Shown here one piece after another: positions 1-64,000 of a DNA stretch of 64,000 nucleotides (position 1 is its first letter; every line of letters begins with the position of its first letter). The notes beneath the pieces are model-generated. The model made no database searches, had not been told where the DNA came from, and was given only the letters and a program-made list of their open reading frames with translations. Source of the DNA: Yuukianura sp. NJ FZ-2021. Its lineage: Eukaryota. The translations under genes were made by a program, and so were the position numbers. The stretch spans positions 15,190,001 to 15,254,000 of the forward strand of contig CM102286.1 in the NCBI GenBank assembly GCA_046563655.1. The letters are read 5' to 3'.

Positions 1-476
1 GTGGGTGATTGTTCGCCACCCTCGTGCTCCATTCGGTTCTGGTCTGTACACTGTCAAATCACGCCATCCAAACTTACCCAGCACCACTTCTCCCTCAGGA
101 AACTCAGCGCATTTACTCCGAATCACACTAAAAAGTCATATTTCAACTTAAAATAAAACTCATTTTCAGAATAAATTTTGAGAAGAGTTTGTAGTTGTGA
201 GTCTTACGTAGCTACTTGTGGTCCTGGAATGACTTCATCCAGCGGAATGTCACCCAGAGCAATTCGAACAATGGGGTCAACACTGATGTAGTCAGCTCGA
301 ACCAAGATTTCTGTTGAACAAATGTAAATTTGAGAACAGTGAGGTCAGAGTTCATGACTTGACTTACCGCCGTCTTGTAGCTCTGGAAGTGTTTCCTCGA
401 CGAGTTTGAAATCGGTGAGTTGGACTGGACCCACAACGCGCTTGTCGCTCGCCAACAGAAACTTCCTGGAGGTCAT
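1..476 (-). CDS. PTGR1: Prostaglandin reductase 1-like NADP-dependent alkenal/enone reductase (MDR family), 5' part only; runs off the window edge
   Basis: Spliced exons 476-368, 310-208, 127-1 read MTSRKFLLASDKRVVGPVQLTDFKLVEETLPELQDGEILVRADYISVDP...VIPGPQVATVIRSKCAEFPEGEVVLGKFGWR, the typical PTGR1/LTB4DH N-terminus; GT-AG introns. Confidence 0.8.
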
Positions 477-1078
477 TGTGCAAATAGGAAAGTGGAAGTG
501 ACTGTGCTTCACTGGAATCCAAGTGCTCAACTAAAGAGAACAAGAGTTAAGTGCTTTCTAACGACCTTCCAAATTACTTTTCAAACCAGTTCCTAAATTT
601 CAAAATTTTATTTTTGGAAATTGATGGACTCATGGCTCCTAGCTTTGAAAAGTCCGTTATTTAAAGGAAATTGTTGTGAATAGTTTCATTGTGGAAGCGA
701 GAGGTCATCTGTTGACCTTTAGAATGAAGATTTGTCAGAATAAGTTGGAGCAGAATCTCCAAAGTTCAAGGACACAGATACAATTGTTTGAAATTCAAAC
801 ATTTCTAAATGGGGCCATTCAATTCTTACCAAAAGTTAATGTTCTTCCAGGAAACTATTTTGTTGTGAATAAATTATGTAATTGCCATTCATCTTGTAAT
901 TGAATGAGCTCCTAATGGATTTATAATGAAGATGACTTGTTAATTACAAAGTAGATCATTAGTTAACTACTTCAGTCGTTTGTCCACCATTCAATCACTT
1001 CACTTCCAAAAGACTTCAGACGAATCTAGGAAAAGTGAACAATTCGGAATTATTTTCGCAACTTTCAAAATTTTGGAA

Positions 1079-3817
1079 ATGGAGTCGTGGTTGACTGTGG
1101 GAAGAGACGATGGAGAATGTTGGTGTGCGTTGGGATTGGCGCAGTCGCTTGCTGCCTCCGGAACAACCAAAAATACAACCATCTTTACTGGTCAAAATGT
1201 GTCCAACGAAATGAGGTAAATCCGTGCCATATTTTAGTTAAGATTTAAAATTAAGTTAAATTTTTTACGTTCTTTGTGGTGTTAAGATTCCTGCTGGGTC
1301 ATTTCTTTGACCTTGTGCAGCCACTGCCAGCGGAATTCAAGCTGACCTCTGACCTGGCCACTTTCACCCCTTGGACCAAATGTGTCACGTTGGACGCCAA
1401 TTATATCGTAAACCATTTCAATTTAATTTATAAAAACGAAAATTCAAAACTTACCCGCAGTTTTTTGTTGATTAAAGGCACTGGAAAATGTAGATGAACT
1501 TTTTGAAACTTCCCGATCAAAAGATTCTCCGATCGACGCCTCACGTCAAGTTGAAGTGGTGATTTGGAGTCGAGGCGGTTCACGGACGCTTACAAAGTAA
1601 AAGCAGAAATTAAAATTTTCAATTTTTACTTTTTTTACGAAATAAAAGAAGCGTTACCTTTGTAATTCGCAGAGCAAAAACGAAGAAACTTGTTGAAATG
1701 GATTTGAATTTGCTGGGTTCTCTCTGGACTCCAGTGTTCAACGTTCTGTTTCAAATGGACACCGAAGTTCAAAAGTCACTTTTGAAGTCTTGTCCAATCC
1801 CAGCACCAAGTATTCCTCGGAGCTTTGAAAATACTGGCACAAAGGCGGATTTGTCCGAAGCAATTGCAATTGTAGGGATGAGTTGTCGTTTTCCTGGAGC
1901 AAACACGCTGGACGAATACTGGGACATTCTAAAAAACGGAAAACACACAGTGACTCGATTTCCTGTAGGAAGAGCCACTTTTGACATTCCAGGTTAAAAT
2001 CCAAACTCAAAAGTTGTTAACTAAACTCGTAAAAAACTCACGTAATTTGACGTTTGACATTGCAGGAATCGAGGAGTCAGTGGCTGGATTCCTGAGTTGC
2101 CCCATCGATGAGTTTGACCCTGCGTTCTTTGACATTGACCCAGCAGAGGCCTGGGTCATTGACCCCCAGCAACGTCTTTTGCTGGAAGTCGCTTGGGAGA
2201 GTGTGGAAGACGCAGGGATAGATGCAGCTACACTTCGTGGGACGAACGGAGGCGTGTTTGTTGGAAATTTGCTGCAGGACTACGAACGCATGATCCCACC
2301 CAACGACTTGGTGGGTCTGGATGGGACTACTCGGATGGTCGGAAACTGCTTGAGTGGTCTGAGTGGTCGGTTGTCCAGATTTCTAGGTCTTAAGGGTCCC
2401 AGTATTTCTCATGAAGCAGGCTGTTCCTCTGGACTCGGAGCGATGCACTTGGCGTCTGAATCTCTTTTAAGAAAAGAGTGTGATGTGGCTTTGTCTGGCG
2501 CTGTGAATCTCGTGATTCTGCCAAGAGCTTACAACACTGCAGTGCTGTCAGCTCATTTCAAGTGCAAGACATTTGACGAATCGGCTGATGGCTTTGTGTC
2601 TGGAGAGGCCGTGGGAGTTTTGGTTTTGAAGAGATACGCAGATGCAGTGAGGGATGGAGATCGCATTCGGGCAGTCGTCAGAGGAACGGCCATGAGCAAT
2701 GACGGGGCTTCCCTGTGCTACGGAACTCCAAATCCGGAAGGGCATGCAAGAACGCATAAACTGGCTTTGGCAAAAGCAGGAGTTCTGCCAAGAGATGTCG
2801 CCTATGTTGAGACACACGGAACTGGAACACAAAAAGGAGGCAATGTTTAAAAAAATTTCGAAAATTTGAAATTCAATTTCAAGAAAAAAAATGTTTAATT
2901 GTTTTTTGTTTTTGTTTTACTTAGACATCGGAGAGGTGTTTGGATTGGCGGAAGCTTACGGAGGAAACAGAAAGAGTCCGCTTCTGATTGGTTCCGTAAA
3001 GCCGAACATTGGTCACGGTGAAGCGGCTGCCGCTGTGGGTTCACTCGTTAAACTTGTTTTATCTCTGGAAAACGAAGCCATTCCACCAAACATCTTCTTA
3101 AACAAGGTCAATTCCAAGATTGACCTTGACTCCATTCCTGCGCAGATTCCAACACAGTTGACCCCTTGGACCGGAAATGGACGTCTGGCTGGCATCAGTT
3201 CATTTAGTCTCACTGGCTCCCTTGTCCACGCCATCCTCCAGTCAACTCCTCCAAAAAACTCCAGTTTCTTAAACAACCAATCAGACGATGAGAAACCACA
3301 GCTCATCTGCATTTCTGCCAAAACCGGAACTGCTTTGGAGCTTCAACTGGAAAACTACGTTGCCTTCTTGCGTCGAAATGGAAGTGTGAAGTTGGTGGAT
3401 GTTGCCATGGCTGCAAATGTTTGTAGAACCCATTTCTGCCATCGGATAGCAGTTTTGACCAGCAGTGTGGCTGAATTGATAGAGAAGCTGGAGAGTGGGG
3501 ACTACTTGGCAGGAATTGGGACAGAAGTGGGAGAAACTGTGGACGTAGTGGCTGAAAGTGGACAGTGGTCGAAAGTGGAAGTCTATTTGGAAAACGTAGG
3601 GAAATCGTATGTGAAAGGCGGGATTTTGAATTGGTCTGCATGGTTCGGACGGCGGGAAAAGAAAGTTTTCCTGCCTTTTTATCCATTTGAACGCCAGAAA
3701 TACTGGTTCCATCCCTCAGATTTCCCTCTGGTCATGCGCAAACGAATTGCAGAAAGTGAGTCACTTGAGCCACCAAATCTCCCACCTCCAGCCAATGTCC
3801 ACAATTTCAACAGTTGA
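1079..3817 (+). CDS. Fusion protein: degenerate glycogenin/GT8-like N-terminal domain + type I PKS ketosynthase + KS-AT linker and post-AT linker, no AT/ACP (787 aa, 6 exons)
   Basis: Exons 1079-1215, 1287-1407, 1478-1596, 1673-1992, 2066-2839, 2925-3817 join in frame (2364 nt). KS motifs AIAIVGMSCRFPGA, DPQQRLLLEVAWE, AGCSSG (Cys), ETHGTGT (His), KPNIGHGEAAA (His); post-AT motif LPFYPFERQKYW. N-terminus WLTVG..ALGLAQSL..VSNEMR..FD.V..KCVTLDANYIALENVDELF matches the glycogenin pattern. Confidence 0.85.
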
Positions 3818-4025
3818 AACTAAGCTCAGAATTCCTTTGCTAAGCTCCTAAACTTTGCTTTAAAATTGCCAAGTTTTTAAGTAAAGCGATTTTCACAATT
3901 CAATTTTTCAGAAAACTGTTCCTCTTAATACAAAAAAGTTAGACTCCACCCTGTTCCCCTGTTTTATTTTATTCTTTTTCAATGATTTAAAAAAATAGGT
4001 AAAAATTCTAAGTGTAAAAATAGTG

Positions 4026-9485
<5,460 letters not shown>

Positions 9486-10336
9486 TTCTGTTAATTTGGA
9501 AACTATCAAATTAGTCAACTTACAAAATAGTTTATGAATTTTGGTTCAAAATTACGAATCCCGATGAAAAGTGTCCATTGTGGAGAGATGAATGTGCAAC
9601 GATTGGAGATGTTTGATGGTTGGTGTTTAGTTTCCGGTTGCCCTTGACCACGTACTCCTCATCCCGCTGTGAATAAAATCCATTTCGGAAATTATTGCTC
9701 AATAATACCATCCCAAACACATTTCCTAGTAAAAAAATAAATAAAATAAACAATTAATAAACGAATTAATTGAACACTCAAATGGATTCATGTAAATAAA
9801 AATCCATCTTTTCCATAAATCCAAAAGTAACTCAAGCAGAGTATCCCACATTCAATACCTTAATCCACTTTTTTTTTAACCAAGATGCAATTCAGTGTCC
9901 CACAAATGTGGACACTGGAAAAACTGTGAGTGCATAGCAGCGTCAAACGGCATTTGCACTGGAAGGAACGACCTTGTATTAGTTTTTGGAAGAACTTGAC
10001 AAAGATAAAGACGGAAGTTGGTCAGTTTAAACAAAAGACACTAAGGACATGAATTCGTAATGAATTGTCAACTGGGATCGAAGTGTAAGAAATTCCAAGC
10101 AAACATTGCATGTCGCACGACACGATCCACCCAGGGTTAGCCAAATACCCACAAAATAAGCGATTGAAAAAAGATTCTAACTGCTACAAAAGGTTAGCGA
10201 GCGGAGGGGAGGAAGGATCCTTGTGTGTTGTGTGATCAAGTGAGCGACACTGCGGGAATTAACACTTAATTGGTCTCTACACTATTCAAAAGTGTCCACT
10301 CTCCGGAGACGGCAGTTTACCCGGGTAGAGAACACC

Positions 10337-11162
10337 ATGAAGATCCTCAAGAGGAAAAAGAAACAGTCTCCTCCATCACAACCCATCAACACACTCAGGA
10401 TCATTCCAGTGTCAGGTAAGAATTAGACTTTTAAATTTAAGTTAGACTAACCTTGTTTTCACTTTTACTTTTGAGATGCTGCTGAAAGGAGTCTGCGATT
10501 CCGCGTAGTTTGGTCTGATGACAGTCTCTTTCTGCAAGTGTACGATGTGACAGAGACTTGTGTGAGTCCAGACAAGTTATTAATCTGCCTCTTGGTCCTC
10601 GACGCAGCAGATTCACCAGTACTCAAAGTGTCACACAGGAAAGGAGTCGCCGTAAGTCTACGAAACAGGAAAAGAGTGGAAACATTAAAACGTTTTTACA
10701 TTTTTATACTATTAATAGAAATAATCATTATTTGATTAGAGCGTGACAATCTGCAGTCCAACGGGAGTTCTGATTGGCGAATCAATTTCCGAACTAAAGG
10801 TTCGCTGCTGCTCCATCAAACCAAAGTACACTTTGTTGTCTCGATTCGGAAAGCAGTTGTTAGTGATGGAAGGAAAAGCAAGGTGCTGTCCACCGGGACT
10901 TAAAGTAAGCAAAAGCAACAGTACTCTTCCAGTATGTACTGCCAGTACTTTTGTTTGATTCGTGAAGGTGCGGGTGAAGACAGGGGGCGTGGCTGGACGA
11001 GAGTTGGCTTTCATCACGATGCCAACCATTTCGTCATTTTCAGCGGAAGTGACGTTTTTGGCTCATGAGAAAGTGAGTGAGCACAGTAGGAACCTTATTC
11101 TGGGCATGGCCATTGGAATCATCCTCCAATCACAAGACACAAAGTACATACAAACCACTTAA
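10337..11162 (+). CDS. Small 4-exon gene, phospholipid scramblase/LURP-one (tubby-like) fold candidate
   Basis: Four in-frame GT-AG exons (from 10337, 10476, ~10740, ~10968). They give LVLDAADSPVLKV, ICSPTGVLIG, RCCSIKPKYTL, ARCCPP and a C-terminal RNLILGMAIGI helix reminiscent of scramblases. Confidence 0.5.
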
Positions 11163-11477
11163 GACCAAAAACACATCCAAACTTACTTGTTAGTACTGCT
11201 AAAATGCAAAGATGTAAAGAAAAAGTAGTAGTTTTACGAAGCATAACCTCCATCAGCAATGAATTGAAAGCACAAATTGAAAAATAAGCACAAGCACTCA
11301 TGCTTTGTTTAATGCCAAGCCAAAGTTTGAATTGAATAAAGCAATTAATGCAAATTGACCCACAAGCAAAGTAATCAAAGGAGACCTTACTTCAAAACAC
11401 AATTTGGAATAGGACGACTCGTCTTGAACGAATTTAGAACGTTTGAACATCGTGATTGTTGGCTGTAAGTTGAGTTT

Positions 11478-12326
11478 TTAGAAGTTGTTGATGGAGATGG
11501 CGCAGATGAGAGAAGTGAGGAGCGACATTGTGACTTCCAGGCGACCACATCCTGATCCGCCACTGCCTTTCTCATCTCCACTACCGGCGGGTTCACCAGC
11601 CCCACCTCCAGACGGTGGCGGGGTAGACCCACCACCAGCAGCAGTCGGTTCACCTTAAATACACAAAGACATTACTAACATTTGATTTTCGACTTAAGTT
11701 CTAAGTTAGAGATGAAATGAGTCAACTTACGGTAGCATATAAAGTGTTCATCAAGTCCACATCCACGTTCGGCCTCCTCGCACTCCCTGACATCGGCTTG
11801 AAATCCTATGCAAGTTGTCTTACCAACATTCTTCTCAGAGATGATCCAGAAGAAACTGTTAACTGGTGAGACAAAGACACAACTCATTTCATTACTTTCC
11901 CAGAGTCATGATTAGAACTAAAGTACGTACACTCAGTCTCAGTTCCGTTGTTCTCCGCATTGACCTCCTTGCACAACCCCGTCAAGTCATTAATTTGGTC
12001 TTCTGTGAGTGAAGCAGTTCCTTTCTGAGCAGCACATTTACCCTCCGCTTCAGCGTACTTCCCCTACAATGTCCAAGTGTAACAATTAACAACTTCCTCA
12101 AGAACACAATGGAGACAGGAGATAACAGTTAAGTGTAGTACGTACTTTCTCACTCTTGTCGCTGTAGTAGAAGTTGGAAGTCTTCAACTGAACAAACGCA
12201 CCATCCACTCCTGTATCAAACAACACACGTCACTCCAAATTCAAGTGCATGACCTCACAATGACCCTCACTTACCGATCGTCACTGCGACGACAAGGAAC
12301 GCTCCCGCGATCAACAAGCGATTCAT
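11478..12326 (-). CDS. Secreted/GPI-anchored 185-aa protein with a divergent C-type-lectin-like domain and Gly/Pro/Ser linker
   Basis: Exons 12326-12275, 12210-12146, 12063-11931, 11862-11731, 11653-11478 (558 nt, in frame). Signal peptide MNRLLIAGAFLVVAVTIG; YAEAEGKC...FFWII...TTCIGF...CEEAERGC...HFICY; linker GGGSTPPPSGGG; hydrophobic tail MSLLTSLICAISINNF. Confidence 0.65.
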
Positions 12327-13026
12327 CCCTCCTTCTCTTAATTGTTAAGGACACAGTTAATTGTTAAGGACGTAGTTAATTGTTAAAGACAGAAGGTGGA
12401 GTGGAGCAGAAGAGGGGAGACGTCCACACTCTACGCAAGACAAAGGAACAATGAGAGGAAAAGAAGGAATCCAGTGGAGGGAAAAACAGTTTCAAAATCA
12501 AACTCACAGTCACATGACCAACGTCAGAAACTATGGCAACTCCGAAGTTAATTAATTAATATTATAAAATAAATTATAATATTCATTGGAAACTTATTAT
12601 TATTTCCATATTACCCAAAGTAGAATAATTTCTAACCCTTGAATAATTTAATATGGTTAAATGAGTAATAAATAATTTGATGGTTGGTGTAGGGGTTACT
12701 CGCACTCTCTCTGAAGAAACCTGCCGCCCATACAGCAGCATCATTTTTAAGGGCCTCTCAAGGGCCCTTAAAACCAAATCAGTCTTCAAACTCGTGAAAT
12801 AGAGTCGCCATTTTGAACCAGAAGCGTTTTGTGGCTTAGGAGGAAAAGTCTAAAACTTGTTTCTGGGAGTATCGTCCAATTAAAAACCTGGAAATGAAAG
12901 TTTAGCACAACCAATAATTTAATCTCCTAAGAAATAGAATAGTACAAATTGATTAGGAATACCAACGACCAACTTATACACAAGTCCCTAAACTACTTGG
13001 TTTGGACGCCTACTTAAGGAAATGCT

Positions 13027-15031
13027 TCAGTGGATCAACTCCATTTTGAAGTTGTGTTTTTGGAGACGTTGGGCAAGAGTCGTTTTGGCAAAGGCCACTC
13101 CAGGAGTAAACACACCACCGCTACAATTCAACACAAAAATAAATCAAAATTAAGTTTTAATTTAAAACACGCATTTTGAATAGAAAAGTATGGGTGACCT
13201 GGGTGGAAGAGCGTCGCTTTCAAAGAGGATTGTGAGAGCGGCCTGGATGATGGCCATACAAGTGAATCCGTAGGCAGGGTTGTTCCCACTCATCTAATTC
13301 AAAGAGTCAATTAAAATTAAACATTGTTCAATTATTGTTTATTATTCTAATTTAATTAAATTACTTTGAGGACGACTCTCTTATCCGGTGGGTTTGGGTA
13401 GTCGCCCTCCTTCGTGTATTTGCTCAGAGGAGACGCCCATCCCCTCCCTTCCAAAGTAAAGGAAAAGTCAAAGGCCTCCATCTGAGCACGCGTAGGACCT
13501 CAACATCAACATTCAAATATATTTAAATAAATATTTAGGATTAAAACATGGAAAATAGAAATATTAGTACCTTCCATAGAGAATATGCCGAGAGAGAAGA
13601 GACGAGGAAACTGGAATAGGTGGAATGAAATTATAATTAAGTGGAATTCATTAATTAGTTAATGTTAATTGGTTAATTTTAGTTGAGTTCTGACGTGATC
13701 CAGGAGATAGAGTCCTCCGGGTATCCTGTGCATGATGGCGTAGAGTCCACATCCCAACAGAACGAGGAGAGTGATGAAAATGTTGGACTGCTTGAGGTAG
13801 GCCACGAACTGCGTCGGTCGCCTCTTCTCCTTCAAGTAAAAATAGTGTTGGGATTTCTCCACTGCCTAAAATGAATTAGTTACAATTAAAACTAATTCAT
13901 TAATTAATCAATTTAAATTCAAATTTTGAATGAGAAAAGTGGTACCCAGAGATCCGGATGTGGAAACGGCATGCACCAGCCTCTTTCGCCAACGTCATTT
14001 CGATGCAACATCCACCTTCTACAAAAAAGAAATCAGAAATGACAAGCTAAAAATTGCAAAATTTTGAATTGAATTGCAATTGAGCGTTACCTGTTGATTG
14101 GGTATTTTGGTTTGGGCAGTTCATCTGGATAGAGTTGACGCAGAAGGGGGCGGAGCTTGGTGATGTTTGCGTAAAAGTGTTGAAGTGAAGTCCAAGTGCC
14201 GTAGTTGATTTTGTTCGTCCAGAGATGCGATCCAATGTAAACATAACACTCCACGGAATTCAAGTCACCTTCAAAAAACTAACATTATTCAAAACTGTTT
14301 GATTTGTTTCAGTTTCCAACTTTACCGTCAAATTGTTGTCGTAAATAGTTGATTCCGCATTCTGATGGAATACCTGCAAAAAACCAATCAAAACTTTCAA
14401 TTCAACTGCTTTTGAAAACAATTTCCAGTTTTTCAGTGTATTTTTAAACAAACTATCGAATCCACAACTGGCGACGACGTAAACTCCCTTCTCTTGAGCT
14501 TCCTTGTGGTATCTGATCTGCATGTCAGTTGCATTGAGAGTCTCAGCAGACAGGTCAATGTGGTGTGTCCCGCTCTTAATACACGCTTTGATTACTGCCT
14601 CTCCTAACAATTTAAAAAAAGAGACACTAAAATTTAAAAAGTATGAAGTTTTAACTTAAAAAGTAGGAAAGACGGACCGTATTTGGCGTAAGGCCCAACT
14701 GTGTTGAGCACAAGGCGACATTGAGCTGCCATCTTCTCCAGCGACGCTTCATCCGCCACGTCTGCCACAATCTTCTCAACTTCCCCCAACTCCTCACCTA
14801 AAATTCAAAAAACAGTTCAACAGCAGTTCATAAACACATATTTTGAAATTTACCAGTAAAAGTTGCAACTTCCTGGAGGATTTGTTCCAGTTTGTGAACA
14901 GATCGTCCTGCTACTGCCCACGTAAACTTCTCCGAGTGACCTGCCTTTTCCGTCAACACTATTTGCTCAACAACATGCTTCCCACTGAACCCAGTGGCTC
15001 CAAACACAACCAAATCAAACCTCCTCTCCAT
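13027..15031 (-). CDS. SCCPDH: Saccharopine dehydrogenase-like oxidoreductase, paralog A
   Basis: MERRFDLVVFGATGFSG, WAVAGRS, VLNTVGPYAKYGEAVIKACI, GVYVVASCGFDS, C-terminal GGVFTPGVAFAKT; multiple GT-AG introns. Confidence 0.88.
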
Positions 15032-15271
15032 TCTTACAAAGTCAACTCTAATTTTTAAAAACTGGGAATTGTGTTATTGAAGTTTAGCTGTTTGTAAAGT
15101 GTAGCCGATAGAATGATGAGAATTTGGTACTCCTTTGGCACAGATCAACTTTTTAACAAGTTGAGTCAAGAATGTGCCAAAGGGCATCTCAGAATCTTGT
15201 TTTGCTAAACCATGGCAAGTTCTGTCATATCCTTAATTTTTTTTGTCGTGAGTAAAAAATGATAAGTTGAT

Positions 15272-18200
15272 TTAGATGAATTCAAATGTGAGTCCATGCT
15301 TCTGGAGTCGCTGTACGATGGATGTTTTGGCAAAGGCAGTTCCAGGAGTGAACACGCCACCACTTGCAAAAATTATCAACAAATCAAAACCAAAAGTTTA
15401 TCAAATTGAACCAAATTAAAGTTGATTTACCGCGTGGGAAAAGAAGATTTCTCAGCCAAAAGTGTGAGTGCAGCTTGGACAAAACAAGTCCGCGTGGCTC
15501 CATACGCTGGATTCCTTCCACTAATCTGTGTCAAAATTCAAAAAAATTAAAAGTTTTTTTTTTAAAAACGTTTTATTAAGATAATTTGTGTGCCTTTAGA
15601 ACACGTCGTGTGTTGGGTGGTGTGTCGTAGTCTTCATTTTTAGATTTGTCCAGTGGTTCATCCCAACCTTGTCCAATGAGCGTCATAGAAAACTCAAACT
15701 TCTCCATCAAAGACCGCGACGGACCTCAGGAAAAGACAACACTTTTAAAATATTTGAAGTTTCGAGAGGTCATTGCTGAATGCTGATCTCCAATAACTTT
15801 GTGTACATCATTTCACTAACCTTTCTTGGAAATTATCCCAGCAGAAAACAGGCGAGGAAACTAGAAAAATAGTTGATAAATATGAATATATATATTATAT
15901 GAATATAAATTATAATATGAAAATCCAAAATCAATTTGAGTAAAGTAAGTTACGTGATCTAGAAGGTAGACGCCGCCTGGAACACATTTCATGACGAATC
16001 CAATGAAGAGAGACCCAAGCAGAACCAGCAGTGTGATCAAAATGTTGGACTGCTTCAAATACGAAGCAAATTGGACTGGTCGCTTCTTTTCCTTCTCGTA
16101 AAAGTAATTTTGAGACCGCTCAACAGCCTAAAAAATAGGAAAAGAACATCGGTTGTTCAAAATTTAAAACAAAAAATCAGTTCCGAATTACAAGCTTTTG
16201 CGTCAGATACAAAAAAAATGAAGGAGTTATTTTTCCTCTGTATTCTCTACTATCTCTCGCAATGCATTTTGTCCTATCTCGCAATTTGTCCTATCTCTCG
16301 CAATGCATTTTGTCCTATCTCTCGCAATGCATTTTGTCCTATCTCTCGCAATGCATTTTGTCCTATCTCTCGCAATGCATTTTGTCCTATCTCTCGCAAT
16401 GCATTTTGTCCTATCTCTCGCAATGCATTTTGTCCTATCTCTCGCAATGCATTTTGTCCTATCTCTCGCAATGCATTTTGTCCTATCTCTCGCAATGCAT
16501 TTTGTCCTATCTCTCGCAATGCATTTTGTCCTATCTCTCGCAATGCATTTTGTCCTATCTCTCGCAATGCATTTTGTCCTATCTCTCGCAATGCATTTTG
16601 TCCTATCTCTCGCAATGCATTTTGTCCTATCTCTCGCAATGCATTTTGTCCTATCTCTCGCAATGCATTTTGTCCTATCTCTCGCAATGTTATAAATCTG
16701 TTGAAGTTTTATGGCTTACCCAAATGTCCGGATGTGGAAATGGAAGACACCAACCAACTTCACCAACTTCATCCTTGAAAATCATGTACTTCCTGAAATA
16801 TTTAGTTTCAAAAATATTTTCAACAAATTCCTCAACTAAAATTTGAAAACACTAACAAATCGTTACCGTTGAAGTTCGTATTTTGGTTTCGGAAGTTGGT
16901 TTGGGTAGAGTTGTTTGAGGAGTGGTCTTAAAGTATGAAACTGAGCGTAAAAGTGGAGCAGAGACGTCCAAGTGCCGTAGTTGAAGCCAGTCGTCACCAA
17001 ATGCGAACCAGAGTAAACAAAGTTTTCCACCCAATTCAATTCACCTTCAGTTTTGTTCAAAACCAAAATTAAAAAAAATAAAGATTTTTGCTATTTCCTG
17101 GATTTAGCTTACCTTGGAATTGTTTTTCCAAGTAATTGATTCCACATTCGTTCAGTATACCTGTCCATAGTCAAAAATGTTTAAAAATCAAAAAATTTAC
17201 GACTTAAAAATTATAAATTTTAAAAGTTGATCATTTGTTACTGTCGTATCCGCAGCTTCCGACGATGTACACTCCAGCCTCTCTTGCCGCTTGGTCGTAG
17301 CGAACTTGGAGCTCAGTCAAACTAAAAACACAATTGAACATTTACTAAAAAGTAACAATATTTTGAATGCTATTTTGGATAACCTGTGTGACTCTGCACT
17401 GAGGTCAACCTGGTGCGTCTTCGTTCGAATGCAGGCCTTGATGATTCGTTCGCCTGTAAAAAAAAAATGACCTTTGACCCCAACATTTCAAACAAACAAG
17501 TGATTTGCATTATTGCATACCGTATTTGGCATAAGGGCCCACAGCATTGAGCAGCACTTTGCAGTCTCTTGTCATGTAGTCCAGCGAAGACATGCGACTA
17601 ATGTCTGCTTCAATCGTCTCGATGTGCCCCAAATCAGTTCCTAACAAAAACAAAAAAAGTTGTACAAAATTTCAAAATTTTAAAATTTGGATTTTTTTAT
17701 GTGCTGTATTATATGAGGGGAGATCGACTGCTTTTCAATACGATTTGCTGCAAGATTTTTTTAAAAAACACAAGCAAAAATTCCTTGCAGAAAATAGGGA
17801 CGAACATTTTCTGCAAGCTTTTTTCTTGCACAGAACGGAGGCGTTGTTATAAAAAGATTGCGGAAAATTGAGACGTTGTTATAAGAAACATGCGGAAAAT
17901 TTGAGGAATTGGAATTTTAAAAAATTCAGCTTAAATTCAACTTTTGGATATATTTGCCTTGCCGACGATTTACGTTACGTAAATCGTAATTGACGATTAC
18001 GATTTACTCTACCGTCTTGAAATGTTGGTCTCGTGAAAAATTGACCTGTTCTCTAACTTTTTGACGTGACCAAATTTTTAAAAATTCACTTGTACACTTA
18101 CTTTTTGAGGATTTGGAATTTTGAAAAATTCAGCTGAAATTCAACTTTTGGATATATTTGGCTTGCCGAGGATTCACGCGTAACTCTACCGTCTTGAAAT

Positions 18201-20813
18201 GTTGGTCTCGCGAAAAATTGACCTGTTCTCTAACTTTTTGACGTGACCAAATTTTTAAAAATTCACTTGTACACTTACTTTTTGAGGATTTGGAATTTTG
18301 AAAAATTCAGCTGAAATTCAACTTTTGGATATATTTGCCTTGCCGAGGATTCACGCGTAACTCTACCGTCTTGAAATGTTGGTCTCGTGAAAAATTGACC
18401 TGTTCTCTAACTTTTTGACGTGACCAAATTTTTAAAAATTCACTTGTACACTTACTTTTTGAGGATTTGGAATTTTGAAAAATTCAGCTGAAATTCAACT
18501 TTTGGATATATTCGCCTTGCCGAGGATTCACGCGTAACTCTACCGTCTTGAAATGTTGGTCTCGTGAAAAATTGACTTGTTCTCTAACTTTTAGACGTGA
18601 CCAAATTTTTAAAAATTCACTTGTACACTTACTTTTTGAGGATTTGGAATTTTGAAAAATTCAGCTGAAATTCAACTTTTGGATATATTCGCCTTGCCGA
18701 GGATTCACGCGTAACTCTACCGTCTTGAAATGTTGGTCTCGTGAAAAATTGACTTGTTCTCTAACTTTTAGACGTGACCAAATTTTTAAAAATTCACTTG
18801 TACACTTACTTTTTGAGGATTTGGAATTTTGAAAAATTCAGCTGAAATTCAAATTTTGGATATATTCGCCTTGCCGAGGATTCACGCGTAACTCTACCGT
18901 CTTGAAATGTTGGTCTCGTGAAAAATTGACTTGTTCTCTAACTTTTTGACGTGACCAAATTTTTAAAAATTCACTTGTACACTTACGTTTTGAGGATTTG
19001 GAATTTTGAAAAATTCAGCTGAAATTCAACTTTTGGATATATTTGGCTTGCCGAGGATTCACGCGTAACTCTACCGTCTTGAAATGTTGGTCTCGCGAAA
19101 AATTGACCTGTTCTCTAACTTTTTGACGTGACCAAATTTTTAAAAATTCACTTGTACACTTACTTTTTGAGGATTTGGAATTTTGAAAAATTCAGCTGAA
19201 ATTCAACTTTTGGATATATTTGCCTTGCCGAGGATTCACGCGTAACTCTACCGTCTTGAAATGTTGGTCTCGTGAAAAATTGACCTGTTCTCTAACTTTT
19301 TGACGTGACCAAATTTTTAAAAATTCACTTGTACACTTACTTTTTGAGGATTTGGAATTTTGAAAAATTCAGCTGAAATTCAACTTTTGGATATATTTGC
19401 CTTGCCGAGGATTCACGCGTAACTCTACCGTCTTGAAATGTTGGTCTCGTGAAAAATTGACTTGTTCTCTAACTTTTTGACGTGACCAAATTTTTAAAAA
19501 TTCACTTGTACACTTACTTTTCGAGGATTTGGAATTTTGAAAAATTCAGCTGAAATTGAACTTTTGGATATATTTGGCTTGCCGAGGATTCACGCGTACT
19601 CTACCGTCTTGAAATGTTGGTCTCGTGAAAAATTGACCTGTTCTCTAACTTTTTGACGTGACCAAATTTTTAAAAATTCACTTGTACACTTACTTTTCGA
19701 GGATTTGGAATTTTGAAAAATTCAGCTGAAATTCAACTTTTGGATATATTTGCCTTGCCGAGGATTCACGCGTAACTCTACCGTCTTGAAATGTTGGTCT
19801 CGTGAAAAATTGACCTGTTCTCTAACTTTTTGACGTGACCAAATTTTTAAAAATTCACTTGTACACTTACTTTTTGAGGATTTGGAATTTTGAAAAATTC
19901 AGCTGAAATTCAACTTTTGGATATATTTGCCTTGCCGAGGATTCACGCGTAACTCTACCGTCTTGAAATGTTGGTCTCGTGAAAAATTGACTTGTTCTCT
20001 AACTTTTTGACGTGACCAAATTTTTAAAAATTCACTTGTACACTTACTTTTTGAGGATTTGGAATTTTGAAAAATTCAGCTGAAATTGAACTTTTGGATA
20101 TATTTGACTTGCCGAGCATTCACGCGTAACTCTACCGTCTTGAAATGTTGGTCTCGTGAAAAATTGACCTGTTCTCGTCACAAAAATTTTTGACAAAATA
20201 TAACTTTTACATTTACTTTTCGAGGAATTCTAACTTGGGAAAATTCAGCTGTCGTAAAATCTTAAAAGTGAATTATAATTTATAACAACGTCTCGATTCT
20301 CCGCAAGTTTCATATAACAGCGGCTCGATTCTTCGCAAGCTTTTTATAACCTCGGCTCGATTCTCCGCAAGCTTTTTATAACCTCGGCTCGATTCTCCGC
20401 AAGCTTCTTATAACAGCGCTTCGATTCTTCGCAAGCTTTTTATAACAGCTCCTCGATTTTCCGTAAGCTTCTTATAACAACGTCTCGATTTCTGCAAGAA
20501 AAAACTTGCAGAAAATGTTCGTTTTGATTTTCTGCAAGGAAATTTAATTGTGTTTTTTAAAAAAAAGCTTGCAGCAAATGGCGTTGAAAAGCAGTCGATC
20601 TCCCCTCATAGTATTACCCGTCAGAATTGAAATTTGAGCGAGTGTTTCTTTTAATTTTTTGACAGATCGTCCTGCGACTGCCCAAGTGAAGGGCTCCGAG
20701 TGCCCAGCATTCTGCGTTCGAACGAGTTCTTCCACAATCAGTTTCCCCGTGAATCCACTCGCACCGAACAAAATCAAGTCAAACTTCCGCTCCTCTGGAA
20801 ACCTTGTGGCCAT
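15272..20813 (-). CDS. SCCPDH: Saccharopine dehydrogenase-like oxidoreductase, paralog B (intron 1 expanded by a TIR element)
   Basis: MATRFPEERKFDLILFGASGFTG, WAVAGRS; exon 1 ends at 20618 and exon 2 resumes at ~17640 (LLNAVGPYAKY); C-terminal GGVFTPGTAFAKT; exon layout parallels paralog A. Confidence 0.87.
16250..16689. repeat. 24-bp minisatellite (CTATCTCTCGCAATGCATTTTGTC)n, ~18 copies, intronic in SCCPDH-B
   Basis: Directly visible perfect tandem array; produces the periodic ORFs in the track. Confidence 0.97.
17712..20610. mobile_element. Non-autonomous TIR (foldback-type) element of ~2.9 kb with 6-bp target-site duplication
   Basis: Left end TATGAGGGGAGATCGACTGCTTTTCAA and right end TTGAAAAGCAGTCGATCTCCCCTCATA are perfect inverted repeats that extend imperfectly for >100 bp. 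There are ~30-bp subterminal repeats and flanking GTATTA at 17706-17711 and 20611-20616. No ORF inside. Confidence 0.88.
17905..20250. repeat. 177-bp tandem satellite, ~13 copies, inside the TIR element
   Basis: Marker CTCTACCGTCTTGAAATG recurs at 18007, 18184, 18361, 18538 ... 20130. Confidence 0.95.
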
Positions 20814-21223
20814 CTTGGAATTTAGTCAATGCAATGTCACAACCTGCTCAAGAAAATAGTTTACATTAGTTTTGTAACTCTTCAAAATTGAGTGGCTTTC
20901 TACTCAACTCATGAATCACTATGGACTTATGAAACAATGAAACGAAAGAAACATAAAATTAAAACAATGGAAAGTAGGACGCTTTCAAAGCACTCCAAAT
21001 ACTTTCCAGTATAATGACAAGCTGGGACTTCGCCCAATACAGGGTTCAGTTTCAAAAAAATTATAATCCCACCTCTCCCGTTGTAAGAATAAGTTTTAAG
21101 TGGGTTTAGGACAAAAAGTGAAAAAAAAAATTGATAGGAAGATATTAAAATAGAATGTATAGATGTTTTGATTGTTTATTCAATTGTTTGACAAATGAAT
21201 TGATGAAATTAGAACAAAAATGC

Positions 21224-21924
21224 TTATGCTTCTGACAGAATCCAGCGCTGATTTCTGCTATCCGCATTTTTAGGAACCAGCCGAACGTCTCTCCCATCCC
21301 TCCTCACAAACATTGTCAATTAGGATTTTTAATAGTTGGAGAATTAAACTATTTAAATGGAATGTTACCTGGTGAGTTCCAGCACTTTTCCATCCTTGAC
21401 ACTCTGGATGAAGACATCACATGCTCCAGGGAACACAGGCTCAAACATCCACTGCTGATTCTCCCTCCCGTGTTTGGACTAGTCACAAACAAAGTGAGGT
21501 CAAAGGTCACTCACTAAAATACAGCATTTGACATTTGAGTTTACAAAAGTGAGGAGACGCCCTTCCTCCCGCTCAGAGTTGTCCATCACAAAGGAACTCC
21601 CAGCCATCGACGATAAAATAAACACATTCCCCTCTACAACATTATTGTAATTCAATTAAAATGTAATTTAATTAATTAATTAAGTTTAATTACCCAACTG
21701 GTCTGGAACCCATATCTGGTTGGGTCTTGCGTTCCAAGTGTAGGGCACTATGGGAACCCTGTCTCTCGCTTCTCCTCCATACACGTCCAGCACCTGAAAT
21801 TCAAATGAAACAGTTAATTCCTCTCTTCAAATGTCCAAATACTTGGGAAGTATTGGGCAGTATTTACGAGGAGGTTGACAGAGGAGATGATTTTGTACGG
21901 AACCCCATTTGCTACTTTGGCCAT
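21224..21924 (-). CDS. Single-domain ricin-B (beta-trefoil, R-type) lectin, 144 aa, no signal peptide
   Basis: Exons 21924-21868, 21793-21694, 21633-21545, 21478-21369, 21302-21224 (435 nt, in frame). VLDVYGG...YTWNARPNQIW, FVMD...HGRENQQW and KVLEL...SRNQRW are three QxW subdomains. Absent from the ORF track. Confidence 0.82.
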
Positions 21925-22522
21925 GCTCCAACTCCCGTTACTTTTCAATTAAGTTGAGAATAACTGAACGTGATTAACTTTAATTGAGTCACTCAAACCA
22001 AAAACCACACTTCACACTTCTTCAATTAGTTCAATTAGCACAACTATTCCTCAAACTCACCAAACCGGTACTTCCAAACCCACTTTTCCTCTAAAAATAA
22101 ACATTGACTCATCGCAATCCCCAAGCATCTCAAATTCAAACATCTCAAAAAATCCAAACGTATTTTAACACAATTTCCCAATCTTGTCCTCACTTTGCTA
22201 AAACCCACAAATTCTGAATAACTCCAAACACTTTTGTTTTAAATTTTGAAATCTTGTAAAATGGGGGAGGGTGAGGTCAACAAATTCCGTGTGTTGCGTG
22301 TGCCAAAGTCATTTAGTTAAGGCATGAATTTGTTTAGTAAATGAGGATAGTACATCGTTAGTTGTACAGTTTTTTAAAAATGACGCCATTCCCACAACCA
22401 CTCACATTCAATCCACTCCTTCTTTTTAAATTGAACGATTTGTACGACAAAAGTAGAATCCTAACTTCAAAAATGAAAAAGTTGTACTAAAGTTTTGTTC
22501 TTTTTGAAATTTGGGGGGTAAA

Positions 22523-24825
22523 ATGTCTGTTCGTGCCACTTCGTATTTCCTGGGAGACTGCAAGGGAGTGAACGACTACTTGAAGGGACGCCATGGTCTG
22601 TTCTGGGGATTAGTCAAGTACCTCAACGCCCTCTTCAGAGGAGTAGGACAGGTCAACACTCCCACAAACATTTTTAATCAAAAAGTTTCAAAATTTTAAC
22701 TTTTAAATTTTCAAAATTTCCTAAAGGTTGTTTTTGCAAACAATCCGTGGAGTGGGCTGATTATTCTGGGTGGTTTGTACTGGGCAAGTATCCTCGTGGG
22801 ATTTGCAACCACCGTGGCAGCAACCACAGCAATCCTCACTGCTATTGTAAACCTACTCCCACCATATTTTCAAACTTAAAAATCTTCTTCAAGATGAAAT
22901 TGTAGAGTTGATTAAAATTTTCAAGAGTATTTGTCCGTTTTTGAGGTATTTAAGCAAACGGAGTCGAAGATCACGAATGGCCTGACGACGTACTGCGCAG
23001 TGCTGGTGGGGAGCATCACTGCTTCCTTATGGGAACCCACTTACGGGGAACCCCTCAACCCCCTCGTGTGGGGGTTCATCGTGCTCTGTGCTGCTCTGAG
23101 TGTCCTCGTCAACGCAGGATTAGTCAACATCCTCGGCAGTTTCAGACCCCCACTCCCCTCTTTCACGCTCGCATTCAACGTAGTCACCATTTTACTATTC
23201 ACTGTTTTGCAACCAAGGGCTACACCAGTCGCCAGAAACACGCAAAACATTCCATCACTGGAAAATGGACGTACCAAAGACGGAAATGTGGACCCCATGC
23301 TCGTAAATCCCCAACTGACCTTTGACCTAGCTAACAGTTTGATTTTCGTTTCTGGCCAACTCTTTTTCCAAGTTTTGTTTATAAAAATTTACGATTTTTC
23401 CTTAATTTACAATTTTTCCTTATTTTTGTTTCGTTCTGCTCACTTTTTATCATGTTTCAAACGTTTTTGGAACGTTTCGAGCAAAACACTTTTTTTGAAC
23501 CCAAAGGGCCCCCGCTTCCTTTTTTTTTTTTTTTTTGAAAATCTTGGACTCGAAAATTTTCACGATAAAAAACTTGGAAAAAAGTTTCACTGCCCCATAA
23601 ACGACAAGTTAACCGAACTAACTGACGTTTAAGCTTGGAAATGGAATGAATGAATTGAGGACTGACCTTGTAGGTGCTGGAAGGGATCATGCTGTCCATG
23701 GGCCAAGTGTATGGAGTCCAGCATCTCAAGGGAAGTGTGGCCATGTACGCTGCAACCATCCTCTACTCACCCACACTCTGCATCATGAGCATAGTCGGAG
23801 CCTCGGTCGGAAGCTGCTTCGGTAAATTCCGAAAATATTTTCAAAAAATTTTCAAATTTTTTAAATTCTGAAAACAATTTAATTCAAAACTTGAATTTCA
23901 AATTTTGAACAAAGTTTTTAAAAGTTTTTTTGAACGTTTCAGGAATTGTGTTTGCTGGTCCCACTTACCAAACAGTCTACGACGGAATCTGGGGGTTCAA
24001 CCCCATTTTGGCCGCAATCGCACTCGGAGCCTTCTTCTTCGTTCCTACTTCGCTCAGTTTTTGGCTTGCAATAGCAGACGTCGCACTGGTCGTCCTCATC
24101 CAAAGGGCCATGAACATCGCCTTCACTCCAGTAAGTGTCTCTTGTCCTCAGATTGACCTTTGACCTCAGATTGACCTTTGACCTCTGCTTCTCAGCTAAG
24201 ACTGCCCTTCTTCACGTTCCCCTTCGTCATCGCCACCATGTTCTTCCTAGAAGTGACTGCAACTGGCAACATTCTGACCAGGGTCATCAAGTTCTCATAC
24301 CCAGAACAGCATCTGAGGGAATTCATCCAAAAAACATACCTCAAACCCCCAATGCCCACCGACACTGAAATCACCCATCGAAAAACCCACTCACCCGAAA
24401 TCACCCACCGAAAAACCCACCCACCCTCTGCTCCCACCCTCCCACTCTACAACTCACCAGGTGACAATTTACAACATTTTACAAATTCAAACTCAAAAAT
24501 TTTAAATTTTTTTTGTTCGTTCCTAAAAAAAATTTTAAATTTAAACGGGAATTTTTTTAAATTTTGTACAGACTACACGAATTTTGCTGAACAAGGATAC
24601 TTGGACGAGACTCCTGAAAATGAAAACGCTACGAATGAAGATATTTACCAGTTTCCCCTGAATCCCCAATTCTACTCTCAAGGTCACCGTGACCTTGACC
24701 TTCCTTACAATTTTTCCAACTACCAAAACCAAATCTCCCACCAACCAATTTTTGTTGGATATCCCAAACTCCCAGTTCAATTGCAGTCTCGCACTGCCAA
24801 TGCCCAGCACTTCCGCCCAAGGTAG
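22523..24825 (+). CDS. Urea transporter (SLC14/UT family)
   Basis: FRGVGQVVFANNPWSGLII, LPSFTLAFN, SMGQVY, YDGIWGFNPILAAIA, LPFFTFPF motifs across GT-AG exons; long low-complexity C-tail with a duplicated EITHRKTH. Confidence 0.88.
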
Positions 24826-25036
24826 CACCTCCTCCCCCTCCTTCAGTCCTTAGTTTATTAAATAAATTTAAAGCATTTGGAGCCTACTAAATAATTTGTG
24901 AACAATTAAAAAGTGGGAGGGAACTCAATCAATTAAAACTCATAGTTTCAAATGTCACTTTGGTAAAAGTGGGACAACACAGGGATACTTTGGAAGTATA
25001 CTTCGGAGATATAATTGGGGTACTTGTGAAGTATTT

Positions 25037-28000
25037 CTAGACACAGGATTCGACTTGATCCTTGGCCTTGTCCAGTTCTGTGCTGTCATTGGGTGAGGAC
25101 CCTTCTGCTGCTTCCGGAATATCCTCCAAGTACCCCCCATACTGGAGTGGCTGGAGCACTTTCTTCTCGGGAGCATACTTCCTTACACACGGAATCATAA
25201 AACTGATGAGTGCAGACACGATGAGGAAGCTACCTGCCAGGTAGAACGGAATTTCATAGGACTGGAATGCATCTCGAACAGCACCTAAAGAGTCAAGCGG
25301 AAGTAAGTACTTGGGAGTATTTTGTACTTGTAAGGATGGTTACCTGCAAGAGGAGCTCCGACAATGCTAGCTGCCCCTCTGAAGAGGATGAGGAGTCCGA
25401 AGGCATTGGTGAGGTTGTCCAGCCCAAGGAGGTCCACGAGGATGATGGAAGTGAGGGACACATAGCCAGACACAAAGAGACCAAAGAAGATGGACACTGC
25501 GACGTAGGAGTAGTAGCCACCACACAACGGAACCACACTCACACAAAGTCCAGACAGCAACAGACACATGTTGTTCATGAACAAAGAGTTCACTTGAGGC
25601 AGGTCAGAGATCAGCCCAGCAACAACTCGCCCAATTGTGTTCGCAATCCCAATGATCGACAGCAGGAACGCTGCTTCTTCCGTTGTCACGCCCTGCTCAA
25701 ACAATTTTTAAATCAATCCCAACATTTACTCAAATACAAGCATGATTAGCATGCTGGCTGGGGCTTCGCCACCAGCAACCCGTGGCAAACCATTTCTCGT
25801 ATTCGATCACATTGAATTTTTAAATTTTACCTCATATTTTTCGTATTAAATCACAGTGAAGGGATTCGAATCCCTACTTTTTTCAGAGTTCTCAAACTTG
25901 ACGTCTCAGAATTTTCAGGGATTCGTTTTTTGATTTAACACCAGAGGGACAAAAGGTAAAATTTTAAATTCAAATTGTATTTGAATTCAAGGACAGAAGG
26001 TAAAATTTTAGAGTCTATTTGGATTTAACATCAGAGACACAGTGGCTATTTTAGAATCTGCATGTAATGGGAATTTTAGATTTGAGAATTTGAAGGGAAT
26101 CTTTTAAAATAAAATATAGTTTTACTAGGGTTCGACCGTATCTGAGGCGAAGCCCCAGCAAGCACTCGCAGCATGTTTTTTTTAGTAGTATTTAGATTAG
26201 CTTACCTTTGACTCTGCTGATTTGATGATAAAGACGAATGGAACGTAGAATCCGAGCATTCCGAAGACGTTGCTGACTGCGATGAAGAGAAAGACGGGGT
26301 TCTTGAGGAGGGAGAAGTCCATGAGTTGAGCTAGTGCCGTCTTGAAACTGCCTGCTCCGCCCCCTGGCCAACATGGGCAGGCACTCGGCTGACTCTTCTT
26401 GAGTGGAGACATGTCTGGCCCATCGCCCTCTTCCGGTCGCCAGGAAGCCACACTCCCAATACGCGGTAGATTCAAAACACTTTGTCTGTAGGAGTTGATG
26501 CTCTTCTGAGAAGTGAACTCGGGCAAGTGCACGATGGATCCCGAGTAGAAAATGTCCTTCCGAGACATCGGCCGAATGATGTGTCGAGGCTCAGTCGTCG
26601 CTTGGGTCGAACTCGAACCGCGATGAGAAGTGCTAAAAATGAGTCCTTCGTTCAGTTCTCCTCGACTCCACATACTGCTGTAGTCGTCGTCCTGATTTCC
26701 ATTCCCAACTGAAATCAAACAAATTCTTTCAAATTCAAAAATAACTAAAGTTGCAAAAAAAAAGTTGCAGAAAAGTTGCTTTTCTGCCCGAATACTTACC
26801 AGAATTGTTGTTTTTAACAGTCAAGTGTGTGTTTGCAGCAGAATTGCGTCGACTGTCACTCAAGTTAGTTTTACTCCTGGAATCAAGAGACAACTAATCA
26901 GAGAAACATGAAACATGTTGATATTGCTTATAATTTGTGTAGTTACGATGGTCTGGGGAAGGATCCGACCGGAACTGCTCGATATGAGTGTTTCCTTGGC
27001 ATTCTGTCGAAGAGTGGAACAGAGACATTCTTGGGGATTGATTTGCCAGGAGTGAAGTTGGGTGCAGAACCATTCCGTGGCATCTTTGGATATGCACCAG
27101 CCACACTTCCAGATCTGCCCAGCATCGGAATCACTCTCGGAGGACTCTTGGCAATTCCATCCATTTTAGCATTGGAAGGAGACACGGAGTAAATCCCATC
27201 ACTGTTCCTCCTTTCCCTCATGTGTCTTCTCTGAGCAGCTCTGAAACAAAACATCAACATTTAAAATCTAAGTTTAGGAATCGCATTTCAATTTTGATGT
27301 ACTAAAAATTAGTAATTTTTAAAATTATAACTTGGTGACTAACTTTGCACTGGAGGAGAGGTGATTTTCCTCGGTGGACTCCGCACTTCCGTCTGTTTCT
27401 CTCTCTTCTGCAATTGGTTCTGGAATTGGAATTGGGATGGCTGGAGTTGTGCTCATGAGAGGACGCGAATCCTCATTCCCAGCGTCATCTTTCTCGGATT
27501 CTGTTGGTGATTTGAGTTCTGCACTTCCTTCTTCTGAGCTAGATCGACTTTCACCTTTGACCTTCCCCTCCGTGATTGTGGGCAGAGTGGGGTTGGGGGT
27601 CATGGGGGTTCCAGGCACAAGTTGATCAAGGTTAAAACTGGAGTGAACCCCCGGATCAACGTTAATCGGCATCTTCATCCGTCGCTCCATCGTTCCATCC
27701 GGCAACTGAACCATAAAGTACTGAGAACCTACAAAACAAAACATTCTCAAATCATTTTCAATATTTTCTAAAAAGCTTTTTTTGCCTCACCTGCGAGTGA
27801 CCCCCTCTCCATTTGATTCCTCTTGTCCTCTGCCATTCTCTGGAGCAGTGGCTTATTTTTGCAAACTTTGTCATCCGAATCCTCTTCATCTCCTTCGTCA
27901 TCCTGCAGTGGCTCACGTTTCAGTTCCAGTGGCTTCATCAACGCTCCGAAAGCCTGCAAAAGACGCACTTTTTAGTCTTTATGAAAACAACTTTTTAGTA

Positions 28001-30879
28001 ATTTAAGAGAAAATGAGAACTGACGGCACAGGAGAAGATGAGACCGGCGAATATGAGATTGGCATTTCTCCAGCCAAGGTAAGACAACAACAGTCGAGCC
28101 ACGGGAGCCTAAAAACAAAACAAAATCACAATTAGGCTTCTCTTTTTTTTTTGAATGGTTTCAAGTAGTGGAACTTACAAAGACAAAAGTGCCCACTCCA
28201 GAGCCGCAGACGGCAATTCCAGTGGCCAGAGCTCTTCTGGACTCAAAGTAGTATCCAACACACACAACGGCGGGAAGGTAAATCAAACCAAACCCAATTC
28301 CTGAAACAAATCAAACAACTTCATTACACTTTCATTTTGGAATTGAAATTCTTCAATTGAGCGCTTTTTGAATTTTGGAAAACAGAGTATTTGGATGACA
28401 ATGTAGGACATAAAAGTGGCGCGTGTAGATTGTTTATGTTTTGAATTTGGAGTTGAGTAATGCGGATATTTGGAAATGATTGACACTGGAATCGCCCTTT
28501 GACCGACTCATGTCACTCTCATGGAAGTAGGATGGGAGTGACAGAGAGAAGTTGTTGTGGTCCACACCAGTCAAGATTGTTGGGACACGAGGACTGGTGT
28601 AATGTGACCTCTGACCTCTCTTCGGAACAAACAAGTCATTCAAAGGAAACGCTGATTAGAGCTGTGAATATCCAAGAGCTCCAAAGAGCCTGATTAACAC
28701 TTTCCTTCTCCACTTAAAATTAAACAAAGTGGGTTGCATATGAAAGTATGAATTATTTTGGATATTTTAGTACCTCCAATGACTCCGTATGTCAGCATGA
28801 GTACTTCCAGATTCGGTGAAAGTGTGGACAGACCAAACCCAAGGCTCGCAATCACAGCTCCACACATACACACGATCCGACATCCAAACTTGTTAGTTAA
28901 CGCACTCACGATCGGACCTACCAAACACAAATTCACAATTAAGTTTTAATTTCGTTTAATTTAAAGTTTAGTTAATTAGTGGATTAAATTGAGCGTTATT
29001 ACCGACACTGAGGTAAACTCCTGAGAGCAAACTGCCGACCCACGCTACTTTTCCGATTGTTTCCCCAAATTCCTTTGCAAAAGAGTCCAGGAACACTCCG
29101 AAGGTGTAGGCAATCCCATCCACGATTAAGTTGCACATGAAGGACGCAAAGACGATGACCCACCCCCATCCCCCGTCTGGGGGTGGTGGCACTCCGCCCT
29201 CCATCATCTCAAACATCATCACTTCCTGCTCATCCATGTACTCGGCAGGGTCTTCACTCACAGGCGACAACGCCCCACCTCTCCCCCCTCCTCCGTAGTC
29301 TTCATCGCCATAACGGGAAGAACTGTCGCCGTCATTCTGAAAACAAAAATAGAAAACGTTTAGTTCAGTCGTATAAACGATTTGAAACAAAATTGAAACG
29401 TTTAGTTCAGTTGTAGAAACGATTTTCTAAAAACAACTTTATAAACTTTTTAATTACTAAGCACATCAACACATTGTGTCTGACCTCTGATGCCATTTTT
29501 GGTATTCTGCTAAAAGACACAACGGAAGGGCAATGGACTTCCGCTCTCTAGCTTCACTCTAACTTTTTAAAAGTAAGTAAGTTGACTTTATCTGAGCGAC
29601 AATTACGTAATGAACACTCGTCAGTCACAAGATTCCACCAACAATTAAGATTTAAGAAGGTTATTGCACTTCACCCAACACAATTAACAAACTCACTTTA
29701 CTCAGCAGTTCTTAGACAAGTGCAGAGGGTGACCTCGGGAAATGGAGTGGATAGAAACGGGAGTTCAAAGTCTATTTTTAGAACAAACTCAAGTTGTCAA
29801 CGGGGATTTTAGACAGAGATTCGGAGTGATGCCAGGGAAAAGCAGAGATGAGAGGTCAGTTGTACCTCCAAAGAGAGGCACAATGTGCTAAAGTATAGAA
29901 ATTGATGTTTGATTAGCGTTGCGGTCGTGTTTTGACTAAACCTCACTCACTCACTGCTCAAATCCAACTGAGGGAACAAACCAAGTATTTATAACATGAC
30001 ACTGGAAATGAAGAAGCGATGGGTGCAGCGTCTTGTGTAAACCTGACCCTCTCTAAGCCAACAGAGCCCACTTACGAGTCAAGTGGACCATCCAAGGCAA
30101 AATCCACTTTTTAGTTTCCCAGATCAATTATTTACAAATTAGATCAATTAAGTGTGAGTGGGAACTGCAATTATATTACTACAGGAAAACAGGGTGAGAA
30201 AGTGGGAAAAATAGAAAAATGGTGCTCAACTTCCCACGTCCCTATCACATCATATCTTTTACATTTTGGAAATTATACACTTCAAGTAGTTGGCAAACAA
30301 AGAAAAGTGGAAACCATATGCATTTTTAATTTTAGTCCCTCTATCCTCTTCACAATGTCCAACTTATGCTGCTCAAGTGGACTCTTGTCAGTATTTTAAG
30401 TGAGACGGAGTGTCCCGAGTGGACAGTTGGCCTACAAATTGTGTCAATTTCCAAGTCTCAAGTGCTTTTCCAGAACTGCATCCATCGGGATCTTTGAAAT
30501 TCCTAAAAAGGATTTAGTCTCCACTTAAACTTTGCCTCTTCAAGTGGATTGTTTACTGTTCCGGTGTCTATTTGTGACAACTGTGTTAGTTTCATAGCCT
30601 CCAACACAAAGGTTGCCATGTTGAGTCACTTGTCTTTGTCATGTCTCATGCGTCATGTCATCATCTACATTTATATCCTACTGTTGTAATCATTGAGAAA
30701 AAGTAATAAAAATACTTTGGAAACCATGTCTAAATGAGGATGTTGATTGTTGCTAAACCCTAACTTTACTAAAGCGAATAAGTAAAGAAGGTACTTACAA
30801 AGAGAATGTCATCGTCCATGCTGTCAGTTCCAGTTGTGAAGATTGGCTTGGGATAATTTCTGTTGGGTGAAGCAGACAT
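25037..30879 (-). CDS. Monocarboxylate transporter (SLC16/MCT, MFS) with long central loop
   Basis: [76 protein letters not shown]. Candidate first coding exon 30879-30799 (MSASPNRNY...DDILF); an alternative in-phase first exon is possible near 29496-29458. Confidence 0.88.
25750..26175. mobile_element. ~425-bp MITE/Helentron-like insertion in an MCT intron
   Basis: Subterminal inverted repeats GCTGGGGCTTCGCC (25757-25770) and GGCGAAGCCCCAGC (26146-26159), terminal CATGCTG/CAGCATG, 3' T-run, internal degenerate ~44-bp repeats. Confidence 0.7.
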
Positions 30880-33561
30880 GGTGACTAGTAGGATCCGATA
30901 GTTACACGGACACTAGAGTGACACTGGATAGTTAAAACTGGTTTCAGGAGGACGCGAAGCACTTATTCCTGGTTGTCATGTAGCCGCCAGAGGACATTCT
31001 GGACACGACAAGGTCATGGTCTGTGACACTACGAGTATTCCACCTCCAGTACCAGTCACAGTTCATCACGCACTTCCAAAGTTCCGGTGTCCCCTTTCCT
31101 AAATAAAGGAATTGATCAATAGTTGAACTGTTCCCTAGGCAACACCGTACACCTTCCAAAATGGCTAACAGATACTCACTTTTGTTCCTTTTGGCAGTAG
31201 TCAGCAGGAGAGTGGAGTTGAGTTGAGAAAATACCCGGTTCCAGGAATCTCCAGGAAATGGATCAGCTGACCACTCCAGAAGGGACCGAGAACAGTTGAG
31301 AGTTGCTGGAGAACGGGAGAGCAGGATTCGGACGACTGGATGACTCACTCACTAAAACTCCCGTCCCGTTAGCGTTAACCTTCCTTTCCCCTTAAGCTTC
31401 GTAGTAATCGGAGGATCCGAGTCCCACCTTCTGCGGATGAATTCGGGTATTTCGGGAATGAATCAATAGTCTCCCATCCAGTCTTATTTAAAGTTACAAG
31501 GAAGACTCTCAGTTGACGTTGCGGAGCGGCGTCGGATGTAAGACTGACGTTGCGGAATTCGGAGTTTGAAGGAATAGTATAAGGATGATGTTTTGGTTGT
31601 TTGATCTGACTAGTGGCAATGCTGGAAGAGAACAAAAGACTCGAAGAGAAAGGAGTCAATGTAAACAAAACGATTGGATGTACATTACATAGGAATGGTT
31701 GTAATTAAGATGTTTAACTTACTTTGGTTTGTTGATGACTTTAGCAGGAGCAGGGTATGTTTAATGTGGAAGTAATGATGCTGACACTTACAAAATTTCA
31801 CTAATTGCGATTAAAATTAAGTCTTCCTTTTCAGCCTCCATTTTCCAGTGGTCCGGAATCGCCGGTTCAGTGCTTCTTTTGTTGTCTCTTCGTCACTAAA
31901 AGATTATCGGCAGAACGCAACTCAAAAGCAGTCTTTGCTCGGATGGTAAACTAAGCCACTTGGAAAGTCGCAACTTGCGATTTGTCATTCGCTGCTTATT
32001 AGCAAAAGATACATGTAAGTAGTAAGGGAACAGTCCAGTTAAACAACTATTCATGTTAATCTGGCTATTGTAAAAGTTTACACTACAAGATGTTGTCTTA
32101 AGCTAATAAAAATGTTCAGTTTATTTGCAGTTTTTGAATAATCTGGAATAAAATGCAAATTTGGTAGCGAAATATGAACACGTTGATGGTTTAATATCTG
32201 TGTTAAAAAGTTTGTTTAAGTGCAAGTATTAAGAATCTTTGGATGAGAGTATTGTATAACATACAGGGTTAATCTAACTTTAAGAAATCGGAGGTAGGGA
32301 GCACATCATATGATCGCAAATATGAGCTTGCGATGTATAAACTTTCGCAGGGCAAAATTTGTATGCAAAGGCAGAGACTGGCGGAACCATCTTCAGTTTT
32401 TGTAAACAACACAAAGAACATTTAAAAACATGGAGAATTCCCGCCTTGCTTTCCCATTAGCGTTGCTGTTCCTACTCGCCATTAACTCTTTTTATTGCAG
32501 TTTTATTCAGTTACTAACTTGTAGTAAGTGATAAATATTCACGATTAAGCTAAAAAACAAAGTTTTACAATTATGTGTTGCGTATTTGTCATTTCTTCAG
32601 TCGGTGTCTGTCAGTAAGTTAAGTGGGGGCAGATTGTGAAGATGACATAATAGTTTGTAGATCGTCAATTCCGTCGGGGTAGTCGGTGAAAAGTAATTGT
32701 CAAACGATTAAAGTGTCTCGTCAATTAGTTAAGTAAAGTCAAGCAGGATTAGTCAAGTTTAATCTTGAGAGGATTTTGTAGGGAAAAAGTTAGTGTGAAC
32801 GGGGAGACTTCGTAGGAGTTTGGCCAGTTTTCTCTTGAGTTTTGCGTTTGTCATCTACAAATCCAACTTCTCCATGCAATTCCTTTCAAAGTCAAAGTCC
32901 ACGCTTTCCAATTCAACTTTCTCTTCCATTCCTGGCTCCACCTTTCTTTTGATTTCACGCTGCTAATCACTAAAAATAAAAACAAATTGGATTGCCAATT
33001 AAGAATCTTTATAAATAAACGCTCTTACGCATTGCTTTTGCTGTTTTATTGCTAATTTGCTTCCTGAGTTCGAAACTGCTTTTGGCAAAATTTTTCTTCC
33101 ATTGCGGCAAAGAGCTAAGGAACTTGCCAAAATTGAAAAAGTGCAAAGAATGAACTGGTAGATTGGGAAGTTGGATGGTTTTATTGAGCATATAACGGTA
33201 AAACTGATCGCTGATTGTTCATGCGAATCTGAAGGAATGACAATGACACAATTCAATTGAAGCGTTGAAATCCATCACCAAAGAGCAGTAGACATTTGAT
33301 TTGTCATTTGGGAGGAATGTCAACGATCCACGGATGAACATGAATGTGGAACGTCTGAAATTGTCTACTCGTGCGAATCCAATGGATGTTCAAATAACGG
33401 TTTCTCTCTCTGATTTCTATAATGTGAAAATGGGGAAAGTTGAACAGAACAGGGAGACTCTATGAGACTTGTCTCCACTTTTTTTAATTAATTGGATATG
33501 ACAATTAAAAATAAGGTTTGTAACCTCCGCTGCTTTCCTCCTTCCCAGAAGAAACAAGAGA

Positions 33562-34694
33562 AAATGAGAAGAATTTGTTGAGCTTCCCTTTTATATGAAG
33601 ACGAAAGGAGTAGAACGAAGGAGTGTTTTACTCTTTTGGAGTTGGATGTTGGGGGAGGGAGTGGGTGGCAATAGAAAAAATGCATGCAGGGACCATCCCA
33701 ACTCCAAACCCCCAAAATTCAAACATTTTGAGTGAAAAAAACGGAGAAAGTTCCGCAGAGCAGGCAGAATCTGTTGGAGATGACCCTGTTTCAATTTAAC
33801 TAATTGACCTTTAACGATTAATTTGAAGCCTAAGTGGCGGTTGATCAGATTCAATTTTCCCCAACGTATTTCTTGTCACCTCACCAGAAGAAACACTCAC
33901 TTCAACATCAACTCCTTCTTTTCGCCTAAAAAACTGCATTTTCAAAACTGCAACCAAAAATACAAAGAAAGTAATGAAAACAATGTGGAGAAAGTGGAAT
34001 TAGAAAGATTTTGAACTTTGACTTTGATTAAATAACCGAACACACAAGGAGAACTTGTGTTTTTAGAGTGGACGAAACCAAAATTGAAAATAAAGTGGAG
34101 TCAACTCGCACAGAGTCTCCCTGTTCTCGGGAACTTTTTCCGTTTTCACACTCAAAAATTGAAGCGTTCCTTACGTAAATGATGTCGGAAAAGCTTGAAA
34201 AATGACTTTTTTTTTTACATAAAGTTGTTCCAACTGTCAAGAAACAACAACTTCAGCACTAATTGGCCCATTCAGCCCTATTTTCGGTTAAATAACACGA
34301 AAAACGCATTTTTTTTAACTTTCATAAGAAAAGGACAAAGGAAGTTTAGGAAAAGAAAGCAGAAAAAGTGAAATTGAAAAGGTTTTAGAACTTTTACTTA
34401 GATTTAAGAAGGGAAACTGCATTGAGAAGATGTGAGTTTAGTCTACAAAAACCAAAATAAAGTTGAAGTGGAGTGACCTCCAATAGATTCTGCCTGTTCT
34501 TTGCAACTTTCTCCGTTTTTTCACTCAAAATATTTGTTTTTTGGGGGTTTGGAGTTGGGATGGTCCCTGCATGCATTTTTTCCATTGCCACCCACTCCCT
34601 CCCCCAACATCCAACTCCAAAAGAGTAAAACACTCCTTCGTTCTACTCCTTTCGTCTTCATATAAAAGGGAAGCTCAACAAATTCTTCTCATTC
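33562..34694. repeat. ~230-bp inverted duplication (33562-33793 vs 34461-34694) with a third partial copy at ~34899-35060
   Basis: Arms are near-identical reverse complements (e.g. GCATGCAGGGACCATCCCAACTCCAAACCCCCAAA / TTTGGGGGTTTGGAGTTGGGATGGTCCCTGCATGC). Confidence 0.9.
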
Positions 34695-34695
34695 A
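34661..34695 (+). promoter_or_regulatory. TATA box + Initiator core promoter (mirror copy on - strand at 33595-33563)
   Basis: TATAAAA at 34661 and TCATT Inr with A at 34691 (30-nt spacing); identical geometry in the inverted copy. Confidence 0.5.
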
Positions 34696-35409
34696 CTTTG
34701 TGGTGTCGTTCGAGAGATGAAGGAAGAGGAGACACAGTTTCCTTATGTGAACAAACAAGATCTGTTTCTTCTTCACTTATTTTTAATTGCTATCTCCAAT
34801 TAACTCTTATTTTAGTTAAATAATCGATTGAATTATCAATCAAATGATTCAGGGATTAAATGCATCAAAATATTGTATTTTGAATTTGTGAAAAGAAGAT
34901 GTTGGGTGTTTGGAGTTGGGATGGTGCCTGCATGCATTTTTTCCATTGCCACCTCACTGTCTTCACCACCCCCAACTCCAAAAGAGTAAGATTCTGCCTC
35001 GTTCTACTCCTTGGAGAGTAGGATTGAGGTGATTTTGGTTTGCGTCTCCTTTTATATGAGACCAAGACGAGGGCCAACTAGATTCAAGTGCGGACCTCCG
35101 GTGTAACAAAAATCCTCCGCAACTTGGTTTTAGTGATTTTGTCTCAAGTTCCGAGTTCCATTGGAGGCTAATTCTCTGAAAACATGGGAAACTGCAGATT
35201 GTTATCTCAGCATTAGACATTGCTGTATTTGAACTTGAGACAAAAGTCCGCCAAATCCTTTCACAAATTCAAAAGCTAAAATCAAACAAATAAATAAGAA
35301 CGATTACAGATTAGGATTAGGGAACCTAACTTGGGATTAGGAACATCAATCAAGATCAAGAATAAAATATTTTGAGCAGGAGATAGTGAAAAATTGTTGT
35401 TTGTTTAGA

Positions 35410-37258
35410 ATGCATGAGAAGGATATGATGGACGTTGAAGAAGTTCGAAAGCAGGGGTTGGATTCTACAGTGGACACTCGAGACAGGGTCAAGGTTCGTG
35501 AAATGGTCCACAAACTAATCATCAGGTAACTAACTACGAAACGAACCATTTGATTCTCGAATCTCGAATACTTAAACTTGACTAATTTTGCTTTGAAGTC
35601 AGTTGTTTTACGATGGATACCAGCAAATTGCTTCGCAGTTGTTCATGATGGCTCATCCCGACATTCCATGTCCACCTTCAGACAGACTTGTTCATCTCAT
35701 CACACTTGGACTGGAAGAAGAACAGAAACGTAAGCATATCTCGACTACTTCCCTTCTAGTTGTTTCAGTATCACTAAATTCATCCAGTTTCTTAACTTAC
35801 AGGGCAAGGAGCAAAGTTGACGAGTATCTCTACCAAACTGGGTTGGATCGGTTGTGGGCTAGACTTGGAAAATCCTAGTGATGGTGTCGTGTCTGCACCA
35901 GAACCTGCCGAGTACGAAACGGTCTATGTGACAGCTCATAAAGCACCGTGTCGTGCTGGCGCGATCAACAATGACGGAACACTTGTTGCTACGGGCAGTG
36001 TGGATACGTCTATCAAGGCAGGCTATTTAATGCGTCGGAGTTAATTGCGTATTTGTATTTGTGCTAAATGGACTTGTGTTTTTAGATTTTGAGTGTGGAG
36101 CGAATGTTGGCCAAATCCTCTGACTTGGAAACCACCGAGCCTCAAGGACATCCCGTCATTCGAACTCTCTATGATCACGCAGAAGAGGTCACTGCCATTG
36201 CCTTCCATCCGCGGGATCAAATACTTATTTCTGGAAGTAGAGACCTCACCGTTAGACTTTATGATTACAGCCGGGCATCCGTTAAAAAAGCATTCCGAGT
36301 TATGAACGTAAGTTTATGTTGACTTTTGATTAATATTAAATAGAATGGCATAGCTTAAAGTTTGATTTACTTTGCCAGGAATCGGAACCCGTTTTGAGTT
36401 TATCTGTTCATCCCACCGGAGACTACCTTCTTGTAGGAACTTGTCAACCTTCCATTCGAGTTTACGACATCAGTACTTCTCAGTGTTTCGTTTCAGCTGA
36501 CGTTGGTGGAAGTCACCGGGGAGAGATCACAGCTCTAGCGTAAGATCACCTCGATTAATTTCATTAAAATTAACTTATATGCTTCCACTCTTCTTTATTA
36601 ATATTTATTGAAATTCCTTTCAGCTGGTCGAATGACGGCAGAATGTACGTTTCTGCTTCTACTGATGGAAGCATCAAAATCTGGGACGGAACATCGAATC
36701 GCTGCATCAACACATGTCATGCTGCTCATGACGGAACTGAAGTCGGTTCGGTTGCTTTCACTCGCAGTAACAAGGTAAGTGAACCATGATATCCATGATC
36801 CAGATTCTATATTTTAAAATGGAAGTAACCTTTGATGGATTCTTTGTTTTTGCAGTACATTTTGTCATCTGGAAAGGATTCGTTGGTGAAGTTGTGGGAG
36901 CTTTCGACGAATCGTAGTTTGATCGCTTACACTGGAGCTGGTGCGACGGGGAAGCAGGAGTTTACGACACAGGCAGTGTTCAACCACACAGAGGAGTTTG
37001 TCATGTACCCAGACGAGGCCACCATCTCACTTTGCTGCTGGGAATCTCGTACTGCGCAACGCAGAAACCTTCTCTCTCTTGGTAAGTTGTTTACACTTTC
37101 AAATTCTAATTGATCGATCGTAATTCCTAATTTCTGGTTTTGCAGGACACAATGGTCCCATTCGGAGAATCATCCACTCTCCAGTCAGTGCTGGCTTCCT
37201 CACTTGTTCAGATGACTTCAGAGCTCGTTTCTGGTACCGGAGGATGTCACCCATATGA
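35410..37258 (+). CDS. CSTF1: Cleavage stimulation factor 50 kDa subunit (WD40)
   Basis: [92 protein letters not shown]. Confidence 0.95.
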
Positions 37259-37541
37259 AGGAAGACTTTAGTCATTTATATTTGTTATTTTTATTTCATT
37301 CATATTTCATAGTTCTAAAGACCAATCAAGTACTTGGAACATGTCAGAATTTTATTTCATTTAAGCCTTCTTGGAAACCGAATAAAGTTTATAAGCTCTT
37401 TCTATCGATCGGGGTGTCTGCTTTTGCATTTTATTTAGCTTTCACAACGTGCTTAAGCATTCACATCAAAATTCAAACATGGATTTCCTGAACTAAAGAA
37501 TATTCGTACAATTAATCGTTCGAGATGGTTGGATTGTAGTT

Positions 37542-37897
37542 TTATCGTTCGAAGGCGAAAGCAGAGGAACAGTATGTCGATGCGAGTTCGCAGAGTGCTG
37601 CAGCGGAAGTGCCTGAGATCCTACCGATTGACCCAGAAGCAGCAGAGGTCACATAACCCCCCACCCCAGAATCCATCCCAACGCCACCTAAGGAAAAGAG
37701 ACCGGCATAACAACCGCCATAGCTTACTTCTAAATAAAAAAAAAAGCACAGCTTTTACCGAAATTCCGCTTTCCGAAGATGCTTCCGTTGAATGGTGGTT
37801 TCCTATTGGCTGCTCCTTCCAAGCATTCTGATACAAATACCCCCATCACAAGAATTGCAAAGATTCCAAGGAAGAAGTTGGCACGGAGGGAAGCCAT
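37542..37897 (-). CDS. SIFa: SIFamide neuropeptide precursor
   Basis: Signal peptide MASLRANFFLGIFAILVMGVFVSECLEG, then (A)ANRKPPFNGSIF-GKR amidation/cleavage site; exon 2 ends ALCELASTYCSSAFAFER (two-Cys companion peptide). Confidence 0.93.
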
Positions 37898-38727
37898 GAT
37901 GCTTTCTGGTTCTGGTTTCCAAGTTATTTTGAACGTGAATGTAAACGTTAAAGATGCTCTGGAACAAGTGATCCACTGAACAGGAAAGGACGGTGCTTTT
38001 ATAAGTCCGAAACAACAAGGTTGGCATAATAAATTGAACAGAAATTGAAGCAAATTGATTTTAGAAATGATTATTTTAGAAATCCTAAAAACCAGCTTCC
38101 AATTTCGTTTTGTATCAAGGAATAGTGTGGACAGTTCATTCTGTGTTGACGAAAATCAAATCCCAATTGGTAAAAGTTCATCACGATAACTTTGATTGAA
38201 AAGTAATTCAATTGTTGGAAGTTCTAGACATTCATAATTTAATCAAAAATTCATCTGGTCACCACAAACTGGGTGAATTTTTATCCATATGCCAGAGTGA
38301 ATGGGAAGAATTCGGTGAGGTTTCCTTTTATATGACAACGGAAGAAATTACCGGTAACTCTTTTTTGCGTTTTGCTGTTCTGCCGGAGGTCCGCACTCGT
38401 GAACTTAGCTGTCGTTTCTTTTGTTCACTCGAGACGTCCGCACTCCGAAACTACCCCCGACCCTTTTTTCTGTTTTTGCAAAAATGTGAATTTTCCTTTT
38501 CTATGGAAACGGAAGGAGTAACTGGTAACTCTTTTGAGGAGTAAGATCATGCAGAATCCTACTCTTTTGGAGTTAAAATAGGAGACGCCCCCTTCCAGGA
38601 CCAAGACGAAAGTGAATGAGAACAATTTGCGGTTTTTATTTATATGCAAATAAAAGGAGTAACGGGTAACTCTTTTTTGTGTTTTGCTGTGCCGCCGGAG
38701 GTCCGCACTTTTGAACTACACCTGGCG

Positions 38728-39560
38728 CTTTTTTCCTGAGGTGACAACAAACACGAATTAGTTGGTTGCCCTTAGCAACCTACTATGAGGTAAACCTCAG
38801 GAATGGAATTTGAACGTCGACTTTTCCGGTTTTTAATTAATAACTCAGGCAATTTAATTAATAAAAATCTGAAAATTTGGATCTGACATATTTCGAGGGT
38901 TCTGAATCGATTGGTGAAGTGTCCAATGACAAAATTCCATCGCAACAGGGTTTTACGGCCCGTTGCTAAGGGAAATACGGCTCGACCCAACTAGAGACCA
39001 AAAAAATATGACGCAGCAACTCATTTCCTGTAGGATTGACATAATTAGTTAAGCAAATTCGGATAAGTATTTTGGGAAATTGCATTTCAAAATTTTGATT
39101 TTAATTTTTTCGATCCAATACTTTCAAAATTCACTATGACAACTAGGCATTCTACAGTAACAATTCCAACAATTCTGAGTAACAAATTGCCTTTTTCCTG
39201 AGGTGACAAAAAACACGAATTAGTTGGTTGCCCTTATCAACCTACTATGAGGTAAACATCAGGAATGGAATTTGAACGTCGACTTTTCCTGTTTTTAATT
39301 AATAATTCAGGCAATATAATTATTAAAAAGCTGAAAATTTGAATCTGACATATTTCGAGGGTTCTGAATCGATTAGTGAGGTTTCCAATGACAACATTTC
39401 ATAGCAACAGTGTTTTATGGCTCGTTGCTAACAGAACTAAGGCTTGCCCCAAGTAGAGACCACGAAAATATGAATCAGCAGCAAATTTCCTATAGAATTG
39501 CATAATTGATATACCCAAAGCTTTTCTTCAAGAGCCGAAATTTTGATTTGAAGATTTGAG
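38728..39560. repeat. Diverged tandem duplication of a ~460-bp non-coding unit
   Basis: TTTTTCCTGAGGTGACAA.AAACACGAATTAGTTGGTTGCCCTTA starts at ~38729 and again at ~39193; similarity continues for >300 bp. Confidence 0.85.
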
Positions 39561-39752
39561 AAAATTCAAAATAATTTAAAATTCACTTTGACAACGATCT
39601 TTTTTCGATAAGCAATCTTAACAAATGTGAGCAACAACTTCCCACTCAATACGCTGTCAGGAGTTTGCCAAGTTAAGTTGTCTCACTGAATACGAATTGA
39701 GGCTAACATCGCAAGTCAAACTTCATATGAAGATCTATAGCCCAATTTATAC

Positions 39753-39821
39753 TTTTTAGTCTTCTGGAGACGCATGTCTACGACATGCTGAAGAAGACTA
39801 TTGATACGACTTTGTCCGTCC

Positions 39822-39860
<39 letters not shown>

Positions 39861-39862
39861 AC
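39753..39862 (+). mobile_element. 5' end of a Helentron-associated (DINE-1/HINE-like) element
   Basis: T-run, then AGTCTTCT...GCATGTC-TAC-GACATGC...AGAAGACT nested inverted repeat, followed by a (GTCY)n microsatellite at 39814-39860, which is the DINE-1/HINE layout. The 3' end was not located. Confidence 0.55.
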
Positions 39863-40963
39863 GTTTTTTAGGACTCATTGCACTGAAACATTAGCCCCAT
39901 CGCAGTCGGGGGGTTATGTATGGCTCAAGAGTTTTCAGTAGGTCTCCATTGCACTCAAAGTGTTAAATTAACAACGTAAAAGTTGGCGGCTACTTTACGT
40001 ACCCACAGTATCGTGGCTCCGCAAAACAGTTTTGGTCTCGATTGTACTCAAAATATATTTAGACAACGAAGTTTTGATCTGGTCATTTTCTGACAGTTAG
40101 TTTAATTACGTTGTTAAATTAAGCCTAGTTAGAGGGTAGAAATTACAGCTTGAATTCGTAATACGTAAACGGTGCTTGGCAGGGTTCTAATTTGCCTTCG
40201 TGAGAAATTTTAATAATTTTGAATTTAAACAAGCGATATTCGGCTGAATAGCTTAGGCACTTTAATTTAACACAATGTGCATTTTCATTAACCGATTTCG
40301 ATTTAAAAGAAGATATATTCGACCCATCCTCCTCAGCGTTCAATTTTGTGCATCATGCACAAAGCTCAACTTCGATGTCATTATTTTAATGCCGTTTGGT
40401 GTACTCTCTTTTCGCTAATAGTACATTGCCATGGCAACAGCGATTTTGCGGAATTGTGCATCTTACTCAGCAAATTAAGAGCATCAATCAAGAACCATAT
40501 TCGACTACTTCTCTTAAACGTTCAATTTTGTGCATTAAATATTTTGGGGCTCAAAACTGGAACATGATTTTAGTGCATTTAAATGGTAGATTTGCCAACC
40601 CAGTTCTGGTGCAACGCATGCACAAACTAAGACCTCACATCCGCGCTGAAAATTTTGAGCGTCGTTTTAGTACATTCGCTAATGTTAGGTAACCTTGAAA
40701 ACGGTTTCTCAGCTCTTCTACAGTTTTGAGGCAGGCCGGTTTAAGTCGCATCAATTATGCGGCTGGGACGTAGAAGGGCGACTTTCGTGTTTACTACAAT
40801 ATTTTCCTGTCTCCTTGGCGATTTTTAAGAAAATTCATCACGTTAAGGCTGGTTCACACTTTGCCATTTATGTACTCTGATTTTCCGTCGCCGAGGTTTG
40901 TTTGATGTTTTTTTCTTCAATGTGTGTACTGAATTTTAACGCGCATTCTTTACGAAATCTTAG

Positions 40964-43900
40964 ATAAAATTTTAGAGTTCAATGTGATTTAATACCAGAG
41001 CCATCAGCTAAAATTTTAGAGTTCAATGTGATTTAATACCAGAGCCATCAGCTAAAATTTTAGAGTTCAATGTGATTTAATACCAGAGCCATCAGCTAAA
41101 ATTTTAGAGTTCAATGTGATTTAATACCAGAGCCATCAGCTAAAATTTTAGAGTTCAATGTGATTTAATACCAGAGCCATCAGCTAAAATTTTAGAGTTC
41201 AATGTGATTTAATACCAGAGCCATCAGCTAAAATTTCTCACGAAGGCAAATTAGAACCCTGCCAAGCTAAAATTTTAGAGTTCAATGTGATTTAATACCA
41301 GAGCCATCAGCTAAAATTTTAGAGTTCAATGTGATTTAATACCAGAGCCATCAGCTAAAATTTTAGAGTTCAATGTGATTTAATACCAGAGCCATCAGCT
41401 AAAATTTTAGAGTTCAATGTGATTTAATACCAGAGCCATCAGCTAAAATTTTAGAGTTCAATGTGATTTAATACCAGAGCCATCAGCTAAAATTTTAGAG
41501 TTCAATGTGATTTAATACCAGAGCCATCAGCTAAAATTTTAGAGTTCAATGTGATTTAATACCAGAGCCATCAGCTAAAATTTTAGAGTTCAATGTGATT
41601 TAATACCAGAGCCATCAGCTAAAATTTTAGAGTTCAATGTGATTTAATACCAGAGCCATCAGCTAAAATTTTAGAGTTCAATGTGATTTAATACCAGAGC
41701 CATCAGCTAAAATTTTAGAGTTCAATGTGATTTAATACCAGAGCCATCAGCTAAAATTTTAGAGTTCAATGTGATTTAATACCAGAGCCATCAGCTAAAA
41801 TTTTAGAGTTCAATGTGATTTAATACCAGAGCCATCAGCTAAAATTTTAGAGTTCAATGTGATTTAATACCAGAGCCATCAGCTAAAATTTTAGAGTTCA
41901 ATGTGATTTAATACCAGAGCCATCAGCTAAAATTTCTCACGAAGGCAAATTAGAACCCTGCCAAGCTAAAATTTTAGAGTTCAATGTGATTTAATACCAG
42001 AGCCATCAGCTAAAATTTTAGAGTTCAATGTGATTTAATACCAGAGCCATCAGCTAAAATTTTAGAGTTCAATGTGATTTAATACCAGAGCCATCAGCTA
42101 AAATTTTAGAGTTCAATGTGATTTAATACCAGAGCCATCAGCTAAAATTTTAGAGTTCAATGTGATTTAATACCAGAGCCATCAGCTAAAATTTTAGAGT
42201 TCAATGTGATTTAATACCAGAGCCATCAGCTAAAATTTTAGAGTTCAATGTGATTTAATACCAGAGCCATCAGCTAAAATTTTAGAGTTCAATGTGATTT
42301 AATACCAGAGCCATCAGCTAAAATTTTAGAGTTCAATGTGATTTAATACCAGAGCCATCAGCTAAAATTTTAGAGTTCAATGTGATTTAATACCAGAGCC
42401 ATCAGCTAAAATTTTAGAGTTCAATGTGATTTAATACCAGAGCCATCAGCTAAAATTTTAGAGTTCAATGTGATTTAATACCAGAGCCATCAGCTAAAAT
42501 TTTAGAGTTCAATGTGATTTAATACCAGAGCCATCAGCTAAAATTTTAGAGTTCAATGTGATTTAATACCAGAGCCATCAGCTAAAATTTTAGAGTTCAA
42601 TGTGATTTAATACCAGAGCCATCAGCTAAAATTTTAGAGTTCAATGTGATTTAATACCAGAGCCATCAGCTAAAATTTTAGAGTTCAATGTGATTTAATA
42701 CCAGAGCCATCAGCTAAAATTTTAGAGTTCAATGTGATTTAATACCAGAGCCATCAGCTAAAATTTTAGAGTTCAATGTGATTTAATACCAGAGCCATCA
42801 GCTAAAATTTTAGAGTTCAATGTGATTTAATACCAGAGCCATCAGCTAAAATTTTAGAGTTCAATGTGATTTAATACCAGAGCCATCAGCTAAAATTTTA
42901 GAGTTCAATGTGATTTAATACCAGAGCCATCAGCTAAAATTTTAGAGTTCAATGTGATTTAATACCAGAGCCATCAGCTAAAATTTTAGAGTTCAATGTG
43001 ATTTAATACCAGAGCCATCAGCTAAAATTTTAGAGTTCAATGTGATTTAATACCAGAGCCATCAGCTAAAATTTTAGAGTTCAATGTGATTTAATACCAG
43101 AGCCATCAGCTAAAATTTTAGAGTTCAATGTGATTTAATACCAGAGCCATCAGCTAAAATTTTAGAGTTCAATGTGATTTAATACCAGAGCCATCAGCTA
43201 AAATTTTAGAGTTCAATGTGATTTAATACCAGAGCCATCAGCTAAAATTTTAGAGTTCAATGTGATTTAATACCAGAGCCATCAGCTAAAATTTTAGAGT
43301 TCAATGTGATTTAATACCAGAGCCATCAGCTAAAATTTTAGAGTTCAATGTGATTTAATACCAGAGCCATCAGCTAAAATTTTAGAGTTCAATGTGATTT
43401 AATACCAGAGCCATCAGCTAAAATTTTAGAGTTCAATGTGATTTAATACCAGAGCCATCAGCTAAAATTTTAGAGTTCAATGTGATTTAATACCAGAGCC
43501 ATCAGCTAAAATTTTAGAGTTCAATGTGATTTAATACCAGAGCCATCAGCTAAAATTTTAGAGTTCAATGTGATTTAATACCAGAGCCATCAGCTAAAAT
43601 TTTAGAGTTCAATGTGATTTAATACCAGAGCCATCAGCTAAAATTTTAGAGTTCAATGTGATTTAATACCAGAGCCATCAGCTAAAATTTTAGAGTTCAA
43701 TGTGATTTAATACCAGAGCCATCAGCTAAAATTTTAGAGTTCAATGTGATTTAATACCAGAGCCATCAGCTAAAATTTTAGAGTTCAATGTGATTTAATA
43801 CCAGAGCCATCAGCTAAAATTTTAGAGTTCAATGTGATTTAATACCAGAGCCATCAGCTAAAATTTTAGAGTTCAATGTGATTTAATACCAGAGCCATCA

Positions 43901-46900
43901 GCTAAAATTTTAGAGTTCAATGTGATTTAATACCAGAGCCATCAGCTAAAATTTTAGAGTTCAATGTGATTTAATACCAGAGCCATCAGCTAAAATTTTA
44001 GAGTTCAATGTGATTTAATACCAGAGCCATCAGCTAAAATTTTAGAGTTCAATGTGATTTAATACCAGAGCCATCAGCTAAAATTTTAGAGTTCAATGTG
44101 ATTTAATACCAGAGCCATCAGCTAAAATTTTAGAGTTCAATGTGATTTAATACCAGAGCCATCAGCTAAAATTTTAGAGTTCAATGTGATTTAATACCAG
44201 AGCCATCAGCTAAAATTTTAGAGTTCAATGTGATTTAATACCAGAGCCATCAGCTAAAATTTTAGAGTTCAATGTGATTTAATACCAGAGCCATCAGCTA
44301 AAATTTTAGAGTTCAATGTGATTTAATACCAGAGCCATCAGCTAAAATTTTAGAGTTCAATGTGATTTAATACCAGAGCCATCAGCTAAAATTTTAGAGT
44401 TCAATGTGATTTAATACCAGAGCCATCAGCTAAAATTTTAGAGTTCAATGTGATTTAATACCAGAGCCATCAGCTAAAATTTTAGAGTTCAATGTGATTT
44501 AATACCAGAGCCATCAGCTAAAATTTTAGAGTTCAATGTGATTTAATACCAGAGCCATCAGCTAAAATTTTAGAGTTCAATGTGATTTAATACCAGAGCC
44601 ATCAGCTAAAATTTTAGAGTTCAATGTGATTTAATACCAGAGCCATCAGCTAAAATTTTAGAGTTCAATGTGATTTAATACCAGAGCCATCAGCTAAAAT
44701 TTTAGAGTTCAATGTGATTTAATACCAGAGCCATCAGCTAAAATTTTAGAGTTCAATGTGATTTAATACCAGACCCATCAGCTAAAATTTTAGAGTTCAA
44801 TGTGATTTAATACCAGAGCCATCAGCTAAAATTTTAGAGTTCAATGTGATTTAATACCAGAGCCATCAGCTAAAATTTTAGAGTTCAATGTGATTTAATA
44901 CCAGAGCCATCAGCTAAAATTTTAGAGTTCAATGTGATTTAATACCAGAGCCATCAGCTAAAATTTTAGAGTTCAATGTGATTTAATACCAGAGCCATCA
45001 GCTAAAATTTTAGAGTTCAATGTGATTTAATACCAGAGCCATCAGCTAAAATTTTAGAGTTCAATGTGATTTAATACCAGAGCCATCAGCTAAAATTTTA
45101 GAGTTCAATGTGATTTAATACCAGAGCCATCAGCTAAAATTTTAGAGTTCAATGTGATTTAATACCAGAGCCATCAGCTAAAATTTTAGAGTTCAATGTG
45201 ATTTAATACCAGAGCCATCAGCTAAAATTTTAGAGTTCAATGTGATTTAATACCAGAGCCATCAGCTAAAATTTTAGAGTTCAATGTGATTTAATACCAG
45301 AGCCATCAGCTAAAATTTTAGAGTTCAATGTGATTTAATACCAGAGCCATCAGCTAAAATTTTAGAGTTCAATGTGATTTAATACCAGAGCCATCAGCTA
45401 AAATTTTAGAGTTCAATGTGATTTAATACCAGAGCCATCAGCTAAAATTTTAGAGTTCAATGTGATTTAATACCAGAGCCATCAGCTAAAATTTTAGAGT
45501 TCAATGTGATTTAATACCAGAGCCATCAGCTAAAATTTTAGAGTTCAATGTGATTTAATACCAGAGCCATCAGCTAAAATTTTAGAGTTCAATGTGATTT
45601 AATACCAGAGCCATCAGCTAAAATTTTAGAGTTCAATGTGATTTAATACCAGAGCCATCAGCTAAAATTTTAGAGTTCAATGTGATTTAATACCAGAGCC
45701 ATCAGCTAAAATTTTAGAGTTCAATGTGATTTAATACCAGAGCCATCAGCTAAAATTTTAGAGTTCAATGTGATTTAATACCAGAGCCATCAGCTAAAAT
45801 TTTAGAGTTCAATGTGATTTAATACCAGAGCCATCAGCTAAAATTTTAGAGTTCAATGTGATTTAATACCAGAGCCATCAGCTAAAATTTTAGAGTTCAA
45901 TGTGATTTAATACCAGAGCCATCAGCTAAAATTTTAGAGTTCAATGTGATTTAATACCAGAGCCATCAGCTAAAATTTTAGAGTTCAATGTGATTTAATA
46001 CCAGAGCCATCAGCTAAAATTTTAGAGTTCAATGTGATTTAATACCAGAGCCATCAGCTAAAATTTTAGAGTTCAATGTGATTTAATACCAGAGCCATCA
46101 GCTAAAATTTTAGAGTTCAATGTGATTTAATACCAGAGCCATCAGCTAAAATTTTAGAGTTCAATGTGATTTAATACCAGAGCCATCAGCTAAAATTTTA
46201 GAGTTCAATGTGATTTAATACCAGAGCCATCAGCTAAAATTTTAGAGTTCAATGTGATTTAATACCAGAGCCATCAGCTAAAATTTTAGAGTTCAATGTG
46301 ATTTAATACCAGAGCCATCAGCTAAAATTTTAGAGTTCAATGTGATTTAATACCAGAGCCATCAGCTAAAATTTTAGAGTTCAATGTGATTTAATACCAG
46401 AGCCATCAGCTAAAATTTTAGAGTTCAATGTGATTTAATACCAGAGCCATCAGCTAAAATTTTAGAGTTCAATGTGATTTAATACCAGAGCCATCAGCTA
46501 AAATTTTAGAGTTCAATGTGATTTAATACCAGAGCCATCAGCTAAAATTTTAGAGTTCAATGTGATTTAATACCAGAGCCATCAGCTAAAATTTTAGAGT
46601 TCAATGTGATTTAATACCAGAGCCATCAGCTAAAATTTTAGAGTTCAATGTGATTTAATACCAGAGCCATCAGCTAAAATTTTAGAGTTCAATGTGATTT
46701 AATACCAGAGCCATCAGCTAAAATTTTAGAGTTCAATGTGATTTAATACCAGAGCCATCAGCTAAAATTTTAGAGTTCAATGTGATTTAATACCAGAGCC
46801 ATCAGCTAAAATTTTAGAGTTCAATGTGATTTAATACCAGAGCCATCAGCTAAAATTTTAGAGTTCAATGTGATTTAATACCAGAGCCATCAGCTAAAAT

Positions 46901-48049
46901 TTTAGAGTTCAATGTGATTTAATACCAGAGCCATCAGCTAAAATTTTAGAGTTCAATGTGATTTAATACCAGAGCCATCAGCTAAAATTTTAGAGTTCAA
47001 TGTGATTTAATACCAGAGCCATCAGCTAAAATTTTAGAGTTCAATGTGATTTAATACCAGAGCCATCAGCTAAAATTTTAGAGTTCAATGTGATTTAATA
47101 CCAGAGCCATCAGCTAAAATTTTAGAGTTCAATGTGATTTAATACCAGAGCCATCAGCTAAAATTTTAGAGTTCAATGTGATTTAATACCAGAGCCATCA
47201 GCTAAAATTTTAGAGTTCAATGTGATTTAATACCAGAGCCATCAGCTAAAATTTTAGAGTTCAATGTGATTTAATACCAGAGCCATCAGCTAAAATTTTA
47301 GAGTTCAATGTGATTTAATACCAGAGCCATCAGCTAAAATTTTAGAGTTCAATGTGATTTAATACCAGAGCCATCAGCTAAAATTTTAGAGTTCAATGTG
47401 ATTTAATACCAGAGCCATCAGCTAAAATTTTAGAGTTCAATGTGATTTAATACCAGAGCCATCAGCTAAAATTTTAGAGTTCAATGTGATTTAATACCAG
47501 AGCCATCAGCTAAAATTTTAGAGTTCAATGTGATTTAATACCAGAGCCATCAGCTAAAATTTTAGAGTTCAATGTGATTTAATACCAGAGCCATCAGCTA
47601 AAATTTTAGAGTTCAATGTGATTTAATACCAGAGCCATCAGCTAAAATTTTAGAGTTCAATGTGATTTAATACCAGAGCCATCAGCTAAAATTTTAGAGT
47701 TCAATGTGATTTAATACCAGAGCCATCAGCTAAAATTTTAGAGTTCAATGTGATTTAATACCAGAGCCATCAGCTAAAATTTTAGAGTTCAATGTGATTT
47801 AATACCAGAGCCATCAGCTAAAATTTTAGAGTTCAATGTGATTTAATACCAGAGCCATCAGCTAAAATTTTAGAGTTCAATGTGATTTAATACCAGAGCC
47901 ATCAGCTAAAATTTTAGAGTTCAATGTGATTTAATACCAGAGCCATCAGCTAAAATTTTAGAGTTCAATGTGATTTAATACCAGAGCCATCAGCTAAAAT
48001 TTTAGAGTTCAATGTGATTTAATACCAGAGCCATCAGCTAAAATTTTAG
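40964..48049. repeat. 44-bp satellite (GCTAAAATTTTAGAGTTCAATGTGATTTAATACCAGAGCCATCA)n, ~160 copies, nearly invariant
   Basis: Directly visible; only two 39-bp variant units (~41227, ~41926) and one point variant (~44774) seen. Confidence 0.98.
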
Positions 48050-48179
48050 AAATGGTTTGCCATCGAGGAAAAAAGCATAAATTGCGTTTCCCATTCGTTG
48101 CCAGGGAAATTTCCCTGAAAAATGGCGAGTATAGAGTGGGCTTATAACCTTTAGGAAACTATGAAGAAAAAAATTATAA

Positions 48180-49177
48180 AATAACAAACACCAAAAAATT
48201 GGAAAAAATCCTTCGGCGACAATTAAAGAAAAAAATAAGAGGTGAGAACCCAAAACTAAGCTCACAACGATGTGGCACCGATGAGGCTCTTAACTCAACA
48301 AAGTATAATTCTTATAGAAATTGTAAACGTACAAATAAAGCAAACTTAAGCATCTAAAACAACCCATAACGGTAATATAACTTCTTCGTTCGCTTAGAGC
48401 GATGAACAGGAACCAAAGTAGTTAATGCTGACTAATCTCATCGCTTCGAATGGGGGCTTGGGCTCCTGGAAGTACATGGCTAACAGAGCTCATTGATTCT
48501 TCAAACGCTTTAACTTTGACATGCTCCGCACAGACAAATGAGCCATCGTTGTGGATACCAGCCATGACGGGAAGAGGCACAACCAAATCTTAGAAAATGG
48601 ATTGAGAAATAACAATCCTATTATGAAATTTCGATAGAAAGCAAGAATAACTGTTAATAACCCTCCAAGCGAATCTTCATCATTTCGTCATCAAATTCGT
48701 CATTACTCATTAGATTCCTTAGTAGAGAATTACGCGACAGTAATATCAGCGCTGGTGCCGAAGTCAATAGCCTACGTTATCTCATCTCTTTAGCCAAAGG
48801 CCCTTTTAAGGGCCACCTTAACACACAAATAGCAGAAAAGTACTTCGATGCATGGTTGATTGTTAAATTATTGAGTGGGCAATATCTTGGAAGGGGAGGA
48901 CAACATGTCCTGGAGTGTAGACAATATTGTGAACTGAGGACTACATATCCAGGAGTGTGGACAATATCCTTGGGAAGGGGGCGGGGGCAACATGTCGGGA
49001 AGAAGGGGTTTTCAGGGTGAATGAACTTTTAAAAGTAGACTTCACTCACCCCGAATCAGAGTTAATAGAGCCGAATCAGGGCCAAATCGTTGTGAGCTTA
49101 GTTTTGGGTTCTCACCTCTTATTTTTTTCTTTAATTGTCGCCGAAGGATTTTTTCCAATTTTTTGGTGTTTGTTATT
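48180..49177. mobile_element. ~1-kb foldback element with ~92-bp perfect (to ~120-bp imperfect) terminal inverted repeats
   Basis: 48180-48271 AATAACAAACACCAAAAAATTGG...CTCACAACGAT is the reverse complement of 49086-49177; no intact transposase inside; no clear TSD. Confidence 0.75.
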
Positions 49178-49734
49178 GTCCACTCCGAATGTCCGCACTC
49201 CGAAACTACCCCCGACCCTTTTTCTGTTTTTGCAAAAATGTGAATTTTCGTTTTATCTAGAAAGGGATGGAGTAACAGGTAACTCTTTTGAGGAGTAACA
49301 TTTAACTCTTCTGCAAATTTCTGATGCCCCGCCCCCTCTATGCTTTCTTTTTTTTGAAAAATCGATCGCGAAATTCTTGTTAGTTTTTGAATTTTTAAAA
49401 TTAAAAAAAAATACCTTAGATTGTTCTGAGTTTAGTTGTGCAGAGATTTGCTCTACGAGACATTCCATTCCTGTGATATGAATTTTTAAAATTTATGATT
49501 TTTTTTGGAAGAGATTTTACACAGTAAAGTTGAAGGTTCTGCTTCGAAAGTTTCCGAAGCTATGCGGATATCGTACGGTACAGAAAGGCTCCTCACCTTC
49601 AACTTTTTTCCCGCTGGCGGAACTCCCATACAAAAGTATAGCAAAGGCAACTCTCCTATCCACCTCTTCGCTCCGTACAACATCCTATCTCAATTCTACC
49701 AAACTGATTGAAACCAAATTGACCAAACAAATTG

Positions 49735-52700
49735 AAATTTTTGAAAATTCATAACTTGAGAACGGAACGTGATAGAAAGGTAAATTTGACGGTTCTGAAC
49801 TCGGAAAAGGATGTAGAATTTTATAAAAAATTAAAACCCCTACCCAAAATTTTGAAAAAAAAGTTAAAAAAAAATTTTTTTTTGAAAACTTTGAAAATTC
49901 ATAACTCTGGAACGGAGAGTGCTACAGGGCTCATCTTTCACGTCAGAATATTCACACATATGAAGAATTTTTAGAAATTATAAAAAGGCCGAAAACGAAC
50001 AAAAAAATTTTCGGCCAAAAAAAATCCTAAGGCGCCTTCAATTTTTTCGAAATTTGGTCAAAATTTTGGGTGGTGTTTTTAATTTTTTATAAAATTCTTC
50101 ATAATTTTGCGAGTTCAGAACCGTCGAGTTTACCTCTCTATCACTTTTCATTCCGGAGTTATGGATTTTTGAAATTTTTCAAAATTTTAAAAAAAATTCA
50201 AAATTTTTGAAAATTCATAACTTGAGAACCGAACGTGATAGAAAGGTAAATTTGACGGTTCTGAACTCGGAAAAGGATGTAGAATTTTATAAAAAATTAA
50301 AACCCCTACCCAAAATTTTGAAAAAAAAAGTTAAAAAAAAATTTTTTTTTTGAAAACTTTGAAAATTCATAACTCTGGAACGGAGAGTGCTACAGGGCTC
50401 ATCTTTCACGTCAGAATATTCACACATATGAAGAATTTTTAGAAATTATAAAAAGGCCGAAAACGAACAAAAAAATTTTCGGCCAAAAAAAATCCTAAGG
50501 CTATAGCCTTCAATTTTTTCGAAATTTGGTCAAAATTTTGGGTGGTGTTTTTAATTTTTTATAAAATTCTTCATAATTTTGCGAGTTCAGAACCGTCGAG
50601 TTTACCTCTCTATCACTTTTCATTCCGGAGTTATGGATTTTTGAAATTTTTCAAAATTTTAAAAAAAATTCAAAATTTTTGAAAATTCATAACTTGAGAA
50701 CCGAACGTGATAGAAAGGTAAATTTGACGGTTCTGAACTCGGAAAAGGATGTAGAATTTTATAAAAAATTAAAAATCCTACCCAAAATTTTGAAAAAAAA
50801 AAAAGTTCAAAAATTATTTTTTTGAAATCTTTGAAAATTCATAACTCTGGAACGTAGAGTGCTACAGGGCTCATCTTTCACGTCAGAATATTCACACATA
50901 TGAAGAATTTTTAGAAATTATAAAAAGGCCGAAAACGAACAAAAAAATTTTCGGCCAAAAAAAATCCTAAGGCTATAGCCTTCAATTTTTTCGAAATTTG
51001 GTCAAAATTTTGGGTGGTGTTTTTAATTTTTTATAAAATTCTTCATAATTTTGCGAGTTCAGAACCGTCGAGTTTACCTCTCTATCACTTTTCATTCCGG
51101 AGTTATGGATTTTTGAAATTTTTCAAAATTTTAAAAAAAATTCAAAATTTTTGAAAATTCATAACTTGAGAACGGAACGTGATAGAAAGGTAAATTTGAC
51201 GGTTCTGAACTCGGAAAAGGATGTAGAATTTTATAAAAAATTAAAACCCCTACCCAAAATTTTGAAAAAAAAAGTTAAAAAAAATTTTTTTTTTTGAAAA
51301 CTTTGAAAATTCATAACTCTGGAACGGAGAGTGCTACAGGGCTCATCTTTCACGTCAGAACATTCACACATATGAAGAATTTTTAGAAATTATAAAAGGG
51401 CCGAAAACGAACAAAAAAATTTTCGGCCAAAAAAAATCCTAAGGCTATAGCCTTCAATTTTTTCGAAATTTGGTCAAAATTTTGGGTGGTGTTTTTAATT
51501 TTTTATAAAATTCTTCATAATTTTGCGAGTTCAGAACCGTCGAGTTTACCTCTCTATCACTTTTCATTCCGGAGTTATGAATTTTTGAAATTTTTCAAAA
51601 TTTTAAAAAAAATTCAAAATTTTTGAAAATTCATAACTTGAGAACGGAACGTGATAGAAAGGTAAATTTGACGGTTCTGAACTCGGAAAAGGATGTAGAA
51701 TTTTATAAAAAATTAAAAACCCTACCCAAAATTTTGAAAAAAAAAAGTTCAAAAAAATTTTTTTAAAAAAACTTTGAAAATTCATAACTCTGGAGCGGAG
51801 AGTGCTACAGGGCTCATCTTTCACGTCAGAACATTCACACATATGAAGAATTTTTAGAAATTATAAAAAGGCCGAAAACGAACAAAAAAATTTTCGGCCA
51901 AAAAAAAATCCCAAAGCTATAGCCTTCAATTTTTTCCAAATTTGGTCAAACTTCTGAGGGTCTTTTTAATTTTTTGTAAAATTCTTCATAATTTTGCAAG
52001 TTCAAAACAGTTGAGTTTACCTCTCTATCACTTTTCATTCCCAAGTTATGAATTTTTAAAAATTTTGAAAATTTAAAAAAAATTCAAAATTTTTGAAAAT
52101 TCATAACTTGAGAACAAAAAGTGATAGAAAGGTAAATTTGACGGTTCTGAACTCGGAAAAGGATGTAGAATTTTATAAAAAATTAAAACCCCTACCCAAA
52201 ATTTTGAAAAAAAAAGTTAAAAAAAATTTTTTTTTTGAAAACTTTGAAAATTCATAACTCTGGAACGGAGAGTGCTACAGGGCTCATCTTTCACGTCAGA
52301 ACATTCACACATATGAAGAATTTTTAGAAATTATAAAAAGGCCGAAAACGAACAAAAAAATTTTCGGCAAAAAAAAATCCTGAGGCTATAGCCTTCAATT
52401 TTTTCGAAATTTGGTCAAAATTTTGGGTGGTGTTTTTAATTTTTTATAAAATTCTTCATAATTTTGCGAGTTCAGAACCGTCGAGTTTACCTCTCTATCA
52501 CTTTTCATTCCGGAGTTATGGATTTTTGAAATTTTTCAAAATTTTAAAAAAAATTCAAAATTTTTGAAAATTCATAACTTGAGAACCGAACGTGATAGAA
52601 AGGTAAATTTGACGGTTCTGAACTCGGAAAAGGATGTAGAATTTTATAAAAAATTAAAACCCCTACCCAAAATTTTGAAAAAAAAGTTCAAAAAATTTTT

Positions 52701-53068
52701 TTTTAAAAAACTTTGAAAATTCATAACTCTGGAACGGAGAGTGCTACAGGGCTCATCTTTCACGTCAGAATATTCACACATATGAAGAATTTTTAGAAAT
52801 TATAAAAAGGCCGAAAACGAACAAAAAAATTTTCGGCCAAAAAAAATCCTAAATCAATTTTTTCGAAATTTGGTCAAAATTTTGGGTGGTGTTTTTAATT
52901 TTTTATAAAATTCTTCATAATTTTGCGAGTTCAGAACCGTCGAGTTTACCTCTCTATCACTTTTCATTCCGGAGTTATGGATTTTTGAAATTTTTCAAAA
53001 TTTTGAAAAAAATTCAAAATTTTTGAAAATTCATAACTTGAGAACCGAACGTGATAGAAAGGTAAATT
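49735..53068. repeat. ~470-bp AT-rich satellite, ~7 copies, each monomer with an internal ~115-bp inverted repeat
   Basis: Marker ATAACTTGAGAAC at 49751, 50217, 50689, 51161, 51633, 52103, 52574, 53033; GTGATAGAAAGGTAAATTTGACGGTTCTGAACTCG vs CGAGTTCAGAACCGTCGAGTTTACCTCTCTATCAC within each unit. Confidence 0.95.
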
Positions 53069-53370
53069 AATGAAGAAAAACTTGATGTTCGCTTTCGAAC
53101 TTTAAAACTTGTAGAAAGGTGACGACGTTTGGATGAATTAAAGCAATTTGGTGAACAGTATTCTAGTTTAATTTTTATTTAAACCAAGAAATTGACAAAA
53201 ATAATGGACGTGGAATGGAAACGAGGACTTCATAAAATAATTTACGGCTTGTGTCTGACATTGAACTGTTCTAAACTAACAAGAGATTCGTTTTGTTCTA
53301 AACGAGAAACAAGAAGTAGCTGATTTATCCCTTAACTATTGAATTCTTAGTGTTAGACCGTATAGGAGGA

Positions 53371-54288
53371 TCACTTGGTGCGTCTCTCTGCAATGTAGTT
53401 GAGTAAGCGGTTCCCTGCTACAAAAGTGACAATTCCTGGAGGTCCCATCCACTTCAAAGCCTCGAACATTGTCAATTTGATCCAAAACAAAGCGTAGACA
53501 CCAAACAAAGCTAAAAAAACAAAGAGGCTTGTTATGAATTAATAGTCGTCAACTTAAACTTAAAAGGATTAAGCACTCTGATCAGTAAATTCAAAGTGAC
53601 ATCAGGTGTCAGAAGAACGAAAGTATAAATTGCATCATTTGAACTGTTTGGTAAATTATATTTAGAAGTGGTGCTTAGTACCTGTAAGCCCGAGGTGAAA
53701 GCTCAAAGCACTCAATGTGAAGGGGAAGTTGCTAATATTCACTCCTATTTTTATCCACTGCAAGTAAAAGTCAATTGTCAATCAGTTTCAACATGACATT
53801 TAAGGAGTAGAATTGCGTTGAGAAGTTTACCAGAAAGAAGAGAACGACGAAGGGCAGCAGGACGAGAAGAGTGAAGGCATCTGAAACGACTTTGGGTGGA
53901 CGTGGTTCAGGTTGACGAAACTGGTACTGAGTAAATCACAAAACAAAGTTGGCATTATTAACTTTAGAGTTACCAAGTAAACTGCGACTGTCAACCCGTT
54001 AAGGTACATCATCGTAGCCACTGGCGACCAACGACATCGACAGACGGGTAATTTCTTTCCCAATGGTATGGAAGTTGAACAGCAACGGTTACTGAACACT
54101 AACGATCATTGGAACACTTTAATTACACTTATTCTAACGCTCAAATTCCATCAACTTACTTGGATTTCTGGTTTTGGTTCGTATGAAATGGAGTAGAGTG
54201 GATTGGGTCTCGGCGAATCGTTGTCTTCTTGGGCCATACTGGATGATGACCATAGTAATATAAATATAACAACTGCAAACTTTGTCAT
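53371..54288 (-). CDS. Truncated ribophorin II-like protein (signal peptide + C-terminal membrane domain only, 146 aa)
   Basis: Exons 54288-54160, 53926-53831, 53757-53682, 53510-53371 (441 nt) with GCCACCATG start. Protein: MTKFAVVIFILLWSSSSMA-QEDND...YEPKPEIQYQFRQPEPRPPKVVSDAFTLLVLLP...WIKIGVNISNF...FHLGL...FWIKLTMFEALK...VTFVAGNRLL, matching the RPN2/Swp1 C-terminus. Confidence 0.85.
53577..53644 (-). ncRNA. Intronic box C/D snoRNA, SNORD59/snR54-like (18S rRNA guide)
   Basis: On - strand: C box ATGATGC, guide ACTTTCGTTCTT + D' CTGA, C' TGATGT, D box CTGA; the 12-nt guide is complementary to the conserved 18S sequence AAGAACGAAAGU. Confidence 0.75.
53986..54114 (-). ncRNA. Intronic box H/ACA snoRNA
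   Basis: Hairpin 1 closed by TTCCAATG/CATTGGGA, hinge AAAGAA (ANANNA), hairpin 2 closed by ACCCGT/ACGGGT with an internal pocket, then ACA + 3 nt; ~130 nt in an enlarged intron. Confidence 0.68.
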
Positions 54289-54756
54289 GGTGGCTTGGTG
54301 GATAACTCAATTCTTTTTTCCTAAACCAAAAAGTATCACAAAAAAATTAACACACGTCTCGTGAGACTACTTTAGTAAGTGATGCGGTAGTGTTTTTGTT
54401 TAGTTACCTACCTTGGTCTTCTCTCATGTAATGGATTGAACTGACCCGTCCTTCCCGTACCCGGCGTGTCGACAATTAGCAGTGAACTGAATAAACAGAA
54501 ACACGAGATGGAGTGTTTATTATTAGAAAAATTTTTGAAGGTATGAAGTGGTGGAGAGATGACGTGTCAGAGATATGCGCCGTAAAATACAAAAAGCTGT
54601 CCGTGGAAAACAGGAATAAACGCGACTAATCCTCGGAGTCGGAATCTGCGGAAATCAACGGGAAAAAAATCGTCAACCGACGCTGATTTCACTGGACGTT
54701 TATGGTAACTTTCCAGATTTTGTAGTAAATCACAATTCAAAGAAAATTGAAGGGTG

Positions 54757-56596
54757 TCAAAGTTTGTGGTGTGATGATGAAAGTAAGTCTGGCAAAATAC
54801 CATCATCTAGCGTACAATGCAAGGATGTTCCTGGGCCGAGTTCAACCGTCGGTACAGGATTATGATGTCCTATTTCACCACTCCCTTGAACCAATTCCAC
54901 AGTTGGGGTCATGTACGCAGGAGACAAAATGGGATTCGGATGAAGTCCCACTCCCGTCAGCTTCGAATCCAGACTCCATTTCCCTTCTGGAACCTCGACC
55001 TCGCGACTTGAGGTCTTGAGCCATTTCATTTTGCATCCGATCAGCGAACAGTGATTGTACAACATCCCAACTGAAAAGAAACAAATCACAACTCGCATGC
55101 ATTCCAAACAAATAGTAGATGGTGGGCCAGAGCTTACTTGTTGCATAAACCCCTCCGATGATTGCACAAAGACGAACAAAGAATTCCATGAAAGATTCAC
55201 TCTCTTCGGTCACTTCAACCTAATAAAAAAAATCAGATTCTTCCTGCGTTCTTGGCGAGATGACAGAAGATTATAAATCTAGATCTCACCTTCAGTCCAC
55301 TCATTTCGTACTTGAAGAAAATTCCCTGGAAAACCAGAAAACATTGAGAAATTGAACTTACGTTACGATTTCTGTTAAGGAGTTTGGTATAACTTACTGA
55401 AATTCCATGTGAGCCCTGGTCATGGTTAATTTCTCTGGAAAATTCTCTGACTGAATACTGGTAGGTCAAGTAGGACTTAAAGCGCGTCTTTACAAGTGTT
55501 GGAACCACTTGAATAAAGTAGTGGTAAACCATCTGATCTATTCAATTCAAACAAGTCAACTTATTTAGAAAAACTAAAGTCAGTCGCTGTACTTACTGAC
55601 TGGTGCAATCTTTTCCTCTCCTTCAAGCGGGAGTACAATCCCTGGCGTTCCTTCACCAAAAGAAAACTTGGAGATTCTGTGGGAGAAGTTGTAGTCTCGT
55701 TCCGTCATGAAGGCAGCGATATGGGCATGGCCACGAGGAAGCGGCAGTGTCTTCCCAGCCGTGATGTGAAAATTTCCAGCCACTTTGTTCAGTTCCAGTC
55801 TTCCATACAGACGACATGATTGTTTGACTCGGTGATAGTCCAACTCCTCCCTCGTCCTAGACAAAATGGAAAAAGATTATACATACTGCCAAATATTGTT
55901 CAATTGAACTATTTATGTTGTTTTACATAGGAGGCATTTCGGCATGTGAATTGAGAAATGCGTTCTTCCATAAGATCTGATGGAGCGAGTGATATTCCTC
56001 TCTCAAATAGGAATTGAAGCTGGCTTTGGCTTGGAAATACGCCCTCTGAGCTTCCCCAAGTGCAAAGTGAACATACTCTTCTTCCAGTTCCCCAAATTTC
56101 ACCAGATTTTGGTTCGTCGAGTCCACTATGTCAGCCCCAATATCTAAAATCAAAACAACACAATATGAAACACAGTAACAAAAAGTACGCAAATATCACA
56201 GTAATCTAAATCTAAGTGTGAAAATAGTAAATCTTACTGCTGCAGGGCATGGCGACGGACATGTCGACGTTGATGCTCAGTTTGGAATCCATGTCAACAT
56301 CAGGGCTGAAGTGGAAGGTAAAATCTGAGTCCAGATAGTAGCCCACTTCCAGAATGCTGAGCCAAAGGATGAGGATGATTGCAACTACCGAGGCTACAAG
56401 AAACCATAATAGAGTAACGATTAACAAAAGGAGATGAAATACGTAAATGTGGGATGGCGAAGGACGTACCAGTGCCTCCATAAGATGTCTTCTCCTCGTA
56501 TGTTTCTGGGACTTTGGGGAAAACATCCAAGTTTTCCACAGCTTGCAACACCTTGATCTTCCTTCTCCTGATTTGAGCCGCTCCTTGCTCAGCCAT
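54757..56596 (-). CDS. ERGIC2: ER-Golgi intermediate compartment protein 2 (Erv41 homolog)
   Basis: LDVFPKVPETYEEKTSYGG, INVDMSVAMPC, IGADIVDSTNQ, CRLYGRLELNKVAGNFHITAGK, YNFSHRI, YHYFIQVVPT, GIFFKYEMS, VRLCAIIGGVYAT. Confidence 0.93.
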
Positions 56597-57628
56597 CACA
56601 TTAATTAATCAAAACTGGAACAACTAATTAATAGTTAAGGTTTAACACGCTCACTGATTAAATTAAAAAAGTGATTTGTTTTGCTTTTGACTTTTGAATT
56701 TGGGAAAAGAGTTGGCGCACTTTTGTCTCAAGTTTATGTAGAGAAGTGTCTAATAGGCAGATAATCAATCAGACAAGTGTCTAATAGGCAGATAATCAAT
56801 AAGCAGTTTCCCTTTTCAGAGGATTAGCCTGAGACAAAGTAAAATTGTGGAGAGTGGCACCTTTCACGTCCGCACTCTGGAGTTACTTCCAACTTTTCTC
56901 CACTTGACCTAAAAGGGAGCACAAATTGTGAAGACAGGCTCGTTACTTCGTCGGTCCGCACTCTGGAGTTGCTGGTTAATCTTCTCCCCTTTATATAAAA
57001 GGGAACACAATCCAAAATTGAAAGAAAGTTGAATTTAGTTGGAACCGGAGGGAAAGTGGATGAATGCTCTTCCAGCCACTTAATGCATAACATCACATAG
57101 GTCATCTTTCCCAATGGATCATTCATCGGTTCACATGAAGGTCAAATGCTGTGTTCTGAAAACCTCCAAATAAAAGTCACATTTAATAAATAGGGAAGAT
57201 TCAGTTGGTTCTTGTACAACTGACACAACAAACATCATGAAAAGTAGTTTGCTCTGCTGACACACAAAAAGCCCAGTTTTCAACTTCACCTTTACATGGT
57301 TTCCGGTCCACCCCAAATCAATGCCCATCAAACCGGTCTTCACATTGCTCACTTTTCGGCTGCCCAGTTTGAGGCATTCCCAACAATTGAAACCTCAGTT
57401 CCGTTCTGAAATTCGACATTGCCATCCAAGCTCTGTCGAGCATCAGCATCTTTCTCTTCACCAAAATTCAATTTCAATAGCTGGAGACAAGCGTTTGAGT
57501 GGAGTTAGCTTCATGCTTCTTTGAATTTCTGCAAAGAGGCATGTAAAACGTCTAAGAATCAAAGTGGAACTACATTTTTAAAAGTTTGAAGTGTAGCTAA
57601 CCTAAAACTTTGGTGTTTTGGAAAGAGG

Positions 57629-59980
57629 ATGGATGTGAGAGCTGTTCTCGTCCTGATCTTCCTGTCTGCGGCTGCTTTTGGGAAATCCGTGACCCCTAAG
57701 CAGCAAGTGACCCCGTCGATTCAAGTAGAGCCTCTGAGCAGCATCGGACGGATCAAAAATCCCAAAAACTTCAACTATGGCCACCAACAGCCGAAACAAG
57801 GCCCTCTGCCGGACCCCGTCCTCATCTCATCCTCCATCAGAATCAACAAGGACACGCCCTACCAACCTCCCCGCAAATACGCTCCTAAGGAATTGAATAA
57901 GCGACAAATCTTCATCCAGGATCAGACGCAGTTGACCCCCAGTCAACCGCCGCATCAGGGTGAGCAAACCATTTTCTATTCTCCCAATCAGCACAACTAC
58001 GCTACACCGGAAGTTCCTCTCTACGCCACTCCAGCTCCACTCCAATTCCAAACAGTAACAGCACTTCCTCTCAACACAAATCAAGGTCAAATGTTCCTGT
58101 TGCAACAAACGCCGCAGGCATACTCACCTTTGACCCAACCAATCTCAAAGTTTGTGGCAAGAACAGGAGAAACAGAACCACAATCATCACTACAACCCAA
58201 AGTTAGCATCGTGAGTCACGCAGATCCAAATGCCCAACAGGATTCTGCCAAGAGAGACCATGGTCAAAAAGAGCATCCAAAGTCTCAACAGGAAATCCAG
58301 TACGAAGAAGCTCAGCAAGTTCTACAGAATATCATCAAGCAACAGGCTCTGCAGCAAACGCAGCAACAGAGACAGCACCAATTTCAATTGGCACAGCAAA
58401 TCCAAGAACAGTTTACGATTCAGGCTCAGCAACAGGCAGCGCAGGCGCAACTTGAAGCTCAACAGGCAGACCAAAACCAACAAATTCTCCTCTCAACATT
58501 ACCCCAAGTCCCAATTCAAACAAACCAACCACAAATGTTTCAACTGCAAACTTCTGCACAGCAACAAGTTTACCAAGCACCCAATGGGCAAACCTACATT
58601 CTGCACAAGCAGGAACCAAAAGAAGAGCAGCCAGAGGTCACAGGTCAACCTACACAAATCCAACCCCAATACACGCTACAAAAGCCACTTACCCCAACAC
58701 ATCCAGAACACAAAGGTCAAACCAAATTCATCATCAGACACCAGACTTACGTGACTGGCCCTGGAGGTCAAATGTTTACAGTTCCAGTCCCAGTTCCAGC
58801 AGAAGAAAATCCCAACTCCAGAGAAGGATCTGGAGAAGAGGGGGCAGAGGAGAGGAAAGACGAAGGGAGCAGAGAGGAGGAAAGAAGGGACGAAGGGCCC
58901 CCTCATCGTCCTCCCCCTCGCCCCCTCAATTCCTTCATGCGAAGAGTCATGGAGGCCTTCAGTGTGCGCGGAGATGCAAGTGAAAGAGTGGGAACGAACA
59001 TTGCTTTGCCAATTCTGGCTTCGACTGGCGTGTTCTTTGGTCTGGGGGCCCTTGCTGCTGGTTGGTACTTGTCAAATGCAAACAGAGAAGTTGGGATTCT
59101 GCGTCGAACAGGGAAGCCAGTTCCACAAGGGACGCATAACGTCAAAAGAATCAGGCGCCACCTCCCCACGCCACCACCAGAAGTGGACCAAGCCAGTTTC
59201 TTCCAAAGCATAATTCAACAAGCGATTGAAAAGCAGCAAGAGCAGTTTGAAGATCCCGCTGTTTCCCCTGCAGCGGAAACAGAATATGGTCCAGCCCCAG
59301 GAAGATTTCCACCTCAGAATCATCGCTTTCCGCCTCAAAATCGACAAGACTTGCATGAAGGAGGTCATGGCGACAGTTCAGCCAACTCCAAAGTGGGTCA
59401 TCGTCCAATCCAGAAGAAGTCTGCATGGTTCGTGTCGAGTCAAACTCTTAACTTTTTTAAAGTTGCTATTCCAGCGGTGGTTCTTGGTGGAGCCGTTGTG
59501 GCCATTGGGGTTCTAATCTTTGGGTGGTACATTACGGGCAGCAACCGAGAAATTGCTTTCCTTGAACCTTCCGCCTACTCCAGACGGAAACGAGACATCA
59601 CGACGACAGCGTTGAGTGATGGGTGGCTCCAACGCCTCCTCAACTCCATCCACCAGAGTCCCTATGATGAGGACCCACCAGCCTTTGACCCCTTGACCTC
59701 TCTGTCCACAAGTAAAGGGAACATCGAGTATCATGCAAATGTGTCTGACGCAGTCGTGGCTGTGTCTTTGGCCGTCATTGCTTTTCTCTCGCTTCTCGGA
59801 ATAGTCTTTGCTTGGCTAGCAGCACAAAATGAAAAGTCCAATTTGGGTGTGGAGGGGGCTTATGGCTTCGGAGGGTGGCCTGGGAGCAGATCCAAGCGAT
59901 CCTTACTTGATTCCCTCCAGTTGACCTTTGACCTTGCACAGCAAAATATAGGCCAGTTGAGTGGCTCGGACAGAAACTGA
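57629..59980 (+). CDS. Intronless 783-aa Gln/Pro-rich secretory-pathway protein with three hydrophobic segments each followed by an RXXR site
   Basis: Long ORF with signal peptide MDVRAVLVLIFLSAAAFG; hydrophobic helices ending GWYLSNANRE, GWYITGSNRE, AWLAAQNEK; downstream RIRR, RRKR, RSKR. Confidence 0.8.
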   Translation: MDVRAVLVLIFLSAAAFGKSVTPKQQVTPSIQVEPLSSIGRIKNPKNFNYGHQQPKQGPLPDPVLISSSIRINKDTPYQPPRKYAPKELNKRQIFIQDQTQLTPSQPPHQGEQTIFYSPNQHNYATPEVPLYATPAPLQFQTVTALPLNTNQGQMFLLQQTPQAYSPLTQPISKFVARTGETEPQSSLQPKVSIVSHADPNAQQDSAKRDHGQKEHPKSQQEIQYEEAQQVLQNIIKQQALQQTQQQRQHQFQLAQQIQEQFTIQAQQQAAQAQLEAQQADQNQQILLSTLPQVPIQTNQPQMFQLQTSAQQQVYQAPNGQTYILHKQEPKEEQPEVTGQPTQIQPQYTLQKPLTPTHPEHKGQTKFIIRHQTYVTGPGGQMFTVPVPVPAEENPNSREGSGEEGAEERKDEGSREEERRDEGPPHRPPPRPLNSFMRRVMEAFSVRGDASERVGTNIALPILASTGVFFGLGALAAGWYLSNANREVGILRRTGKPVPQGTHNVKRIRRHLPTPPPEVDQASFFQSIIQQAIEKQQEQFEDPAVSPAAETEYGPAPGRFPPQNHRFPPQNRQDLHEGGHGDSSANSKVGHRPIQKKSAWFVSSQTLNFFKVAIPAVVLGGAVVAIGVLIFGWYITGSNREIAFLEPSAYSRRKRDITTTALSDGWLQRLLNSIHQSPYDEDPPAFDPLTSLSTSKGNIEYHANVSDAVVAVSLAVIAFLSLLGIVFAWLAAQNEKSNLGVEGAYGFGGWPGSRSKRSLLDSLQLTFDLAQQNIGQLSGSDRN

Positions 59981-60777
59981 AAAGCAGACAAAGATGAGTT
60001 GACGAAGGAATTTTGATCTCCTAAAGTAAGTGGGTTTAGCATAGAAATTGAAACTTGTTTGTGCTTTGGTGGCTTGAGCAATTTTTCATCTGTCCCACCA
60101 TGTCCAGAGTTGCAAACTCTGTGCTTTGCCCTCCTTTTAAGTGTGTTGAGTAATCTGCCAAAACCCAGAAACTGGTTTCAATTCAACTTCTTTTGTGGTT
60201 GGATGTGTGTCAGATGAATGCTCTACAAATTAACAATTCATAATTTGACCTCTGGGTGTGTCACCAACAATGCGTAATTCATCCCAGTTGAACTGAAACC
60301 AGTTCTAGGGAATTTGTGGGCCAGTGTAATTGAAGTAATTTAGCAAGGAATGAACTCTCGTTTGCTGCTTGGCTGCGACTGCGTCCTTTCATTCATTTTC
60401 CCAAAATCCAAGTAGCCAGGGACTTAATGCAACTTTTTGTTTGAAGGGTCCCGGGAAGTGGTCGGGAGAGAAATGATCTCAAGTGGACATGAGAGCCCTT
60501 TGCCTCTTCCTGCGTTCACGACCGACACAAGGAAAGGGGGAGGCTTCACAAGGACACTCAATAGTTAGCTGTTGGTACAGTGCTCAAGCAAAGAAGGTGG
60601 GAATGCTAGGATTTAGAGTACACTTCACTTTTTCCACAAGTGATATGAATGTGAGCACAAATGAACTGAAAACCTGCCTCCAGTTCAACCAACTACTGTT
60701 GGTTTCAGTGGATTAATTACTTTATTCTAAACTGCTTTTACAAAATATAGCTTTGTAAACTTAAGTGTTCCAATAAA

Positions 60778-63172
60778 TTATGTGGATGTTGCTGGTAAAG
60801 AGTAGAAATCCTTTCTGCGCAGAATTAGAACACTCGGCTCAGTTATAATTCTGATTGGAGGATGACGACGCCAGTGAAAGTCTATGTGGTGGAATGCTTC
60901 TACTGTTCCAGCAACTTCATGACTCTGGAAGTAAGCATATCGCTCCTCTAACTTATTTGCATGCACAAATATGTGTGTGAACGCAAGCATTTCCTTCCCA
61001 CCCACTGACAGATCTTCAGTCTTGTTGTACCTTCAAAAACAAAGTAAAAACGTTAGCTTATTTCGAAAAAAAATTTAAGTATGAAGTGGAGACACTCTTC
61101 AATTTTCTTTAGTAAAGCATCGAAAGTGAGTCCCCAATACTTTTATGGTTAAACAGAACTCTATGTACACTCTGCACAGTTCAATTTAACCATAAAATCA
61201 TTGGAAGTCACCTGCCAATACTCTTATGGTTAAATTGAACTGTGAGGACACTCTGCACACTTCCGTTTAACCATAAAATCATTGCTAGGTGCCTTCCAAT
61301 GCTCTTATGGTTAAATTGAACTGTGTAGGCACTCTGCACAGTTCAATTTAACCATAACATCATTAGAAGTGACCTACCAATGCTGCTATGGTTAACCTCA
61401 AATGTGTGGATATTCTGTACAGTACACTTTAACCATAAAAGAATCAAAGATCCCAATGCTGTTTATGGTTTCTTTAATGTAAAAAGAGGAATCTGTGTAT
61501 TTCTTACGTCCAGTGCGAGTAGAGTTGTAGGAATCTGGAGACTCCTGTTTGGGCAGAATGTACATCAATGTGAACGTTGACTGGAGCGACGGCTGACTCA
61601 ATTTGATGCAACTTGCGGAGAGCTGTTCCTCCTGGATAATTGTGACTAGACACAACCAGGAAGCCAGTCGTCAGTACAGCATTGAGTACCAGGTGGAACA
61701 AAAGAGCCACTGACATGAGTGTAGAAAGGAGCCCTTTGACTCTGTTTCTCCAGATTTGGTCTGCTCCCACTGCAGCAGCAACATTCACAACTGGAATGAC
61801 GTAGATGATGAAACGAAGCTCCTTGTGCGGAAGAAACGAGTAGAAAAAGACAAAGAGAAGACATGGAATGACGAGTATTCGTACACGACGACTGAGCCAG
61901 AGTCCGATTGGAATTAGAAAGAGAGAGGAGAGGAGACTGCGTGGAATGGCGGAGTAAAAGTACCACAAGAATGGAGATGTCTGCACCAAACAAAAAAACT
62001 CGTCACAAACTTAACAATTTTCTCGGATTGTGGAAAAATAAAGTAAGAAGTTGTTTACCCCCCAGTTGTGACTTTGGTTCCGAATGGTGTTGAACCAGAG
62101 AACTTCTCCCTCTGGCCACAGCCATCTTCTCCAGAAGATGGAGTCAATTAGAAACGTTAGAGCCAGTGACCCAAGCCCACTCGGAATTGAATACTTGATT
62201 GCCCTACCAAAGAATTATTGTAAATAAAGTACTAAGAATGGTTCGTAGTAATGCGATGATGATGATAGAATATTTAAATCTTACGATAGAAGTGATATTC
62301 TTCTACGAAGTAATTCGTAGATTAGAAGGAGGCCAAAGAGGGAGACTAGTTCGGCCCTGAAGACCAAGGAATCAAAAGCTGCTGCCAGAATGAATAGTGC
62401 ATGATGTCCTTCCATCCAAAAGTGCAAAGCTAGTAGAGCTAAAAGAAGAAATAGAAATTCAAATTCAAATTCCTTTCATAAGACGTTTAGAGAGAAGTGG
62501 ATGACCTGGTGGAAGTGCAAAGATGTTGGGAAGTGTTCGTCCCATGTAGAAGACAAAGTGAAACTGAGATGCAGTGATCATGACTAGCCACCAGCCCACT
62601 CTGGAACCAAATTGCTTCGACACACTTCTGCGGAATTGTTGGAAGGCTCGAATGACGCATTCTGCCAAGCAGATTCGGACTAAAATGCAAATGAAACAAT
62701 GGAACTTATAACTGAAGTAAATGTTTGATTTTATTGATGAAGTGGTGTTTTACCAATGATTTGTGCTGGAAACTTGGTGAAGAAGAGTTGTGAAAGGATG
62801 ACGAAGGGATATGAGACAGCGGAGAGAAGCAATGGTCCAATAAACGTTCTTGGAACGACTCCCCCAAACTCCAGATGATCATACTGCGAAAAAGACAAAG
62901 GGTTAAAACGTTGAACTTGAAAGTTAGTTTATATAAAAAATGAAGTGTAGTGGACTTACTGAATCCAAGTTAGTTTGATGGTAGATGAGATCGTGCGTAG
63001 CCTGGAGATTGAAGCTCTCTTCTACCTTGGTGAGTGGACAAGTGAAGATGTGGATGAGGGCAACTACTCGCAGAAGCACTTCCGGTTGCAACGCAAACAC
63101 TGGAACCTTTGCTACTTCCAGTCTTTTCTCTTCTCTTCCTTGCCATTTGCCTGAACCTCCGCGTTGTTTCAT
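60778..63172 (-). CDS. ALG12: Dol-P-Man alpha-1,6-mannosyltransferase
   Basis: [94 protein letters not shown]; start codon uncertain. Confidence 0.93.
61133..61470. repeat. ~81-bp tandem repeat (~4 copies), each unit palindromic, in the last ALG12 intron
   Basis: CCAAT.CT.TTATGGTTAAA...TTTAACCATAA..ATCATTG recurs at ~61134, 61215, 61296, 61377. Confidence 0.85.
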
Positions 63173-63641
63173 GCTTACCTTACTCAACCGGCAGTTAATT
63201 AAACACTTACTGAAAACAGATATCAACGTTCTTGCCAAACCAAGAGATATTGATACAAGTCGATTCAATTATCAATCGGTTTGTGCCCGTAGTTGCACAA
63301 TTCAGTGAAACCGCATATTGAATTTTAAAGTCTCTTTTGTTTACACTTTTAAATTGGCACCTTTCCCGCTCTACCTTTGGGGGAAATTGAGACAGTGGAG
63401 AATGGAGCAGGCTAATCCTCAGAATTGACATATTTGTCAGAATCACATCCAGGAATTGTCATTATGGCTGCATTTGGACGGATTTAACTAATTAGTGATG
63501 ATTAGTGAGTTTGTGTAATTTACACAAACCTCAATGACATCAAATGCAACTTTTGTAGTTGCAAAACTCCTTACGAAACTTTTGCTAGTCAATGCATGAG
63601 CCGTTTATTGGTGTCATGATAATTGTTGTGAGTTGTTGACT

Positions 63642-64000
63642 TCAAGACGTTCTCCACCTGAGTTCCGATGCGGTGTCATGGTTCACTTTGAATCTCCATC
63701 CAAGGACACCCAGAACAGCAACCAACGTCACACAAATACAAGTGACCACCACTGTAGCCACCACCGGATGACCCTCTAACCTCAAACATCAATTAATCCC
63801 ACTCTCCACTTTCTAATATCCAAATAAAGACTGAATGTTACCTTGGACAAAGACGCTGAATCGCTTCTCTGCTTTACTTGCGATGTTCTCTGCCACACAC
63901 AAGTACTCTCCATGAACATCGTAGGAAGCGACGAGGAACTTCAACGTCAAAGTCCCATTGCTTTGTATCACTTTCACATTGTTTGTGTTGACGACCACTT
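63642..64000 (-). CDS. 3' end of an immunoglobulin-domain single-pass membrane protein with a short cytoplasmic tail
   Basis: NGTLTL...DVHGEYLCVAEN (Ig F-strand motif) spliced to exon 63775-63642 EGHPVVATVVVTCICVTLVAVLGVLGWRFK...RWRTS*. Confidence 0.75.

Follow-up and report, generated by a model that had tools for sequence, protein, structure and literature searches.

Within the window, by which we mean the whole 64-kb stretch of DNA that was analysed, in silico splicing yielded a plus-strand gene of six exons (1079 to 3817) with a single open frame and a product of 787 aa. Its first three exons (the leader) resemble the beginning of glycogenin, a GT8 protein, and its last three exons a ketosynthase (KS). 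The surrounding genes are of animal type (ABCC4-like, urea-transporter, CSTF1, ERGIC and ALG9), and in the ABCC4-like gene the best identities were 57% and 51% with two springtails, fish, lancelet and spider lying at 53-54%. Upstream, an oxidoreductase-like gene lies on the minus strand in three colinear pieces (345-476, 207-344 and 1-135), which matched positions 6-31, 31-52 and 73-101 of the Pfam family ADH_N_2, each below the gathering score. The two genes diverge from an intergenic region of approximately 600 nt (477..1078, assigned to neither strand), which we presume to be a shared promoter; the GC content is 33% between positions 600 and 1078.

The exon coordinates, GT-AG borders and phases as well as the peptide given for the leader by the initial annotation were all reproduced. 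Exon 1 (1079..1215) supplies the start codon and encodes aa 1-45 plus 2 nt, corresponding to strand 1, helix 1 and strand 2 in the N-terminal half of the GT-A fold (glycogenin residues 4-47). ATG 1079 is the earliest in-frame ATG following a stop codon at 941-943. After intron 1 (1216..1286; 71 nt, GT-AG, 25% GC), exon 2 (1287..1407; aa 46-86) covers the region of glycogenin helix 2 and the strand which formerly carried the DxD site; about 18 aa have been deleted within it. Intron 2 (1408..1477; 70 nt, GT-AG, 24% GC) interrupts the conserved motif composed of the DxD strand and NxDxLF. Exon 3 (1478..1596; aa 87-125 plus 2 nt) opens with 13 aa equivalent to glycogenin 107-119, the remainder being without detectable relatives. 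Intron 3 (1597..1672; 76 nt, GT-AG, 25% GC) is where the glycogenin-derived exons would be connected to the KS exon. The latter, exon 4, begins with a bridge (1673..1751; aa 126-152) containing an in-frame ATG at 1698, continues from Met153 with a stretch (1752..1856) that aligns with the N-terminal docking-type helices opening bacterial polyketide synthase (PKS) subunits, and ends with the start of the KS (1857..1992; Pfam ketoacyl-synt profile positions 2-40, E 4.1e-10). Intron 4 (1993..2065; 73 nt, GT-AG) lies within the bacterial-type KS; exon 5 (2066..2839), which forms the KS core, takes up the Pfam profile again at position 61. Intron 5 (2840..2924; 85 nt, 18% GC) has GC-AG borders, the sole in-frame choice that preserves the HGTGT..GD motif; Ketoacyl-synt_C is matched at positions 2-57 before it and 62-116 behind it. 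Exon 6 (2925..3817) completes the KS and continues with the KS-AT linker domain and the post-AT linker motif, which have no AT in between, and with a short tail whose stop codon is at 3815-3817.

The composition of the exons set them apart from their environment. Exons 1-4 exhibited 43-51% GC versus 24-25% in introns 1-3, and exons 1-3 (46-51%) stood out against a background of 25-33%, their GC content being at least as high as that of the KS exons. In size and GC content the introns resemble those of the neighbouring ABCC4-like gene (71-85 nt, 20-25% GC), for which protein-guided intron calling gave clean solutions at four of nine gaps. In a test of codon-position base composition, the proposed frame of the leader was ahead of the other two by 17.8 and 9.9 bits. 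Codon-usage scores were positive for exons and negative for introns but discriminated only weakly between frames, and were obtained with poor backgrounds, the first of which included a 44-bp satellite and a 177-bp tandem array, while the second comprised only 270 nt. Support for the frame was therefore taken from the GC contrast and the periodicity test.

The similarity to glycogenin/GT8 that had been claimed for the leader was confirmed by profile searches. Against an HMM of 120 metazoan glycogenins the spliced leader scored 50.2 bits (E 1e-17, single test), and against a local HMM of 33 GT8 ORFs 37.1 bits (E 1.1e-13, Z=1); the best of 2000 shuffled leaders reached 6.8 bits on the 33-sequence profile, compared to 38.1 bits for the real one. 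The GT8 comparators were fetched by a degenerate motif scan, in which a stricter pattern gave no viral loci; 6 viral and 119 metagenome loci were then obtained. Exon 1 alone scored 17.7 bits on the glycogenin/GT8 profile, and its ORF headed the 1189 window ORFs that are 30 aa or longer with 18.5 bits, the runner-up reaching 3.5 bits. Exons 2 and 3 alone gave 1.7 and 1.9 bits, respectively, rising to 19.5 bits once they were spliced; the motif is restored only across the 1407/1478 junction. By hhalign against 26 glycogenins, exon 1 matched residues 4-47 (probability 95%, E 2.9e-8), residues 26-39 of exon 2 matched glycogenin 92-105 (E 4.7e-4) and exon 3 matched residues 107-119 (E 1.2e-4), the three exons thus being colinear. 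In glycogenin numbering, the introns of the leader fall behind residues ~48 and ~106. Conversely, all 120 recovered glycogenins matched the leader with E values up to 0.00097, and those carrying an organism name were metazoan. By these scores, the likeness of the leader to glycogenin is one of real homology.

The single exons were less informative in general databases. Searched separately, exons 1, 2 and 3 yielded no Pfam family at E values up to 10, and the gathering score of PF01501, on which even true glycogenins score just 66-92 bits, was not reached. The GT8 profile similarity expected by the initial annotation held for the subfamily HMM and for hhalign and failed for PF01501 on single exons. 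Sequence searches of the PDB with each of these exons revealed no glycogenin; exons 2 and 3 had no matches at all, and those of exon 1 were fibronectin-type repeats of gelatinases (E 0.16-0.95), which we took as chance. In the ESM Atlas, exon 1 gave scores of 0.75-0.79, under the lead threshold, and one cluster in which 21% of the members carry PF01501, a weak lead.

A host origin of the leader, as previously suggested, is supported by group-specific HMMs, since the animal-type model scored 43.7 bits versus 20.7 bits for the bacterial-like, 18.3 bits for the fungal-like and 11.6 bits for the plant-like model. The leader is thus of host (metazoan) type. Compared with metazoan glycogenin (GT8; glycogenin-1, PDB 1LL2, which our comparator P0360 matched over residues 1-336 with an E value of 9.7e-147), it is colinear and its start codon lies no more than two residues from the glycogenin N-terminus. 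Because the alignment opens at leader residue 2, equivalent to glycogenin residue 4, ATG 1079 is the ancestral glycogenin start codon.

What is left of glycogenin is strongly eroded. Only residues ~4-119 can be traced in the leader (aa 2-99), of which aa 2-57 and 72-97 are colinear with glycogenin ~4-60 and 92-119. The leader holds only the first ~45% of the catalytic domain, positions 125-220 being absent. The presumed loss of the C-terminal half was borne out, as the glycogenin profile found no match past HMM position 143 of 418 and nothing beyond residue ~125; the missing part includes N133, D160, D163, Q164, Y195, H212 and K218, which are invariant in the 26 glycogenins. A further GT8 trace was detected neither by the profile in the 1189 window ORFs nor by Pfam in 219 window ORFs with a length of 70 aa or more. 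By eye, aa 135-150 might be taken for a remnant of DQGxLN...YN; the profile rejected this candidate (aa 99-186 score -2.4 bits). As had been noticed before, the DxD site reads DAN (D82-A83-N84, nt 1393-1401), aligned to glycogenin D102-A103-D104, whose two aspartates are invariant in the 26 glycogenins. Other invariant or near-invariant positions are replaced as well (T11R, N12D, Y15E, K86P besides D104N), and R77 and H88-W90 are deleted. The lost or replaced residues are presumably those that bind UDP-glucose and Mn or accept glucose. With DAN in place of DxD, substitutions at the nucleotide contacts and no C-terminal half of the fold, the leader is catalytically dead, in line with the initial annotation. 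The binding of nucleotide sugars envisaged there is, for its part, unlikely, as the contact positions are replaced or deleted and everything after ~125 is missing. The residues kept (among them T8, L20, S25, L26, T31, L51, D56, K97, V99, D102, A103, N110, D112, L114 and F115) mainly build the hydrophobic core of the N-terminal half or serve its structure, whereas those lost are catalytic or contact the ligand.

The downstream part of the gene is bacterial in type, which the initial annotation had overlooked. Among the best 120 database matches to the KS (38-53% identical; proteins of up to 2000 aa were searched), those with a named source were bacterial type I PKS with the exception of one protist entry. 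In the PDB, single-KS entries of bacterial PKS gave 170-202 bits versus 129 bits for animal FAS. Judging from these best hits, the KS was probably acquired horizontally. Pfam assigned, above the gathering score, ketoacyl-synt (E 6.2e-52, in exon 5) and Ketoacyl-synt_C, whose two matches (E 1.4e-11 and 6.5e-13) follow on from each other across intron 5; in exon 6, Ketoacyl-synt_C, KAsynt_C_assoc, CurL-like_PKS_C and RhiE-like_linker were found. The Cys-His-His triad is intact, with C352 (nt 2422-2424) and H483 (nt 2815-2817) in exon 5 and H521 (nt 3014-3016) in exon 6, each in its motif. Out of 81 columns conserved to at least 90%, the KS keeps 70, and several of the 11 altered ones lie beside the active-site Cys. 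Bacterial KS domains retain at minimum 68 of these columns (5th percentile 71, median 79), and because the value of 70 lies at the low end of this range, some relaxation of the KS is possible. Moreover, its N-terminal loop is shortened by approximately 20 profile positions (41-60).

The initial annotation had regarded this part as a PKS module, which did not hold. Exon 6 aligned contiguously to the AT-less KS 7zma and skipped residues 558-892 of CurL, i.e., the AT domain, and Pfam detected no AT, ACP, KR, DH or TE in the gene or in any of the 219 window ORFs that reach 70 aa. According to the domain assignments, the downstream part is a bacterial-type AT-less ketosynthase with linker. As the gene lacks AT and ACP, the KS, if active, must act in trans and rely on a carrier protein from another gene.

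Between the glycogenin remnant and the KS, aa 99-186 disclosed no similarity to the glycogenin, PKS and GT8 sets (best E 0.89, 3.5 and 1.9, respectively). A search of the 61-aa stretch preceding the KS against 1.84 billion representatives returned one translated tandem repeat of 565 aa, matched seven times, which we attributed to chance. From Met153 onwards, exon 4 could be aligned with 11 bacterial PKS N-termini, and BLAST matches started at query positions 145-188, several of them at subject residues 1-6. Met153, whose position inside exon 4 had likewise escaped the initial annotation, is thus the probable original start of the acquired ORF. Of the earlier proposal that the leader is fused in frame to the ketosynthase in a non-standard arrangement, the frame was confirmed, while the join is deduced: splicing of exon 3 to exon 4 would connect leader and KS, and agreement of their frames has a chance of 1 in 3.

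We consider it fairly probable that the locus is a candidate HGT-chimera, in which the 5' exons of a host glycogenin duplicate allow an acquired bacterial-type KS fragment to be expressed. This fragment, consisting of an N-terminal docking-type helix, the KS and an AT-less linker, would stem from a modular PKS of bacterial type and have come to lie directly downstream of the first three exons of the glycogenin duplicate. Transcription would most likely begin in the ~600-nt region shared with the oxidoreductase-like gene; once the five introns (70-85 nt each) are spliced out, translation from the ancestral glycogenin start codon ATG 1079 would give the 787-aa protein. In this protein the glycogenin part (aa 2-99) would be a decayed, dead remnant, and the leader would supply promoter, start codon and N-terminal extension without any function in sugar transfer. 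Capture of host 5' exons appears to be the simplest reading because the KS is of bacterial type and has its own N-terminus, Met153, within exon 4. The leader probably stays open and spliceable mainly because a stop codon or faulty splicing in it would leave the KS unexpressed. The chimera is presumably expressed, and its KS may be active.

Alternatively, the locus may harbor two expression units, namely a glycogenin relic or pseudogene of ~126 aa ending with TAA 1598 and a KS translated from one of the in-frame ATGs, 1698 or 1752, which could begin a KS-only protein. The KS would then be transcribed from a cryptic promoter or, if the animal employs spliced-leader trans-splicing, represent the downstream cistron of an operon with its acceptor AG at 1671-1672. 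Retention of intron 3 indeed places the TAA (1598-1600) directly after exon 3, an AATAAA resides within this intron at 1641-1646, 26 nt ahead of the acceptor, and Met153 fits the bacterial protein's own N-terminus. The lineage may also be one that performs trans-splicing, the best ABCC4 matches being merely 57% identical. However, the 76-nt spacer corresponds to a local intron in size, GC content and GT...AG borders, and is too short to hold both a 3' end and a promoter. Nor is the TAA special, because every GTAA donor of this gene yields an early stop when read through. Furthermore, a dead half of a GT-A domain has no evident reason to maintain an intact frame of 125 codons, three good pairs of splice sites and 46-51% GC. 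Two units are thus rather unlikely in our opinion.

It is also conceivable that the locus is a non-functional relic, i.e., a bacterial PKS fragment beside a broken glycogenin duplicate, with no useful product and a recent or fortuitous frame. The want of AT, ACP and release domains in gene and window would agree with this, as would the altered KS columns, the short N-terminal loop and the fact that no orthologs of the chimera were found in the databases searched. On the other hand, the bacterial-type part contains two spliceosomal introns, one of them GC-AG, which indicates that it has long been part of the animal genome; a frame of 2.4 kb free of constraint should have broken in that time. 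The intact catalytic triad, a KS conservation inside the range of bacterial KS domains and a composition in sharp contrast to the flanks argue against a relic too, and we hold this explanation to be unlikely.

Following the initial annotation, the gene can be read as a real fusion with a new PKS architecture, whose half-domain is a non-catalytic module kept by selection and used for dimerisation, docking, localisation or the binding of a ligand. The preference for core residues among those kept could be read in this way; it is equally expected from simple ancestry. GC content and codon periodicity of the leader are as strong as in the KS exons, and because such GC-richness is unexpected after long relaxation, the leader may be under constraint of its own. 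Yet only ~100 of the ~260 residues of the fold remain, interrupted by the deletion of 18 aa, the nucleotide-contact positions are replaced, and no ortholog was found that would show constraint. A docking or sugar-binding role of the leader is unsupported, and the interpretation as a whole seems quite doubtful. A leader selected as a non-catalytic module, e.g., for dimerisation or targeting, of a stand-alone bacterial-type KS run in trans with the animal's carrier proteins is very improbable. Were it true, the animal would have invented a PKS architecture by combining a glycosyltransferase of the host with a condensing enzyme of foreign origin.

Returning to the candidate HGT-chimera, comparable genes have been described in arthropods, where 104 origins of HGT-chimeras were reported, a contiguous chimeric mRNA being present in 36 of 41 tested cases (Kapoor et al., PNAS 2026, PMC13389597); the chimeras in that article often stem from duplicated metazoan genes. 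As in these examples and in oskar (PMC7250577), intervals of metazoan and non-metazoan descent appear combined in one ORF of the present gene. The terms polyketide, ketoacyl and glycogenin do not occur in the main text of PMC13389597, and these terms as well as the two Pfam accessions are absent from 12 of its 15 supplementary tables. According to PMC11258130, NRPS/PKS genes were acquired horizontally by bdelloid rotifers and by Folsomia, a springtail, and some of them gained introns after the transfer. They resemble the present gene as bacterial-type PKS resident in animal genomes, but, unlike it, they form large synthetases of many domains, or clusters, and include carrier domains. In the available text of that article, a fusion to a host glycosyltransferase is not mentioned ('glycosyltransferase' occurs 0 times, 'fusion' once in another sense), and the literature searched contained no report of a glycogenin-ketosynthase combination.

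If its transcript is confirmed, the gene would be a clear case of an acquired bacterial fragment made expressible in an animal. A foreign fragment would have taken over the promoter and the initial exons, start codon included, from the duplicate of a housekeeping gene, the captured domain decaying while the frame is preserved. An unusual ketosynthase free of ACP and AT would, in addition, join the short list of bacterial-type PKS in animals. From those subunits of bacterial modular type I PKS whose N-terminal end carries a docking helix and a KS (AT-less 7zma and 4wky; CurL 4mz0), the gene differs by its location in an animal genome, its two spliceosomal introns, the host-derived leader and the shortened loop 41-60; neither an ACP or other domain past the linker nor PKS partners in the 64 kb were seen. 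With these subunits it shares the KS domains, the triad, the KS-to-AT linker, the post-AT motif and the N-terminal helix.

Splicing from the sequence reproduced exactly the exon coordinates, GT-AG borders and peptide of the initial annotation, which had described a glycogenin-like (GT8) leader fused to a polyketide synthase (PKS) module. On the forward strand, the GT-AG model comprises exons 1 (1079-1215), 2 (1287-1407), 3 (1478-1596) and 4 (1673-1992). When region 1-6000 was spliced by coordinates, introns 1, 2 and 3 measured 71, 70 and 76 nt, all beginning with GT and ending with AG. From exon 4 the frame carries on through exon 5 (2066-2839, +) and, after a GC-AG intron (2840-2924) lying inside the bacterial-type ketosynthase (KS), into exon 6 (2925-3817, +; stop codon 3815-3817). 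This intron is the sole in-frame option that preserves both the HGTGT..GD motif and an unbroken Pfam Ketoacyl-synt_C match. The spliced product of the six exons has 787 amino acids and no internal stop, and no in-frame ATG lies between the stop codon at 941-943 and ATG 1079. Exons 1-4 (43-51% GC) are sharply set off from introns 1-3 (24-25%) and from the upstream flank (33%). Judged by codon-position base composition, the proposed frame of the leader (exons 1-3, aa 1-125) outscores its two alternatives, by 17.8 and 9.9 bits. The introns of the KS gene match in size and GC those of a neighboring ABCC4-like gene, whose four cleanly solved introns have 71, 71, 85 and 85 nt and 20-25% GC; they are therefore typical for the genome.

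Scanned singly, exons 1-3 had no Pfam match even with an E cutoff of 10, and a PDB sequence search with single exons found no glycogenin. To gather comparator GT8 ORFs, public contigs were scanned with a degenerate DNA pattern representing two motifs from the C-terminal half of glycogenin. Since the leader lacks this half, their choice was independent of it. The scan yielded six viral and at least 119 metagenome loci, and all 14 comparator ORFs submitted to Pfam contained PF01501 (E 4.5e-26 to 4.8e-18). Against a profile of 33 comparator ORFs the spliced leader scored 37.1 bits (E 1.1e-13, single test) in two colinear stretches; in the shuffle control with this profile, the real sequence gave 38.1 bits and 2000 shuffled leaders a maximum of 6.8 bits. 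Of the 1189 ORFs in the window with 30 aa or more, the one holding exon 1 ranked first (18.5 bits; second, 3.5 bits). A query with the ORF of L057, one of the metagenome loci, retrieved 120 database proteins, all with PF01501. Those named by source were nearly all called glycogenin and included proteins of rotifers, molluscs, arthropods, echinoderms and fish. Each of the 120 matched the leader (E <= 0.00097), and their profile gave 50.2 bits (E 1e-17), with positions 30-85 aligned to leader aa 2-57 and positions 118-143 to aa 72-97. Of the comparator ORFs in the retrieved loci, that of L057 (166-1212, - strand of its contig) is closest to the leader; its nearest organism-named relatives are monogonont rotifers (Brachionus, 55-56% identity), and many other relatives with 60-82% identity come from short contigs.

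Each exon alone was also aligned by hhalign with 26 glycogenins. Exon 1 was placed on glycogenin residues 4-47 (probability 95%, E 2.9e-8), exon 2 on residues 92-105 (E 4.7e-4) and exon 3 on residues 107-119 (E 1.2e-4), so that the placements are colinear and nearly abutting. These placements independently confirm the GT8/glycogenin likeness indicated by the profile scores and the shuffle control. Intron 2 interrupts the conserved DxD strand and the following NxDxLF motif. Alone, exons 2 and 3 scored 1.7 and 1.9 bits, and spliced together 19.5 bits, which is direct evidence that 1407/1478 is, or was, a real splice. By GT8 group, the leader scored 43.7 bits with animal-type, 20.7 with probably bacterial, 18.3 with fungal-like and 11.6 with plant-like sequences. 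The closeness to animal-type glycogenin and the three spliceosomal introns support a host origin.

The residue numbering was fixed by P0360, one of the 120 database proteins, which matches glycogenin-1 structures of rabbit and human across residues 1-336 (E 9.7e-147). About residues 4-60 and 92-119 survive in the leader, with some 18 residues deleted in between. Core positions T8, L20, S25, L26, T31, L51, D56, K97 and V99 are kept, as are D102, A103, N110, D112, L114 and F115. R77 and H88-W90 are deleted, and T11 is replaced by R, N12 by D, Y15 by E, G18 by C, K86 by P and D104 by N, the last confirming the altered DxD motif. The reported loss of the C-terminal half was also found: nothing remains from about residue 125 on, aa 99-186 scored -2.4 bits against the GT8 profile with no match in the other sequence sets compared, and N133, D160, D163, Q164, Y195, H212 and K218, all invariant in the 26 glycogenins, are missing. 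No second GT8 trace was detected when the ORFs of the 64-kb window were scanned with the GT8 profile and Pfam. We take the lost and replaced residues to serve UDP-glucose/metal binding or glucose acceptance; because of their replacement or loss, the predicted leader is very unlikely to be a working transferase.

On the KS part Pfam identified only four domain types, the KS N-terminal, C-terminal and C-terminal extension domains and the CurL-like and RhiE-like linkers. AT, ACP, KR, DH and TE domains were found by Pfam neither in the gene nor in the 219 ORFs of 70 aa or more in the window, which were analyzed in two sets (134 + 85). Exon 6 aligned in a single piece with AT-less KS-linker chains in the PDB, e.g. 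7zma, whereas with CurL it aligned in two pieces, bypassing CurL residues 558-892, the AT domain. Against PDB entries the KS core gave 170-202 bits for bacterial modular PKS with a single KS and 333 bits summed over the two-KS chain 7zma. Fungal PKS entries reached 135-142 bits and animal FAS 129 bits. The best 120 matches among proteins of 451-2000 aa showed 38-53% identity and included no self-match or ortholog; those named by source were bacterial type I PKS except for one protist entry. The partner is an AT-less KS of bacterial type and not the proposed module. From Met153 (nt 1752) up to the KS, the product matches bacterial PKS subunits at their N-terminal ends, i.e. their docking-type helices; the presumably acquired ORF would thus have its own start within exon 4, 80 nt past the acceptor.

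We infer the join of exon 3 to exon 4 from the sequence, and leader and KS are probably one gene product. The evidence on a separate KS transcript points both ways. In-frame ATGs at 1698 and 1752 could serve it, retention of intron 3 leads to a TAA directly after exon 3, and an AATAAA lies within this intron (1641-1646). However, the 76-nt spacer resembles every other local intron, and read-through meets an early stop at every GTAA donor of the KS gene. A search with the 61-aa pre-KS stretch among 1.84 billion representatives revealed no ortholog; its sole match was a translated tandem repeat.

The sequence fits best with a KS fragment that was acquired horizontally and captured 5' exons of the host. 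This reading is suggested by the presence of the ancestral glycogenin start codon, by three glycogenin exons that keep frame and splice sites though their catalytic residues are dead, by a bridge between leader and KS (the start of exon 4, before Met153) that resembles none of the sequence sets compared, and by a bacterial-type ORF starting with its own former N-terminus. The bacterial-type fragment would have taken over the 5' exons of a host glycogenin; selection would hold the leader open and spliceable, since the KS lies behind it, and glycogenin function would not be maintained. That the whole locus is non-functional appears unlikely: the catalytic triad (C352, H483, H521) is intact and the KS keeps 70 of 81 columns conserved in at least 90% of 111 bacterial matches, a value near the bottom of the range seen in bacteria (minimum 68, 5th percentile 71, median 79). 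A functional role of the decayed leader as a domain is highly improbable, and the roles initially proposed for it are unsupported. What holds of that interpretation is a GT8-derived, host-type, non-catalytic leader in predicted frame; its partner is a lone KS.

Arthropod HGT-chimeras, single ORFs uniting intervals of metazoan and non-metazoan descent, have been reported with 104 origins and a contiguous chimeric mRNA in 36 of 41 tested (PMC13389597), and bacterial-type PKS genes are known in bdelloid rotifers and a springtail (PMC11258130). The locus is a candidate for another HGT-chimera. No report of a glycogenin-ketosynthase combination was found in the literature searched, the retrieved papers being unrelated by title. 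PMC13389597 (PNAS) mentions neither polyketide, ketoacyl nor glycogenin in its main text; these words and two Pfam accessions are also missing from 12 of the 15 supplementary tables.

In its gene content the window is ordinary animal genome. Upstream of the candidate chimera, an oxidoreductase-like gene begins (1-476, -; three colinear sub-threshold ADH_N_2 matches) and diverges from it across about 600 nt of shared intergenic DNA. The ABCC4-like ABC transporter gene (4054-9510, -) converges on the KS gene with stop codons roughly 240 nt apart; among its best matches, springtail sequences have 57% and 51% identity, and those of distant animals 53-54%. Urea-transporter, MFS, CSTF1, ERGIC and ALG9 genes are also present. 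An uninterrupted 796-aa ORF (57590-59977, +) that matches no Pfam family (E cutoff 0.01) is unusual, as other genes of this genome are split into short exons. A histone 3' UTR stem-loop (Rfam RF00032) at 48794-48841 (+) scored 35.4 bits (gathering score 34), and no histone domain was found in the ORFs around it that reach 70 aa. Tandem repeats comprise a 44-bp satellite of about 7 kb (40965-48050; 161 copies, 98% identity), arrays of a 177-bp unit (18006-20176; 12.3 copies, 98% matches) and a 472-bp unit (49735-53068; 7.1 copies, 95% matches), and 17 copies of a 24-bp unit (16281-16689; 99% identity), whose translation gave spurious Gp5_trimer_C-type Pfam matches.

Follow-up and report, generated by a model that had tools for sequence, protein, structure and literature searches.

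The window, a 64-kb stretch of arthropod genomic DNA, probably from a springtail, contains an intact six-exon gene comprising a polyketide synthase (PKS) ketosynthase (KS) domain and an upstream head. By a splice model read from the sequence, the gene spans 1079–3817 on the forward strand and encodes 787 codons, with no internal stop in its 2364 nt. Its five introns measure 70–85 bp each; four are GT-AG and one is GC-AG.

Exon A (1079–1215, +) begins at the ATG at 1079 with the residues M-E-S-W and supplies the opening piece of what appears to be a degenerate, glycogenin-derived head. Exon B (1287–1407, +) continues the head and aligns to the heads of two relatives found on metagenome contigs, L001 and L004; its acceptor (..gttaag/) and donor (/gtaaac) preserve the frame. 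For exon C (1478–1596, +; ..LENVDELFE..), also part of the head, the frame is preserved only with acceptor ..attaaag/ and donor /gtaaaa. In exon D (1673–1992, +) the head or linker comes to an end and the KS starts, at 1857; Pfam matched PF00109 positions 2–40 there (E 3.5e-10). The KS core, with the catalytic Cys and the first His, lies in exon E (2066–2839, +; PF00109, E 6.2e-52, and PF02801), and the C-terminal half of the KS, with the second His, occupies the first part of exon F (2925–3244, +), as judged by PF02801 and alignment. The PF02801 matches had E-values of 1.4e-11 and 6.5e-13, and hmmsearch placed the KS envelope at residues 188–597 of the gene model. By PF00109 and PF02801 together, the domain is a thiolase-fold KS as expected of a type I PKS.

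Two introns, at 1993–2065 and 2840–2924, interrupt the KS. The second has a GC donor at the end of exon E, AG/GCAATG, where L001 reads AG/GTGATT at the identical position and phase; the sole nearby GT, at 2845, would shift the frame and truncate the KS. That splicing of this fifth intron rests on a GC donor where L001 has GT counts against reading the gene as functional.

Downstream of the KS, exon F continues into the KS-to-AT linker, or flanking subdomain (3245–3514, +), in which Pfam found PF16197, PF22621 and PF22336. A 22-residue spacer at the AT position (3515–3580, +) leads into the post-AT linker (3581–3724, +; ..LPFYPFERQKYW..), followed by a short, Pro-rich, low-complexity tail (3725–3817, +), recognised by alignment with relatives, that closes with the TGA at 3815–3817. 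An earlier note on this DNA had listed the linkers ISAKT...RTHFCHRIAV and YVKGG..NW..LPFYPFERQKYW, a stop at 3817 and three retained catalytic residues, and all of these can be read in the sequence. The catalytic Cys is the TGT at 2422–2424 (..EAGCSSG..), the first His the CAC at 2815–2817 (ETHGTGT), and the second His the CAC at 3014–3016 (NIGHGE). Aligned with nine KS sequences, this Cys-His-His set falls in their triad columns; it is present in the window gene, L001 and L004.

Around the triad, the KS alignment revealed deviations common to the whole clade, L004 included: ..GCSSG at the Cys, and F-S-L-T-G further on. Canonical ketosynthases usually have ..ACSSS at the Cys and G-F-G-G at the latter position. 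Such deviations are a point against a fully competent KS.

The KS is not the stand-alone protein that the earlier note described, since the in-frame upstream exons from the ATG at 1079 add the head. Exon A, at 137 nt, is identical in length, phase and M-E-S-W start to exon A of L001 (59% identity), and residues 1–83 of the window protein match the L001 head exons at 59% and 43% identity. Residues 2–79 match the head of L004 (exon A against the L004 head exon, E 1.4e-5), so that the head exons are homologous to those of both relatives. Searched against the PDB, the L004 head exon returned glycogenin-1 in 17 of 18 matches, with a best E-value of 0.009. Exon A alone gave no glycogenin match in the PDB, only chance matches to MMP fibronectin-type repeats, and Pfam was empty for five of the six upstream ORFs. 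Exon B has D-A-N at the presumed position of the glycogenin DxD motif. The head is probably a degenerate, dead N-terminal part derived from glycogenin.

Beyond the PKS gene, and outside it, lies the 3′ part of a convergent ABCC4-like transporter gene (4054–7892, −; Pfam ABC_tran and ABC_membrane). Its convergent orientation had been noted correctly, with a spacing of about 210 bp; we measured 236 bp from the KS stop to the ABCC stop codon at 4054–4056. Of the named matches listed for the ABCC exon, a protein of the springtail Orchesella dallaii has the highest identity, 57% with 88% of the query covered; P0392 (Phthorimaea) follows with 56%, but over only 46% of the query.

Bacterial contamination was considered as a source of the KS sequence and ruled out by the five spliceosomal-type introns, the host-like GC3 and the intron-rich animal genes on either side. 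GC3 is 0.46 in the PKS coding sequence and 0.49 in the neighbouring ABCC exon, and a host-like value suggests a gene long resident in this genome.

Deletion of the AT within a cis-AT family

The L004 contig encodes glycogenin-like head exons and a single 1620-codon ORF with the order KS-AT-DH-ER, in which Pfam places the AT at 549–863. Its KS is 55.5% identical to that of the window gene, and clade-specific KS indels and motifs are common to both. In L004 a single exon without interruption holds AT, DH and ER; none of these domains is present in the window gene, whose KS is split by two introns. By tblastn, residues 340–536 of the L004 ORF match window positions 2924–3514 and residues 850–897 match 3581–3724, while residues 537–849 are unmatched; about 313 residues of L004, which hold the AT, thus correspond to 66 nt, or 22 residues, in the window gene. 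The alignment with CurL (PDB 4mz0) shows a corresponding gap, from 557 to 893, as does that with P0007, and the post-AT linker resumes at CurL 893–936 and P0007 874–915.

Across the KS gene, Pfam detected neither PF00698 (AT) nor PF00550 (ACP) at E<=0.1. Scanned for the families that the earlier note had named for checking, the gene therefore has PF00109, PF02801 and PF16197 and is without the other two. Its reading of an AT cleanly excised between retained linkers agrees with the alignments to L004 and CurL; its reading that ACP is missing agrees with the absence from the window of any match to the ACP parts of homologues. A search of both window strands at E<=1, for which six full-length PKSs served as queries, found no AT, ACP, DH or KR coding sequence elsewhere in the 64 kb; all 26 of its HSPs, and all 31 of a further tblastn search with homologues, fell within 1683–3766. 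Pfam found no PKS family in 20 other window ORFs, and neither the ORF scan nor the PKS-query search located a free-standing AT gene within the window.

The second relative, L001, has the same head and intron phases in an intact gene model and is likewise AT-less. It runs 212 codons past the linker into a degenerate DH remnant, 21% identical to the L004 DH and deleted after H-P-L-L-G. The L001 contig ends 344 bp after the last exon, and a search for further exons in that interval gave nothing above noise. The window tail stops at N-V-H, the point where the DH of its relatives opens (N-V-H-P-L-L-G), and the L001 tail, used as a query at E<=100, found no DH remnant above noise downstream of the window KS. 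Since L001 continues into a DH remnant, the window copy is shortened at its C-terminus as well.

To place the family, we used an unrooted, quick-mode tree of 127 KS domains in which the presence of an AT was labelled by motif distance. The window gene and L001 grouped with support of 100 and were joined by L004, again at 100, all three rows forming one clade. This clade lies in a half of the tree dominated by cis-AT sequences (51 of 71 rows) and outside the other half, which holds 40 AT-less KS domains including those named PksN and PksL; the branch between the halves also has support of 100. By alignment and tree, the gene is a member of a bacterial-type, cis-AT reducing PKS family whose proteins carry a degenerate, glycogenin-derived head. 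The AT was deleted in frame in the branch of the window gene and L001, leaving the KS, the flanking linker and the post-AT linker. The label “trans-AT-like”, applied earlier to this gene, holds for layout, with the AT missing and the linkers kept, and fails for ancestry: with an AT-bearing, paralogue-type sister in L004 and a position in the cis-AT half of the tree, the likeness derives from secondary AT deletion.

Selection and proposed function

Over 427 KS codons, the window gene and L001 share 79% amino-acid identity, with a pN of 0.139, a saturated pS of 0.853 and a pN/pS of 0.16, each an average over the two lineages. A dN/dS near 1, which the earlier note had associated with a decaying PKS fragment, is therefore not what we found in the KS. 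Identity was 51% over 146 linker codons (pN 0.33) and 27% over 63 pre-KS codons (pN 0.56). In a relative-rate test with L004 as outgroup, 25 KS changes were specific to the window gene and 15 to L001 (p=0.11), and only two window changes, V/L and I/L, fell at otherwise invariant KS columns. These comparisons indicate that the KS sequence, including its Cys-His-His, has been under strong purifying selection after AT loss. Saturated pS, 79% KS identity and no significant acceleration argue for a maintained KS-only protein over a decaying fragment, with the reservation that, the signal being averaged over both lineages, the window copy may have lost its function recently.

We propose that the KS-only protein would be a maintained, catalytically competent enzyme that presumably dimerises, as PKS ketosynthases do. 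Without loading or carrying domains of its own, it would have to act in trans, carrying out a decarboxylative Claisen condensation on an acyl chain and malonyl extender that the animal's other PKS or FAS proteins provide from their carrier and AT domains, or on acyl-CoA thioesters directly. We give an even chance to the reading that the window gene encodes such a maintained, KS-only, trans-acting enzyme of the family described above, its layout like that of a trans-AT KS-linker unit but independently reached by domain loss. More tentative, and somewhat below that level, is the broader proposal that springtails keep a dedicated KS-only enzyme derived from a horizontally acquired cis-AT PKS, its AT deleted, everything downstream eroded, its glycogenin head dead and its partner domains supplied in trans; such a component would be convergent with bacterial trans-AT systems.

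It is possible, if rather unlikely, that the AT-less lineage was functional, as in L001 and perhaps with more domains farther downstream, and the window copy is not, a rearrangement beside the ABCC gene having cut it where the DH would begin and left a young, still-open pseudogene or unexpressed relic. Such a recent event would account for an L001-type tail that is gone without remnant and a gene end that lies so near the convergent ABCC stop; the GC donor in place of the GT of L001 and a KS branch about 1.5 times longer (0.14 against 0.091 in the tree) point the same way. However, six exons and 2364 nt are free of stops and frameshifts, the two rates do not differ significantly, and the changes at invariant sites are conservative. 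In L001, moreover, the tail missing here has already decayed to a degenerate DH, and losing it need not have had any consequence.

A non-catalytic partner is a less probable reading still. Here the KS-linker and head would serve as a dimerisation or docking subunit that tunes full-length PKSs, in the manner of a chain-length factor or as a dominant negative. Type I PKSs dimerise through a core made of KS and linker, which favours this reading, as do the lack of means to load or hold substrates and the fact that the whole clade departs from G-F-G-G at that motif. Against it, the Cys-His-His is kept in both AT-less members over saturating synonymous divergence, and a structural role would not need it.

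We think it very improbable that the gene is not truncated at all and that further exons (DH, KR, ACP) are spliced on from a donor in the tail or lie farther away. The sequence AAA/GTGAGT at 3756–3761 is a consensus-like donor, and L001 does go on for 212 codons after the linker, but the equivalent position in L001 is uninterrupted by an intron, the next 10 kb are taken up by the convergent ABCC gene, and the full-length PKS queries and the L001 tail query found no PKS-like coding sequence elsewhere in the window.

Returning to the maintained, trans-acting KS, the loss of the AT together with a conserved, triad-intact KS shared over saturating divergence suggests that animals can dismantle megasynthases into working pieces, and the window gene may be regarded as a natural experiment on the capabilities of an isolated KS-linker unit. 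If instead the protein is inactive, the family would show in which order a transferred gene sheds its domains as it decays, with the AT lost first, then the DH and the rest.

Comparison with known systems

Springtails are reported to carry type I PKS genes gained by horizontal transfer, OXA62418.1 being cited as one (PMC10764717). Like these, the window gene has introns, encodes a bacterial-type KS and has ordinary animal genes around it, and its KS and head group with those of the other members considered here; it differs in lacking the full reducing module (AT, DH, ER/KR, ACP), which L004 has up to its contig end. As far as their descriptions extend, the springtail PKS papers present neither an AT-less or KS-only member nor a glycogenin-derived head, and no glycogenin-head or KS-only PKS architecture figures in the titles and abstract openings of the further papers listed. 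The springtail papers found report bacterial-type PKS genes and do not describe their biochemistry. Among the matches listed for exons E and F, limited to proteins of <=2000 aa and to 8000 candidates, no named springtail PKS protein appeared; the relatives listed were almost all bacterial-type, with identities of <=53%, the exceptions being the fungal P0118 and the eukaryote-database entry P0386. An exhaustive representative search was dominated by giant multi-module PKSs, with identity above 39% in one of the 150 matches listed (P0242), and the ESM Atlas returned bacterial clusters only. The KS is not closest to animal FAS or AFPK, for EcPKS1 and EcPKS2 scored 57–59 bits, whereas CurL reached 141.6.

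Two bacterial proteins that consist of a free-standing KS-linker unit, each about 630 aa long, P0014 and P0036 (“polyketide synthase”, Cyanobacteria bacterium J069), equal the window protein in domain content (PF00109, PF02801, PF16197, PF22621 and PF22336) and end shortly after L-P-T-Y-P-F. They are only 31–44% identical to it by tblastn, branch off elsewhere in the tree and have no glycogenin-like head.

The bacterial trans-AT KS-linker didomains 4wky, 4ope, 7zma/7zm9 and 4na1/5e5n show the same layout, with a KS followed by the flanking subdomain and L-P-x-Y-P-F and no AT. These are OzmN KS2, OzmH KS7, Brevibacillus BGC11 and bacillaene PksJ/PksL, respectively. Residues 343–588 of 4wky align continuously to residues 18–264 of exon F (E 2e-30), and trans-AT KS-linker structures align over about 260–300 columns (most of the 296 residues modelled), compared with 210–263 for cis-AT KS-AT structures. 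In an AF2 model, pLDDT was 81–96 over the linker (exon F residues 121–200), and the best Foldseek match was again OzmN KS2, 4wky, although the fold matches had TM values of only 0.38–0.45. The window gene thus has the KS and linker subdomain without a cis AT that define such a module, but its KS belongs to a different clade, its protein has no carrier domain, and no trans-AT gene lies within the 64-kb window. That a genuine trans-AT module was acquired whole from bacteria is the least probable reading of all, for although 7zma, 4wky and 4ope rank with the top PDB and fold matches over the whole length and AT-less bacterial proteins (P0002, P0004, P0014 and P0036) are among the sequence matches, the KS groups at a support of 100 with an AT-bearing relative that shares its eukaryotic head, in the cis-AT half of the tree, and its best single-stretch PDB score, 120.8 bits against about 75, is to a cis-AT protein.

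That protein, the cyanobacterial CurL of curacin synthase, aligns with the window gene through the C-terminal half of the KS, the KS-AT linker and the post-AT linker, and only its AT, residues 557–893, has no counterpart. If the KS acts in trans, dissociated type I PKS logic would have an animal example in the window gene, one that reached the trans-AT layout by an independent route.

Exon structure and the missing AT

The KS is carried by three long plus-strand open frames (1614–1997, 1969–2850 and 2870–3817), which are exons by our reading of the splice sites in the DNA. The first ends at the donor CCAG/gttaaa (1992/1993), the second starts at 2066 after the acceptor ..ttgcag/GAATCG, and the third at 2925 after ..acttag/ACATCG. 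The frame from the second into the third is kept only if the second ends at 2839, at the donor AG/GCAATG, the sole in-frame join, so that intron 5 is a GC-AG intron. This join yields T-H-G-T-G-T-Q-K-G-D-I-G-E, which aligns with the G-D-P-I-E stretch of bacterial KS sequences; the alternative GT nearest to the GC donor, at 2845, shifts the frame into an early stop. Upstream, exon A opens with ATG 1079 and closes at ATGAG/gtaaat (1215), and two small exons (1287–1407 and 1478–1596, plus strand) and the exon D acceptor (..ttcgcag/AGC, 1673, plus strand) keep a single frame into the KS. Joined by coordinates with a script, the six exons give 2364 nt, or 787 codons and a stop, with zero internal stops and introns of 71, 70, 76, 73 and 85 bp. 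The KS had been described in the earlier note as stand-alone; the protein is not bare, as a degenerate head of ~185 residues lies before the KS. The small upstream exons have no Pfam match, and exon A on its own drew only chance matches from the PDB, so the nature of the head rests on relatives.

Pfam matches on the three KS exon translations were PF00109 (E 3.5e-10 and 6.2e-52), PF02801 (1.4e-11 and 6.5e-13), PF16197 (1.8e-13), the CurL-like PKS C-terminal PF22621 (1e-18) and the RhiE-like KS-MAT linker PF22336 (1.7e-7), and at E ≤ 0.1 neither AT (PF00698) nor ACP (PF00550) was matched. Both His residues (2815–2817 and 3014–3016) and the catalytic Cys (2422–2424) are read directly from the plus strand, bearing out the earlier description of a KS with an intact triad but no AT or ACP. 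The claim of a cleanly excised AT was also accurate. L004, a metagenome locus that is the closest AT-bearing relative, matches with residues 340–536 at 2924–3514 and 850–897 at 3581–3724; in place of the 313 L004 residues between, which include its Pfam AT (549–863), the window has 66 nt. In a search of solved structures, residues 360–557 of the cis-AT KS-AT CurL (4mz0) match exon-F residues 2–190 and residues 893–936 match 219–261, so that the AT of CurL is skipped, and the alignment to trans-AT KS-linker structures is continuous (4wky 343–588 to residues 18–264, E 2e-30; 7zma).

We modelled exon F with AlphaFold2 from a 12-row alignment (mean pLDDT 70; linker subdomain, residues about 121–200, 81–96). 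The top Foldseek matches were trans-AT KS-linker crystals (OzmN KS2 4wky, E 6e-15, 268 columns; BGC11; OzmH), followed over shorter spans by CurL and DEBS KS-AT, with TM scores of only 0.38–0.45. As weak evidence, these results fit a flanking subdomain that can pack compactly in the absence of an AT.

In the 64 kb, both strands included, tblastn found no further PKS-like coding sequence, whether with eight homologues (31/31 HSPs inside 1683–3766) or, at E ≤ 1, with six full-length PKSs including the L004 KS-AT-DH-ER frame (26/26 inside 1815–3724). Pfam on 20 other long ORFs returned only ABC transporter pieces and pieces of ordinary animal genes: a urea transporter (22916–23629, plus), an Alg9-like mannosyltransferase (61507–62010, minus), an ERGIC N-terminal domain (56215–56595, minus) and a saccharopine-dehydrogenase-like domain (14263–14655, minus). 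A convergent ABCC4-like gene has its stop at 4054–4056, 236 bp from the KS stop. Among named matches its exon is closest to Orchesella dallaii, a springtail (57% identity), with Allacma fusca at 51%; numerous ABCC4 proteins of arthropods and fishes lie close to 50%. The host is likely to be an arthropod, probably a springtail. The intron pattern, a GC3 of 0.46 against 0.49 in the ABCC exon, and the flanking animal genes show a resident eukaryotic gene. Elsewhere in the window, a single open frame of 796 codons (57590–59977, plus), Gln/Pro-rich and lacking a Pfam match, begins like a signal peptide and contains several hydrophobic segments; the DNA around it is A-skewed and locally richer in GC.

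Relatives, selection and proposed activity

Word-indexed searches matched nearly exclusively bacterial-type proteins, at ≤53% identity. An exhaustive search gave 40,366 proteins at E ≤ 0.001; among the matches listed, the best 150 of the 40,366, one was a close relative, P0242 (502 aa, 59% identity), which comes from a metagenome contig of 4518 bp. When metagenome contigs were scanned for relatives of P0242, four loci were found, L001–L004, of which L001 and L004, from the same metagenome, are informative. L001 holds the same gene as the window and is also AT-less; its exon A shares length (137 nt), phase and the M-E-S-W start with that of the window, and exons B and C are present. The head exons of L004 match those of the window, the first also matching glycogenin-1 in the PDB (17/18 hits, best E 0.009), and are followed by a single open frame of 1620 codons with KS, AT, DH and ER domains. 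A eukaryotic-type head and small introns are thus common to all three loci, and the family is a cis-AT reducing PKS, with the window gene and L001 as an AT-deleted branch. Divergent to the L004 PKS gene and upstream of it lies a 597-codon AMP-binding frame (PF00501; 2–1792, minus), possibly a starter-activating partner.

Both introns within the KS vary among these loci. The L001 counterpart of intron 5 (2840–2924, AG/GCAATG...cttag/A) shares its position and phase but uses a GT donor; L004 has no such intron, which makes intron 5 specific to the AT-less branch. Intron 4 (1993–2065, 73 bp) is absent from L001 and L004, where the ORFs are continuous, and may have been gained recently, after horizontal acquisition of the gene. 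The last exon of L001 has 212 further codons, starting N-V-H-P-L-L-G; this tail has no Pfam match but aligns to the L004 DH (residues 914–1084, 21% identity, E 9e-5), with a deletion just past H-P-L-L-G. The window protein ends N-V-H-N-F-N-S-stop, with no trace of an L001-type tail downstream.

By parsimony, the AT loss common to the window gene and L001, which are sister sequences, predates their split. Nei-Gojobori counts between them gave pN 0.139 and pS 0.853 for the KS (427 codons, 79% amino acid identity), 0.331 and 0.895 for the linker (146 codons, 51%), and 0.564 and 0.709 for the pre-KS stretch (63 codons, 27%). The earlier note had named a dN/dS near 1 as the mark of a decaying fragment; the raw KS ratio is 0.16 and, synonymous sites being saturated, the true ratio lies lower. 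The gene is intact for head, KS and linker, its catalytic residues are conserved, and purifying selection continued after AT loss.

We give a roughly even chance to the protein being a KS-only enzyme, functionally a trans-acting KS unit. The acyl chain and malonyl extender would be supplied by carrier and AT domains of other proteins, or as CoA thioesters, and the KS would then catalyse decarboxylative condensation. The selection signal is an average over both lineages and so does not prove present-day activity of the window copy; that this copy was very recently disabled is less likely. With L004 as outgroup, private replacements number 25 in the window against 15 in L001 for the KS (Tajima chi-square 2.5, p=0.11) and 14 against 8 for the linker (p=0.20). 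Where every other sequence agrees, the window gene departs at two columns, each time conservatively (V/L, I/L), and L001 at three; L004 is equally far from both (55.5% and 56.0% identity). That the protein merely pairs with paralogous PKSs, as a subunit with no catalytic role, is improbable. A donor-like, consensus-like AAA/GTGAGT lies inside the last exon at 3756–3761, 60 nt before the stop. It would favour unseen downstream exons, but no joinable exon was found for it in the window and L001 has no intron there, making this reading very unlikely.

Placement among KS domains

With a local HMM we took 303 KS domains from 232 proteins. How far the L-P-x-Y-P-F motif lies from the end of the KS served as the label, under which 119 domains are cis-AT, 56 AT-less and 26 intermediate, with 102 unknown. 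The tree (IQ-TREE quick mode, LG+G4, SH-aLRT; unrooted) holds 127 rows, namely all 56 AT-less, 60 random cis-AT, the window KS with L001 and L004, and those belonging to 14 named proteins, with 176 omitted. The window KS groups with L001 at a support of 100, and both with L004 at 100. The trio lies in a half where 51/71 rows are cis-AT by the motif-based label, and its nearest rows by path, P0037, P0389 and P0050 (source label McyG), are cis-AT. The opposite half, across a branch of support 100, holds 40 AT-less KS, including some source-named PksN or PksL. AT-less rows scattered through the cis-AT half (e.g. P0002, P0004, P0014/P0036) indicate that AT loss is recurrent. On this placement the KS of the window gene is of cis-AT type and has lost its AT. 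The trans-AT resemblance remarked on earlier does not carry over to ancestry, and true trans-AT descent is scarcely credible given the grouping with AT-bearing L004 in this unrooted quick tree.

Comparison with known systems

Springtail type I PKS genes from horizontal acquisition are a known kind (PMC5490193, PMC10764717). Passages of the former report 30 type I PKS clusters and call most genes of predicted clusters HGTs as well; in the latter, one horizontally acquired springtail type I PKS gene is cited. Among the papers listed on springtail polyketides, on PKS in Orchesella, on glycogenin with PKS and on trans-AT systems in Folsomia, no title or abstract describes an animal PKS that lacks the AT or consists of a KS only. 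The findings added here are a KS-only branch with the AT deleted and the evidence of its conservation. A bacterial parallel to the C-terminal layout of the window protein is seen in the free-standing KS-linker proteins P0014 and P0036 (630 and 638 aa), which likewise have no AT or ACP and end right past L-P-T-Y-P-F.

What the first reader, a model, noticed from the sequence alone, without database searches (positions are those of the whole stretch)
53371..54288. 'Mini-ribophorin II': signal peptide fused almost directly to the RPN2 membrane domain
Seen: intact 146-aa four-exon ORF with a perfect GCCACCATG, a signal peptide, only ~35 luminal residues, then the conserved three-helix RPN2 C-terminus. 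ERGIC2 ends ~470 bp upstream, leaving no room for missing exons. Known: animal RPN2 is ~630 aa with several luminal domains and yeast Swp1 ~280 aa. Inference: either an extremely reduced OST subunit or a paralog that could occupy the RPN2 site and alter OST behaviour. It sits near other ER genes (ERGIC2, ALG12).
Basis: partly seen in the sequence, partly recalled or inferred. Interest (0 to 1): 0.7.

Follow-up and report, generated by a model that had tools for sequence, protein, structure and literature searches.

The report
Ribophorin II stripped of luminal domains
This is an intact, conserved gene for a 146-residue version of the glycosylation-complex subunit ribophorin II that keeps only a signal peptide, a short stub and the three membrane helices, and similar minimal versions turn up independently in some mites, suggesting that the large luminal part of this subunit can be dispensed with.

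Summary
A four-exon minus-strand gene (54288..53371, canonical GT-AG introns) encodes 146 aa: a signal-peptide-like N-terminus, about 35 luminal residues, and a complete Ribophorin_II_C domain (Pfam PF25147, profile positions 1-99 spread over exons 2-4). No luminal RPN2 exon exists anywhere in the 64-kb window.

The gene descends directly from a normal multi-exon RPN2 gene. It shares three intron positions and two intron-hosted snoRNAs with environmental relatives that still carry luminal domains. Its membrane module evolves at the same protein rate as theirs (pN 0.19-0.25 against saturated pS), so it is not a decaying relic.

Signal-peptide-plus-membrane-domain forms of 140-165 aa recur in seven other 90%-identity clusters. 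One is the 150-aa protein annotated in the mite Halotydeus. A single origin is disfavoured (AU p = 0.028).

My best reading is a minimal RPN2/Swp1 subunit that still scaffolds the OST48-DAD1 subcomplex in the membrane. Two things stay open because no genome or RNA data were available: whether a longer RPN2 copy exists elsewhere in this genome, and whether the gene is expressed. A 99%-conserved His is replaced by Tyr in this copy. Three literature searches, none of which queried a minimal or mini form as such, surfaced no description. Verdict: a new variant of a known kind.

The parts
54160..54288 (-). Exon 1 (43 codons). It holds the ATG in a GCCACC context, a signal-peptide-like segment (residues 1-19) and the start of the luminal stub. 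The stub ends in the conserved NPLY...KPEI motif.
   Evidence: The last 15-27 residues align to the 3' end of the last luminal exon of relatives L005 and L007-L012. An in-frame stop lies 7 codons upstream of the ATG.
53927..54159 (-). Intron 1 (233 nt, phase 0). It holds an H/ACA-type snoRNA candidate at about 54118..53986: hairpin, hinge, hairpin, then ACA three nucleotides from the end.
   Evidence: A core block is conserved in the equivalent intron of 6 of the 7 aligned sequences; L012 deviates. The L010 copy scores 32.1 bits, E 0.0063, to SNORA54, which is below the gathering score of 60. No Rfam hit at E<=1 was found in the window copy itself.
53831..53926 (-). Exon 2 (32 codons). It encodes the juxtamembrane motif (FRQPEPRPP) and most of TM1.
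   Evidence: PF25147 positions 1-30, E 2.5e-8.
53682..53757 (-). Exon 3 (25 codons plus 1 nt). It encodes the end of TM1, the cytosolic loop and the first part of TM2.
   Evidence: PF25147 positions 31-54, E 5.8e-4. Helix limits are inferred by homology to the P0039 model.
53511..53681 (-). Intron 3 (171 nt, phase 1). It holds a C/D-box snoRNA candidate of the SNORD59/U59 type at 53644..53577.
   Evidence: The window copy scores 23.4 bits, E 0.071, below the gathering score of 45. The same family or clan is found in the same intron of L005 (31.9 bits, E 0.0033) and L010 (25.3 bits, E 0.65). The C box and the 11-nt guide ACTTTCGTTCT are invariant in all 6 aligned introns.
53371..53510 (-). Exon 4. 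It encodes the end of TM2, TM3 and a short basic cytosolic tail, followed by the TGA stop at 53373..53371.
   Evidence: PF25147 positions 57-99 of 99, E 7.3e-12. It aligns to human RPN2 residues 586-629.
53167..53179 (-). Two overlapping-range poly(A) signal motifs (A[AT]TAAA), about 195 nt downstream of the stop.
   Evidence: This is a motif match only.
54516..54521 (-). AATAAA motif downstream of the ERGIC2-like gene. It leaves about 228 nt for the mini gene's promoter and 5' UTR.
   Evidence: This is a motif match only.

Best explanation
This is a genuine, selectively maintained gene of the ribophorin II / Swp1 family (OST subunit delta). It lost all luminal domains through deletion within a normal multi-exon RPN2 gene.

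The product is inserted into the ER by a cleavable signal peptide. What remains is about 35 luminal residues, including the conserved juxtamembrane motif, followed by three transmembrane helices and a short cytosolic tail.

I infer that it does what the membrane part of RPN2/Swp1 does in solved OST complexes. It packs with the DAD1/Ost2 helices around the single OST48/Wbp1 helix, holding subcomplex III against STT3. Whatever the luminal domains add (proposed LLO recruitment or docking of accessory factors) would be lost or taken over by other subunits.

I think it is more likely than not the organism's RPN2 orthologue rather than an extra copy.

Shown here: gene structure, family membership of the membrane module, absence of luminal exons in the window, shared introns and snoRNAs, purifying selection, and recurrence of the architecture.

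Inferred: signal-peptide cleavage, assembly into OST, and sole-copy status.
For: Family membership:
- The complete PF25147 domain lies across exons 2-4, and exon 4 matches human RPN2.

No luminal exons:
- tblastn and HMM searches of the 64-kb window found none.

Placement among relatives:
- The nearest relatives are unnamed environmental proteins, 73% identical over 122 columns. They fall with the window copy in a clade of 8 with 99% support.
- That clade holds a long form of at least 504 aa (L004), and complete 307-, 311- and 341-aa forms with a signal peptide, a low-complexity linker and one luminal domain.

Direct genomic descent:
- Genomic relatives with luminal domains share the window gene's three intron positions.
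- They also share both intronic snoRNA candidates.

Selection:
- pN is 0.186-0.253 against pS 0.669-0.941 for the window copy versus four clade relatives. The same relatives compared with each other give pN 0.148-0.269.
- Tajima relative-rate counts against L001 are 10/10, 13/10, 11/5 and 7/5, all non-significant.
- The window copy keeps 25 of 30 columns that are at least 80% conserved across the family; the other 150 rows have median 28 and minimum 21.
- Its terminal branch is 0.2 against a median of 0.3.

Recurrence:
- The same signal-peptide-plus-membrane architecture occurs in P0006, P0008, P0009, P0011/P0167, P0039 and P0107/P0168. P0039 is an NCBI protein of 150 aa from Halotydeus, on a 627-kb contig.

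Fold (on a stand-in):
- The AlphaFold model of P0039 has mean pLDDT 82.3, an N-terminal helix and three long helices.
- Its eight best PDB matches are chains of human and yeast OST entries, E 4e-8 to 9e-3.

Role of the membrane helices:
- Taken from passages of the review PMC7226087.
Against: - No whole genome is held, so a second, longer RPN2 copy cannot be excluded.
- The window copy carries Tyr where 99% of 150 relatives have His, in the PEI-x-H-x-F motif. The other minimal forms keep the His. The window copy sits in the lower 11% for conserved columns kept.
- The signal peptide is judged only by composition and the -3/-1 rule.
- The structure model and fold search were done on the mite protein P0039, not on the window's own spliced protein. 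That protein could not be handed to those tools.
- The source organism is unknown, and its closest relatives are unnamed environmental sequences.
Confidence: 0.6

Rival explanations
1. It is an extra, truncated paralogue. A DNA-level partial duplicate of RPN2 coexists with a longer RPN2 elsewhere in the genome. It either competes for the RPN2 site in OST (giving a variant or regulated complex) or serves a tissue-specific role.
For: - A DNA-level duplicate would also inherit the intron positions and the snoRNAs.
- Long, medium and minimal forms all occur within the same sequence clade.
- The unique His-to-Tyr change could mark altered function.
- The genome could not be searched.
Against: - No rate acceleration is seen relative to a luminal-domain-bearing relative.
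- pN matches that of normal copies.
- No second RPN2-like sequence lies in the 64-kb window.
- The minimal forms fall at several separate places in the tree. This fits repeated reduction of the single gene at least as well as repeated duplication.
Confidence: 0.27
2. It is a snoRNA host relic. The gene is kept only because its introns produce an H/ACA and a C/D snoRNA, and the 146-aa reading frame is no longer a working OST subunit.
For: - Two conserved intronic snoRNA candidates are present.
- A near-invariant His is lost.
Against: - The frame is open across four exons, and pN is far below pS.
- 25 of 30 family-conserved residues are kept, and the branch length is normal.
- A relic frame would not hold 73% identity to functional relatives.
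Confidence: 0.06
3. It is an artefact. Either luminal exons exist outside the window, or they were lost through an assembly collapse, and the real product is a longer RPN2.
For: Only 9.7 kb lie upstream of the ATG in the window. No read data could be laid on it.
Against: - Three other genes occupy the upstream 9.7 kb.
- Relatives' RPN2 introns are only about 60-320 nt, and a form of more than 500 aa spans about 3 kb in L011.
- An in-frame stop lies 7 codons before the ATG.
- The N-terminus is signal-peptide-like. That would make no sense in the interior of a protein.
- In relatives no intron exists at the point where the signal peptide meets the conserved stub.
Confidence: 0.05

Closest known systems
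Human ribophorin II (RPN2; PDB 6s7o/6s7t chain F), 631 aa
   Same: It shares the C-terminal three-helix membrane domain and the juxtamembrane motif. Exon 4 aligns to residues 586-629, and PF25147 is complete.
   Different: About 480 luminal residues (the Pfam Ribophorin_II N-terminal, 2nd and 3rd domains) are absent. The window protein goes from the signal peptide almost directly to the membrane module.
Yeast Swp1 (about 286 aa by recall; the chains matched in PDB 6ezn, 6c26, 7oci and 8agb)
   Same: Both are shortened members of the same family, with the three helices of subcomplex III (passages of PMC7226087). The P0039 model matches these entries at E 2e-3 to 9e-3. That the matched chains are Swp1 is my inference from chain length and recall.
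   Different: Swp1 still has one luminal domain (PMC7226087). The window protein has none.
[quoted passage not shown]
   Same: It has the same architecture: signal peptide, about 15 residues, the Y-x-PKPEI motif and three helices.
   Different: It lies in a different part of the tree, within a group that includes tick and mite sequences. It keeps the conserved His. It is a product of automatic annotation; my two searches aimed at a reduced RPN2 surfaced no description of it.
Medium forms: XP_053213850.1 of Panonychus (302 aa, P0024) and the unnamed P0002/P0169 (307/311 aa) and P0033 (341 aa)
   Same: P0002/P0169 are the window protein's nearest relatives, 73% identical over 122 columns. The genomic copy L005 has the same intron positions and snoRNAs.
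   Different: They keep one luminal domain (PF23860) behind a low-complexity linker.

Membership tests
Ribophorin II / Swp1 (OST subunit delta) | C-terminal membrane domain (Pfam PF25147 Ribophorin_II_C), complete | tested here: met
   Exons 2, 3 and 4 match profile positions 1-30, 31-54 and 57-99 of 99, with E 2.5e-8, 5.8e-4 and 7.3e-12. Each exon was scanned separately because a spliced sequence could not be submitted.
Ribophorin II / Swp1 (OST subunit delta) | Three-transmembrane-helix fold like that of RPN2/Swp1 in solved OST complexes | tested here: inconclusive
   Tested only on the stand-in P0039, the mite minimal form. The model has pLDDT 82.3 with helices at 56-80, 91-112 and 116-149. 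Its top 8 Foldseek matches are OST entries, but with a query-normalised TM-score of only 0.35-0.41. For the window protein this is inferred by alignment.
Ribophorin II / Swp1 (OST subunit delta) | Luminal domains (Pfam PF05817, PF23861, PF23860; at least one, as in Swp1) | tested here: not met
   Exon 1 matches no family. No luminal-domain similarity exists in the 64-kb window.
Ribophorin II / Swp1 (OST subunit delta) | N-terminal signal peptide giving a luminal N-terminus | tested here: inconclusive
   Composition and the -3/-1 rule fit: hydrophobic core score 3.6, compared with 2.4-3.7 for full-length relatives. No dedicated predictor was available, and there is no experiment.
Ribophorin II / Swp1 (OST subunit delta) | Family-conserved residues of the juxtamembrane motif and helices | tested here: inconclusive
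   25 of 30 conserved columns are kept. However, the 99%-conserved His of PEI-x-H-x-F is Tyr.
Ribophorin II / Swp1 (OST subunit delta) | Physical assembly with OST48/Wbp1 and DAD1/Ost2 in the OST complex | not testable with these tools
   No OST48 or DAD1 sequence from this organism was available, and the spliced protein cannot be submitted to the complex predictor.
Ribophorin II / Swp1 (OST subunit delta) | Orthology: descent from the ancestral RPN2 locus as the single copy | tested here: inconclusive
   Shared intron positions and intronic snoRNAs show DNA-level descent. Copy number is unknown.

The most novel reading that the evidence does not exclude
The 146-aa protein is this animal's only RPN2. 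The luminal domains of ribophorin II, whose function has never been settled, would then be dispensable for a working OST. Evolution has removed them stepwise (about 630, then about 300, then about 145 aa) several times independently in small invertebrate lineages, including acariform mites. The juxtamembrane motif plus three helices would be the minimal functional RPN2.
Probability: 0.4. Interest if true: 0.7.

Novelty: new variant of a known kind. Interest (0 to 1): 0.55.

Why it matters
RPN2/Swp1 is an essential OST subunit, but the role of its luminal part is still described only as 'possibly LLO recruitment' (PMC7226087, passages read).

A naturally occurring series of shortened forms amounts to a deletion map drawn by evolution. 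If the minimal forms are the only copies, they show which part of the subunit is indispensable. They also give a compact construct for complementation and structural work.

The series also shows that length-filtered orthology searches will miss or misjudge this subunit. A referee already raised that problem for Swp1 in PMC4973528 (reviewer comments).

If a longer copy coexists, the minimal form would instead be a candidate modulator of OST composition.

Tried and rejected
- Whole-genome search for a second RPN2: no genome is held for this window.
- RNA evidence: no RNA holder was listed for 53300-55300. No reads were laid.
- Earlier findings of this scan: nothing by place, relatives, words or sequence.
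- Protein Atlas: it does not hold P0009, and there was no usable hit for P0006.
- Naming the source organism: an exact look-up of the 783-aa single-exon ORF found nothing. No tRNA in the window gave micro-synteny with L011. The taxon stays unknown.
- A remnant of the lost luminal exon upstream of the ATG: local alignment of five relatives' last luminal exon to the in-frame upstream 150 nt extended no further than the Ser just before the predicted cleavage site. I saw a 'VILFGLG'-like string upstream by eye, but the alignment does not support it, so I dropped it.
- A common origin for the window's signal peptide and that of P0002 (both are followed by Glu-Asp): noted by eye only and not tested. 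Signal peptides are compositionally biased.
- P0044 (171 aa) was first counted as a minimal form. It is nearly identical to the 543-aa P0049 and was dropped as a probable fragment.
- P0028, P0029, P0069, P0086, P0087, P0098, P0161 and P0165 are short but lack a convincing signal peptide, or look like intron read-through. They were not counted.
- Literature: three searches returned no paper describing a signal-peptide-plus-membrane-domain RPN2. Only listings and abstracts were seen, apart from passages of PMC7226087 and PMC4973528.

Full report
**What is there**

On the minus strand, an ATG at 54288 in a GCCACC context opens a four-exon gene. The exons are 54288..54160, 53926..53831, 53757..53682 and 53510..53374, followed by TGA at 53373..53371. 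All introns are GT-AG. Spliced in a script, the CDS is 441 nt and gives 146 residues with a single terminal stop.

Scanned exon by exon, exons 2, 3 and 4 match Pfam PF25147 (Ribophorin_II_C) at profile positions 1-30, 31-54 and 57-99 of 99, with E 2.5e-8, 5.8e-4 and 7.3e-12. Exon 1 matches no family. Exon 4 aligns to residues 586-629 of human RPN2 in PDB 6s7o chain F.

The first 19 residues look like a signal peptide. There is a Lys at position 3, a ten-residue hydrophobic core (best 9-residue Kyte-Doolittle mean 3.6), and Ser and Ala at -3/-1. This is a heuristic reading only. About 35 residues then lead into the first helix.

**Are luminal exons hiding nearby?**

No luminal exons were found:
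- tblastn with the two closest relatives hit only the C-terminal exons.
- The luminal parts of 16 relatives (long, medium, mite and tick forms) gave nothing better than E 0.29, scattered over the window.
- A profile of the clade's luminal region, run against 2683 six-frame ORF pieces, gave nothing better than E 2.6.

Other features also argue against hidden exons:
- An in-frame TGA lies seven codons before the ATG, and an AATAAA 228 nt upstream follows the preceding gene.
- That preceding gene, on the same strand, is ERGIC2-like (COPIIcoated_ERV).
- Further upstream lie a 783-codon Gln-rich ORF on the other strand and an Alg9-like mannosyltransferase exon.
- In relatives, RPN2 introns are about 60-320 nt, and a form of more than 500 aa spans roughly 3 kb in L011. 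A 10-kb intron spanning three other genes is therefore not credible.

**Relatives**

The word-indexed search with exon 4 found only two proteins among three candidates. Both were unnamed JGI sequences, 71-76% identical, and both carried luminal Pfam domains: P0001 (a fragment of at least 366 aa) and P0002 (307 aa, complete).

A search restricted to short proteins, using the C-terminal 130 residues of P0002, found P0006. This 144-aa protein goes from a signal peptide straight to the Y-x-PKPEI motif and the membrane domain. Searching with P0006 added P0008 (141 aa), P0009 (140 aa, on a 120-kb contig) and P0011/P0167 (158 aa).

The exhaustive search with P0006 gave 722 proteins at E <= 0.001, of which the best 150 are listed. 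It added P0039 (150 aa) and P0107/P0168 (159/165 aa).

P0039 is NCBI KAI1299206.1, annotated as OST subunit 2 of Halotydeus, an acariform mite.

Named anchors close to these minimal forms in the tree are:
- a 627-aa tick protein (Hyalomma);
- a 645-aa protein, RWS24210.1, whose trombidid-mite origin I give from recall only;
- a 302-aa protein of the spider mite Panonychus.

Among the 150 best hits there are therefore three length classes that begin with a signal peptide: about 600-720 aa, about 270-360 aa, and about 140-165 aa.

I dropped P0044, which is near-identical to the 543-aa P0049. I also dropped eight short sequences without a convincing signal peptide.

**One origin or several?**

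The tree was built from 151 rows and 125 columns. It is a quick search with few columns, so it is poorly resolved. It places the window protein in a 99%-supported clade of eight, together with P0002/P0169, P0033 and fragments P0001 and P0003-P0005. The mite-associated minimal forms lie elsewhere.

Nine minimal rows need five changes of state among the 116 rows classed as minimal, medium or full-length. Forcing the nine into one clade costs 138.8 log-likelihood units, with AU p = 0.028. I defined the group by architecture, but after I had seen a first tree. The result favours repeated, independent loss, but not overwhelmingly.

**How the window gene arose**

A metagenome scan with the clade alignment returned 12 loci.
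- Transcript-like contigs show a long form (L004, at least 504 aa with its 5' end cut; L002, at least 399 aa) and complete medium forms (L001, 311 aa; L003, 341 aa) in the same clade.
- Genomic contigs L005 and L007-L011 have introns at exactly the window gene's three positions: after KPEI-K/Q (phase 0), before W-x-K-x-G, and after HLGL-x-G (phase 1). L008 and L012 end too early to show all three.
- In these relatives, the exon that ends in KPEIK is about 65 codons long and encodes the last luminal strands. The window's exon 1 keeps only its last 15-27 codons, behind the signal peptide.

The introns also share cargo. The last intron carries a C/D-box candidate of the SNORD59/U59 type:
- window copy: 23.4 bits, E 0.071;
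- L005: 31.9 bits, E 0.0033;
- L010: 25.3 bits, E 0.65.

All three are below the Rfam gathering scores. The C box and the 11-nt guide are invariant in all six aligned introns.

Intron 1 carries an H/ACA-type candidate. Its core is conserved in 6 of 7 aligned introns. It folds as hairpin, hinge, hairpin, ACA, and the L010 copy scores 32.1 bits to SNORA54.

The window gene is therefore a DNA-level descendant of a standard RPN2 gene and not a retrocopy. Its luminal coding region was deleted.

**Is it still under selection?**

- Against four clade relatives, pN is 0.186-0.253 while pS is 0.669-0.941 (saturated). The relatives compared with each other give pN 0.148-0.269.
- Relative-rate counts for the window copy against L001, with four outgroups, are 10/10, 13/10, 11/5 and 7/5. 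None is significant.
- The terminal branch is 0.2, against a median of 0.3.
- Of 30 columns in which at least 80% of the 150 other rows share one residue, the window copy keeps 25. The median is 28 and the minimum 21, so the window copy sits in the lowest 11%.
- Three of the five differences are shared with its clade. One is unique: the His of PEI-x-H-x-F, present in 99% of rows and in all other minimal forms, is Tyr here.

The protein is clearly constrained, but this residue is a caveat.

**Mechanism**

According to passages of the review PMC7226087, Swp1, Wbp1 and Ost2 form subcomplex III. Three Swp1 helices and four Ost2 helices surround the single Wbp1 helix. Lipids bridge Swp1 TM2-3 to Stt3. 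The luminal domains have no settled role; LLO recruitment or a docking platform has been proposed.

The window protein keeps exactly the membrane module and the juxtamembrane motif, and so does every minimal form.

An AlphaFold model of the mite form P0039, built from 47 aligned sequences, has mean pLDDT 82.3 and helices at 3-24, 56-80, 91-112 and 116-149. Its eight best PDB matches are chains of human and yeast OST entries, with E 4e-8 to 9e-3 but a query-normalised TM-score of only 0.35-0.41. The human chains are RPN2. That the yeast chains are Swp1 is my inference.

I therefore infer that the product still scaffolds OST48 and DAD1 in the membrane. Assembly itself was not tested. The window's spliced protein could not be submitted to the structure or complex tools, and no partner sequences were at hand.

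**What stays open**

- No genome is held for this window, so sole copy versus extra paralogue is undecided.
- No RNA holder was listed, so the transcript model rests on sequence and comparison alone.
- The source organism is unknown. Its nearest relatives are unnamed environmental sequences.

**Novelty**

The literature I could search recognises the size difference between Swp1 and RPN2 (PMC4973528, reviewer comments). In three searches (listings and abstracts only) I found no description of a form without any luminal domain. One such protein sits in NCBI as an automatic annotation.

I rate this as a new variant of a known kind, of moderate interest. It would rise if whole-genome searches show that the minimal form is the only RPN2.

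Noticed in passing
window 53577-53644 (-) and about 53986-54118 (-); L005:910-979, L010:971-1049, L010:442-580: The RPN2 gene of this clade is a multi-snoRNA host. A SNORD59/U59-like C/D candidate sits in the last intron, and an H/ACA candidate sits in the intron after KPEI. Both are conserved between the window and its relatives. All Rfam scores are below the gathering thresholds.
   Followed up: partly
L009:183-322, L011:794-865, L012:982-1112, L007:160-297: Upstream (luminal-region) introns of relatives carry further H/ACA candidates: SNORA20-like at 28-41 bits, and snoR639/SNORA70-like at 31-39 bits. The window gene has lost these introns, so those snoRNAs must be encoded elsewhere in its genome or be lost.
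   Followed up: no
window 49735-53068: A tandem array of a 472-bp unit, 7.1 copies with 95% matches, starts about 300 nt downstream of the mini gene's stop.
   Followed up: no
window 48794-48841 (+): A histone 3' stem-loop hit lies just above the Rfam gathering score (35.4 against 34 bits). No histone-sized ATG ORF lies next to it. It may be spurious.
   Followed up: partly
window 1969-3817 (+): Two long exons have a ketosynthase-like sequence of a type I polyketide or fatty-acid synthase. This is read by eye from the translation and was not scanned against Pfam.
   Followed up: no
window 57629-59980 (+): A 783-codon single-exon ORF encodes a signal-peptide-like start, a Gln/Pro-rich region and several hydrophobic segments. 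It has no Pfam family and no exact copy in the protein collection.
   Followed up: partly
window 16140-16850: A short-period tandem repeat is open in all six reading frames over about 500-700 nt.
   Followed up: no
window 54154-54159 region / residue 45 of the 146-aa protein: Tyr replaces the His that 99% of 150 family members, and all other minimal forms, carry in the PEI-x-H-x-F juxtamembrane motif.
   Followed up: partly
L011:3895-3966: A tRNA (68.7 bits; anticodon UUC by my reading of the alignment) lies about 800 nt downstream of the RPN2 gene of a relative. No tRNA is found in the window.
   Followed up: yes
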